A stretch of DNA of 64,000 nucleotides, from assembly GCA_030704615.1 (NCBI GenBank), contig CM060731.1, positions 81,778,001 through 81,842,000 on the forward strand, given 5' to 3'. The notes beneath the pieces are model-generated. The model saw nothing but the letters and a program-made list of their open reading frames with translations, did not search any database and was not told where the DNA came from. Position 1 is the stretch's first letter; each line of letters opens with the position of its first letter. The stretch is from Takakia lepidozioides (lineage: Eukaryota; Plantae; Bryophyta). Shown here piece after piece: positions 1-64,000 of this stretch. The position numbers and the translations under genes were made by a program.

Positions 1-88
1 ACAGCAGGGGCATGGGATGGAGGCTTTGGAGACCTATGAGCAAATGTTGGGGGAAGGGGTGAAGCCCAACCGCATCACGTTTGTGTGC
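1..88 (+). pseudogene. PPR motif fragment (PLS-class)
   Basis: Translates QQGHGMEALETYEQMLGEGVKPNRITFVC, a typical PPR motif. Similarity stops at ~88; 5' part lies outside the window. Confidence 0.75.
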
Positions 89-589
89 AAGCTCCAGATT
101 ACCTATGATTCCCTGTGGATCAATATCTACTACCAACTTGCATGGGTAGATGGTCAACTAGAAGCTGCAGTAGCAGCGGCACAATTGATAAAATCAGGCA
201 CTGCTAATGAAGGCACCTTCTTCAACACATTCCACCCTGTTTTTCCCTCTTATCAGAATCGGCCGTGTTGAATTCTGCAAGTTAGCTGGTTGAGTGAACC
301 TTTGATAGTTTGGAGTGACTGACATGATACTGCCAATGTGACAACTGAAAGTATCCAGAAACAGGTAACAGAGATAAGGAGAAGATGTGGAATGAATACT
401 TTTATGACCCCAGTCAATGGTAGGACGATCGAGGCAAGAAGGTGAATGCCTGTTGGATTATAGAGAGTAGCAGATGCAATTGAGCATAGGAACTAGTGTG
501 ATAAGTAGGATTGGGGTGTTTGCTGGAACAACTCTAGGCTGTCATTGCAACAAGCCAAAGATGAATGTCCGATTTGTAGGGTGACATAC

Positions 590-853
590 CCTATTGCTGA
601 AATCTGGCCCTCTTGGATGAATCTGGACCTTCAGCTATCCATGGATTACAAAAAGTAGTAGATGCAATTGAGCATAACTAGAGTGATAAGTTGAGTTGGG
701 TGTTTCCTAGAACAGATGTAAGCTATCATTGTCAGCTGCTAGCAGCAAAGCAAGGATGTATGCATGGTTTGTGCAGAGGCATGGATAGCTGAAGGAGCAG
801 GGATGGAATGTGGGTCCAGATTCATCCAAGAGGGCCGGATTTCAAGCATAAGG
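590..853. repeat. Long imperfect inverted repeat (MITE/foldback-like)
   Basis: aatctggccctcttggatgaatctggacc (601-629) pairs with ggtccagattcatccaagagggccggatt (813-841); ccttcagctatccatg (628-643) pairs with catggatagctgaagg (780-795). Confidence 0.7.
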
Positions 854-1139
854 TTACCTATGATTCCCTGTGGATCAATAGCTACAAGAAACCTGCATGG
901 GTAGATGTCTATCACCGACCAAAAGGCAGAAAGTAGTTCATGGCTTTTAGCATGCCTGCGGAGACGTAGTGTAGATATAGTATGTCACCCTTTATCATGG
1001 CTGGATTTTGTTGACTCTATTCCAATACTTACTGTCTTGGATTCTATTCTGTTTTTTGAATGGTGAATCTTCAAGAATATTTGGATTTGCAGATTCACTT
1101 CGAATGTATGGGAATTGTAGGAGAATTATATGGGAATGT

Positions 1140-2006
1140 ATGAATCACTTACACACCACTCTGGCAATGGTATATGTAAGACTGTGACAGTATGCAAGAG
1201 TGGTTGTACTCCTCCAGATGTAGCCCCAATCACTTACATACCACTTTGGTAGTAATAATTCAAAAACATGGTTCCTACTTGGTGGGACACACTGGATGAC
1301 TTCGTCAGTGGTTTAAGTACACAACCTAATCACTACATCAATACTGGTAGAACCACTTCGTTAGTGGTTTTAGCACACAACCTAACCACTACATTGATAC
1401 TAATAGAACCACTCAGTAAGTGGTTTTAGCACACATCAATACTATTAGAACCACACATTCAGTGATAATATACATTGTTTATTCTCGAATCATGACTATT
1501 AGAGTCATTTAAGTCTCACTCACAGAGTTGTTTGGGAAGTCATTGCATTTTTCAGCACATCCCTAAAATAGGGCACGTGCTCATTTGCAATATTGCCATG
1601 TGTTCAGATAATGGAGCCTATAATCGTCTAACTGGATTCGGCCACGTGTCCATATGGATACGGACACGTGTCCGTCCATTGCTAAGTATGATCGACGGAG
1701 TTGTTGCGTCCACGTCGCATACGGTGGAAGTGGTCTATGTTCTGAAGTGGTTAGTTTACCACTGTGACACGTCATAAGTGGTTAGTTTACCATTGTGACA
1801 CGTAAGCGAACAACTGGACTTGGAGGCAAGTGATCGTAACCATTGTCTTTAACCACTTCGGACATGTCATGTCTTTAACCACTGCTGAGTCAAGATCCAC
1901 TGGTTCTAGACCACTCTGGGGCCAGAGCGGTTGGGTGTCTTTTCCCACTCAAAACACTCAAAATGAGTGGTTGCCAGAGTGGTTATTCCGCGTTTTTCCT
2001 CTAGTG
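1140..2006. mobile_element. Right end of a CACTA DNA transposon (family A), left end not seen
   Basis: Ends ...cgcgtttttcctctagtg (reverse complement CACTAGAGGAAAAACGCG). Dense AACCACT/AGTGGTT subterminal repeats in both orientations. Confidence 0.7.
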
Positions 2007-2128
2007 AGAGTAGCAAGTGTTGCTGCTCTCAGCTCCGCCCCACCAGAGAGGGTGCAAGAAAAATAAAATAAAAGGTGGGGGGGAGTGACTAAGTAGCAGC
2101 AGCTGCTCAGTCACCCCCCCCCCCGCCC

Positions 2129-2357
2129 CAGGATGTTGTTGGCAACCCTCATAGAGGTATTTTTTCATGTCAATAAAAGAGGAATGAAAAAACCAAAAAA
2201 ACCATCCTAAAGGTAATTCAGTGTCAATCCTGGTGGCTCATCCGATATGGATGAAAAAGCCGATAGAGGATGGATGAGCCTCTGTCAAAACTTCATCCAG
2301 TATAGGTGAAAAGCCAGGAAATCAACACTGATAACAAACTGCCGGTTCCCAGTAGAG
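2129..2357 (+). mobile_element. Isolated copy of the right end of the CACTA family B element
   Basis: Close match to 21501-21757, including TCATCC/GGATGA subterminal motifs and the terminus gccggttcccagtagag. Confidence 0.75.
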
Positions 2358-4521
2358 AGGGAGACAGAAGGAGAGAGGGGGCAACAAAGAAGAAAAAAGA
2401 AGGTGGGGGGGGAGTGACTGAGCAGCAGCCATCTTGCCACCCAAAACAGGGCACCATCTAACATTTCCATTCTTGTCATAACTTCCCATGAATTGACATC
2501 ACCCAATTAGTCATGATAAAACAGGGTGGGAGGGCGAGGTTTGTTCATGTAGGGGATGCAAGCATCTTGAACACCCGAGATCTGGCCATCTTGGCCAATG
2601 AATCATTAAATTGCAGGTTACGAGCCTGGTATCATGACAAGGTCAGAATCACTGATTGCAGCACCTTACCTTATCAGCATAGGGTCATGCATCAAGCAAA
2701 GCATAAGGACCAACCTGCAATATTTCAGAATCATGACATGCCTCCAAGCAATCCACTTGGGCATGATAAAACAGATTCCATACCATTTGTAATCACCCCA
2801 AGACGTGTAATCATACAAGGCGTCAAGGGAATGTGAGATCAGTCTGTCATATTACAAATTCAAAGACATGTACACACAAGCATCTTGAAAACTCAGATTG
2901 CAGGTCATAGGCCTGATGTCATGACAAGGCCAAGACTATAGGTAGGATTCCATTACAGCTTACTATCCTCATCCTTCAAGAGGTCCATGCTAAAGCTTGC
3001 AAAGAACACCTCACTATGATCCATCACACACCAGAAACAAGCCCGAAAAGGAGCAGTTCGGTTCCTTATCAGGCTGTCGCCATAAAATTCAAAGCCACCA
3101 TGTCCTTAGAGCCCCAAACCTGCCGAAGCAGCCCCCATAAAACCAGCTCCTCTATGGCCCAAAGAACTTACAACCTAGCTCAATAATCCACAGGCCCTGC
3201 TGTCAAAAATCAAAAGATAGGGTATGGTTTGTATGCAGGCCTCAGGAAACAGGCCAGACAGGTTGAGCTGCCCATCGACGGCAGAACGACAAAAGCCAAA
3301 ACATAGACTGCAACATGCCAAACCAGGAGCAGTCGGGTTGAAATCGGGGCTGCAGGCAGCAGCCATCTCAAAGCGCAATAACTCACATGTCTCCTTAGCC
3401 CATATCCCAACTGCATGCTCAAGAAACTTCAAAGTAGGTGAGGATCCTCACCTGGTCCCATCACAAGCCCCCACAAAATCACGGATTAGTGTTGTGGAAC
3501 CCCAGGTGAATCACAGACCCTCACACTTGTCATCGATGTCAACTAAGAAACTCAAAAGCAAGAGAAGAAGATAAGAACACAAGGATCCTCAGACTCCAAA
3601 GGCACCTTAAGCGATTGGGGATGAGGGTTATGCGCCAACACCACCCGCAACAAGCCTCCTCCACAAAGCACATGAGCAATGAAGCAAAGCAGACAAACTC
3701 GCAAGGCAATAGAAAGGAGGGAGAGAGACTTCCCAACACAAATGCCCTTGCTAAACTTAAAAGCCAAAGGAGGGAAGATGCCACTGCATTCACAGCAGTG
3801 TTTCTCGTTGCAAGAGAGACAAGGCGCCGCCTTCGCGCCTCCCCAGACGCTCGTCCAGCACGGGTACGACACCACAAATGGGGCAACGACGCAATGGTGT
3901 GAGCGCGCGAGCGTACGCTCACGCTAGCTGACATGGCGTGAGCCTGCACCCACGCTGACGTGGCGTGAGCGTCATGTCAGCAGGCTGATGTGGCGGCAAA
4001 TGATGACGTGGCACTGCGCCGTCATCTGCCACATCAGCATTAACATGCGTCACCTATAACCGAGGATGGTCCTATGACCGTGGGATTAATGCAGGGAATC
4101 CTTGGCTGAATACAATCAAGACTACCATGAGGCCTATAATTGTAGCATCCAACATTGTGCAATTACAAATGTTTCTTTCACTTTTACAATTACGAGGACA
4201 AGAAAGTATCCTCATAAACTGTGCGCCATAGAGGCTGCCAAGGGAAGACCTTGCTCCCTCCCCAAATAACAATGAGAGTTAGGATCATCTTCAAAAGATG
4301 ATTGCAGTGCATAGCGATAGGAAGACATGTAGACTTCGAACGGTGCAATGATGCATGTGCTTATAAAAGTTGTCACTCAGAGCTCACTCAGTATAGTTGA
4401 AAGCATAATGGAGGGATAAGGGACGCCATATCATTGCACCGCCGACGATGTTGCAAACGAATTGATTTGAATTTCACATTTCATAGCATGGTCGTCCACA
4501 TACCACATTGCATAGTTGATG

Positions 4522-6527
4522 CTACCCATATGTTGTATCCCGCTGCAATAGAGTATCGACCTCGTTGAAACTCGGAGTGGCCTGGTGAACGAAGTTGTCA
4601 CGTTTGGGATCGCAAACCATCCTCTTCAAAAATATGAAATACAAATGTTTGCAAGGTATGAATTTACATCTCTTGCCCAAACGGTTGATAGCATATTCAC
4701 AAAATCAGGACATGTGCAATTGCGGAAATTGGAAACTGTGATGTCGTAGGCCTTGTCATGAACAACAGATGTCGAAGTGATCATTGTGTACACCCGACCA
4801 TATCTTGGATCGGGCACTTCCGTGGTGCTTGCAACACGAGCTTGGAGCATTCTTGCGGACTCCACTTTGCCAAAGTGTTCAGCGGTTGGAGGGAAACACC
4901 GAACGAGCTTTCCATCTTGTTTGGTTGGCCACAAGTGAGGATTTGTCGGAGGGACCCGAGAGGACGCAAAAGTAGTAGCACATGCATGCAGTTGGGGTTG
5001 TCTCGCAAGGGAAAAGCGTGCCTCCTCCAGCATTGCAATCTCCTGACTTGTGAGATGTGTTCCCACCTTGACGGGCCAAATGGTTGGAGGAGCTGGCTTC
5101 ATCACCACGGAAGGACGCACAGTTCCATGCACACATCTGCCACAATCATCTGCGCAGAACCAGAACTTGTGGTTCTTGGCTTCTGGTTGACCGTATGGAC
5201 GCATCAAACCCGAGAAAGTTGGAGCAGGAGTTCGGGCACCACCTCTGGATATAGATGAAGTGCACTTCTCGAAATTAGTTGCCCTGATCGATGTACATTT
5301 CACACGAGACCCTGCACTTGTGCGTTCTATGTGCCAAATGTGGTCCGGGCATGCGGACTCAAGCACATCAAGGGGGTTGTTCCTCTCCTGCACCATTTCA
5401 GTGGCACTGTTTGATGCTGGAGCCTGCCGTCGTGTTGGAGGTTCCTCCAGAATGGAGGTTCCGGACATGAATCTGTCATGCAGGGGAACACGAGGCTTCG
5501 AGAAGTTATCACGGTCTGCCCTGTGCAAATCGGAATCCAAACCAGGTGGAGTGTTCAATTTCCTCTTACACGAGCCGAATCTCTCCTCCCCTTCAAGATG
5601 TGGAACTCTTGAAACAAGTGGCGTTCCCTGGGCATACATGCTCACTGCCCGTGCTATCTTGCTTGGATCCTCAGATTTGTTTGCAGCACACAACATCAAC
5701 TCCAATTTGTCCAGACCCTTTCCACCAACCCCACCTCGCAAGAAATCATGGTATCGGGTTTGTTGTTGCAAGGCACGTATCAAATCATCTGTTGTTGCCA
5801 CATACAAATCCCGACCTCGTTTCCCAGAGTGTTGCAACCATGTGTTGTGCACAGTCTCTGCCAAATTGCAAGATGGCATGTCCGCCATTTCCTCAATGGA
5901 CATGTTTTGCAAAGTGGAGAACCACACTTCAGAACAGTGCAAAGGAAACAACATAAAGAAAGCAAGGAGTCAAAAATATGGAAAGCAAAAGTATGAATAA
6001 AGCAAGAAATAGAAGCCTCGTACCATTGTCATGGCTGCTCCCCACTGTCTGTACCGGAAGTGCCAAAACGCCAGCCAATCTTCCAATGCTCTCATACTCT
6101 TAAGCGATGCAGCTCCAGAAGAGAACCACCAGGCACGAATTGTCTGGAACAAAGTGTCCGCCTCCTTCATTGTTCTAGTATCTTTGTACTTTTTGCACAA
6201 TTTACGATGCTGAGTCTGCATCTCTGGTTTGATGTCCGACTTTGTATGTTTCTCCAGAGATTGTGTCCAATGGAATAGACATGTACGCTCTCTTCCCGGC
6301 ATTGGCACTTTGGGTTCGCCCGATCCGAAGACAATTCGAACAGCATTGAAATTCGCCTGAGCACTATCCGCCATGAAACCTGCAAAATTTGGAGATGGCA
6401 CCCCATGGCAGCCCATAACACGTATCAGGGAATTCCACATGAGCTTCTGGGATTCCGTATCCTCGGATTGCATGTCACAAACTGCAATTGTCATAACTCG
6501 TTGGTACACTGGATCGTAGACATGACA
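4522..6527 (-). mobile_element. MULE (Mutator-like) transposase with C-terminal SWIM zinc finger; 5' part lost, decayed
   Basis: FMADSAQANFNAVR and RTCLFHW (MULE DDE core D and CxxH), SCNLAETVHN (E). SWIM CTCPDF...PCKHLYF continues across a frameshift near 4680. Probable intron ~5908-6023 with a decayed acceptor. Confidence 0.75.
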
Positions 6528-7723
6528 TGTCGCGCACCTCACTTCGGTAAGCTCCCCTTCAAGTCATAGTTACTCGCTTTGATGCGCGCGCCTGACTCCC
6601 AACCTGGCCGCCCGGTGAGTCCTATGCCACCCCCACTAAGTCCCGCTAAGCTACCACCACCCCTTGTGGAGCCACCCCCACCGCAACCCGGTGTGCGGGG
6701 CTCCACCTAGTGAGCACCTCCGCCTCCTTGAGTGCCTTGGGCACTCAAGGGTGCTTCAGCCCTCCCATACCTATCGCTGCCACTGCCCCCACCACAGGGG
6801 CAGCCCCTCATGTGTCCCGACCCCCTGCCCTCAAGGCAAAGGGCCGCGACACACACCCCTACCAACAGGGAGTCGATGTCCTCATCAACTTGTCCATTTT
6901 GTAGAAACGAACATCCAAGTTGTGGCGTCCCACATCAAGGAGTTTGTTTCTGTACCATGGCGTCCCATGGCAAAGAACCAAACCCCACACTTGACTCTAC
7001 TCTCCACTAGCTAGTTCGGCCGACTTTCTCCAAGTCCCGGCCAAGGGTGGAGCCTCTCCAGCTCCTCCCAGTGCACTCTTCTTGGCCTACTTCAAGGCCA
7101 AGGAACGATCCTCCCCGAGGATCGAATCCCCTTACTGCAACAACATTGCTTGTGATCGCTCATGATGCCGCTTTTGGCATCACCTTGAGCAAGGGTTCAC
7201 CTGGAACCCTCTTTGACTAGGAAGATAACCTTGAACCAACCGTGCGCCCCAATCACTACAATTGGGTCCGCCTTGGAATGCTGGTCTGAGGTACGGGAAC
7301 ACGCCGAAGCCGCACTACGACTTCGTCCTGAGGCTACACGATTATAGTACGTGAACGGAAGCACGTAGCTTCCACGTTAGCCCGCACTACAAGGCAACCC
7401 CCTCGGTAGCGCAGTTATAGTACGCGCACGCGCCAGGTGCGCACTAGCACGTGAACTCCCAAAGAAGGCGCAAGTTTCCTTGCCCCTTGGATGGGAGTCA
7501 CCCAATTTCGGCACTGCGCAAACACACGATTAACCCAATTTACCTCTCCCACTTTTGTAACCTAGCATGCATTCTACACACTAGCCAACCACATCATGCA
7601 TCACCATTCCAAACACAATAGGACGCACAATATTTGGAACCTATTTTCTTTATAACAAATTTTTGTACAATACAAGTTTTTGCAATCGGATTCCTGAGCT
7701 AGCTAAACCGGGCTAAGCATGCA
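6528..7723 (-). repeat. Putative 3' LTR (~1.2 kb)
   Basis: On the minus strand, PPT tgggggaggaaa is followed by TG (7723); the segment ends ...gcgcgaCA (6528) exactly where MULE coding sequence resumes. No second LTR available to confirm. Confidence 0.65.
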
Positions 7724-7757
7724 TTTCCTCCCCCACGCTCCAAGGTTGATGTCCCCA

Positions 7758-10700
7758 TCAACGCTTCTTCCGCTTTTGAGGTCGCCCTTCGAAAGCTGCA
7801 ACCGCCTCGGATGCGTTTCCCATTTCTGAGGCACGCACCCAAGATGCCTCCACATGATGATAGCCCTTCCATTTGACGAGATACTCCGTTTCTCGGTTCC
7901 TGAACCTCCTCGACTTAAGTATTGCCTCCACCTCGTACTCAGGTTCATTTTCATGATCCAACAGCATAGGTGGCGGACGCAACACTTGATGCCGATTCGG
8001 ACGCGCTTCATCTTTGAAGTAAGGTTTCAAAAGGGAGACATGGAATACTGGGTGCACCTTGCTGTTTGCCGGCAGCTCCAATTCATACACATCCTCATTC
8101 ATAACCTTCCGAATGCGAAAGGGTCCCGCATACGGAGGTACGAACTTCGGACTCACTCCCGGAGGTAGTCGGAAATTCTTGATGTTCAACCAGACCTCTG
8201 TGCCTGCCTCAAACTTCACTTCCCTCCGCTTCCGATTCGCCTGCCTTTCATACCGTTTCCTAGCTTTGGCAATATTGCACTTTGCGAGCTTCAACAAACG
8301 CTCGCGTTCTTCCAGTACCGCCGCTACTGCCGGTTCCTCAACGTCCTGGGCGGCCCAACTTGTCGGCACCAGAGGTGCTTTTCCATAGACCAATACGAAA
8401 GGGGAAACTCCCGTTGCGGAGTGTTATGTGTTATTATAATAGAACTCTGCCGCGTCTAAGTGTTCCATCTAGTCTGATTGGTCTGCCGACACGTAATTCC
8501 ACAAGAATTGCTTCACTACGGAATTCACTCTTTCCGTTTGGCCGTCCGTCGTAGGTCGGAAGGCGGTGCTCATCTTCAGCCTCGTCCCCATCTTCTTCCA
8601 AAGTGTCCTCCAAAATTTACTCGTAAACTTTGGATCGTTATCCGAGACAATATCCTTCGGGACTCCATGATGCTTTAAGACGTGGGCGAAGTAAAGTTGC
8701 CCTGTATCCTGCGCCGTTGCCCTCTCTTTGGTGGGGATGAAATGGCCCATTTTACTGAACCTATCCACCACCACCATGATTGCATCGAATCCTTTTGACA
8801 GCGGCATAGCAGTCATGAAATCCATCGAGATGCTTTCCCAAGTCCCCTCTGGAATCGGCAAGGGTTGTAACAGCCCCGCTTGCTTTTTGTACTTGCTCCG
8901 GTTTTGTTGGCATGTGGTGCATGTCTTGACATACTCCTCTGCCTCCTCCCTCAGTTTGGGCCAGAAATACTCTTTCTTCAGGAGTGCCGCAGTGCGCTTG
9001 GCTCCGCCGTGGCCCGCAAACGGGCTATCATGGCATTCTCTCAAGAGGCTATCTCTGATCCCTCCCTTCGGCACGTAGAGACGCTTTTGCTTATACTGGA
9101 GCAACCCATTTTGCAAGTGGAACTGTGATTTAACCCCCATTCTCAAGTCCTGCATCACGGACTTTGCCAGCTCATCCTTCCGGCAAGCCTTCCGGATCTT
9201 CCTTTGGAGCGCCGTCTCGCCCTTGTACACCAACAAGAGCTGCTGCTTTCTACTTAAAGCATCGGCCACCACATTGTCCCGTCCCGGTTTGTACTGGATA
9301 TCCACGTCGAACACCGCCAAAGTATCTTGCCACCTAAGTTGTTTTGGGGACAACTTGGGCTGCGTGGCAAAATACTTCACTGTGACATTGTCCGTGAACA
9401 CCTTCACTGGGTTGGAACCAACATAGTGGCGCCAAAGCTCAAGGCAATGCACCACCGCCTTCATCTCTTTTTCGTGCATCGGCCACCATCGCTCCACTTC
9501 ATTCAGTTTCTTACTTTCGTAAGCCACTGGACGTCCATCTTGCATAAGTACACCCCCAATCGCGAAGTCCGACGCATCTGTATGAATCTCAAATGGACGA
9601 TCGAACTCCGGGATTTTCAAGACTGGAGCTTCCGCCATCCGCTGCTTCAATTCAGCAAAAGCTTGGCCACAAAAGGTGTTCCATACCCAGATTTTGGATT
9701 TACACAGAAGGTCCGACAGCGGCCCCGCGATCTTGGCGAAATTTCTCACATACTTCCGGTAATAGGAGGCGAGTCCTAGGAAGGATCGCACTGATCCCAT
9801 CCTGTGTAATCACATGCCCCAGGAACTCCACTTTTATGACCCCGAATTCGCACTTTGAAGCTTTGGCATACAGCTTCCCTTCCCGCAATTTTTGGAACAC
9901 CCTTTTGAGGTGCTCCAGGTGCTCCTCCTTTGTTTTCGAGTACACCAAGATGTCGTCGATGTACACGATCACAAAGTCATCCAACCACTCTTGGAAAAGG
10001 CTGTTCATCAGCGTGCTAAATGTCGCTGGTGCATTGGTGAGCCCAAAAGGCATCACCAAGAACTCATATGAACCATACCTTGTCCTGCACGCGGTCTTCT
10101 CCTCATCTCCTTCCGCCACCCGAATTTGGTGATAGCTGGAGCGCAAGTCGATCCGGCTGAAATACTTCGCTCCTGCCAACCGATCGAAGAGGTCGTCGAT
10201 CCTTGGCAAAGGGTATCGGTTTTTGATAGTCACCTTATTCAGAGCCCTGTAATCGACACACATCCGCAGCGTCCCATCCTTCTTGTCTGCAAATAGCACC
10301 GGGGCTCCGTAAGGTGACTTACTCGGCCGGATGTACCCCTTTGACATTAGATCCTTGAGCTGAGTCTTCAGCTCGACCAACTCTCTGTGGCTCAACCGGT
10401 AGGGCGCCTTGGCAGGCGGTTCCGATCCCGGTATCACCTCAATCTTGTGGTCAACTCCTCTCCGCGGTGGCAAGCCGCTTGGTAAATCCTCCGGCATCAC
10501 ATCCTGGTATTTCTCCAAAATCCCCTTGATCCAATCTGGGCTTGGCTCCCCATCGCCTTCTCCTTTCACATCTCTAATGTAAAGCAAAAACTGGGGCTCG
10601 TGTGCCTCCTCCACGGCCCACTTCTTTGCTGACAGAAGGTTTATTCGCCCTCCCACGGATTTGGGCGTTTCAGACACTCGTAAAACCTCGCCACCATTCC

Positions 10701-12247
10701 CACATGACAGCGTGACTACTCTCTTGCGGCCATCTATGACCGCTCCGGATTTGCTCAAAAAGGTCATCCCCAAAATGAGATCCACTCCATCGATCTTGCA
10801 AATGGTGAAGTTCTCACGTCCCTCCCAACTCCCCAGTTGAAGAGGAACATCAATCGCCAACCTTGTCGCCAACTGTGGTTCTCCTTTGGCAGAACGCACC
10901 TCAATAGAGGCCCCCACGTCACTTGTCGGGAGTCCCAGCTTTTGTGCCGTTGCCGGTGTCATGAAGGAGTGCGACGCTCCTGTGTCCACCAACAACGACA
11001 CATTAGTTCCGGATATTATCCCATCCACGAACAATAACTGACTCCCTTTTCGTAAGGCGTCAGTTTCCTGATACAACTCACAAGAAAATTTGCCTATCTT
11101 GCAAGTCCTGGCGACCACCGCTTCCACCAAGCGACTGATGGTATCTTCCGACGGCTCCGTGGTCGCCCGAGTCATGTTCAATTGCCGGGGCTTCGTGCAC
11201 TTCTTGGCCATGTGCCCGGGCTCCCCGCAATTGAAACACACTCCATCAAAGGTCGCCTTCTGTCCGCCATACCCGCTTTTCCTTTCAAAGCTTCGGGTGC
11301 CGCCTTGACGTGTGAAGGCCCTCCCTTCGATTTCCACGTGCCATTGTCGCCGCGTGGCCTATCCCACTTCTTTTCCGGTCGGAAGGAGTCACCTTCCCGC
11401 CGAATCTTCTTGTGGTTTAGCTCCGTACGGCCTTGTCTTTCACCCCTAGGGACATCTGAGAAACATTCAGCCCTCTCAATAGCCTCGTTCAAAGTCTTGG
11501 GTGGCTTCTCCTCCAACTTCCGCCTGGCCCATGGGGCCAGCCCCGCCACAAAGTTGAAGACCATTTCTGGTTCTGCCATGTCCGCGACTTCGAGCAACAA
11601 CATATTGAAAGCCTGGACAACCCCCGAATGTCATCTGTTTGCTTCAAATTCCTCATCTTGTCCCGGGCAAGCCAGGACGCGTTGAGGGGCACAAACTGTC
11701 TCTTCATCAATTCCTTGAACCCACTCTAGTTCAAGGTTTCCGGGCTTGGACCTCGGTCGTGAAGGCGTTTCTGCCACCGTTGTTGAGCATAGCCCCTCAA
11801 ATAGGTGGGAGCCACTTCCACCCGATCCTTGTCACTCAACTTGGCCGCCCGGAAGTACTGCTCTAGCTCCAAGAGCCAGGTGTTGAGTGCCTTCCGATTT
11901 CGGACGCCCTCGAAGGTGCCGGGTTCCTTAGGCTTCACCTTAAACTTTGCCTTAGCGGAAGTGGCATTAGCCGCCTTCAACACGTCTTTCAACGTCCCGC
12001 CAAACTGCGCCAACAACCCTTCCCAAAAGGTTGCCGGCATGGGAGGCATCTCTTGGTTTGTCGGAGCTCTCAAGGATTCCTCGGGCTCCGACTCCTCGGA
12101 TTCCTCTCGCTCTTGGGCGGCCTCGTTTTCGGAAACATGCATCGCTTCCTCAAACGGCCGCCTCGGTGACACGCCGCCCCCATCGGGCTCACCGGGATCA
12201 TCATCTTTTGGGCCGTTCCGCTTTCGCTTCGGCTTGCCCGACCCCAT
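7758..12247 (-). pseudogene. gag-pol polyprotein (gag-PR-RT-RH-INT-chromodomain), disrupted
   Basis: ORFs 11726-12283, 11489-11710, 11178-11603, 9700-11337, 8469-9800 and 7758-8393 are colinear domain fragments. Confidence 0.92.
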
Positions 12248-12275
12248 GATGAGGCCAGTTGGAATGATTCTATTA

Positions 12276-12477
12276 TCACACACAACAGATTGATGCTTGT
12301 GTGAAGGGTTTTCTAGAGGATATCTGGAAAACCCGGATTAATTCCTTATATGATGGTAAGTCTTACTACCACCGTCAGCCCCTGACGGAGGTAGGTTCTG
12401 TTCCTTTTGTTCCCGCTCAAACTGGGCGCAGGGTCAATGGCCACAAGGCTACGGCATACAACGTCTTATGAGTACAA
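12276..12477 (+). mobile_element. 5'-truncated LINE 3' end (same family as 31006-35781)
   Basis: cagattgatgcttgtgtgaaggg...ggccacaaggctacggca...ttatgagtacaa matches 35590-35781. Confidence 0.9.
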
Positions 12478-12479
12478 TC

Positions 12480-12670
12480 TATAATCTCTACTCATAGAAT
12501 GGAAATAGTGTTGTCCTTCATCTACTAGGCCCATATGGCTGCATGCAGACAGATTTGCAATGAGTGTAACATCATTTGGCTTCACCCCTTGCTGTTTCAA
12601 AACTTGGTTGAAAAGTTGCAGAGCATCTTTGCCATGCCCTTGCTGAGAATATCCAAAGACCTGCTTGCCC
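12480..12670 (-). pseudogene. PLS-class PPR gene fragment
   Basis: GYSQQGHGKDALQLFNQVLKQQGVKPNDVTLIANLSACSHMGLVDEGQHYFHSMSRDY (P2-L2 motifs). Confidence 0.85.
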
Positions 12671-13231
12671 TCTTCTACAGCTGGGCACAAGGAGTGTCGT
12701 TGAGGCTGAAAAGGGGAAATTTGACCAGGTCATATCCGTTTGTGTTACTTCGAAGGTGTGGGCCAGCCTGCCAGAAGGTCAAAACAGGTGCATGCTGACA
12801 TATGAAAGTCTGGCGTCGTGGAGATTGTTGGCTGTGAGGTGGGGATGGGGTTATCATCTTTCCTGGTAAATGAAGATATGATTGACATATCTCCTCTCCC
12901 ATAAACTGTCACATTTCCTATAGGAAGTTCTTGTGACGCCCTTGACATGCTGTTGATGTGAATGAAAGCAGGCTGCAGTAGCAACAATGGAGAATTCAGG
13001 GTGTTTGGATTGGGGCAGAGCATACCATGGAAGAGAACAAGGGGCCCAATAGTTCGTGCAGTTGGGGGAGTTGATGTATGTACTTCCCCACACGGCCTTT
13101 GCCTCTCTTCACCATCTGTACCGAAGGTGCATAGATGGAACAAATCTCCAGTCTTTTGGTGTGCTCTTGTAATTCTGATATGCCCATAGACCCACTTCTC
13201 TCTCCTGTCTGTCTTGAGTTCCCCAACAAAA

Positions 13232-16200
13232 ATGAGTTCCCCTCGCCCATGCGGAGGACTTCCAATTAATCACCCCTGTAGACAGAACAACCGGGATGAC
13301 ATGTTGTGGGAAAGAGAAGTGGCATGTGCCCGAGCCCTTGGGCTTTCAAGGATGCCATGCCCATGTGAACGTTGTTTGGGCACTACAAGTAGATCTGAGG
13401 ATGGTGTGCGCACACATCTCCTTCACCACAAAAGACATGCCGCATTTCGGGTGTGGATTGGAGATGGACCTGCAGACGAAGACGATGAGGAGTGGGCACA
13501 ATTGGACAATGCACACCCCCGAGGGAGCCATACAGACAGGCCAGACGAGGACTATGTCATGGGCGCAGGACAGGAACCAGGCATGGACGGAGGGGTGGAG
13601 ATTACTTGAATGTTGCAGGAAGCATTCCACATCATGGACGATGCTGAAGAGGGGGACGGCGCTGCGACAACTGGGGATGGTGATGACGCAGGAAATGAAG
13701 GCATTCACGTGGGGGAAGGCGTGGAAGGAGGTGGAGATGGAAATGAGAATTCTGCACACTTGACACTAGAAGAAGCATGTGTGCCACTGTACGAGGGATG
13801 CAAATCCACAAAGCTTGCTGCCAACATGCTGTTGATGAACCTGTGCACAACCCACGGTGTGTTAGACCATTTTGTGGACGAGTTGTTCTCTTTGCTTCGG
13901 CTGAACTTGCTTCCACAACCAAATGAAATGCCAAAAAGCTGTCACATGGCCAACAAAATGATTGGGAAGCTCGGCCTCAACTACGTGAAAATACATGCAT
14001 GTCCAAAAGGACATGTACTTTTCAGAAGAGAGTACAAGGACGCTATGGAGTGCCCCAAATGCGGTGCAGCCCGATACCATGATGTGGGCAGGTTACAACA
14101 GCCAACCAAGGTGTTGAGGCACTTTCCCCTTATCCCCCGTCTATTACGAATGTACAAATGCAAGACCATTAGTGAGCTCATGACTTGGCATTCCAGGAAT
14201 ACCTCAAACGATGGTGTGGTAAGGCATGTCCCAGATTCCCTTGCATGGAAGCATATAGATGCAACTTGGCCCGATTTCGCCGAGGACCCACGCAATGTGC
14301 GATTGGCTGTATCTACGGATGGAGTAAACCCATACGGATCAAAGAGTTGCACATGGTCCACATGGCCCGTGCAGTTGGTGGCATACAACCTGCCACCATG
14401 GTTGACAACAAAGAAATTCTTTGTCATGTTGTCTCTCTTGATTCTAGGCAAGGAGTCCGTGACAAATGCAAACATAGATGTGTATTTGCAACCATTGATT
14501 GAAGAGCTACAGGAACTATGGATTGGAGTTGAAGCTTATGACATTTTGAAACCAGTAGGGCAACGGAGTTTCACCCTCCGTGCCATACTCATGTGGTCAA
14601 TCCACGATTTCCCCGCATATGGCCTTGTTGCGGGTTGCAAGACGAAGGGCTACAAAGGGTGCCCCATTTGTGGGCCCTATGTGGATTCACGGCACTCAAA
14701 GCCATTAGGGAAGACAATATACATGGGGCATCGACGTTACCTTGCAAGAAACCACCCTTACCGACGAGCAGGCCGGCACTTCAATGGATGTGTTGAAAAG
14801 AGAATGGCACCAAATGCTGTGACACCGGAGGAGACATTGCAATTTGCAAAGGAGAAAGAGGCGTTCATGGAGATTGGAGGGAGAGAAGGAAGTAGTGCGG
14901 ATCCAGCCATGTTGCACGGGGTGAAGCGCCGGACAATCCTTTGGGATTTGCCATACTGGAAGGTGCATGAATCCCCCCCCCCATTCACTCACTTTCTTTC
15001 ACATTGTGCTTCCTGGAATTACCTTTACTGTCAGGAGTCCTTCCACCAACTCCTAAGTCAGTGTAACTACTATGCAGTAGATGTTGAAGTCGTACACCTC
15101 ACTGTGTAGAGGATCGTGCAGTTGTTGAAAGCAGAATGTAGTAACATGGACAACTTCTGCCACATATTCTACTATTTTTGCCCATAGAACTTGGTCTCAT
15201 GGGAGGACATTTGGCATTTCAGAACCTCTTGCAGCGGTACCTCCTGGACCCCATGCATTGTGAGAAGAACTTCTGCGAGAACATTCTGAAGACTATCTTT
15301 GGGGAGAAGGATACGATAAACGTACGAAAGGACATGGAGATTGAAGGGATACGGTCACATCTGTGGCTAAGGCCTGATCCAAATAGACCAGACAAAGTGC
15401 TCATGCCAGCAGCATCATACGTCCTGACCAAATCAGAGCAAGAGGAATTTTTGAAGACATTGGGAGCCATGAAAGTGCCAACCGGATTCTCGGGTGCTTT
15501 CCAAAAGCATGCCATAAACAAGAAATGGTCGAGGATGAAGTCACATGATCTACACGTGATGATGCAGCAGATTTTGCCAGTGTGCATTCGGGGTACGATG
15601 GCGTCGGGTCCTCGAACAGCCATAATGCGTGTAAGTCGAGTGTTTAGGAAGATTTGTGCGAAGGTGTGGGATCCGAGGGACATTACATCGCTGCATGAGG
15701 ATGTGGCTGTGACCCTATGTTTGCTGGAGAAAGAATTCCCTCCATCATTCTTTGACGTCATGACGCACTTGCTAGTGCATCTTGTAGAGGAGCTGCATGT
15801 GTGTGGGCCCGTAGCCACCCGTTGGATGTACCCCATGGAGAGGTACATGAAGGATCTGAAGGGGTATGTACGCAACATGGCACGGCCAGAGGGGAGTATG
15901 GCAGAGGGCTACATCCGCGACGAAGCCCTGGGCTTCATGACAGAGTATATGTCTTCATTTGATGCAATACAACGACGGGTGTGGGACGAGAACGAGGAAG
16001 AAGGAGTTGTAGGCGAGGTCCTAGAAGGTGGTGGAACAAAGCGTGCCATGAGCCCGCGCCTTCGGGATGTGGCACATGATTATGTGCTGAACAACACAAC
16101 AACCATGACACCATGGAGACAGTGGGTGTAAACTTTACATCCCTCCTGTGCTATTCTTAATGGTCTTTGTATGCATGAATTACATACATATATTGTCACA

Positions 16201-17303
16201 AGTCATTCCGGCCACTATGGGAGTGGGATCGTGTACTAACAGGGTGCTTCAGACGACAACAGAGGGTGTTTCGTAGTTGGTGTTGTTGCTTGCAAGTGAT
16301 CATGAAGTAGGCTGCATCACTACAATGTGCTTGAAAGGACACACTCTACATGTGGCATGCATGTACAGTACGGTGTTGGTCAGGGGGACTGAGTTGCAGC
16401 TTCTATTTGGTTTCTGCCAGAAAATACGCAGCGGAGAAGGTCCGCCTGAAAACGGAACGGAGAGCATTTGCAAAAGCATGGCGGAGGGGCGGTCATAGGC
16501 ACAGATCCCCGGTGGAGTACCCGACAACAATGGAGGAGCTGCAGCCCTTTACAGTGTGGGTCAGATCTGCAATTGCAGTGTACGCATCAGAGAACGAGGA
16601 CCCAGATGAGGGCATGGTGAGTCTGTCATTCCCCCCAGGGCTGATTGCCACTTCGTACCGGTCAATGAAAGCATATGGCAATCACTATAGAGTGGACGAT
16701 GCCAACACCAGCCTCCTGGTGACTTATGACAGCGGAGTGGCATCATTTTTTGAACAAGAGAGTAGGAGCTGTGCACGAGATCGGAATCCAATTTCATGCC
16801 ATGTGCAATATGTAGGAGTGATCAAAGAGATCCTTAAACTAGACTGTCTTGTGAAGCCAATTCTATTCCGTTGTTCTTGGGTAAAAGCCAATATGGTAGG
16901 AGAGAATGCCACCATGAAACGGGATGAGTACGGGTTCCTCCTTGCTGATTTCAGAAGAATGCTACCACAAGATGAAGAGCCATTCATCTTCCCATCGCAA
17001 GTTGAGCAAGTTTTCTTTTCAGATGACATCCATGTGCCGGGATGGAAGGTGGTTCTTCACAAGGACCCCCGGGCCAAACGAGTCGTTGCCGACGTCCATG
17101 ATCTGGACCTAGGGGAGAATGCCAACCACGAGGGTCTGAGGGAACCACGAAATCTACCAGATACGGCCGAACCAGTCTCTTTGGAAGGAGCAGTTACCTT
17201 TAATGAGGAAGACATTCCAGGGTTGGTAATTACCGCCAGGCAAATTACAGAAGTGGGTAGTGAAGGGGAAGATTATTTGGATACGGATAGTGAGCTTAGC
17301 TGA
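13232..17303 (+). CDS. CACTA transposase (transposase-associated domain, Transposase_21, DUF4218- and DUF4216-like); exons ~13232-14962, 15223-16121, 16421-17303; one in-frame TGA at 13607
   Basis: CPCERC...HLLHH, IHACPKGHVLF, CPKCG, STDGVNPY, HDFPA, DPMHCEKN, KSHDLH, RWMYPMER, EPFIFPSQVEQVFF. GT-AG junctions are phase-compatible. Confidence 0.92.
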
Positions 17304-18875
17304 ATCTCAGTGTCCATTAAGCCAGCAGCTCATAGACGAGAGCTATGCTAAGGATTCTTACTGTCCTTAGAACCCATTTTGTACAGTCCTGCTTATAAGC
17401 AAGGGCGAGACAGTTAATAGTATCGATAATGTATGGGTATGTGGTCACTGACTGTCTTGTGAACAAACCTTTTTTTGTTCTGCCCATATTGTTTCTGACA
17501 TGTGAGGAGAGGATCGTCTTCATGTACGGAAAGTAGACATGAATGTGTGCATGCATTTTCTGGCCCATCTGCATGCTTTCCAGGAACAAAGACTAGTGGA
17601 ATGGGGGGTGTCTCCAAAGGAGCAGGACCGAACGACACCTTTTTGTGCTTCCCTTGCTTTCCTTCTCACCGTTGTTCCATTCTCCCACCTGCCCAACAGC
17701 AGCACTCTCGAAGCAATAGCATGACATATGTTCGCACATGGTCTTCTTCACCAGTGAATGAGCTTTTATGCTACATGTACTGCCCCGTCCACATTAACGT
17801 TGATCCCTGCAAGCACTTGGCAAGACACCCCAGAGCCGCAAATCCAGCAACCACCACAAACACATCTAACTGATTGTAGTGACACGGGAATAGCTCACTT
17901 GTAGAGGAATTGAACCTCCAGCCAAATGACTGGCTCTGCCCCTTGTAGCACAAGTGCGATGCAAAAACAAGGTGAGTACAAAATGAAGAAGCACTTACGA
18001 GGTCCCCATCCCTGGGATGGGCTCCCACTTCTGCTCTGGAACTGTGCAGGCCTGAGTAGCACCAAATTGCATGAATCCTAAGCCTGAATGTCAAATGCAG
18101 GTTTATGTCGCGATGTAGCACGCCATCATCTTACCTGTAGTTTCCAGTTTCACTGGTGTCACATTTGCCTTCAAGTCAACATCAAAATTAAGTCCACCTA
18201 TGCGCAAATCGCAGAATCTCTCATGACACCATCTGCGTACCGAAAAACTGGTTTGGCATGATATAATTGTAGTTCACAACCTTAATGAACGCTTTCAGCC
18301 TTTACCTCTCCGTGCGCTCCATCGTGCCTCCATCCAGCACATTCTGTAAATGTTGAATGACCAAGAACCCGATGTCACACCGTTCTGAGAAGCCACTACG
18401 CGCGCTCACAGTATACGAAGGCCTTGCCGTGTCAGGATTTGCATTCCCACGTCCCGCCATGTCCGACGCAGCACTTGCATCCTTGCCAGACAGGCCAGGT
18501 GGAGGCAGCATGTATTAAAATATCTATTCCCCCAAGGCCACATTTTGTTTACCTCTTTTTGTGAAAGCCACGTCAGCAAATGTGCTGCCGAGTCATGGGT
18601 GCAATGAATGCGCAGTGGTTCATGGAGTCATTGAGTCGACTACATATTCACTTTAATGAATAAATATCTTTATTCCATTAATCGAATTAGGAATGAAAAT
18701 TTGTAGTCGCATGTGCAGTAATTACAACCACTTGCAATTTTGGCTTTTTCAAATTTTGTCTGTTTCGACTCTCCAGTAGTCCCGTTTACTACCAAGTGGT
18801 TCCCGGAGTGGTCGCGGACATGCAGTCGATTCGAAAAAGACACGAATGCTTCTAGTGAGGACATGTCTGTTGCAG

Positions 18876-20323
18876 ATGAGCACTGGTCCCACCTTCGTGT
18901 GCGGTGTGCAGAAAACATTTGCGGCTGACATGGTCATTCTCGACATCCCGGACGGCCAGGCTGTGCCAGAAGTTCTTCCGAAGGACAAGACGCCAAGCTG
19001 GAACAAATTCGATGACAACTACTAGAGTTGGGTGTTCGGGTTCTGCAATAATTTCCTCTCTGATGCAGGGACACTTCTATTTTTTCAATCATGTGACAAA
19101 GATAGTCGTCGGGCCTTGGCATCATACCTGAAGTCCTCTGGGTTTGAAGTTTTGCGCACATGGAATTGTGTGAACAACCTCTACCTTGTGAAAGGGGGTT
19201 GTCCTGGTCAGCTGGTATGTCGTCTCCCTTCTGTTTGTGCTTTCATGCTGCGTTTTTAATGTTCTCTACACTCCACTATAGAAGAATCTGTAATGATTGA
19301 CACCGATCATGACAGATTCGTGACAAAACAGATTGTTGTATGCCTGTGTTTTGAATAGCCAGTGTACAAACTTCCACTATAGTTTGTGTTTACCACCCTA
19401 ACCTGCTATCTTTGGCAGATGAGGATGTTCGAGGCGATCTGCCTGCAGAGGATTCGCACCTCAAAGACACCATCCTCCGTCCGCAGCTCTGAGATTTCTG
19501 ACCAGGGTTGTTTCGTCAACCCCCCGTATGAGCCGCATGTCGATGACATTTTGTATAACTTCATGCAGTCCAGTCAGACTCTCAAGAGACCACATGGCAC
19601 TCCCTGGAGAGGTGTAAAGGAAAAACCCCAACGTTCATGCAGATACTGCTGGAGTCATGCAGCCACCATTCTGCACGGGTGGTCGATCTTTCTGTGTCCA
19701 CAGGTTCGTTCTCTCTTTCGAATTGATTTTCTTTCACCAGTTTCATCTTCTTAAATCCCCCCCCCACCAACCTGTTCATGTCCTCCTGTCTAGTGCAGGA
19801 GCAACTTACCATGCATGCAAGGCAGGCGGAAGAAGCCTTTTTGGCATGGAGGGTGATTCTGACCTTTACAAGACAGTGCTCCTCCCCCTTTTGTCTGGCT
19901 CCACTTCAGGCACACAGACTGAGAGGATTCAAATCCGAAATGATGACGATCCCGAGGATAAGCAGGTCGACAACGACTTTTCATGTGAGTAAGTCCTAAA
20001 CCCACCTTTGGAGCCATACTCAATTTCTCGGACATCAAATTTATAGTAATAACTTTTTTCGGGTTGTGACTTGCAGGAAAGGCAACGATGGATCTTCAGG
20101 AGATACCCCCATTTGTGACGAGTCTGTTTTCGACAGCCCCCTTTCCAATTTTCTGCTTCCTGCGTATGCCGAAGCAATGGCACTTCATGCGGCCGAGTCT
20201 CTATCCCCTGACTTTTTACTGCCCGGTTGCAGGTGTAGCCAGCGTAGATCCGGAGTTCTTAAATACTTAGACTTAGATGCAGAGGACGCGGGGATACATT
20301 GTACTGACTCTGAGTCAGACTGA
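18876..20323 (+). pseudogene. Spliced beta-class DNA amino-methyltransferase-like gene (N6_N4_Mtase/PF01555-like fold) inside the CACTA element; exons 18876-19214, 19419-19703, 19799-19988, 20077-20323
   Basis: Reconstructed protein: ADMVILDIPDG...FLSDAGTLLFF...SSGFEVLRTW...PWRGVKEKPxTFMQILLESCSHHSARVVDLSVSTGATYHACKAGGRSLFGMEGD, i.e. motif order IV-VI-VIII-X-I-II. Three phase-compatible GT-AG introns. TAG at 19023 and a 1-nt frameshift near 19629. Confidence 0.72.
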
Positions 20324-20454
20324 ACTTCGTTCTTTTAATGTTCTGTTTCATCCTCTTCGGAAAACATTGAATCCCCTTACTCCACTATAGTTGTTCCGGC
20401 AGAAAAAAAAGAAAATCAAAGAAACCACTTTCATTAAAATGGCAATATGTATGA

Positions 20455-20715
20455 ATCCATCCCACAAACCCCACTCACTCTTGTCATATCCATTGTGCAT
20501 TCATCTACTGTGCATTCATGCGTGCTCCATTCATGAATGTTTTCCTTTATTCAACATCCATTATACATTCATCCACTATACTGTGTAATCCACCCCACAA
20601 ACCTACCACTCTCATGTCATATACATTGTGCATTCATCTACAGTGTATTCATGCATCCTCCAGTCATGAATGTTTTCCATTATTCAATATCCATTATAGC
20701 TTCATCCATTTTACT
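20455..20715 (+). repeat. Imperfect tandem duplication (~130 bp unit), CATTCATC-rich
   Basis: cccacaaacc...gtcatat..attgtgcattcatcta...catgaatgttttcc.ttattcaa occurs twice. Confidence 0.7.
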
Positions 20716-23700
20716 ATTACCCATCCCACATTCATCCATCTACTTTCATTTTTCACACTCATCCATCAGTTTGTCATCCACTCTACATTCATCCATCCTT
20801 CATTCATTTGTTGCTTTCAGGTGGGAATGACCACGTCCTTTTATTATGTCGTCCAGCTTGTTTCCGCGGTGAAGGGTGCTCTTCCGCGGGAATACACTCC
20901 ACTTCTTCCTTGGCGCGTGGTGACGGGGCCTTCAAGCGCGATGACGTGGAGTGAGCCCCGTGATGTGGCGTTGGCGCAAGGTGACATGGCGTGAGCGTAG
21001 TTGCGCTCACGCGCTCACGCCGAGGCATCCCTGCAAATGGGGCAGCCACCAAAGCACGTCCGCCATAACACTCTCCCTGCGAGCTCAGAAGCACATCGCG
21101 TGCTTCTGACAACGGGAGAGACAACATAGGGTTTTTTTTCCCCCGATTTTTCGTCCGTGGATGAAAAACAGTAGAACATATCCTTCTACCCTGACGGATT
21201 CCATCCGTGGCAGGGTTAAAAATAGGTTTTAGGGTAGGGGTTAGGGTTTTCCCCTTAACTAATCACAATTAGGGGTAGTAAAGATCAATTCCACGCCATA
21301 ATCATCTGTACTCGTCATCCATAAACATGTGACTTTGTGAGGATGAAAAAGTAGGGAATATCATCCGTGGCAGCGGTTTACCTCCACCTAGGTAATTCAT
21401 CATTCCTCACCAGACCATCCGGTATGGATAAAAAAGAGTCAATGAAAGAGGAATGAAAAAATATTGTCCTGGTAGTTTTTCAACCGGTATGGATGAAAAA
21501 CAGGATGTTGTTGGCAACCCTCATAGAGTCAATTTTTCATTCCTAGGTGACTCATCCGGTATGGATTAGAGTCAATAAAAGAGGAATGAAAAATACAAAA
21601 AACCATCCTAAAGTAATTCAGTGTCCATCCTGGTGGCTCATCTGGTATGGATGAAAAAGCCGATAGAGGATGGATGAGCCACTGTCAAAACCTCATCCGG
21701 TATGGGTGAAAAAACAGGAAATCAACATTGATAACAACCTGCCGGTTCCCAGTAGAGAGGGAAGATATTCATGTCATGTCAAGACATGGACAAGACCAAC
21801 TAGGGTCATTGTCAATTAAAGACATAAACAGCCCATGACAGGGCACCATCTAACATTTCCAGTCTTGTCGTAACACACCAAGTGACGCCACCCATTCAGT
21901 CATGATAAAACAGGGTGGGAGGGCGGGGTATGTTCATAATCAGATTCCTGTCATGTACCCAAGTGACCCTCTTGCACAATATAAGTCAGATTGCAGCCTC
22001 AGATTACATCATCCATAGTTATCCATAAAGATATGCACCATGCAAGATATCATGGGCATATAAGAACATCTTGCCATATTACAGATCCAAGATATATATA
22101 CACAAGTACCTTGAGGTGATCCAAGACAAGTATTATGCAAGGTCCGTAAGAACAGCCTGCCCTACAACACATTCAAGGAGTGTTCACACAAGCAACTGGA
22201 AGGATCAGCCTGCAATTAATTACACTCCGGGCCTGCCACCAAGTAAACTTCTTGGGCAAGGCAAGGCATATTGCAGCTTTACATTTGGCCAAATGTAAGC
22301 ACCCCAAAGCGTGCATCGTGCAAGGCCTTCTGGGTAGGTAAGAACAGCCTATCATCGTTCAGATTCAGGACCTGTGTACACACGACTCTTGCTGGCCCAG
22401 CCTGCAGTAAATCAGACTCCAAACATGCAACCAAGTGATCACTTTGGGCATGACAAGACTGACTGGGACTTCATTCTACATCATGTACAGTTGCCCCAAG
22501 ATATGCATCATGTAAGGCATTTTGGCATGGAAGAAAGGCCTGCCCTGTCACAGCTTCCAGATATGGACACACATACAATTTGAGTGCCCAAGACCAAGCC
22601 CACTTGGCCAAGATAAATCATACAATGCAGGTGGCTGTTCATATGGCAAAATAAAGTAACTAATCACTGGCCAGAGTCCTATAGAGCTTACCATCACTGT
22701 TTCACAGGAGGCTAATGCCATGTTTTGCAAATATAACCTCACTATGCTCCATTCCACAACAAATCCAGGTCTGAAAACGGCCTGTCATTGCCTTATCAGA
22801 CTGTCTTCTTTTACAAAAACCAGACCTCCTCATCCTTAGAACTTGGATGACTGATAGCCATCCTTAAGAATTATCAATATATGAAGCAAGGTAATTTGTT
22901 GGCTCTCTTGTATAGAGAGAGACTTTGTAACATGTTCAAGTCAACAGAGAAAATGTGGTCAAAGGACCTTCGACCGTGTCAAGGCTCCGATTGGTGTGTT
23001 GTGCTGAGTCATGCCCCTTACCTTCCTCTTATGTTTTGCCAAAGCAAGAGGGCTCATGGCCGTTTTAGGCTTGTTTGTTTTGTTTTGTTTTGTTTGTTTG
23101 TTTTGTAGCGTTGAGATCTCCCAAACTACGGGGCACAGTCCCCGTGCTTGGTACCGTTGGAAAGCCCTCGATGAGAAGGGGTGCACAGGCTACCCGAGTT
23201 GTCATCCAGAAACCCCGGTTATGTCTAGACGGGGAGACGAGACCAGCTAGGGGGTGTAACCAGACACCAGGAGTGCCTAGACGCGGTAGCTACATAGTCC
23301 ATATTCGTGAGAAGGACCAGCTGGACCAGTATTTAATGCCCAAAGTTGTAAGTATGCGATAGGGGGCAGTGTGCACTAGAGCACCTGCACCTTTCCGAGC
23401 TCGCCATGCTTAAAATCATCGGCCACCAAGTATCTCCCAAGGACACTAATGAATTTGAGTGTAATAGGTATTCCTCCTTTGCACATCAAACAGAATTCAT
23501 ACCAAGCACGGCAGTCGGATACATTTATTCCGAAGCTCAACTCGTGTTCAAAATTTTGACAGTGTAATGCTACGTTCCATGAGAACTGTAAGATGCTTAG
23601 GCAGCGAAAAACTTGGTAGGAGATCTATATCGCTGCATGCGCAAAACTTTGGGTGCAAATAGCAAAGCTCAAACGCAAAAATCTTGAAATCCTGCATGCC

Positions 23701-25663
23701 AAGCTTTTTGTACTTCCATATATTATCCTTGGGATTCGAACTCTCCGTCCCATGGAAATGGACATGCATGCAGAAGAGGGTGAGGCTTGTCTGATCAAAA
23801 TCAGTGACGGCGCAAGCCACGTGCTTGTGGGCTTTTGCGCGCCGCCGCTTTTGAGCGTTACTATCGGCGCCAAAGATTCGGGGAGATGCTGCCACCTTGC
23901 ATGTCGACACTGTCTTTGCCCAACAAGTTTTAGTTTTCGTGCATTATCCTCGAAATCCAGAACAGCATCTTGCATACAGAGTCCCAAAAAACTTTTCTGG
24001 GATCCTGTGAAGGGAGCGCAATCGATTCGAAATTTTTTGAGGATATGAAAACGTGCTCATCCCGTTCTTATTATATGGTATCTGTTGTGGGGATTGTGTG
24101 GCGGAATGACCCCACCACACAAGTGACAATCCACACAACAATTGCCGTGTCCGACACAGATCTGGCCCAAGGCAGCGGCGCCGCTTCCGCTACTCGGGCC
24201 CAAAGAAGCAGTTTATTTGTCACGACTCGCGTATATCCAAACACTGGCCCGCCCATCATGATAAGCTCAGCATTGCTCTCTGTGCAGAGCTGTATGATAC
24301 TGTGTGTCGCCGTGGCTCATAAAACAACATGACCCACGTAATCGCATTATTGAGCTTTGATAAAACTTCTTTTATGCAGGTCATGCATGTGTCTGTATAA
24401 GTATGACACGCTGCAGTCTCTGCCCATATCCACAGATTCAGAAACTGGCAGTGATGTACAGTGCGGCAGTCTCCGGACTTGTTTTCGACCTTCCTGTAGA
24501 TAATTATCAGTTAGGAGAATCTCGGCACTTTCCTTTCTGTCCTTGTTGTTCTGTGGGCGGTTTCTTTCCATCGTGGGTTGTCTAGAGGTTTTCTGGGACT
24601 GTATCACTTCAGGTTTAAGAAAAGTGTGGGGAGATAAATCTGACCATCTCTCTGTTGAAACTCCTTCCTTTTTGTGTCGCTTCCTGGGATCTACATCAGA
24701 TGTAGTGTGATTTTCCTTTAGAGATCTGGTTGCTGCCTCGATAGCAGGGAGACTACTTAATTGGTTTGCCTGTCAGTGTTCCAGTCAGGAAGCTGCCAAG
24801 TGCAACATACAGGCTATCCATGGCGTGGATTAGGCCAAAAAAGGGCCAGTTAGGCAGTGTAGAAGGCGAGTAAGCTCCACCGTATGAAATCTTTAACATA
24901 TTCGTGATATCTTCTGCTCAGAGGTGGGTGGAAGGAAGCTCTTGAACCAGTTTTTCTCTGTGTTGTTGTGTTTAAGCGAGTTGTATATTCATGGATTCTT
25001 CCTATGAACGTACCCTCGATGTGTAAGCCAGACTGAGTGTAAGATAACGTGAAGGAAAACAACTGAGAAATGAAATGAGAGGAAGACACGAATGGGCACA
25101 TGCGGATATTTTGTAGAGGGGGTGGAGTATTGGGGCGAGGGAAAGCTGATTACTTGAGCTCAGATGGAGAGAGGAAAAAGGGAGGCATGGAAACTCTCTC
25201 TTTTGGAGGGCTCCGTATACATTCTGAATTTCTATAAGTTTTTTACCTGCGCGCCCACGGGGGCCTGGGAGGCTATAAGGGTTATTCACATTTCTAGGGG
25301 ACCAAGGCAGGGAGAGACATTATTCTGTGAAGGCGCTTTCTGTTTTTCTCTTCATAACTGTGAAACTATTTACTGTCAGTTTTCTTCACCGTCCAGTGAT
25401 CATACATGTATTGAGGAGAAATCATGTGCAGTCCCCTAGACAATTCTCTCTCTCCTCTCAGGCTTAAGCAGATTCTTCTCCTTTCAGCTTTGACAACGAA
25501 TCTACAGAATGTATGAAGAAGCAATCCACAGTAAAGGAAACTTTCTGTGTGGCGTTTATGTGCACCTGAGGCGCCTCCGTGGCTTTCGTGTGATTTGGTT
25601 TACGAAGCTGATTGGATGTATCTGGTCAGTGTCTAAGCAGGTGTGTAAGCAAGTGTCTGTCAA

Positions 25664-28600
25664 ATGGAACCCACAGACCCGAGCACCCTTCCACCCACCG
25701 GAACTGTACTACCTGATGGCACAAGCGAGGCAACTGGATCCTTTCCATCACTGGGTCCACCAGATAGCAAGCTATTGAAACAAATTGAGAATGGCAAAGT
25801 AATTGAAGGGAAACCCAAATTGACGGCGATGCAAAAGCATTTGGAGGACGGTGCCCCCATCCCTGAATCTGTCCAATCATTTTCCTCTTTGCCCAATTTG
25901 TTTGTGGTCAAACTGACCCTTGCTGCTGGCATTGGGGGACTCCTATTTGGCTATGACACAGGTATGACCATAGAAATTTCTTCTTCCAGTTTGAAGTTAA
26001 AAATGAGGAATATCTGGGTGATGTTACAGTTCAAGGAAAGGGATAAATGAGATTCTGCTGAAGAATGTCTCTCTTTATGTCTTTCTGACCAGAGGAGTCT
26101 TATCAACTTGTCCCAAGATGGTATTTTCTGCCCTATCCCACTGTGCAGTGTGTGGAAGGTGTCTGTCATTCTCTTTTACAGAAATGGACACTACTCATGA
26201 GGATGTTGTGGATGGATTTGAAATTCCTGTATTACATGGGTTTGAGGTGCTCAGGATAGTATTTTCTGGGGCTTAAACAAACACATGAATTTCCACTTCA
26301 TCCAAACACCAGGGTTAAGCATGAAGTACTTCAGGTGAGAGACAAAGGGGTTGGTTGTGGGCAGGGGTGATATCTGGAGCCTTGCTATACATTCGGGATG
26401 ACTTCAAAGCTGTTGATGACAGCACAGTCCTTCAGGTAACCTATCAATTTTTTGTGTCTTTATATTGTTTCAAAATTTGCCCATGTATATGAGCATGGCA
26501 TTAGTCAGTGGGGAGTGGTGGCAGCTGGTCACTACTATGTATGCTCATATTGATTGTCTGATGTGACCCTTGCAAGGTTAAGTCCACACTTTTATCTTTG
26601 CTTACAGGTCTGGATTTTATTCTGCACTTAAATGGAGGGCTTTCTGCTCTCTCTTGCTCATGCTGCCACTGGACTAGAAGGATTCATCCATACCATTTCC
26701 AAGGTGATCAAGATTGAGACTAACAAGAGGTCATGTGTTTTATCAGGAAACCATTGTGAGCATGGCCATTGCAGGGGCCATTATTGGGGCCGCATTTGGT
26801 GGCTGCATGAATGACCGTTTTGGACGAAAACCTACTATTCTAGCAGCGGATATTGTGTTTGCACTGGGTGCAATTCTCATGGCAGCAGCTCCAAATCCAG
26901 GTCTTTTGATTGCTGGTCGAGTTTTGGTGGGCTTAGGTGTTGGTGTGGCATCCATGACTGCCCCTCTCTACATTGCCGAAGCATCACCAGCCAAGATACG
27001 GGGGTCTCTTGTCACCATGAATGTTCTCATGATCACTGGAGGACAGTTTGTGTCATACCTTATCAATCTTGCTTTTACCAAGGTACCTACTTAAGACACC
27101 TGATCAAGCATCCCTTCCTTGAAAGCAAGCATCAGTTAGTTGGACTGCCTCTTCTAATAATCTTAAGATAAGCTGAGTTTCTGCTTTGTTTGGCTGCCTT
27201 TGCCGGGTTTGTGTTTATGTCCCTCTGGTTCTGTTTCTCTTCCTGTGTTTGTCACTGCATGTCCATCACCCTGCCCCAGTATCAGTACTCAGCTCTCCAC
27301 CCCAGAATTAGTACCCTGGCTGCACCCAACCCAAAAGCTTGTGCTGCACCTATATCAGTATGCAGCTCTCCAGACTATTTGGAAAGTGATGGTGGAGGAC
27401 GTCATCAACTTCAATAGATAGTGCTTCCTCTACGAGAGTGGTTGTTTGCATTTCTAAACCTGACAGTATATACATATGTTATTGACTTACAGATTTATCC
27501 ACATACTTAAACCTTGTCTATGTGATCCAAAATATGTTAGTGAATAGGGATCATAGTTGTTATAAGGGGCATCCACCTTCTGACACATCATATGTATCAG
27601 TATGTACAATCCACCATGCATATTGACAAGCTTGCAAGTATGACATACAACGGGCATACCGATTGAGGTATTCAGGCACCAGGAACATGGCGATGGATGC
27701 TGGGGGTGGCAGGAATCCCAGCAGTTGTGCAGGGAGTGCTCATGCTATTTTTGCCAGAATCACCCCGGTGGCTTTTTCGTCAGGTATGGCAGCTGCTCAC
27801 ACAGCTACATATTACATCTGTTTCCAGCTACAAGCTGGAGCAGTACAGCTTCAAGCTTATGCAGTCTTATGTGATGTCAATACCAAGTGTGTACATCAAC
27901 AAACAGAATGTCCCTGTAACTGCATCATCCTTAGCTGTACACAAGTGCTATACACAAGTTCGGATTGAGGCTCGTACATCCTAGTGGGCTGAAAGGAAAC
28001 CCCAGAAGTGGCTTCCTCACAGTTTATTACTTTGAGGCTCTTAAGCTTAAAGAATCTGGCCTCGTGCAGGTAAGCTGCTAAGCATTTCTAACCAGACCCA
28101 GGTATTGGTATGATTTGACAATCTCAATTTCCTGTTGGTTGAAGATGAATCTGCGGTCCGCCTGCAAAACCATGATCTTAGTTTTGCTGAGATTGACTGG
28201 CAACCCAGGGGCCCTAACAAGCAGCCCAAAAGCAAACATTCATGAAGAGATTTTCTAAGCCGGAAAGCGTCATGATGCCAAGCATCTCGCACTGAAAGAC
28301 CACAGCAAGGGATTGACCATCCCCAAGTAGGCAAAAAACCTATTACATTGGAACAACACCGTTAGGACAGAAATGAAATGGTAATTATAATGTTCGATAA
28401 ACGAAAGCAAGAAACAAGGAAAAAATGGGGACTGTAAAAGAAGCCCCATAGTCTTTTCAAATAGACTCTCCCTTGAATAGTTGCTTTTGGGCTGTTTTTT
28501 GGCTCTGGTTTTGTTTCCTCTCTCTTGTTTTTTCCATTTTGTCCCATAAGCTCTTTGAGCTTTCCGCGGACGTTATAAAGGACCATTTCATTTCATTTCA

Positions 28601-31600
28601 TTTCCTGTGTCATATTTTCTTTTTCTTGTCCCTTAAGCTCTTTGAACTTCCTGCGGACTTTATAAAGTTCCTTTCCTTCCCTTCTTTCTGTCTGTCAGCT
28701 AACAAGTACATTTGCTAGAGTGGAACTACATCCTGGACTGAATGTTGCTCATCTTACTCTCTGCACAAACGAAGCTCTTGCTCAATATCTCATTATAGTA
28801 TCCCCATACTCTACAGGACAACCTGTTTAGCCCCTTGGCACATCTTTTTATGAGAGCACTTTCTTGTTAAACTGTGCAGAGGAGACATGAAGACGCAATT
28901 GCAGTCTTGGCAAAGATATACCCTCCTGATCAAGTGCAAAATGAGGTCGAGGAGCTCTTTGCTGCAGTCAGCACAGAGGTGGAGGAGAGATCCTCGTTGG
29001 GGAAACTTGGGGTTCAGACTCTGCTGGCCTCTAAACCAATTCGCCTGGCACTCATTGCGGGTGTTGGTCTGCAGGTGCGTTCTCTGTCACTATATCGTCC
29101 TTGTCGTTACTTGAATAGTCTTTGGTTAGCCATAGTTTCGTGCCAAACTAGCAGTTGACTTTCTCCTATTTTACTCTCTATTGGTAAGGCGTCGGTCCTC
29201 CAGGAAATGGCAGTGGATCCTACCTGCACACCTACCTCTCGATCTGTACATGCTGGCCTATTCCCATCTTTCCAATGGTAGGAAATGGCAGTGGATCCTA
29301 CCTGCACACCTACCTCTCGATCTGTACATGCTGGCCTATTCCCATCTTTCCAATGGTATATGACGTTTAGTGGTTGCATGGTGGGTAAAATCTTGGTTAA
29401 CTTACAAAGGTGTACCTTCTTCTTGTTATGAGGTTAAGTCAGTAGGTGTAGTAGACTGAAGCCGAATTCAGGCCACATTGTTATTCATCACTTAATAAGA
29501 GTTCACTACACCAGAGCATGTGGAAAGTTATGGTACTAGCTGTCACATGGAAGTTCTCCTGTATCGTTAGGTTGACTACTCCCAAACTTTCACTTGTTCC
29601 TGGCTAGCAATGCACCCAATGACAGACAAACCCATTGTTTGCTTTCTGGATGGTCCAGATATTCCAGCAGCTAGTGGGAATCAACACAGTAATGTACTAC
29701 AGCCCCTCCATCATTGAGCTGGCAGGGTTCGCCTCCCATCAAACCGCCATCCTCCTCTCTCTCATTGTATCTGGAATGAATGCTTTGGGCACCATTGTAG
29801 GTACGGTTGGCTGAGCTCCTGCTCTCACTCGGGTCTGGAATGATTGCTGTGATTGCCATCATGAACGAGGTGTCAATGTCTTATCGGAAAGATTGTGAGA
29901 GATTACACTGATTTACCTAGCTCTGCGTGGTAAGGTTGCATCCAGTGTTGTGCGGGTCCGGGTTTTGAAGGCCGGTACCCGGCGGGTTAGGATCCGGGTT
30001 ACCCGGACCCGCACCCGGACCCGTGCTATCACAAAAAACCCGGATCTTAACCCGGAGTCATTTCTAAAATGAACCCGGAACGGGACCCGGACCCGCCTGC
30101 TGGGTCCAGAACCCGTTCAACCCGCTACCCGTGGGCCAATGTAGCGGGTCAGGGTCCGGGTCTTAAATTTAGATGGGGCATGCGCGGTCCACCTTAGATC
30201 TTGGTAGGTTTTGTCATATGTGTGGAGGGGACGAGCAGCAATCCGCAGCAGCCAGCCCCACCACGTTGTAGCCCAGTGGTAATGCCCACATACCACCTCA
30301 AAAGCGGTTGTGGGTTCAATCCCCGGAGTGGTGTCACAAAGTTGTGCCCTCTGGGACCATAATTTTCACCTCCCAAAGGAGACGTCATATATTATTATTA
30401 TGCCAGATCCCAGACATCCATGCTATAGTGATCTGGCATATTACTATTCTTAACATGTTTAAAGCATTGATATTGAAAAATAGAAAATGGAACTCAAACT
30501 TAATTTAATTCTTATTCATGGTATACATATTCATATTCACGATATATTTTGAAGGAATATCTCTTAAAATAAAATTCATTATTAGGATTTAAAGTTTTTT
30601 CCAGCCAAAAATAAATTTATCCCTAATTAATCCTAATTTTCTAATTTATTTAATCAATAAATTACGACCCGGATCCGAACCCGTGAACCCGCCAATATTT
30701 CCCAACAACTACCCGGACCCTAACCCGAGTCCGTGTTGACAAACCTGGACCCGAACCTGGACCTGGTTTTTTCCAAATTTCAAAAACCCGGATCCGGACC
30801 CGGACTTGGTTCCGAAAAAAAACCCGCACCCGGACCTGGCGGGTTCCTTAAAAAGGCAGAACCCGCACAACACTGGTTGCATCCCTCACATAGCCCGATT
30901 ACCATAAATTACAGAATCTTTTGCTGTTTCTTACTCGAACGCAAAGCACAACCTTAGATTGCTACACTTAATGACCGCTATTAAGGGTCTCTATTTATAT
31001 CTTGTATCTCCCTGTCCTCTAGGAAGCCTATTGACATTGGGTGGACTTGAAACGGGAGTACATTAATGTCTCTGTGACTAAATGCCGGCCCCTCGTGTCC
31101 TTGTTTGTTTCGACCTGAAGCGCTTTGCTTCAGGTAAGGTAGTGCATTGGATTTAGTTGGAAAGCTTGGGGCCTTTCCCTCTTTAGAATATGCGTACACG
31201 GGCCATTCCCTGCAACTCCCTGGAGTTTGATCTCTGAATGGTAACAAGCGGACTCCTACCGCTTGGGGGCAGCCCCTCCGCCCAAATTGGGCAGTCGTAT
31301 GCTCTGTCTAGCATACTCGGCACTTGGGCTCAGGTTGGTTCCTGTGCTTAAACTTATGGCCTGCGAAAACAATCAAAAATTTAGCTCCTATCAACATCAA
31401 CACTCCTCAGGGTGATCCCTGGGAATTGGTTACTTATGCCAAATCTAGGGCTTCATGTGTAGTTTTTGGGGTGAATCCCAGGATGGACGATGTGTCCTTT
31501 GAATTCATGGCTAATGGTACCATCTCGAGACTTGATAACAGGGGTACGTTGAAGGTTGCAATGACCAAAAGTGCTTCTAATAGAGTCCCGCATCAATTCA

Positions 31601-34600
31601 ATCTCAAAGAAGTTCGTCCCTTGACTGGCTGGAGAGCGGTCTTAGACATTGGTGATTCAATGGGGCGCTCTAGGAAGACAACCAAGGGCAACAACTTCAA
31701 CTTGAGAGTTTCTAATCGGTTTGATGCTCTGGATGAGGTTGAATCCAAACAGCCAGAAAGACAAGATGCCCCTAAGTGTACGGAACCTGAACGTCCTGAA
31801 TCTGAAGGATTTGGTACTCTGAATGGTTTACCAATCCTCAAGGTTTACACAAGACGAACAAATTCTATACACGGGGTAATTGTCCCCAAGCCGTCAGATG
31901 GACAATCTTGTGCAGAGCCTGAACGTCGTGTAACTGAAGGATTTGGTACTCTAAATGGTTTACCAATCCTCAAAGTCTACACAAGACGAGCAAAATCTAT
32001 ACACGGGGTAATTGTCCCCAAGCAGTCTGACGGACAATCTGCCCCTATGTGTGCGGAGCCTGTGCGTCGTGTAACTGAAAGATTTGGTACCCTGAATGGC
32101 TTACCAATTCTCAAAGTTTACACAAGACGAGCAAAATCTACACATGGGGTAACTGTCCCCCCTTTGCAGAATGGTTGGCCGTCCAGGAGCAATCACAAGC
32201 TACCTAGACGACAAACAATTCACACGCAAAGGGCTGGCTTGCGGCTGGCCACTTTCAACTTCTCAGGGTTGACCAACCAAAGGAAACAACTTGAAGTGGG
32301 ACAAGTTCTTCGGACTAATGATATTCATATCTGTGCTGGGCAAGAAACATGGGAAACGTCGGATAAACTGGTTGGAGATGTCATTGGTTATAAATGGGCA
32401 GGTAAGATGTGTACTCTCAAGGCAGCCTCTGCCAAACGTGGTCAAAAAGGGGTCGGATTCTTTGTCCGTGATTTCTTGTTTGACAATTGTGAAATTATCA
32501 ACAAGGGTTTGAGGTACGAGCATAGTATCTGGCTAAAACTGAATTTGAAGGGCGGCATGAGTACAAAGGACCTCTTTGTTGGTTGTGTTTACATGCCCAC
32601 AAAGGGGACCCTTAGTGCTGATGCAGACAAGGCCTTCGAAGATGTAAAGCTGGACTGTGCTTCGTTCCTTGCCAAAGGTCAGGTGGTACTATTGGGGGAC
32701 TTCAATGCCCGGGTGGGCAAAGGGATCCAACAGGACGATATCATTGGACCTTTTGGTGAGGACAAGCTGAATTCTAATGGCAGACAGTTAATTAACTGTC
32801 TAGAAGAGCTTCAGCTTTTGACCTTGAATAACAGGACAATTGGTGACCAAGTGCAGTGGACTCGTGAGAAATCCCAAACTGGGGAACGTTTCATTGTGGA
32901 CTATATCATAATGGACAAAATTTTGTTCCCCCAGTGTGCCAATGTGTTGATCGACAGAACTGATATTGGTACCTCTGACCACTTCCTGGTTTGGACTGAG
33001 ATCAAAAAGTGTTTTCCCACCACCAAGAGATCTGTGAAACGTTTGATTCGGAAGTGGCGCATAGAAAAATTCCACAATGAGGAGGTCAAGGCTGAGTACG
33101 TCCAGGCCTTGCAAGAGGGTCTCCCTCATTTTGTCCAATCGCTCCAAGAACTTCAGTCACGCTCAGTTAACGCAAGAAATGAAGTCGAAAGAGCAGTGGA
33201 CTCTTGGGAGAGTTTCGTTTCCTCCGTGGCTGACAAGATCATTGGGAGAAAACTAATTGTCTGCGGTAGAGCAGTTAATTGGTGGACTAATGAGATTAAA
33301 CTCAAGATAGCTGAGAGACGAGCCCTCTATAAAGAGTGCTGCAATTTGGAAACCAACAGAGAATTGTGGGCGAGGTACTACCAGCTCCGTAAAGATATCA
33401 ATCAGCTTGTTAGGTCTCAGAAGAAATTATACTGGGACAAGTTATACAGTGAAATAAACTCAAACCACCATGGTGGTAATGACAAGAAATTCTGGTTGGC
33501 CCTCCAACGTTTGTACAAGCCGAAAAACGGTCAGCAAGTACAAGCGCTGAAGACTACTAAAGGTGCAGTGGTGACTTCATCGGTTGACATTGTCAAAACC
33601 TTTGAAACTCACTACAGTATCCTTGGCAGAACTTCTAGGTCTAACAGTGAGGGGTCTTCTGCTGAATGGAAGGACACAGTTGGAAAAACTGTTCCTATGA
33701 TTCAAAACAGCCCTGATGAACTGGAGTATATTTCAATGGCTTATAATGCTCCCATTAGTTCTTCTGAGATTGTGGAAGCAATTGAACATTTAAATGGATA
33801 TAAAGCTGGTGGACCTGATGGTATTGTCAACGAGCTTATCAAGCACGGTGGCGATCCCATGATAGAGGCCCTAGTTCTCCTCTTTAACCTTATCTGGAAG
33901 ACTGAAATGATCCCCTTTCACTGGCGACAGGGGGTCATTGTCAATCTATACAAGAAGGGTGACAGAGAAGAACCAGGGAACTACCGTGGCATCACGCTCC
34001 TCAATGCTGTTGGCAAGACATTCTGCAGAGTTATAAGTACTCGTCTCGAGGTTGATCTGGAGTCTAGAGGTTGTTTCCACGAAGGCCAAGCTGGCTTTCG
34101 GCGAAACAGGGGCTGTGTGGATCATATCTTCACTCTAAGCCAGATTATCCAGGGAAGGAAAAAAGAAAGGAGACCCACTTATGTCTTTTTCCTGGATGTC
34201 AAAAAGGCTTATGACACAGTGTGGAGAGATGGCCTATGGTTCCGCCTCTGGTCTTGTGGGATCAAGGGAAAGATGTGGAGAGTTGTCCACAACTTGTATG
34301 CTCGTCACTGTTAACGGACAGAAGTCCAACTTCTGACTTAGACCAAGGTGTAGCTCAAGGATGTACTCTCTCCCCTCTGCTCTTCAATGTTTTCATCAAT
34401 CAACTCCTCGAGGATGTGGAAAGTGAGGGATTTGGGTTAAGGGTGGGTGATACCACCATACCAGCCCTTATGTTTGCGGATGACTTCGCAGGCATAGGGG
34501 AGACTCCAACCAATCTCCAGGAGTTGATTGATTGCGCGAAGAGATACTTTGATCTTTGGGGGCTAGAGGCTAATGTCAGCAAATGTGCAGTGGTAGCATT

Positions 34601-36970
34601 CAATGACAGAGGAGAGGGAGGAAGTGATCTTAAGTGGCAGTGGGGTAGCCAAGAGATCCCGGTCCTCCCTTCCTACACTTACCTGGGCGTTGAGTTCTCC
34701 TCCAATTGGAATTGGGATGCACATATCCGGAAAGTTGTTCAAACTGGCAAGGGCACAGCTCTGGGGCTCACTAAATTTTTCCACTGCAGAGGGGTCAACC
34801 TGAGGTTAAGAAAACCATGCTTTGTCGCGTTATTAGACCTGCCTTGGAGTACGGATCTGCTATATGGGTTGATAACTCCAACCAGGCTAAGTCTCTAGAA
34901 TCCATTCAAGTGGGGGTACTTAAGGAGGGTATGTCAGCATGCTCCAAAACAGCCAATGTGGCTGTTCGGGGTGAGTTTGGCATTCCGTCCTTAAGCTCCC
35001 GACGAGATGAATTCAAGGTCAGATGGTGGGGTCAGCTGCAACATATGCCCCAACACCAGATATCCTAAGTTAATCGACTCTATATCTTGGAAACAGGACC
35101 GCCCTATCAAACAGGCTAAGTCCTGGCAGAAGAGAGTAGAAGAGATCCTCAAGGACCTGGACCTGGATCAGCAAGTCTTGACCCTGCTGGATGAATCTGA
35201 CTTAGAGGCTGTAGTGTCCTCAGCCATGTCTGTTGCCATGAGATTGTCTGATGAAAATGAAGTTAGGCAGAAAACTTCCCTGAACTTGTTTCCAGTCTGT
35301 GACATGGGGGAGGACATCTTGGATGACCTCAAGGGTCTACCCACTCTCGGCACTAGACTGAAATTTAAACTCAGGGCAGGAAGCCTACCTTTGAACAGCA
35401 AACAGAAGCAGAGAGGAAAGGGAGAGTGTAATTGCCCGTTGCGTGGGCAATCTGAAGACAGTATTCATATTCTGATACACTGTCCGGGGTTCTCTCACCA
35501 AAGAGACGCTCTCTTCAAATCTATTAAGGGAGGCTGAGCCAAAAGCCCAGGCCCTCCTGAGGCCTAGTTTTTGGGCAAATCACACACAGCAGATTGATGC
35601 TTGTGTGAAGGGATTTCTAGAGGATATCTGGAAAACCCGGATTAATTCTATATATGGAGGTAAGTCTTACTACCAACGTCAGCCCCTGACAGAGGTAGGT
35701 TCTGTCCCTTTTGTTCCCGCTCAAACTGGGCGCGGGGTCAATGGCCACAAGGCTACGGCAAACAACGTCTTATGAGTACAATCTATTTATATCTTGTGTG
35801 GAGTGTAATGTAACCGTGTTTTCTTTTGAAGGTATGGTATTTATTGATCGATGTGGTAGACGCCGTCTTGTGATGCTGAGCCTGACTGGGGTTGTCGCTG
35901 CCCTGTCCGTGCTGGCTGTGGCTTTCCATCTCACTGCCAAAGACTCCCCAGCAGTGGACTTTACTGTGAGCAACAGCGAACATCCTGGATGGGTCTGCCC
36001 AGATATATCCAGTTTGACTTCACGAGATTGCACTGGCTGTTTGCATGCGCATGCTGGTTGCGGGTTTTGTGCTGCCAGAGAAAATCAGGCAAGTTCATTG
36101 CTTTGTGGTTTTTCTTCATAGGGATTGCACTGGCTGTTTGCCTGCCATGCTAGTTGTGGGTATTGGTTCTGCCATACTTCAGGCTAGTTCTATGCTCTTT
36201 GTTGTTGTTTCTTGTTGCTGTGGTGTGCCAGTGTTTCAACCTTCTTTCATGTCTATGCTCTCTTCCCAGGGCTTTGCCCCTCATTTGTTGGCTGTTTGTT
36301 TTCGCTCCCTGTCCCTCATACTCCTACCTACTGTATAACATGGTGAAGTGACCTTTCTTGTTATTGTTTCGACTTGTTCAGTTGCCTCCATTCACAGAGA
36401 TGCCTCTGGTAGAATTTCATCTGCAAGAGTCCTGTTGGATCTGAAGTAAGAAAGTTGCTGAATGTCATGCAGAATTTTCCCGGTATGTGTCTCATTTCCA
36501 ATAAAACAGTGGCGGACTCCTGTGGGGACACAGTCTGGTTCACAAAGGGATGCCCAAGCCATTATGGGTGGCTAGCTCTCACAGGCCTAGCTCTTTACAT
36601 AGCAGCATTCTCTCCAGGGATGGGACCCGTTCCATGGGCTGTTAACTCAGAAATCTACCCATTAAAATACAGGGGACTCTGTGGAGGAATTGCAGCAACA
36701 GCCAACTGGATTGCTAACCTTGCAATTGCCCAGTCATTCCTCTCCCTAGTAAAAGCAATTGGAACCTCAATGACGTTTCTGCTCTTTGGATGCATATCTG
36801 TTCTTGCTCTCTTCTTTGTCTTCTTGTTTGTGCCTGAGACAAAAGGGTTGTCATTTGAAGAAGTAGAGGTGATGTGGGAAGAGAGGGCTCAAGGTCGGAG
36901 AACGTGGAGGAATGGGTTTGCTTTGAAGGTGCCAGATTCAAAGGAAAAGGAGCTTCCTGGTGGTGTGTAA
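25664..36970 (+). CDS. INT: Inositol transporter (MFS sugar porter, INT family); exons 25664-25961, 26365-26435, 26747-27082, 27676-27783, 28880-29074, 29659-29800, 35832-36088, 36473-36970
   Basis: [66 protein letters not shown], Cys-rich loop CTGCL...[27 protein letters not shown]. All junction phases are consistent. Confidence 0.93.
28040..28340 (-). mobile_element. Old LINE RT remnant in INT intron 4
   Basis: acaatctcaatttcctgttggttgaagatgaat...aaaaccatgatcttagtttt matches 42300-42375 (encodes KTKIMVF...FIFNQQE). Confidence 0.7.
29202..29358 (+). repeat. Perfect tandem duplication, 78-bp unit
   Basis: aggaaatggcagtggatcc...ctttccaatggt occurs twice in succession. Confidence 0.95.
29943..30875. 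mobile_element. Non-autonomous hAT element (MITE)
   Basis: 15-bp perfect TIRs CAGTGTTGTGCGGGT / ACCCGCACAACACTG; 8-bp TSD GTTGCATC (29935-29942, 30876-30883); many ACCCG/CCGG subterminal repeats. Confidence 0.95.
31324..34314 (+). CDS. LINE ORF: N-terminal repeat region, APE endonuclease and first half of RT
   Basis: 996-aa ORF. Truncated by a 14-nt deletion relative to the copy at 48290-48320. Confidence 0.9.
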   Translation: MGSGWFLCLNLWPAKTIKNLAPININTPQGDPWELVTYAKSRASCVVFGVNPRMDDVSFEFMANGTISRLDNRGTLKVAMTKSASNRVPHQFNLKEVRPLTGWRAVLDIGDSMGRSRKTTKGNNFNLRVSNRFDALDEVESKQPERQDAPKCTEPERPESEGFGTLNGLPILKVYTRRTNSIHGVIVPKPSDGQSCAEPERRVTEGFGTLNGLPILKVYTRRAKSIHGVIVPKQSDGQSAPMCAEPVRRVTERFGTLNGLPILKVYTRRAKSTHGVTVPPLQNGWPSRSNHKLPRRQTIHTQRAGLRLATFNFSGLTNQRKQLEVGQVLRTNDIHICAGQETWETSDKLVGDVIGYKWAGKMCTLKAASAKRGQKGVGFFVRDFLFDNCEIINKGLRYEHSIWLKLNLKGGMSTKDLFVGCVYMPTKGTLSADADKAFEDVKLDCASFLAKGQVVLLGDFNARVGKGIQQDDIIGPFGEDKLNSNGRQLINCLEELQLLTLNNRTIGDQVQWTREKSQTGERFIVDYIIMDKILFPQCANVLIDRTDIGTSDHFLVWTEIKKCFPTTKRSVKRLIRKWRIEKFHNEEVKAEYVQALQEGLPHFVQSLQELQSRSVNARNEVERAVDSWESFVSSVADKIIGRKLIVCGRAVNWWTNEIKLKIAERRALYKECCNLETNRELWARYYQLRKDINQLVRSQKKLYWDKLYSEINSNHHGGNDKKFWLALQRLYKPKNGQQVQALKTTKGAVVTSSVDIVKTFETHYSILGRTSRSNSEGSSAEWKDTVGKTVPMIQNSPDELEYISMAYNAPISSSEIVEAIEHLNGYKAGGPDGIVNELIKHGGDPMIEALVLLFNLIWKTEMIPFHWRQGVIVNLYKKGDREEPGNYRGITLLNAVGKTFCRVISTRLEVDLESRGCFHEGQAGFRRNRGCVDHIFTLSQIIQGRKKERRPTYVFFLDVKKAYDTVWRDGLWFRLWSCGIKGKMWRVVHNLYARHC
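31777..32160 (+). repeat. Three in-frame tandem repeats (~132 bp) in the LINE ORF
   Basis: [16 protein letters not shown] occurs three times (units start at 31777, 31909 and 32050). Confidence 0.95.
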
Positions 36971-38330
36971 TGTAACACTGGGCTTTTAGACCTTTTGTAT
37001 GTTCAACCTCTTGCCTATTTGCAAAACTTCCTTGGTGATGATTAGCATGACAATGGATTGTAAGATGGATTCATAAGACAGCTTCACTGAATGTCAAATT
37101 CAGATTGGCAAATGTCATCTTGTTTAATCTATCCTGGAAATGTGAAGATTTCACATAAGCTGCATGCTGAGCATAACAAAGGACATGAACTAGGCCTCGG
37201 TGATGAACCACCCTGTTTCTGGACACTTGCATATTTCCTGGAGAGTATAAAATACAGTAGCTCCCCTTCTCATATATTCCAAAAGCTCTTCCTGTAGGCA
37301 AATTGTCAAGCAGAGGAAGACAAAAACACAACACTTTCCATTAGGGAAGGAGGTTATGGCGGCTTAACATGATGGATCTCGAATGCTGAGTGATCAATCA
37401 CTTACAACATGATTAGCCTGATGAAGCTCTGTGATGTATGTGGTTGGTTGATTGATTGAAATTGCACCAATGCCAAGGAAGGACATAGGACAAGTGATGT
37501 ACAGTGAACTCACACTGAACTGTTGCCATCAATGTAATCCCTACAATGTCTTGAAGAAGGATAGTTTTATGAGAACCAACTAAGTGAGTTGGTTGGAGCA
37601 GCTGTAAGGGCAAAAAGTTTCCTTTCTTGGTCGAGAAAATGCATCCCAGATCGGTAACAACATGGTAGAGTAACTGATGAGTCCTCGAGTAGGTATCTCC
37701 CGCGGCTTCTAGAGCACGCAGGGAGAGAGAGGGCATACCGAAGGCCCTCGGCGGTGAATTGACCCGGTTTCCTCCCTCGTGCAGCGGATTGCGGGGTCTG
37801 GCTGTGGAGCTGCAATTGGCAATGATGACCCACAGACCTTTGCAAGTGATCTCGGCGAGGCCTTTCCATCTTCCAAGGATACCCAAGGCAGGTATAGACA
37901 AGTGAATAGTTCAGTAATTGGGGTCTCCTTACTGTGCCCTTCCATTCCAGCTGGAATAGTGTTTGCAGAAAAGTCCGAGATCACCAGAGTTCAGACATGA
38001 GCACACAAAGCAGGTCCTTTGGATTGATGGCTGGTCAAACTCTCCTTGGGTGAAAGCAGAGCTATCTGCCATCGTACAAGGTCAAGCCCAAGCCAGTGAT
38101 GGCCTTAATGTCAATGTACATAATGGAGCTCCCTGCCAAGCATACATCCGGTGAGGATTCAAGGGGTTCAACAAAGACGCATATAATTGGTACTTCTCAT
38201 CCACACAGTACATGATTGCATGAGGTTGTCTGTTAATATGCAGCAACAAGTCGGCACTCATGTAGAGGTCTTATTTTGGAGTATACAAGGGACTTTCAGG
38301 CTTGAAACTAAGAGTTTGAAGTCATTCAGG

Positions 38331-40839
38331 ATGGCAGGATTGAATCAGGCACAGTTGTCTATATCAGGCTTCCCCACCATGACCACTGCTGTTGAAAGAG
38401 GACCAGTAGATGGAGTCAACAAGGACTCTGCTAGCAATAGTGGGGTTATGAGGACCCTATGTAAGGCAGGACAAATCAAAGAGGCACTGCACTTTTTAAA
38501 CCAACAAGGTATTTCAGCAGACTCCAATACTTATGTTGTTCTCTTGAAGGAGTGCATCAAAATTAAAGACCTGGAAGCAGGAAGGCGGGTGCATGCCCAC
38601 CTTATCGAAAGTGGACTCCAGCCAAACATATTTCTATGCAAGACACTTGTCAACATGCATGCCAAGTGCGGTAGTGTTATGGATGCCCGCGAGGTGTTTG
38701 ACAAAATGCCCAACCGAGATGTGTTTACATGGACTATGATTATGGCGGTCAGCATGGGCAGGGTCAGGAGGCTTTGGAGATCTATGAGAAAATGATAGAA
38801 GAGGGGGCCCCCACCAGGGTCACATTCATTTGTGCTCTCAAAGCATGTGCCAGTGTAGGGGCCCTGGAAAAGGGCAAAGAGGTCCATGCTGACATCATCA
38901 AGAGTGGAATTGCACCGTATATTAATTTAAATAATACCCTTGTTAGCATGTATGCCAAATGCGGGAGCATGAAGGATGCACGTCAAGTGTTTGACACCAT
39001 GGTTGAACGAGATATGGTCTCATGGAATGCAATGATTGCAGGATATGGTCAGCAAAGATGTGGTACAGAGGCTTTTGAGATGTACGAGCAAGTGAAGTGG
39101 GAAGGGATGTCGCCTGACATTTTTGTGCATACTGAGTGCGTGTGCCAGCTTGGCAGTCATTGAAATGGGCAGAAAGGTCCATGCCGACATAATCAAAGCT
39201 GGAATTGTGCCAAACATTAATTTGGAGAATACCCTTGTCAACATGTACGCCAAATGCGGGAGCATGAATGATGCGCGTCAAGTGTTCGACAATATGGCTG
39301 AAAGAAGTGTGGTGTCATGGAGCGCGATGATCACAGGTTATGCTCAGCAGGGTTGTGGGAGGGAGGCTTTGGAGGTGTATGAGCAAATGCAACAGCAAGG
39401 GGTGCTACCCGACAGGGTCACGTTTACTGGCGTTCTCAATGCTTGTGCCAGCTTTACAGCCCTGGAGAAGGGCAAAGAGGTACATGGTGACATCATTAAA
39501 GCTGGCATTGTGTCATAAATTAACTTGGAGAATGCCCTTGTTGACATGTATGCCAAATGCAGGAGCATGAAGGATGCACATCGAGTGTTTGACAGTATGG
39601 GTCAACATGATGTGGTCTCATGGAACACCACGATTACAGGATATGCTCAGCATGGGTGTGGTAGGGAGGCTTTGGAGCTCTATGAGCAAATGATACAGGA
39701 TGGAGTGACGCCTGACAAGTTCACGTTCACATGTGTGCTCAATGCCTGTGCCAGCCTGACAGCCCTGGAAAAGGGCATTGAAGTTCTTGCTGACATCAAA
39801 AAAAATCTGGAATTGTGCCAAATGTCGTTGTCGAGACTGCACTAGTCAACATGTACGCCAAATGCGGGAGGATGAAGAATGCACGGCAAGTGTTTGACAA
39901 TATGCCTCAAAGGAATGTGGTCTCATGGAGTACAATCATGGCAGGATATGGTCAGCATGGCTGTGGTAGGGAGGCCCTCCAACTATTTGTAAAAATGCAA
40001 CAGCTTCACTTGAAGCCAGTTGGTGTCACCTTTATATCTCTTCTCTCTGCATGTAGTCATGCAGGCCTACTGGATGAAGGCCGTCATTACTTTCATTCCA
40101 TGCATCAAGATTATTGCGTCACTGCCACAGTGGAGCATTTTGGCTGCATGGTGGACCTGCTTGGTCGCGCAGGGAGATTGGAGGAGGCAGAGGACTTCAT
40201 TAACAAAATGCCAATCCAACCAAGTGCTTTGGTGTGGGGGGCCTTGCTTGGTGCCTGCAGAACTCATGGAAATGTGAAGCTAGCAGAACATGCTGCAAAA
40301 TGCCTTCTCAAGTGTGATCCACAGCATGCTCCGCATATGTGCTGCTATCGAACCTATATGCTGCGGCTGGCAGGTGGGATGATCAAGCAAAGGTGAGAAA
40401 AGTGATGGAGGACAGGTGTGTTAGAAAGGAACAAGGGCGCTGCTTCATTGAGATTGGCAAACAGGTGCATACATTTGTTGTAGAAGACAAATTCCATCCC
40501 CAAATCAAAGAAGTCCATGCCGAGTTGAACAGATTGTCTGGGCCGATGAAGGAAGCCGGGTATGTTCCTGACACACGCTTTGTATTGCATGATGTGGAGG
40601 AGGAGATGAAGGAATTTTCTCTTTGCCACCATGGTGAGAAGCTTGCCATTGCTTTTGGGCTCATCAGCACCCCCCCTGGCATGACTCTCCGCATCACTAA
40701 GAACCTTCGGGTATGCGGTGACTGCCACACTGCCACCAAGTATATCTCCAAGATTGTTGGCCGAGCTCTTATTGTCCGAGATGCTAACCGGTTTCATCAC
40801 TTCCAAGATGGTGTTTGTTCTTGTGGGGATTATTGGTGA
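38331..40839 (+). pseudogene. PLS-class PPR protein with E and DYW deaminase domains (organellar C-to-U editing factor type), disrupted
   Basis: Repeated LVxMYAKCG/VVSW motifs, E domain, [21 protein letters not shown] end. Frameshifts near 38745, 39120, 39800 and 40330, plus TAA at 39516. Confidence 0.9.
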
Positions 40840-41479
40840 AATGACGATGTTGAAAGCTTGTCAAACGTAAGGTCTGAAGTAATCATTATTTGCAAAAGGT
40901 GTTGGAGTGCGATTCTACTGATGTCTCAGAAAACTTTATTGCAGAGGACTAGTGGGCAGACGGGGAACCCTGAGACTACAGGAGCTAAAACTATGGCCTT
41001 AAATAGGTCAAGCAAGCATATCTTCATGAGATAGAGGAAGACCATGCACCCCTAGATTGTTTTTCTATGGAAAATGCGGAATTGGCTAGCATCTCAATAT
41101 ATATTGACTCCTATTCATAATACTTGCAATATGAACTGGAGAAGATTCCAAATTGATCAGTGTTGTTTTTCCAATCCTCATAAGAGAGCTGATGAGCTCA
41201 CCTCACAATTGTTAGTCACTCTGAAAGCATATAGTGGTTACTTGATTCCCCCCACCAGTTACCCACTAGAGAGGTCCGGGACACTGGAGTGAGCCTGTAC
41301 TGTTCAGCTTCCTCCATGCTACATGCCCATATCAGCTATGTTTGCGCTCCATGTGTTTATGCTGGTAACTCCTTTAATTTGCAAAACAGCAGAATCTGAG
41401 TATGCTCAGCAAGGAGCTGTAGAGATGCATGGTAGTCAGTCTTTCACATAGCCAACTACATTGTGGTTACCGTGTAATG

Positions 41480-42390
41480 GAGATTGATGTAGGTCCGGTT
41501 GCAGGCTTTCCCATCTGCCAGTCTCTATCCGTAGATTGTGGGTGAACCGCCCCAATGCCCTCAGGAGGGAAGGAGATAAAGGCGCCGAAAGGTAATTGGG
41601 CCGCAAGATTTTATCATCACGGAGAACCAAGAATGTCTCTCGATAGAAATGGAGTTTTGTTGTGAGATTGGGTAGCTTCCAAGTTCTCCTGACATGTAGT
41701 TAGATAAGTTCGTTTCTAATGAGTCTGTTGCGATCCTGTTTGGATGTGATTTCCACCCCTTCTCGATTCTCTGGTAATAGCGAAGCAATAGAGAGTCCAT
41801 TGCGCTAAAAAAAACTGCACACTCGAGCATACCAGGAGTGCTTGAAACCTGCTGTTTTGAGCCTAATGGATGTTGCGAGGGCTCTTGCCACAAGCCCCTT
41901 GGGAGGGAGGGCTTGTAACCTCTTAAGAAAGATTGTAAGCCGGAAGAGGGCCTCGGTTTGAAGTGGCACGCATGCAAACTCTGCACATAGGATGTGAGAT
42001 GGAGTTGTGCCTCTGGCGCCAAGCATTGCTTGGAGAAAAGATGACTGCAATGGTTCCAGATTTTTTCCCACCAGGAAACTGGGACACCAGGTGCCCAGAA
42101 CTCACAACCATACGTGGCGGCTGGGGTGACAAGTGACAACGCTGTCAAATAGCGACTTTTTGGTTGGGGGGTGGCGCAGATGTATCTGTTTCCATTTGGC
42201 CTGAAGGCGGATGGCGGCCGCCTTGCCCTTTGTCAATCTGTCCAGGGCAGTTGATGCAAACTGGAATTTGGGAGAGTGACCCAGGTATTGGTATGACTTG
42301 ACAATCTCAACTTCCTGTTGGTTGAAGATGAATTTGTGGTCCGCCTGGCCATTGAAAACCATGATCTTAGTTTTGGATTGACTAAGATTG
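41480..42390 (-). mobile_element. Degraded LINE, RT C-terminal region (second family)
   Basis: [47 protein letters not shown]. Confidence 0.8.
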
Positions 42391-42829
42391 TTAAGAGAGA
42401 AACTTTTTAACGTCCACAGAGAGCTCAAAGAGCTTAGGGGACAAAACAAAGCAGGAGACAAGAAAGAATGTGGGGCCCTCAACAAGCACCCCAAAACAAG
42501 AAAAGGGGGAATTTCATATATTCCATCTCCAGGGGGGAAAGAGAGGGAGAGGATGAACTCTATGGAAACCCTACACTTGCATTCTCTCAATAATAATGGG
42601 AAAGTAGGAGGTGCTAAAGATCTTGGTGTTTTCATGCAGGTCAAGCTATGAGTCAAGGCCGTCTCTGGGAGCTGTTCTCAGATCCTTCACAGTGGTGGGA
42701 CAACAGGTTTCACAAGGTGAGGCTATCTTCATTCAGGAATTTCAAATAGTCTGTCAAGGAGGACTTTGACCAAAGCTGGACGAGATTGTTGTGCATTGTA
42801 TTGTATCTGCAGTTGCTTAAATACCAAAC

Positions 42830-44346
42830 CCCAGATTCAGGGTGGTGGTCACTATCGTCACATTGTGCTCCCGCATTCGCACAGAGAAGGTGGCAGTGCC
42901 ACCCCCCAAGTCCAGCCCAATGCGAATCCCCCCATTCTTCATCTCCACCACCTCCTTTATGCTGAAATCCAAATCCCGAAGAGCAGCACCCTCCACCCAC
43001 CGAGATTTCTCACGACCCTCCAGGTCGAAGCAATCCTTGCAATCCGCATAAGGTCGGGTACGATTATTGAGGCACTTGAAGCTCTTGCACTTGTACGCCG
43101 ACCAGTGGATGTTGTCGTCTGGAGGCACCGTCCACGTTGATTTCGGAAATGGAAATGGCTCCGTTGCATTCGCCGGCCCTCTTGCAAAGCACCTGGTATT
43201 TCGGCGTCCCTGTTTAGCAGGTGTGCTCCCACACGCACTCTGACTATCAGGCTGCGGGCCACGCTACTTCCTGTCTTGTATTAGATTACTTTGGATCCAA
43301 GAACAGATCTAGAGAGTGCACGAATGCACCAACTGGGTTTTGATCTGTTGATGAAGGACAATGGAAACATGCAGAAGAGAGTCTAAGATCTATCGTAAGC
43401 AAAAGCGTCTGATTACTGATAACAAAAGTCACAGCAGGAGAGGCTGGAAGGCTTGGGTACTAATGCAGGTGCTCAGCTGAGATTCTACAAACAACCGTGC
43501 ATCTGGCGGATCACAATATGGAGGAGATTCAAAATTACCTGCTTGGAATGTGTCGCATTAGGATCTCGAGTTCAATCTAGTATATTCAAATTGAACAATT
43601 AGATGTGGAACCGTGATCATAATACTGGCTGCTTCGCTGATTCCACAGTCTGCTTTGAACAAACTTGAACTGGTTCTAAAGAAGGGCGTGAGAGAGAGAA
43701 TCTGAAATTTACAATGCAGGTTACCAACAAAAGATCTCACGGCAGAGGGCTCAAGGACCAAGTGAGTTACTGACCTGCGGCGAGGAAGAGGCTCACATCC
43801 CTTTAGCAACAGCCGTTGTGCGATGTTGTCGTCGTCTGGGCAAACTCCACCGACCTGGTAATCCATGAACTTGTCCAGATCTTTCTTGTTGGCCAAGCAG
43901 GCATGGCCTACGCTAGACAGCATCGTGTCGATGCCAAGAGTAATGCTCCTACCCAAAGGATGCTTTCGTTCAGTTACAAATTCTTGAAGCTCACGTCCAA
44001 GTTCCATTGTCATTTGTGCCGGTTGAGAAACCTGTTTATGGTGTTCCAAAGAATGCTTCAAGTCTTTTCTAACGCTCCGTAGCTCTCTGTACGCCGCCTG
44101 CAATTCCTCCTGCGTGGAGTTCAATTGGGCAGCCAACGCTTCCTCTGAGCTCTGGAGGGCGCCATGGACTTGGGAGTCGTGATCAGAGAAGCCTCGAAGA
44201 ATTCCGTCGAATGTTTTTGCCCGAGTCAGGCCCTGAAATGCATAGATTGCTAGAATGTTCAAGGCCGCTATCACGAGTAGCAAGCAGAGCTTTTGTCGGA
44301 ACTCTTTGCTCTTAAGTAGTGCCTTCGACAATGCCTCAAACATCAT
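42830..44346 (-). pseudogene. Type II membrane SAM-dependent methyltransferase (Methyltransf_29 family), 3'-truncated; exons 44346-43775 and 43192-~42830
   Basis: N-terminal TM and coiled coil, GCEPLPRRR|CF, WSAYKCK, IRIGLDLGGGTATF. The expected continuation after TTTLNLG was not found in the window. Confidence 0.8.
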
Positions 44347-45916
44347 TTTCGAGATCTTTCAACTTTCGAAGGATTTGTCTAAATCTATCAAGTATGTGAG
44401 CTATGTCGCTAACTAAATCTTGTCTGCGATCCCTACTGAGTGAAGACATCCAGGGCTGTTTTCCTTCTCTATTCTGAACCTGTATATGAATTATCTCATT
44501 CTGAACTCCGCGTTCCCATTTCTACACTAATCCGTGTACAAACTAAAGGGAGCTTCTCAACCAGCAGGATACCCATCTTGAAGCACAGCGAACCGGCCCA
44601 TCGGTGAGAGACCCCCAAGTCCACTCAAGTACAGTGTGTAGTCCTGGACCCTGCACGAAGCAGGAGTTGGGAACAGGGCATGGAAGTCATTACTTAACAT
44701 ATTCAACCACTTTCACCGCTCAAGCCCTCCCCAAAGCAACCTTGAAAGAGGGAGATGTGAACAACGTGGGAGAGCACGTTGTGGGGGATGAAAACTTGGC
44801 ATTCTATTGTGCAGACTGCAGACATGATACAGACTCACATTCCACCCACAAGTAGCCTAGAGAACGCTTTGCAGGGGAGGGCTAGAGGGCTACTCAACAA
44901 AAGACCCAGTTCGGGGTGACGAATTACCTGCCTGGGGACTATTCCATCATGTTTGGGAAAACATAACGCAATGTAGTTACACGTAAGTCAGCTCTGGCGG
45001 GTGATGACGAGACTGCCAACATTGAAAACCCTCAATTTTGTGAACGAGATCCGTGACCCAACACGTTTCGCTTGCAAATGCGGTGTGGGCAGTGTTGTAT
45101 CCTAAGGGGAGGTTGCCAGAGAGATTGTCCGAGGGCACCCACGAGCTATGGATGGGAGGGGGGTGTTGTTGACAGCGGTGACAATTCTTGGATCGCTACT
45201 GCGCGTATCAGGGCAATGTAAGTTTCCTCTCTCACTCTTTTGAGTTTGCAGACGTGCACAGAAAATCGACGCTTTCAGGTGGAACTGGTTGCTTCTCTAA
45301 CTAGAAACCCCCGAGGTAGTCACAAGTGAAATGTGGTTTATGGAGCTCACAGCGTGGAAACTTGGGATTGCTTTGTACCTGCCTAGTCAAAATTGAGAGA
45401 GAATTCACAGCAGAAGTGCGGAGATCTGTGCATACCTCTCTGCATAGCCTGCATGCAGTTTAATGGGGATGTGCACTTTCAACTCTACCTTTCACTGTTT
45501 GGTAGCCATAGTACCTGTGCCAAGTCGCAGAAAGAAGGTGACACAATAGGGAAGGATCATGGGGCTCACTACAATAGCTGAAGTCCACATTTAAGGCTGG
45601 AATACCTTGATGAATTAGTCTGGCCCTCACCGCCGGACACCAGTTGAGAAAAAGACAGACAGATTATTTTGGAGAAGAGAATGAAAAGTCTGTCTGATTG
45701 GTGTAGCTAAGGGATGGGGCATCCACTGCAGCGTGCGGTTGGATAGAGACATGTCAAACCAGGTTTGCCGGTAGCTGTGGAAGCGGACAAGTAGTGGTGG
45801 ACGCATCTCATGATTGCCAGGGCCTTTGCACCGAACCTGAGTACCCAGCCTGCCTCCCGTTCTTCACTTGCTTCAGATGTTGCATTGAAGGTCTCTCTCT
45901 CTCTCTCTCTCTCTCT

Positions 45917-46110
45917 CAGCAGATTGATGCTTGTGTGAAGGGATTTCTAGAGGATATCTGGAAAACTCGGATCAATTGTCTGTTTCAAGGTAAGTCATAC
46001 TACCGACGTCAGCCTCTGACAAAGGTAGTTTCTGTCCCTTTGTGTTCCGCTCAAACTGGGGGAGGGGTCAATGGCCACAAGGCTACGGCAAACAACATCT
46101 TATGAGTACA
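45917..46110 (+). mobile_element. 5'-truncated LINE 3' end in a (TC)n tract
   Basis: Matches 35588-35780; (TC)n on both sides. Confidence 0.9.
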
Positions 46111-47260
46111 TTCTCTCTCTCTCTGTTCCGCCCAAACTGGGCGCGGGGTCTATGCCCACAAGGTTACAGTTAGGTATCTCCCTCTGTGTGGAACTTTCCG
46201 CGGATGTTATAATGTGTCATTTAATTTTTCTCTCTCTGCAGGTGGAACTTCTGTTGATTTCCATCTTCTATCTGTTGACTGTTTCTTCCCATCAATCAAG
46301 ATGGAAAATGGACCGGCATCTCACTGTAGACTTTGTGTAGACCTGTTCCGGGCGAAGTAGGGTTGATGCAGAAGCCTTCTCATCCACTCTCCAGTTTTGG
46401 TGCCAAGTCTCGTATATCCTGATGGGCTGAAACCCCATCCTGCTATTAGAGGGTACCCTCGAGTATATCATAGCCAGCATTCACATAGACCAGTCTTTAA
46501 GTACGTTATCTGGAGTCCTGTCTCTTTACCCTCTCTTAGGGTTGCAAGGACCCTCATCTAGTGGACATGTGGGCCAATCAAATCACATGCAATGGCATCA
46601 AATGCAAAACATCCAAACACTAGGCTCATCCAAGTACATTGTGATGATCACACAAAACATCCTGCGTTTGGCATAAGCCAGCCGCTTTTTATATTAAGGA
46701 ATGGGCTAATATGGAATGGCAAATGGTGGCCTCTTATTGGCTGCCAGGATTTCCTTAAGCCTTCTCCCACACATCAGCAGCCACCCTGTCAGATTAGGTT
46801 ACTGTTGGAATGAGACAAGGGCCTTGGCTAATAGTAGGCACATTTAATCAGCTATATACCAACCGCCTTGCTTTTCATCCAGCCTACAGAAGAGCATCTG
46901 TAAGGCAAGGGCAGGTAATGAATGCATTAGGTTTTCTAAGAAAGTCGAGATTGGGAGCGAGTGGGTTTGCTGCGGGGATTGTTCTCAGCCACAATTAACC
47001 GACCAAGCTACTAAGGCAGGCTATTGTGAGACCGGCGCTAGCCTGTACTTTCAGTCAAAGCCACGAGGTAATCTCTCTCTCTCTTTCTCTAAGTTTCTAT
47101 TATAATGAATAGCATAGACCAAGGCTGGTACTAATCTTAATACCTTGCACAACTGGTCAAAACCTGAAGAAATTCCCCAAGCCCTCTCCATTTTACTGCC
47201 CCCTTCTGCTCTATCCTACCCCATGGACAGGTTTTTGGCTACAATGATATGGCAATAATC

Positions 47261-49770
47261 CTGCGGTAGAGCTGTTAATTGGTGGACCGATGAGATTAAA
47301 CTCAAGATAGCTGAGAGACGAGTCCTTTATAAAGAGTGCTGCAGTTTGAAAACCAACAAAGAATTGTGGGCGAGGTACTACCAGATCCGTAAAGATATCA
47401 ATCAGCTTGTAAGGGCTCAGAAGAAATTATACTGGGACAAGTTATACAGTGAAATAAACTCAAACCACCATGGTGGTAATGACAAGAAATTCTGGTTGGC
47501 CCTTCAACGTTTGTACAAGCCGAAAAGCTGTCAGCAAGTACAAGCGCTGAAGACTACTAAGGGTGCAGTGGTAACTTCATCGGTTGACATTGTCAAAACC
47601 TTTGAAACCCACTACAGTATCCTTGGCAGAACTTCTAGGTCTAACAGTGAGGGGTCCTCTGATGAATGGAAGGACACAGTTGGTAAAACTGTTCCTATGA
47701 TTTGAAACAGCCCTGATGAACTGGAGTATATTTCAAAAACCTACAACGCTCCCATTAGTTCTTATGAGATTGTGGAAGCAATTGAACATCTAAATGGATA
47801 TAAAGCAGGTGGTCCTGATGGCATAGTCAACGAGCTTATCAAGCACGGTGGCGATCCCATGATAGAGGCCCTAGTTCTCCTCTTTAACCTTATCTGGAAG
47901 ACTGAAATGATCCCCTTTCGCCGGCGACAGGGGGTCATGCCACGATAGTTCCCCGGGTCTTCTCTGTCACCCTTCTTATATAGATTGACAGCTTCTCAAT
48001 GCTGTTGGCAAGATATTTTGCAGAGTTATAAGTACTCGTCTCGAGGTTGATCTCGAATCTAGAGGTTGTTTCCACGAAGGCCAAGCTGGCTTTCGGCGAA
48101 ACAGGGGCTGTGTGGACCATATCTTCACTCTAAGCCAGATTATCCAGGGAAGGAAAAAAGAAGGGAAACCCACTTATGTTTTTTTCTTGGATGTCAAAAA
48201 GGCTTATGAGACAGTGTGGAGAGATGGTCTATGGCTCCGCCTCTGGTCTTGCGGAATCAAGGGAAAAATGTGGAGGGTTGTCCATAACTTGTATGCTCAC
48301 ACCAAAAGTTGTGTCACTGTTAATGGACAGAAGTCTAACTTCTTTGACATAGACCAAGGTGTAGCTCAAGGATGTACCCTCTCCCCTCTGCTCTTCAATG
48401 TTTTCATCAATCAACTCCTCGAGGATGTGGAACGTGAGGGATTTGGGTTAAGGGTGGGTGATGCCACCATTCCAGCCCTTATGTTTGCGGATGACTTCGC
48501 AAGCATAGGGGAGACTCCTTCCAACCTCCAGGAATCGATTGATTGCGCGAAGAGATACTTTGATCTTTGGGGGCTAGAGTCTAATGTCAGTAAATGTGCA
48601 GTGGTGGCATTCAACGACAGAGGAGAGGGAGGAAGTGATCTTAAATGGCAGTGGGGTAGCCAAGAGATTCCAGTCCTCTCTTCCTACACATACCTGGGCG
48701 TTGAGTTTTCCTCCAACTGTAACTGGGATGCACATATCCAGAAAGTTGTTCAAACTGGCAAGGGCAAAGTGCTGAGTCTCACTAAATTTTTACACTGCAG
48801 AGGGATTGACTCTGAGGTCAAGAAAACCTTGCTTTGCCGCGTTATTAGACCTGCCTTGGAGTACGGATCTGCCATATGGGTTGATAACTCCAACCAGGCT
48901 AAGTCTCTAGAATCCATTCAAGTGGGGGTGCTTAAGGAGGGTATGTCAGCATGCTCCAAAACAGCCAATGTGGCTGTTCGGGGTGAGTTTGGCATCCCTT
49001 CCTTAAGCTCCCGACGAGATGAATTCAAGGTCAGATGGTGGGGTCAGTTGCAACACATGTCCAACACCAGATACCCTAAGTTAATCAACTCTATATCTGG
49101 AAACAGGACCTCCCTGTCAAACAGGCTAAGTCCTGGCAGAAGAGAGTAGAAGAGATTCTCAAGGATCTGAATCTGGACCCGCAAGTCTTGACCTTGCTGG
49201 ATAAATCTGACTTAGAGACTGTAGTGTCCAGCTATACTTAGACTCTGCAGCGTTGGTCGAGCGGCTAGCGTAAGCCACTACGAACTCTTTTCCCTCATCA
49301 TCCACCTGTTTCCAGTCTGTGACATGGGGGAGGATATCATGGATGACCTCAAGGGTCTACCCACTCTCGGCACCAGACTGAAATTTAAACTCAGGGCAGG
49401 AAGCCTACCTTTGAACAGTAAACAGAAGCAGAGAGGAAAGGGAGAGTGCAATTGCCCGTTGTGTGGGCAACCCGAAGACAATATTCATTTTCTGATTCAC
49501 TGTCCGGGGTACTCTCACCAGACAGAAGCTCTCCTCCAATCTAGCAAGAGAATTGTGGCTGTACCTCTGTTTACCAACTTTGAAAGTCGAGGCTGAGCCA
49601 AAAGCCCAGGCCCTTCTGAGGCCTAGTTTTTGGGCAAATCACACACAGCAGATTGATGCCTGTGTGAAGGGATTTCTAGAGGATATCTGGAAAACCCGAA
49701 TCAATTCTTTGTATAAAGGTAAGTCTTACTACCAATGTCAGCCCCTGACAGAGGTAGGTTCTGTCCCTTT
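47261..49770 (+). mobile_element. 5'-truncated LINE copy (RT plus CCHC) with an internal inversion and filler DNA
   Basis: Colinear with 33262-35710; RT ORF 48112-49149; CPLCGQPEDNIHFLIHCP. Confidence 0.92.
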
Positions 49771-50176
49771 GGTTTCGCGCCCAGTTTATATTACGGTAGT
49801 ACTACTGGGCCACAAAGGTAGTGTATGTTCCCTTTTGTTCCGCTCAAATGGCCACAAGACTACAGTACATTCTCTCGCTGTATGTGCGGTTTCTCTTTCT
49901 CTCTAAGTCCTCAATAGTGTAAAGGTTGCCAAATTAACAAGTGAAACGTTTTGTAACAGAGGTCTTCAAATGGATCCCGGGCGATTGGTCGGAGTGCACT
50001 GTCAGTTGTGGGGGAGGGTCCCGAAGGCGGACGGTGAGATGTCTCGAGTATCTGGAGTTTACATACAAGATTGCTTCACCCATGCATGTGCATGACAGCA
50101 AATGCCTGGCCTCCACAATGGTGTGTGTGTGTGTCTCTCTCTCTCTGTCCCTCTCTCTCTCTCTCTCTCCATTCAA

Positions 50177-51620
50177 TGGCCACAAGGCTACGGCAAACAA
50201 TGTCTTATGAGTACAATCTCTCCATTCAAGTGGGGGTGCTTAAGGATTGCATGTCAGCATGCTCCAAAACAGCCAATGTGGCTGTTCGGGGTGAGTTTGG
50301 CATCCCTTCCTTAAGCACCGACGGAATGAAATGAAGGTCAGATGGTGGGGTCAGCTGCAACATATGCCCCAACACCAGATATCCTAAGTTAATCGACCTT
50401 GGAAACAGGACCGCCCTGTCAAACAGGCTAAGTCCTGGCAGAAGAGAGTAGAAGAGATTCTCAAGGATCTGAATCTGAATCCGCAAGTCTTGACCCTGCT
50501 GGACAAATCTGACTTAAAGGCTGTAGTGTCCAAAGCCATGTCTGTTGCCAGGAAATTGTCTGATGAAAATGAAGCTAAGCAGAAAACTTCCCTGAACTTG
50601 TTTCCAGTCTGTGACATGGGGGAGGACATCATGGATGACCTCAAGGGTCTACCCACTCTCGGCACTAGACTGAAATTTAAACTCAGGGCGAGAAGCATAC
50701 CTTTCAACAGCAAACAGAAGCAGAGAGGAAAGGGAGAGTGCAATTGCCCGTTGTGTGGGCAACTCATGTCCTGATTCACTGTCCGGGGTTCTCTCACCAG
50801 AGAGACCTCTCCTCAAATCTATCAAGGGAATTGTGCCTGTACCTCTGTTTACCAACTTTGTTAGTCTCGAGGCTGAACCAAAAGCCCAGGCCCTTCTGGG
50901 GCCTAGTTATTGGGCAGACCACACACAGCAGATTGATGCTTGTGTGAAGGGATTTCTAGAGGATATCTGGAAAACCCGTTTATATCAAGGTAAGTCTTAC
51001 TACCGACGTCAGCCCCTGACAGAGGTAGGTTCTGTCCCTTTGTGTTCCGCTCAAACTGGGCGTGGGGTCAATGGCCACAAGGCTACGGCAAACAACGTCT
51101 TATGAGTACATTCTCTCTCTCTCTCTAACCGGATGATTTCAAGGACCTACTTACCCTTGGCACTCCACTGAAATTTAAACTCTGGACGGGAAGCCTACCT
51201 TTGATCAATAAACAGATGCAGAGAGGCAGAGGAGATTGTAATTGCCTGATGTGCGGGCAACCTGAAGACAATATCCATTTTCTGATACATTGTCCGAGAT
51301 ATTCTCACCAGAGAGTGACCCTCTTCAGGACGATCAAGAACATTGTCCTGGCACCTCTGTTCACCAACTTACAAAATCTTGAGGCTGAGGCTAAAGCCCT
51401 GGCCCTGTTGGGGTCTAACTTTCGAGCTGCTCACACACAGCAGATTGATGCTTGGGTGAAGGGCTTTCAAAAGGATATCTGGAAAGCCCGAACGAATTGT
51501 TTATAACATGGTAAGTCACACTACCAGAGTGAACGCCTCGCAAAGGTAGTTTCTGGTCCCTTTTGTTCCGCGCAAACTGGGCACGTGATCTATGGCCACA
51601 AACGACGTCTGGTGAGTACA
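50177..51620 (+). mobile_element. Stack of three head-to-tail 5'-truncated LINE copies (50177-50216, ~50221-51110, ~51132-51620)
   Basis: Each ends in TGAGTACA(A/T) followed by TCTCTC. The first has a 13-bp TSD TCTCTCCATTCAA. Confidence 0.9.
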
Positions 51621-52373
51621 TTCTCTCTCTCCAACCAGGGCCTTCGGGGTCCTCTATGGATGCTTTGAAGTTTTGTTCTTTCTTTCTTTCTCCCTCTCCT
51701 TGCCATTTTCGCACTGCAGTGATTTGTAGAACAACCTTCCACATGTCACATTTGTCAGATCTGTATATGCCCCACCTGTCAAGCCAGTGACAAGGACAAA
51801 ATGGCTGCACGTGATTTTGTCAGTGGCCAGGGTACTTTGTAAAGTGCCACAAGGCGAGGATCACGATAGTCACTGTTACTAGCACCAGGAAAGAACAGAC
51901 TTATTATGGCATTTCCCTCTGTTCTTTCCTTTTCTGTTTTATCCTTTCTAGTATTTACTGTTTGATCCTGTTGGATCACAGCCGGCTAGGGAAGAGAGCT
52001 GTAACAGTGGACACTGCCCTGGCACTACGAGACATCCTAAGCACAATCACCAACTGATGCCAGTGTGGGCAATATTGCTGCTCAGTTTTGCAAGTATGGC
52101 GGGTGCAGGAGGACTAGCCTTCAGTGGCTACGTGTACTAAAAACGGTTAGACCTCTCTATCGATGACATCTTTCTTCTACATGAGGCTCTCCATAGGGAG
52201 TTCCTCAGTTGGATTTTTGGTTTTCTGGTTTTCGTGACTGGTTGTTGGGCACTTTTGTTGTTTCTACTTTCCTCTGGTGCATAAAATATTTGAGCTTCCT
52301 TATTATGTTTCTTTTAATTTCTCTCTGTCATGGGCCTTTGGTCCTCAATGGACGTTCTCTCTCTCTCTCTCTC

Positions 52374-52487
52374 TACTACCGGCATCAGCCCCTGACAAAG
52401 GTAGTTTTTGTCCCATTGTGTTCCGCTCAAACTGGGCTCGGGGTCAGTGGCCACAAGGCTACGGCAAACAACATCTTATGAGTACAT
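52374..52487 (+). mobile_element. 5'-truncated LINE 3' end after (TC)n
   Basis: tactacc...cagcccctgaca...ggccacaaggctacggcaaacaacatcttatgagtaca. Confidence 0.88.
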
Positions 52488-53354
52488 TCTATCTGCCACC
52501 TTTTTGAGTTTACTTACAGGACGCAAATCCCTCAGCTTGACATGTGCTGGGGCTGGTTGGGCGTCTTTTCCTGTGCAGGAGGTCTGCCAAAGACCATGGA
52601 TTCGTCTATGTCATGCTGGAGGGCTTCAATTAAAGTCACTTCTGTACAAGCCTCAAGTAAATATTTGTAATCTTTATTATAACATAAACCCTATTTACTG
52701 TCGCCCTGTTGGGCAGCTGATTTGGCATCATCGAAAAATGGCACGCATTAAGAAAGGCTTCAATTGTAACTTGCCTACCAGAAACTTGGTTCTGTTGGAA
52801 GTGTACTGTAAAATTGTCGTGTTATAGTTGGCTCTTTGCTTTGTGATACCGACAAACATCGGTTAGGGTGTGATCAAGCACTTGATGAGGAAAGATGGTG
52901 TGTTCCCTCTATTTCAATTGTAAAAACATTGGACCAACACTTGGACCAACATAAAATTGCACGACAAGCAAATGATCATTTAGTCATTTAATGGAGGCCC
53001 TAGACCACTATGCAGGTAGCTAGGATCAGGCTTTCGTCTGTTGGTTATACATGCATGCAGTTCTTGTCTGTCAGGAACAAAGATAACAAACTGTTCTGTT
53101 CTGTGGGTCTGTGATCTTTGTTATCTTGCTTCAAGTGGCCCAAGAAGATGAGTTGAAGGGAAATAAGATGACCAACAACACGTGGGAGATATTGATAGTT
53201 TCACTGCCCAAGTGATCTGCACTTCATTCACTGATGGATTCCTGTCCATGACAGTGTCCAGATATTTCTGGACATCTGTTACAAGGAGGCAGATCTCAAA
53301 ATAGGCAAGTCTGAAGCTCTAAGATTGCAGTTCGAAACCGTCAAATGTTTGTCT

Positions 53355-53562
53355 TGACAAGTCCATCACTCTTTTGAGTGGCATTATCCTGCCTAAAGAA
53401 TATTTTACCCTGCTTGGTTTCCATCCAGGCAGCTCGCCCCACTTAACACTGCAGTTGTTTTTCCTGACAAGTCCATCACTCTTTTGAGTGGCATCCTGCC
53501 TAAAGAATATTTTACCCTGCTTGGTTTTCATCCAGGCAGCTCGCCCCACTTAACACTGCAGT
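53355..53562 (+). repeat. Tandem duplication, ~110-bp period
   Basis: tgacaagtccatcactcttttgagtggcat...cccacttaacactgcagt occurs twice. Confidence 0.9.
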
Positions 53563-53904
53563 GCCCCCACCAAAACAACGCATAGAGTGAGTGAACATCA
53601 GTTAGGCTTTTGAAATTGCCAGTCTACTTAGTCTGTATATTGGCTCGGATAATTCTGATTGAAAGTCCCACCCTCGAATAGCTACAACTGGTTGTCTCAA
53701 GTGCAGGTCAATGCAGATGGAAAGAGGCATGAGGGATGAAGACTGTCATCTGACCTGCCCCGACAGATTCCAGTCTTACCCATAATCCTGTGGCAGCTGT
53801 GTTCACAACCAGGAACACCTGAAAGAGAGAGTGAGAGAGGGTTGCTCAAGTAAGATAATGGAAGCCATATCATCGCATGAACCAAAGGATTAAGCATGTT
53901 GTGA

Positions 53905-56539
53905 TCAGAGAGTCACATAGAATAGGAAGTTGATCGAGCAGGGGTCCTTCTTCCAGAGCTGCAAATGAGGAATATGTATGGAGAGAGAGGGAGAGAAGTC
54001 TTCAGAGAGGAATTGGTACCGAGCAACTGGAGGTCACATCTTGGCAGCCACATTCTAGCTGTCCATTCAGAGTATCCAGTGCATGGAATACTCCCCCGCC
54101 CGTGTTTCTCTGCAAGGTTCAACTGTGTGTGAGGATCTTTCTTCTTTCTTTCTCTCTCTCTCATTGGCAATTTGATTTGAGGATGAACAGGTTAGTGCTT
54201 GGGTACCCGGTGAAAACAAATCAAGACGCTGAAACAAGCTGGTGCATACCATATAGTAATCAACCGCTATGAAGTTTGACCACCGGTTGCCGGATGCTGT
54301 GTAGCATGTCCCCAACATGGTGTAGAGCTCATCCGAGTTATCCGCGCAGGAGTCCAGAATATTGGGGTCGCTAGGGAAGTAGTTTTGCAACACTAAGGAC
54401 CTGCTTGTGTCGTTCATGGGAGGTGATTCTGCTCGGTTCGGACATGATCCGGCGATCAGCCCTCCGTCCCCATCTGCAGCACCGAAATTGTTTTAGCAAT
54501 TGTGGACAGCTTTCTTTTCGATCCTTGTGCACTTGCAAGTTCGGGCTCTTACTTCTACAGTTGTTTCAATTGCTGGATTCATGTCTTTGCACTCGCTCAA
54601 GAGGGGAATAAAAGGGAGAACGTACACTGATTCTCCACCATATAGCGCCACTGGTAGGCAATGCCCTCGCTTGCTTCCTTGGAGGACATGGACGTGAAGA
54701 CAAGCAAGCGCTGATTGTTTGTAATCATTTCAGCGAGTGTGGGCCAATCGCCTCCGTTCTGTGGCATACTGGACAAGGGGAACCAATACTGCATCAGCCC
54801 TGCACTTGTGAAGACGTTGGTAAGGCCGTTTGGTGCGTGTACGTAGTCTTCGAAGATGATGGTGATGATCTCGGAAGGGTTTGAATCAAGAAATGATTTG
54901 ATCTCTGCCAGAGTATTGCCCAATGGTTCCTGAGGGAAATTCGGGGCCAGTTTCAATCAGGACCTCTGCTGAAGGACGCTTTCACGGAATCACAACTATC
55001 CTACTGGCTTCAAGGAAAGTAAGACCGTTGTAAAATTCATATAAATCTGCCCCTGCCGACATCATAAGTATGAAGCTGTGATTACAGTAGAAATGTTTTT
55101 TGAATGTATCGAGATCGCATTTCGTGAGTCAGAACTATCCCTGAGAAGAAAAGTCTGTAGTGCCCACTAATTCCCAGAGTTACCTCTCTGAAATTAGGCT
55201 CAGAGACGTCACTTACAAACGCAGTAAAATCATAGCAGTTGCCTCCAAAAGAATGGCAGAGCCAGACATCATTTTTGAAGTCGTAGGTATCCAGCATGAA
55301 TGCCCTAACGCCATCCTGCAACCTCAGACCAAGTCAATTGGATTAAAGAGCTGCAAACTAATCATTTCATACTACTCGCTGGGCCAGTGCAACTGTTCCA
55401 ATCCAGTGTTTTGACGCCTGCCGATGCCAATCATGGTCCGTGATTCAGTTCTTTAGAAGCATTATCCCTCCACACACATAAAGATATGAGAGGATGAGGA
55501 AATCGTTTCAATGACAAAAACAGGTCATCCTATGTACAAAGATATGGTTAACACGCAATTCAGTGAGGGTTGTGGAGAAGCCTTACTTTCAGCTGGTTGG
55601 CGACTCTGTCTTCCTGATTGAAGAATGTGACGATTGGGACTCCCGTTAACGGTGGCGATCCAAGGATTGCGTACGAATTGTGCGTGGTAAGCCATGAGTA
55701 CTTGTTGAAAGGAAGCGACGTGGACTAGATTCCATGCATCCATCACCAAATTGTCTCTGTTAAACTTCAGTAGACAACTGGGATGTCTTCAAAGCTTCTG
55801 GAAGGCCCTCTCTCCCCCTCTCTCTCGCAGACCCATCCAACATGCCCATCTATAGTGGAAAACCCACTACTGGACAAACAGCAATTCAATTACTCCCAGG
55901 CTGATCACATTTTTGTTGATATCCTCCCTCTCCTGTCCTGCGCAACTTTACAGCATCCGGGCAACAATGCATGATTAATTTCCCTCGCTCGCCCAATCTA
56001 TCGCCCTATCTTTCTCATCCCCAGATCATAGCAGGAATCGCCCGGTTAGAGGAACACCTTTGGAAAGGCAGACGTCGGTGTGGCTGTATTACGGCTGCAC
56101 ACTGATAAGACATGACTTATTCCCGCTGCTGGACACTCAGTGCAGTATAGGCCGCTACTGCAATTGGAATCGGTTGAACAGGAGTCCCCTTCCTACTCGA
56201 CACATTCCGTTCCAACAGTGAGAGAAATCTCCAAGAAAGCCTAAAACAAACGCACATTGGACATGACGATTGAAGAGAGACAATCCGGTGTGTACACCCT
56301 TCACTCTGACGGTTGACAACAATCATTGAAGGCTTAATCAGTAAATGCAATCGACCTGAATTGACCTCTCTGGCTGTGGTTCGACAAAAAGGTAGCGAAA
56401 ACTTGAATTCGAAATAATCTCAAAAGGCCAGAATGGAAGGCGTGTGACAAAGCCAAAGTACCTTTCCCTGCGCGGAAACCTCTCTCCAGGTAAGAAGTGC
56501 CCCAAAAAGCACCAACAGCACAGCCCATCTCCTCACCAT
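53905..56539 (-). CDS. Secreted PI-PLC X-domain-containing protein (PLC-like phosphodiesterase); exons 56539-56462, 56192-56058, 55724-55587, 55315-55217, 54929-54626, 54473-54250, 54109-54020; last exon uncertain
   Basis: Signal peptide MVRRWAVLLVLFGALL; LPFNKYSWLTTHNSY; GVRAFMLDTYDFKNDVWLCHS; SEIITIIFEDYV; NQRLLVF; NFIAVDYY. Junction phases are consistent. Confidence 0.9.
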
Positions 56540-57570
56540 GACGTATGCACTAAGGCTCCACTCGAGAGTACCTGCTGCAGTTGGAATTAACAGGAGAAGA
56601 CGCTCGAGAAGAAACAGACTTGTACAAAGAGTTCTATATCCGCTCTATTCCATGTACACACAAGACAGATCGCAACCCTCTAGCATGGACGAGGACCGGG
56701 GAGCATAGAATGTCACGGAGATATCTTCTTGGCACCACGTGTTGCAGAATAATAATGGGGGCCCGGAATGCTTCTGTACATGAATTGCATATGCGATTGT
56801 AAAGGACTTCCCTCCCCGAACTATCCGCCCCTTTCACACCTCTCCCGACTAAATTATGTTAGACCAACTTCTGCATGTTCTAGTTCCGATTTGCAGTAAG
56901 TAATACTCTGGTTATATGTACCTGTGAGAGACTAAACAAGACAGTGGATTATCCAAGGTAGAGAACAATCCAAGTTCTCGAAGCGAGAGAACAGTCGGAA
57001 TCAATTCATCTCCCTGCAGAAAACGGGCGCGTCCGGCAGGCAAGTGTACAAGGCCTTTGCTGCAAGCCAAGCTTACACTCTCCCTCTCTCCCTTCTGTGC
57101 AGGACCCACAAGCTTACTCACCATGATCAAACAACTACAGCCTCCGACGCTTTATGCTTGGCATGTTTTGAATGGAAGATCTCCCTGGCACCATCGCAGC
57201 ACAGGTCAAGTCAGGTGAGAGCCGCCATGGTGCTGGAATGATCCTGCTCTGATGGCGACCCACATTTCTTTCTCGTTTGTCGCTTTGTGCAAACTTGCGG
57301 ACTTGCCAAGCAGCCGCCTTCCACTTTTTTCGATTATTGCTGTTCCTTCTTCGTTTTCCTTATTGCATAACTGGGCATCCAGGATTTGAACCCACGATCC
57401 ACTTTGTGGCCCCTATTCAACTGAGAGTAATAATTGGTGAGTGGAACAAGAATATTCCTAGAATATTCTTTCATCACAGATAGTAAATATTGGAGATCCA
57501 GGAAGAATATTGGAGGGTGGGAAAGAATATTGGACTCCAGCCATAGCCCACATAACAAAGAGCCACTTAG

Positions 57571-57793
57571 ATGGGCCCATTATCATATGAATTGAAAAGT
57601 GCCGAAAAAGTTTTTCTTTTTTTCTTATAATTGTTTGTAAAAAAGTGCCGTAAAAGGCATAGTTTTGGCCAACTAGTAATGTGCACTCAATGGGCCCATT
57701 ATCATATGAATTGAAAAGTGCCGTAAAATGTTTTCTTTTTTTTTAAAAGTGCCGTAAAAGGCATAGTTTGGCCAACTAGTAATGTGCACTCAA
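57571..57793 (+). repeat. Tandem duplication (~120/105 bp)
   Basis: atgggcccattatcatatgaattgaaaagtgccg...ggccaactagtaatgtgcactcaa occurs twice. Confidence 0.88.
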
Positions 57794-57834
57794 CTAAATC
57801 GTGCCCTCGATCCATCCGTAGACACCAAGCTTCA

Positions 57835-58345
57835 CGAAGAAGCCTTGTTGTATGTGCTCGGAATCCTACTCGGCTCTTCATTATTTTCTTAAAATTGTGT
57901 CCGTTTCATTGACGGCAAAGGGCAATTTGAAGGGCAAACTGCAGTCATTGACTGGGTGGTCATTGACAATAGTTTTCAGGACCCATATTCCCACAACTTA
58001 TCCTACAACACATGGGTAGGGCAAAAGAAGAGCGAGAGGGATGACACCAAAGTTAGCGTAAATAAGATCCTGTCCAAGGACTTTGCGAAGAAGCCTTGTT
58101 GGGATATTCATGTTATCCAGAATATGTGCTCGGAGTCCGGCTTGGTTCTTTATTATTATTTTAAATCTGTGGCCATTTTATTCACAGCCAAGAGCAATTT
58201 GAAGGGCAAACTGCAGTCAGTATTGGGCGGTCTTCATTGATGATCGTTTTCATGACCCATACTCCCACAACACTTATCCTACAACACATGGTAGGTCAAA
58301 AGACGAGAAGAGGGATGACACCAACCTGCGTAAATAAAATCCTCG
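57835..58345 (+). repeat. Diverged tandem duplication (~250-270 bp)
   Basis: cgaagaagccttgttg...gcaatttgaagggcaaactgcagtca...cttatcctacaacacatgg...gggatgacaccaa occurs twice. Confidence 0.8.
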
Positions 58346-58799
58346 GTCAAAAGAAGACATTGTAAAAGGGCTTTCAATACCCTGTCTGTAACTAGGGCAG
58401 AGTACTGTGAGTCCGCTTTTGAAATGACCTCTGTTCATATCAAATTGTTTATATGTAAATTTTGTAATTGATAGTTTAAATCAACATTGGAAGAAGGTTA
58501 TTATTTTTTAAATCAAAATTATCCGAAAATTAGAAATCTTGGTGTTTCCATTGACATGCAGACTTACCAACTTCATGACGACACCAACAATGGCAGCTAC
58601 AAAAAAAAACTGTTTTTTGGTGTTGGCATGCAGAATTGCCATTTGAGCACTTTCCAGCATCTTGTGAACATGCTTTGAGTGTTTGCACAAGCAATTGGGC
58701 GGACAATTCCCAAAATAATCCACTTAATAATTTTTTTAAATACAAACTCTGCAAAAGCATCCATGGAACATTGAATTAGCGACCCTCTTTTTCTCCTAA

Positions 58800-60210
58800 G
58801 AGCATCCCCACCAGGTCCTGCTATCAGCCACAGAAACTACAAAATACCGTGTCAATGAGAAAAACCACAAAAACAGAGCCCCACGGGGCACGCTAAAATG
58901 CAGGCCAAGACAAATTTCCACCCACCCTGTATCCTTCTGGGCCGCTATCTCCCCTACAAAAATCAGACACATCGAGTGCGGGCCAACATGGCGGGAAAGC
59001 ATTCAGCCCACCCGCTCTCATTGGCAAGCGGGGTTGAGCGGGAGGTTTGGCGGGCCTGGTACGGTGCCACCTGTGGGGAACATTCCCCTTGTAGCCTCGC
59101 CATCTTTTGGCGGGCCCTGCACATGCCTAGGTAAATGCCACCAGTGGGGAAGCTCTAGATGCCAACTTCCATGTTGGCCAAAGATTGCACTAGATGACAA
59201 AAATGACACCATGCTTCCACGTGTTAATTTTTGCCGGCGCCCAGATATCGGTGGCTGACATCCGTGAGCGCAATACTTGAGAATTTGGGAGGGTTGGTAT
59301 CACGTGAGCACAGCGTGAGCGCAAAAAAATCGCCGCATGAGCAGGATCCACGGTTATAGGGGTGCAGCGGAAATACATATAATAGACGGACATAGGGTCT
59401 TTATGCGTTAATAGGGTCTCCATGGTGTCTAAATATAATGTTAAACATATAAGGAGCTTGAAAAGGAGAAACCTTAATAGAAAAACCAAAACCAAAATCA
59501 AACCCCAATTTCACCGACGAAACCAAGTTTCGTTGGTGAAACCCTTTTTTTTTGTGGTTCTTGCCACATTTGTTTACATGCGCTGATCTTTGAGTTCTGG
59601 CATATCTATTTATGGGTCTTTGTGCTCACGTAAGTTAAGCTTTGGACGATTAATTTCCTGAGTTTTTTGCGTGAGCATGGTTTTCAGATAGTTTCGTATT
59701 TCTTACCGCGTGAGCGCATTTTGGTTTAGCAAGCATATTCTCCAAAATCTACGCCCGCTGGTGTGAGCATGCTCACATGCTACCCAACCTCAGAATTTGG
59801 CGCTAGAATTCATGGCCGATAGTTGGTAATCGCTTTTGACCTGTTGTACTATAGTAACCTCTGCCTCGGTAACAGCCGTCGAGAACTAGGTGCCATGGAC
59901 GGCGTCGACACTGTCTCCGCCAATGTGAATGACTGAGGAAGCCTGGCTTGACGGCTTGCTTCCCTACGCCGTGGATCCAACTCCACCTCTGCACCTCATG
60001 GTTCAGGAGCTCGTGTTGCTCCTCGAGTCACTGCCGCAGCTGACTCCACTTGCACTAGTGGTAGTCCTGCCCCGCACATAGTGGTAGTGGTAGTGTTGCC
60101 CGGTACTAGTGGTAGTGGTGCCCCACCCATAGTGGTAGTGGTAGTGGTAGTGGCACCCCTCACTAGTGGTAGTGCTGCCCCGCACATGAATCCCATGCCT
60201 CCTATGTCTC
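58800..60210. mobile_element. Possible left end of a PIF/Harbinger-type element interrupted by the gypsy LTR
   Basis: TAA followed by GAGCATCCCCA (Tourist-like terminus), GTGAGC-rich subterminal motifs and a decayed low-complexity ORF. The other end is not in the window. Confidence 0.4.
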
Positions 60211-60814
60211 TATCACGGACATAGCCCAGAAGAACTTACCAGGAGTAAATATCAGAAGTTACTAAATTACCATGTTACCGTAATTTACCGTGATCTATCA
60301 TGATTTACCATTACTTACCAAGTTACCGGGAGTTTACCAAATTACCAAGAGTAACTTGGGAAACTGGTCAAGAAGCTTCTTTTGGAGTAAATTTTTCCAT
60401 CAAGATACCTTCTTTGTTTAAGGAAGCTTCTCCATCAAGAAACCTTTGTTTAATCTTGGAAACTTCTCCAGCAAGAAACCTCTATAGGGGAAGCTTCTTA
60501 GGGAAGTTTCTTAGTAGCCAGTATATATAGGAGGCGAGACTGGACACTCTTCAGTCTCGCCAACACAAGTTCAAGCTACTCTTGTTCCCAGTCCCAGTAA
60601 TCCAGTCCAACTTCCAGTACTCTAGTCCAGTTTCCAGCATTCCAGTATTCGAGTCGAGTTCCAGTATCTTGTATTTTTGTCCATTGTTATAAAGATCATC
60701 TTGATTCATGTTTACCCACCATGTATTCGGCCACGCCGACCTTGACTTCTTGTCTAGTCTTGTACCTCTAGTCTGATCTCTTGTTTGTATTCAGTCATGT
60801 TCTCGTCCTTGACA
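60211..60814 (+). repeat. Putative 5' LTR
   Basis: Begins tatcacggac (decayed TGTCA), ends gtccttgaCA, giving a ~10-bp imperfect terminal IR. TATA box at 60522; gag ATG at 60853. Confidence 0.7.
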
Positions 60815-60831
60815 GTTTGGCGAGACTAAAG
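60815..60831 (+). promoter_or_regulatory. Self-priming primer-binding site
   Basis: TTGGCGAGACT (60817-60827) is the exact reverse complement of AGTCTCGCCAA (60553-60563), ~30 nt after the TATA box start. Confidence 0.75.
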
Positions 60832-63800
60832 TTTGTTCCTTAGTTAGTTAAAATGGAAGGCACATTTGTGGAAATGGTCGCCACATTGCAGAGTCTTCAG
60901 CTCCAGATGCAAGAACTTCGTGCATCTACTGCCCAACTACAAGCTGATCAGTCTCAAGATCTTGACAACGCTCTCAACAATTTGCAACAACAAATTTCAG
61001 AATTGAAGGAGTCGAACAATGGATCTTCAACCTTACGAGTCCTTACTACAACAAATCATACTGCAACGGTTCTTCCAAATCTCCAACAGATTACAAGGGA
61101 ACCAAAGGTCAGCATGCCCGAGAAATTTGATGGAACGAGATGAAGATTTCGCGGTTTTGTTCAACAACTACGATTGTTCCTACGACTACATCCACAACGC
61201 TACCCTGATGAAGGTATTCAAGTGGGATTCGTGGGCACCCTTCTATCAGGCACTGCCCTATCTTGGTTTACACCGCTATTAGAGAAAAATTTGCATTTAC
61301 TATACAATTTTGAAGCGTTCATGTCCGAGTTCACTGCAACGTTTGGAGAGAATGATAGAGAAATAGTTGCAGAGACAAAGATGCGAAATCTTCGACAATG
61401 AGCACGTCCAGCTTCCGTTTATAGTGCCGAATTTCGACAACTTGCGTGCGACCTCGACTGGAATGAGAAGAGCCTCATTAATCAGTTTCGATGTGGCCTA
61501 AAAGATGATGTAAAAGATTTATTGCTGACAATGTCAAACGTGAGTACACTGAGCGAATTCATCACCCAAGTCATTGCATGCGATAATCGTTTGTTCGAAA
61601 GACGTCAAGAGAAGCGATCTGGATGGTCGACGACGCACCATGCCGCTGCTACTATTGCACCAAATACAACGATCCATCAGATATCCAGTAATGATCCTAT
61701 GCAGATTGATGCTGTCCGATTCAAGCCATTGACGCCACAAGAAAAACAAAGACGGCGCTCGAATGGATTATGTCTTTATTGCGGAGAAGATGATCACATA
61801 GCATTAAATTGCCGCAACAAGAGAAGATTCAAAGCTCGGGGCACAACTCAAGTGTTCGATACGAGGAGGTCGAAAAACGAAGATGTCTAGTCACAGTAGG
61901 GACCATGCGGCTGGACGCCCAAAATTCCTCACCAAAAAAATGTCTATTTCTACCTCCAGACCCTGTACCTTGTTTCACAGTTCCAGTAAAGATCATGATG
62001 CAAAATCGAGATATCTCCGTAGAAGCACTTTTGGACTCGGGCGCTTCAGCGTGTTTTATTGACAAAGACTTTGCGAAGCAACACAATTTAACGTTTGTAA
62101 AGAATAAATTATCGGCTCATGTTGAAGTCATCGATGGACGACCGTTAGCATCAGGAAATATTGACCATGAAACTCGACCCCTTGAAGTGAAGCTTAAAAA
62201 TCAAGCATCACAGATTGTTTTCAATGTCATCCAGTCTTCAACGAATCATGTGATCCTTGGACTTCCCTGGTTTGTACTTCATAATCCTGACATCGACTGG
62301 CGATCACGAAAAATTTTGGCAAGACAAAAATGCAAAAGTACCAAAGGTATTCAACCCTTGTTTTTTGGAGCTAGAGCCTTCATGAGAGCTACGAAGAAAG
62401 ACGCGACATTTGCACTTTATGCGACTCCAATCAAAACCACAACAGACCAAGGTACTTCGACATTACCCACTCAATATTAAGATTTCAAGGATGTCTTCGA
62501 GAAGAAAAATGCAGACATGTTGCCAAAACATCGACATTATGATTGTGCAATTGAATTGCAAGAATGAGCTCAACCACCATTCGGCCCGATCTACAATTTA
62601 TCTCAGACGGAGCTGGCTGCTTTACGATGAAAATTTGTCAAAGAATTTCATTCGACATTCGAAATCACCCGCGGGAGTACCTATCTTATTTGTGAAGAAG
62701 AAGGACAGATCGTTACGTATGTGTGTGGACTATCGTGGACTCAACAAAGTCACAACTAAAAATCGTTATCCGTTGCCGCTGATTTCTGGGCTTCTCGACC
62801 AACTAGGACGAGCGAAGATTTTCACCAAAATTGACTTGAGATGAGCTTACAACTTTGTACGAATAAAAGAAGGAGACAAATGGAAGATTGCTTTTCGCAC
62901 AAGGTACGGACATTTCGAATACAGTGTTATGTCTTTCGGTCTTATAAATGCTCCAGCAATTTTTCAACACATGATGAATGACATCTTTCCAGAATTTTTA
63001 GATGACTTTGTAGTCATCTATTTGGACGACATTTTGATATTTTCACAGAATGAAGAAGAACATGGTTGTCATGTACGTCTTGTCCTTGGTAAATTGAGGG
63101 AAAAATGACTATATGCCAAGTTGAAAAAATGTCTTTTCCATCAATCTGAAGTCGAATTTTTGGGCTACATTATTTCCGACAAATGCGTCTTTATGGATCA
63201 GAAGAAAATACAAACCATCATCGAGTGGATTAAACCAACTTCGGTCCGAGATGTACAATATTTTCTAGGATTTGCAAATTTCTATAGAATCTTCATCAAG
63301 GATTACTCCAAAATTGCTACACCATTGACACGACTCATAGAGAAGGACAAATTTGTATGGGACGAGAAGTCTGACCAAGCATTTGAAAGGCTGAAGCAAG
63401 CATTTACAACGGCTCCAATACTGGTACATGCAGACCCATCTAAACCATTCTTTTTGGAAGCAAATGCATCGGACTTTGCACTTGGCACGGTACTCTCTCA
63501 ATACGGTACAGATGGTCGACTTCACCCTGTTGGTTTTCGTTCTCGCAAATTTTCCGCTGCGGAGATCAATTATGAATGACAAAGAACTTCTAGCGATTAT
63601 TGATGTTTTTGAGGAGTGACATCATCTATTGGAGGGAGCTAAACATCAGGTCACAGTCTATACCAATCACAAAAACCTCGAGTATTTTATGAGTGCTCGT
63701 GTTTTGAATCGACGTCAAGCGAGATGGAGTATGTCACTAGCAAGGTTTGATTTTATTATTACCTACCGTCCCGGACATCTTGAAGGAAAACCAGATGCTC

Positions 63801-64000
63801 TTTCTCGACGATCGTATCTTGCGCCAAAAGAAGAGGATACAACTTTTGACCAACAGAAATCCATCATCTTGAAACCAGCAAATCTCCAAGTGAATATGCT
63901 ATCTATGTCCACCTATGACGATGTAGAGATCATAAAGGAGATTCAGGAAGCACTGAAGAGCAACCAATTTGCTACGACACTACGAAGTCAACTAAATCGA

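Follow-up and report, generated by a model that had tools for sequence, protein, structure and literature searches.

A 5'-truncated, disabled ParB-methyltransferase-like gene fragment, probably from a disrupted MULE-type transposon, in Takakia lepidozioides

Introduction

Does a CACTA transposon of a land plant carry its own bacterial-type DNA methyltransferase gene? The question is raised by a 64-kb stretch of the genome of the bryophyte Takakia lepidozioides (the window, that is, the whole stretch of DNA analysed here), for which an earlier note had described a spliced methyltransferase-like gene lying between a CACTA transposase and subterminal repeats. To our knowledge, it is rare for a transposon to bring along proteins that are directed at DNA or chromatin, and such self-carried proteins bear on how an element escapes from, or makes use of, host silencing. 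We analyzed the structure of the gene, its relatives, its likeness to known methyltransferases and the elements that surround it.

Results

Structure of the methyltransferase-like gene fragment

The motifs and open reading frame (ORF) scraps reported in the earlier note are present where it had placed them, all on the forward strand. Exon 1 (18876–19214) is bounded by an AG acceptor and a GT donor, is homologous to P0001, P0004, P0005, P0006 and positions 8185–8577 of L015, and contains a motif IV-like DIPDG, a motif V/VI-like FLSDAGTLLFF and the GFEVLRTW strand. It is followed by a GT..AG intron in phase 0 (19215–19418), which holds two exact copies of TCCACTATAG. Exon 2 (19419–19703), which has canonical splice sites and matches L003 and P0127–P0134, begins with a motif VIII-like part, after which come a short region of variable sequence, a motif X-like PWRG..EK.P.FMQ and a motif I-like VVDLSVSTG. 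The second GT..AG intron (19704–19798) is in phase 1 and splits the Gly codon of motif I. Exon 3 (19799–19992), again with canonical splice sites and with matches to P0132 and P0134, encodes a motif II/III-like ..GRSLFGMEGD.. followed by an acidic tail, and finishes with a TAA stop codon at 19990–19992. Since L015 has a TAA at the same place, this codon was taken as the end of the protein. Intron 2 is read through in the relative ORF P0132 and is absent from P0134.

The intron positions are shared with L015 and L003, which come from other organisms, and the acceptor and donor of exon 1 are placed identically in both. In all, three divergent relatives agree with the window copy in intron positions and stop codon. 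The supported model comprises about 272 codons with introns of phase 0 and phase 1 only, and the gene is present in a single copy within the 64-kb window. Of the four exons originally proposed, the first three stand, each being matched by relatives, while the fourth (20077–20323, forward strand) was rejected: none of L015, L007, L016 and the protein matches contains a homologous sequence, and the junction proposed for it requires a donor that is absent from the sequence. The conserved stop at 19990 lies upstream of this fourth exon, so neither the length of about 350 amino acids nor the full set of intron phases (0, 1 and 2) given in the earlier note was recovered. An NPPY at 19521–19532 in exon 2, considered as a candidate for the true motif IV, is not conserved in the relatives and was attributed to chance.

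Relatives and the missing 5' half

When exon 1b was searched with HMMER against 1.84 billion representatives, only three true relatives were recovered, all of them fragments, together with two false matches to repeat proteins. The exon 1 profile, run against metagenomes, returned one bacterial C-methyltransferase-like ORF, which shares only the stretch ..SAGFEVLRTW.. and was set aside as chance or analogy. In the relatives L005, L015 and L007, the methyltransferase-like exons are preceded by ParB/Srx-like exons with a DGNHR motif and by a linker; the ParB assignment is made at the level of motifs, and neither Pfam nor the PDB gave support for it. The intact gene, read at this motif level, joins an N-terminal ParB/Srx-like domain to a C-terminal methyltransferase-like domain through a long linker of low conservation.

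The 5' half with the ParB-like exons and the linker, present in L005, L015 and L007, is missing from the window copy. A short stretch upstream of exon 1 (18805–18837) was considered as a remnant of the L015 linker and rejected (E 2.7, wrong spacing). Two further lesions disable what is left of the gene, as the earlier note had recognized: an in-frame TAG at 19023–19025 interrupts exon 1, and the frameshift in exon 2 is due to the loss of 1 nt in the A-run at 19620–19625, where the relatives read straight through. Positions 18876–19992 are the last three exons of a 5'-truncated pseudogene. Truncated, interrupted by a stop codon and shifted out of frame, this copy does nothing.

Likeness to beta-class DNA amino-methyltransferases

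The searches for known domains were made exon by exon or with natural database ORFs. Exon 1 aligned with the YhdJ/PF01555 profile over YhdJ residues 32–88 in the register of motifs IV–VI (hhalign, P 0.008). Exon 2 alone reached P 0.07 against the YhdJ profile, while the exon 2–3 profile A6 aligned with YhdJ residues 135–260 at P 0.001. The exon 1 and exon 2–3 alignments are colinear with YhdJ, fall in the registers predicted from the motifs and, in the case of exon 2–3, run without a gap over the junction of the two exons, and they follow the permuted order of motifs IV–VI, then X–I–II–III, which is that of the beta class. In column-shuffle controls, which support the alignments, the real score was reached in 1/110 and 3/110 trials, the latter three being aberrant alignments of 4–18 columns; the HHsearch-style probabilities of the profile alignments were 5% and 20%.

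Searches with the relatives point in the same direction. All four PHROG matches of P0132 are methyltransferases (E 0.006–0.12), three of them named DNA methyltransferase, and over the exon 3 region the PHROG matches are DNA methyltransferases only. The sole PDB profile match, at E 0.39, covers motifs I–II of a class I methyltransferase, and the Atlas feature neighbours of P0001 with an assigned family are all Rossmann methyltransferases. No Pfam family, PF01555 included, matched any exon piece or relative even at E values up to 10, and sequence searches of NCBIfam and the PDB gave no significant match for any exon piece or any relative. AlphaFold models of exon-level natural proteins reached pLDDT values of 52 (P0001+A1) and 39 (P0134+A6), too low for a fold search. 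A likeness of the predicted gene product to beta-class N4/N6 DNA amino-methyltransferases, in the order of its motifs and in their spacing, is supported by the exon-level profile–profile alignments and the PHROG matches. The likeness to PF01555 proposed in the earlier note is backed by the two profile alignments to YhdJ and not by a direct sequence match in Pfam or the PDB.

One alternative is that the three-exon domain is unrelated to methyltransferases, its motif likeness being due to chance, and represents a lineage-specific domain of unknown fold. The empty Pfam, NCBIfam and PDB sequence searches, the low HHsearch-style probabilities, the low pLDDT values and the absence of the catalytic tetrapeptide in all lineages, described below, are in line with this reading. 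However, two independent halves align with YhdJ at P ≤0.01 in the beta-class order and with a gap-free junction, every PHROG match and the only PDB profile match are methyltransferases, the Atlas neighbours of P0001 agree with them, and both the acidic residue of motif II and the Asp of motif I are conserved. We therefore regard an unrelated domain as rather unlikely.

The catalytic loop is degenerate and conserved

The catalytic tetrapeptide (D/N/S)PP(Y/F/W) of amino-methyltransferases is absent in all lineages seen. The window copy reads DIPD and the relatives DLPE, DIPE or DLPK, which gives the consensus D[IL]P[EDK]G over the lineages, with the aromatic residue and the first Pro missing throughout. 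Motif I has lost its first Gly in the window copy (VVDLSVSTG), is retained as VGTG in P0129 and P0130 and is lacking in the P0134 lineage, while the Glu of motif II is retained in all lineages and the Asp of motif I is also conserved. Motifs IV and I had already been described as non-canonical, and both readings, DIPD and VVDLSVSTG, were confirmed.

In a comparison of L015 with L003, the methyltransferase-like exons showed pN values of 0.24–0.29 and pS values of 0.74–0.80, the synonymous sites being saturated, while the pN of the linker was 0.50. The values argue strongly for purifying selection on the methyltransferase-like exons, the D[IL]P[EDK]G loop included, and the odd catalytic loop is shown to be conserved over distant lineages. 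Because all known active amino-methyltransferases have an aromatic residue that is missing from this loop, we think that in intact copies non-catalytic binding or shielding is likelier than methyl transfer.

It is also conceivable that the intact members are active 6mA or 4mC writers that use a new catalytic loop and are guided to the element by the ParB-like domain, and that the window copy is merely a dead one. The strong purifying selection that extends to the loop would fit such an activity, as would the Glu of motif II, found in all lineages, and the GxG of motif I that some of them retain (as VGTG in P0129 and P0130). On the other hand, every lineage seen lacks both the first Pro and the aromatic residue of (D/N/S)PP(Y/F/W), the P0134 lineage has no motif I, and active eukaryotic beta-class enzymes keep the motif, as in the TSPPY of MpDN4MT1, all of which makes active writers unlikely. 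A still bolder version, which we consider a long shot, is that the intact members are amino-methyltransferases by means of a previously unseen loop, are guided by the fused ParB-like domain to short repeats of their own element and form a module that can move between Mutator-type and CACTA-type transposons in land plants, as the PAG genes do in red algae.

A MULE-like transposase is the partner of the gene

The gene of L015 and L007/L016 is arranged head-to-head with a large transposase of MULE-like type, and for this reason we regard it as an accessory gene that belongs to a Mutator-like DNA transposon. L001–L003, L005 and L015 yielded no CACTA transposase. In the partner transposase of the relatives, a zinc finger is combined with a MULE-like DDE domain and a SWIM-like tail. 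Pfam gave no match to it, and its Atlas neighbours are MULE/ZSWIM clusters at 0.91–0.92; these neighbours and motifs read by eye suggest that it is MULE-like.

The 3' part of such a transposase is found in the window as two ORFs on the reverse strand (4626–6542), which were detected by tblastn against L015, also match L016 and are without a Pfam match. The identity to the L015 transposase is 65% over 176 amino acids (E 3e-74) and 44% over 383 amino acids (E 7e-94). The translation, read by eye, contains a DDE-like ..MADSAQAN.., a C.FHW and a CxC SWIM-like tail, and the remnant ends at 6542, ahead of the first catalytic Asp. It lies about 12 kb to the left of the methyltransferase-like fragment and on the opposite strand, which is the divergent orientation seen in the relatives.

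The interval of about 12.3 kb between the two MULE-type pieces is mostly taken up by two other genes or elements. One is a Ty3/gypsy chromovirus on the reverse strand (7758–12482) with Pfam matches to chromodomain, integrase, RNase H, RT, protease and gag, whose leader segment (12275–12482) is repeated elsewhere in the window. The other is a CACTA (En/Spm, TnpD-type) transposase gene on the forward strand (13296–17303), made up of three ORFs with Pfam matches to Transposase_21 (6e-75), DUF4218 and DUF4216; a second copy of it was not found in the window. Two stretches of the interval, 12483–13295 and 17304–18875, were assigned to no element.

The observations made here are the structure of the gene, its conservation, the loss of its 5' half and its pairing with a MULE-like transposase, and from them we conclude that 18876–19992 is probably the 5'-truncated pseudogene of a ParB-methyltransferase-like accessory gene of a disrupted MULE-type element. 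A single element of this type would have been wrecked, with the 3' part of its transposase (4626–6542, reverse strand) and the 3' half of the methyltransferase-like gene (forward strand) as the survivors. About 6.4 kb would have been lost between these pieces, namely the 5' part of the transposase, the intergenic region, the ParB exons and the linker, and the 12.3 kb with the chromovirus and the CACTA transposase gene would have come to stand in its place. The chromovirus would be an intruder between the halves of the element and the CACTA transposase either a neighbour or an intruder, so that the apparent CACTA link would arise because transposons are nested into one another. The two surviving MULE-type pieces could also come from two different copies. 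In the intact protein, the methyltransferase-like domain may serve as a SAM-binding or DNA-binding module, and the protein as a whole may bind the repeated motifs of its own element.

CACTA ends and the question of ownership

No convincing terminal inverted repeats (TIRs) or target site duplications (TSDs) of either element type were found in the window or in a 21.4-kb JGI contig, and what lies inside or outside an element is inferred here from gene order, not from element ends. In particular, no CACTA TIR pair or TSD encloses 13296–20323, and CACT[AG] is absent from 12283–13300. TTGTAGTG at 17874–17881, considered as a CACTA 3' end, was rejected as unprovable, being a lone 8-mer without a partner. 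CACTACAA at 13381 lies inside the Cys-rich N-terminal coding region of the transposase. Short direct repeats of subterminal appearance occur at 21416–21716, in one orientation only.

That a CACTA element captured the methyltransferase-like gene or its 3' module and carried it in the interval from the transposase to the 3' subterminal repeats is quite improbable, even though the gene starts 1.6 kb past the transposase stop on the same strand, the subterminal-looking repeats lie downstream, a Transposase_21 fragment is found near the ParB-methyltransferase/MULE pair in L016, and red-algal PF01555 accessory genes move among Plavaka, Mutator and Zisupton transposons (bioRxiv 10.1101/2025.02.11.637652). 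The gene is 5'-truncated, and the matching half of its usual partner stands to the left in the divergent arrangement expected of one disrupted element. The L016 fragment differs in position and orientation, the region has neither an enclosing CACTA TIR pair nor inverted subterminal repeats, and the repeat block at 21438–22805 recurs at 2129–3078 with no methyltransferase-like sequence alongside. The attribution of the gene to the CACTA element in the earlier note is not supported, given the lost 5' half, the MULE-like partner in the relatives and the lack of an enclosing TIR pair; nor is an arrangement with Transposase_21 conserved among the relatives, the differently placed L016 fragment being the only instance. 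As a truncated and disabled remnant, the window locus gives CACTA carriage no support, which is a negative result.

Discussion

The worth of experiments lies with intact copies of the gene and not with the truncated window copy. VANDAL elements of the Mutator superfamily have a second gene, VANC, which is thought to counter silencing by acting on element DNA. By analogy, the present gene may likewise be a second gene of a Mutator-type element that is directed at the element's own DNA, although VANC shares no sequence relationship with it and lacks both the ParB and the methyltransferase-like domain.

The domain order of the intact gene, ParB-like followed by methyltransferase-like, is also that of ParB-fused beta-class methyltransferases of bacteria, phages and plasmids (PF02195 + PF01555), and the methyltransferase-like part shares the beta-class motif order of E. 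coli YhdJ, with colinear profile alignments to YhdJ orthologues. The plant gene differs from these proteins in being spliced, in its long linker, in having D[IL]P[EDK]G in place of DPPY and in its weakened motif I; no direct sequence match between them and the plant gene was found. Among eukaryotes, MpDN4MT1a/b and the bdelloid N4CMT are 4mC writers with the same bacterial-type beta-class architecture. However, these are host genes with TSPPY or SPPY and demonstrated activity, whereas the window gene belongs to a transposon and its loop is degenerate. No link between it and either enzyme was found, and the relationship with Marchantia DN4MT1 suggested in the earlier note is unlikely, since those enzymes keep TSPPY.

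A fusion of ParB-like and methyltransferase-like domains in land-plant transposons was not found in the literature searched, where the PAG2/PAG3 cassette of red algae comes closest. PAG2 combines a PF01555 DNA methylase with SET and PAG3 a ParB-like domain with a 2OG oxygenase, and such PAGs are carried by red-algal Plavaka/CACTA, Mutator and Zisupton transposons (bioRxiv 10.1101/2025.02.11.637652). Compared by description, both systems are transposon-borne accessory genes with bacterial-type DNA-methylase and ParB-like domains that lie beside a transposase, have element-specific repeats and are degenerate in most copies. They differ in that the red-algal domains are divided between two proteins with SET and 2OG oxygenase partners, while the plant ParB and methyltransferase-like domains are fused in one spliced gene. 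Moreover, PAG2 matches PF01555 directly, whereas the plant domain is too divergent for Pfam and lacks the catalytic tetrapeptide, and the hosts are red algae in one case and land plants in the other.

Gene model and defects of the window copy

The reading-frame fragments and motifs described in the earlier note are present within 18876-20323, and the first three of its four proposed exons stand: exon 1 at 18876-19214 (+), with AG at 18874-75 before it and GT at 19215-16 after it, exon 2 at 19419-19703 (+), and exon 3 at 19799-19992 (+), which closes with a TAA at 19990-19992. The window shares the intron positions of all three exons with two loci carrying relatives of the gene, L003 and L015, and the spliced three-exon structure appears to hold up at the sequence level. 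A TAA stands at the identical position in L015, behind the same acidic tail, which places the end of the protein at this codon. The proposed fourth exon (20077-20323) was rejected, having no usable donor at its junction and no counterpart in any relative.

Both claimed defects were found. An in-frame TAG lies at 19023-19025, and the frameshift reflects an A-run at 19620-19625 that is one base short; relatives read through this site as ..REKTP.FMQ... The deletion could be an assembly error instead of a true mutation. The surviving reading frame comprises ~272 codons, and the window holds a single copy of the gene. This copy is a dead, truncated remnant.

Relatives and selection

Homology searches were run exon by exon, with the exons left unjoined. 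An exhaustive HMMER search with exon 1b returned three true relatives (P0001, P0004, and P0005), all ORF fragments on plant-like contigs from metagenomes or Logan assemblies, and an exon 2 profile search returned P0127-P0134. The contigs of these relatives form loci L001-L003, L005, and L007-L018 (including L015). A comparison of L015 with L003 shows saturated synonymous sites (pS 0.74-0.80), with non-synonymous differences of 0.24-0.29 for the methyltransferase-like exons against 0.50 for the linker exon upstream of them. The saturation of synonymous sites together with the low pN of the methyltransferase-like exons indicates that this domain is under purifying selection. The family is still of interest; the window copy in itself is of low interest.

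Similarity to beta-class methyltransferases

A PF01555 reference profile was built from E. coli YhdJ and 13 orthologues, and exon-level profiles were compared with it. The exon 1 family aligned over residues 32-88, from motif IV to motif VI (P 0.008). Exon 2 alone aligned over motifs X-I (P 0.07) and exon 3 alone over motifs II-III (P 0.33), in a register that continues that of exon 2 without a gap. The profile from the naturally intron-less P0134 aligned over 113 columns that begin in the variable region and take in motifs X, I, II, and III (P 0.001). When columns were shuffled as a control, the real score was attained in 1 of 110 trials for the N-terminal half and in 3 of 110 for the C-terminal half. 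The latter three were aberrantly high scores based on 4-18 columns; below them, the best shuffle gave 25.9, compared with a real score of 31.0. Reversed profiles scored 15 and 12.

Three weaker lines point the same way. The natural ORF P0132 matched only four PHROG families in its motif I-II region (E 0.006-0.12), three named DNA methyltransferase and one methyltransferase. Among PDB profiles, the sole match was a class I methyltransferase, in its motif I-II segment (E 0.39), and all Atlas feature neighbours of P0001 with an assigned family are Rossmann methyltransferases. AlphaFold attempts on two natural exon-level proteins (pLDDT 52 and 39) gave no structural support for the fold. The methyltransferase-like reading of the earlier note is moderately supported by the profile-profile and PHROG comparisons, with no match in Pfam, NCBIfam, or PDB sequence searches for any exon piece or relative. 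All lines considered, homology to the beta-class amino-methyltransferases is likely but unproven.

At the motif IV position the window has DIPD and its relatives have DLPE, DIPE, or DLPK; none of these fits (D/N/S)PP(Y/F/W). In motif I the window has SVSTG and some relatives VGTG, and P0134 no longer has the motif. Every lineage retains the motif II Glu. Active Marchantia enzymes keep TSPPY, whereas the family described here lacks a canonical motif IV. The domain is methyltransferase-like, and probably non-catalytic or at least atypical. Given the absent motif IV tetrapeptide and the weakened motif I, the gene was not filed as a PF01555 member.

Partner transposase and element ownership

Upstream of the methyltransferase-like exons, L005, L015, and L007 carry putative ParB/Srx-like exons (..PIVRP.., DGNHR) and a long, poorly conserved linker exon. 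The ParB identity is at motif level only, and Pfam and PDB searches of these exons gave no match. ParB-like exons and linker are absent from the window; the window copy therefore lacks its 5' part, the break falling at 18876 or shortly upstream.

The gene stands head-to-head with a large transposase-like gene both in L015 and at the JGI locus L007/L016. The 3' part of this transposase is present in the window at 4626-6542 (-), with 65% identity over 176 aa (E 3e-74) and 44% over 383 aa (E 7e-94), in the same divergent orientation to the methyltransferase-like gene as in L015. The fragment begins past the first catalytic Asp and shows ..MADSAQAN.., C.FHW, and a CxC SWIM-like tail. Pfam did not recognise it; the nearest Atlas clusters of the transposase are MULE/ZSWIM, and with reservations we consider the partner MULE-like.

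The window interval 6542-18876 contains a chromovirus, a CACTA transposase, and two unassigned stretches; the corresponding interval of L015 (~6.4 kb) holds the transposase 5' part, intergenic DNA, the ParB exons, and the linker. The Ty3/gypsy chromovirus internal region (7758-12482, -) encodes gag, protease, RT, RNase H, integrase, and a chromodomain; it apparently lacks a 5' LTR, and its leader segment (12275-12482) is repeated at six further window sites. The CACTA TnpD-type transposase occupies three long ORFs at 13296-17303 (+), with Transposase_21 (6e-75), DUF4218, and DUF4216; it has a Cys-rich N-terminal motif and looks nearly intact, and no TIRs were found around it.

Read most simply, the locus is a single MULE-type element that nested insertions and a deletion have disrupted, with the CACTA transposase an intruder and not the owner of the gene. 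This assignment draws on L015, L007/L016, and window 4626-6542. The CACTA ownership proposed earlier is not supported, since the relatives' partner is the MULE-like transposase, whose 3' part lies in the window in matching divergent orientation. A link between the gene and a CACTA element keeps a low probability, since a Transposase_21 fragment does lie near the gene pair in L016 (39-44% identity to the window's CACTA transposase), though at a different position and orientation. This fragment and a piggyBac-like DDE_Tnp_1_7 gene (L016:14220-15686 and L016:17913-18773, respectively) lie just past the 3' end of the MULE-like transposase. A caveat on ownership is that neither TIRs nor TSDs were found for either element in the window or the 21.4-kb JGI contig.

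Comparison with known systems

Among published systems, the red-algal Plavaka/Mutator accessory cassette comes closest: PAG2 links a PF01555 methylase to SET, and PAG3 pairs a ParB-like domain with a 2OG oxygenase and adjoins inverted-repeat arrays (bioRxiv 10.1101/2025.02.11.637652). In chlorophytes and chytrids, Iyer et al. described Dam-type methylases fused to ParB-HTH (PMC4738411), a methylase class different from the beta-class-like domain seen here. A fusion of ParB and a beta-class-like domain in land-plant Mutator-type elements was not described in any paper found in our literature search.

Repeats and neighbouring elements

A 10-mer built around a palindromic CTATAG core, TCCACTATAG, is found between 19272 and 20699 as three exact and two one-mismatch copies, all on the + strand: two in intron 1, one 3' of the gene, and one in each unit of a 133-bp tandem repeat (20454-20715, two units 84-86% alike) just downstream of the gene. 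By chance, 2.8 matches are expected in the whole window on both strands. TCCACTATAG may be an element-specific repeat recognised by the ParB-like protein.

At 18637-18709, just upstream of exon 1, CGACTACATATT / AATTTGTAGTCG form a 12-nt inverted repeat around a 49-nt spacer, possibly a small footprint or what is left of a MITE-like element. CATCCGGTATGGATGAAAAA-like 20-mers are present as five direct copies at 21416-21716 and 2242, each in the same orientation, and the block 21438-22805 shares 66-92% identity with 2129-3078 in direct orientation. No inverted partner was found for these repeats or the block, which looks like a separate repeat family or an element terminal region. Dense GTGGTT/AACCAC-type short repeats at 1300-2006, ending in ..CCTCTAGTG at ~2000-2006, resemble the subterminal region of a further DNA transposon together with its 3' end. 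LINE-type ORFs lie at 31324-34314 (+), with endonuclease and reverse transcriptase, and at 48112-49149 (+), a second RT fragment.
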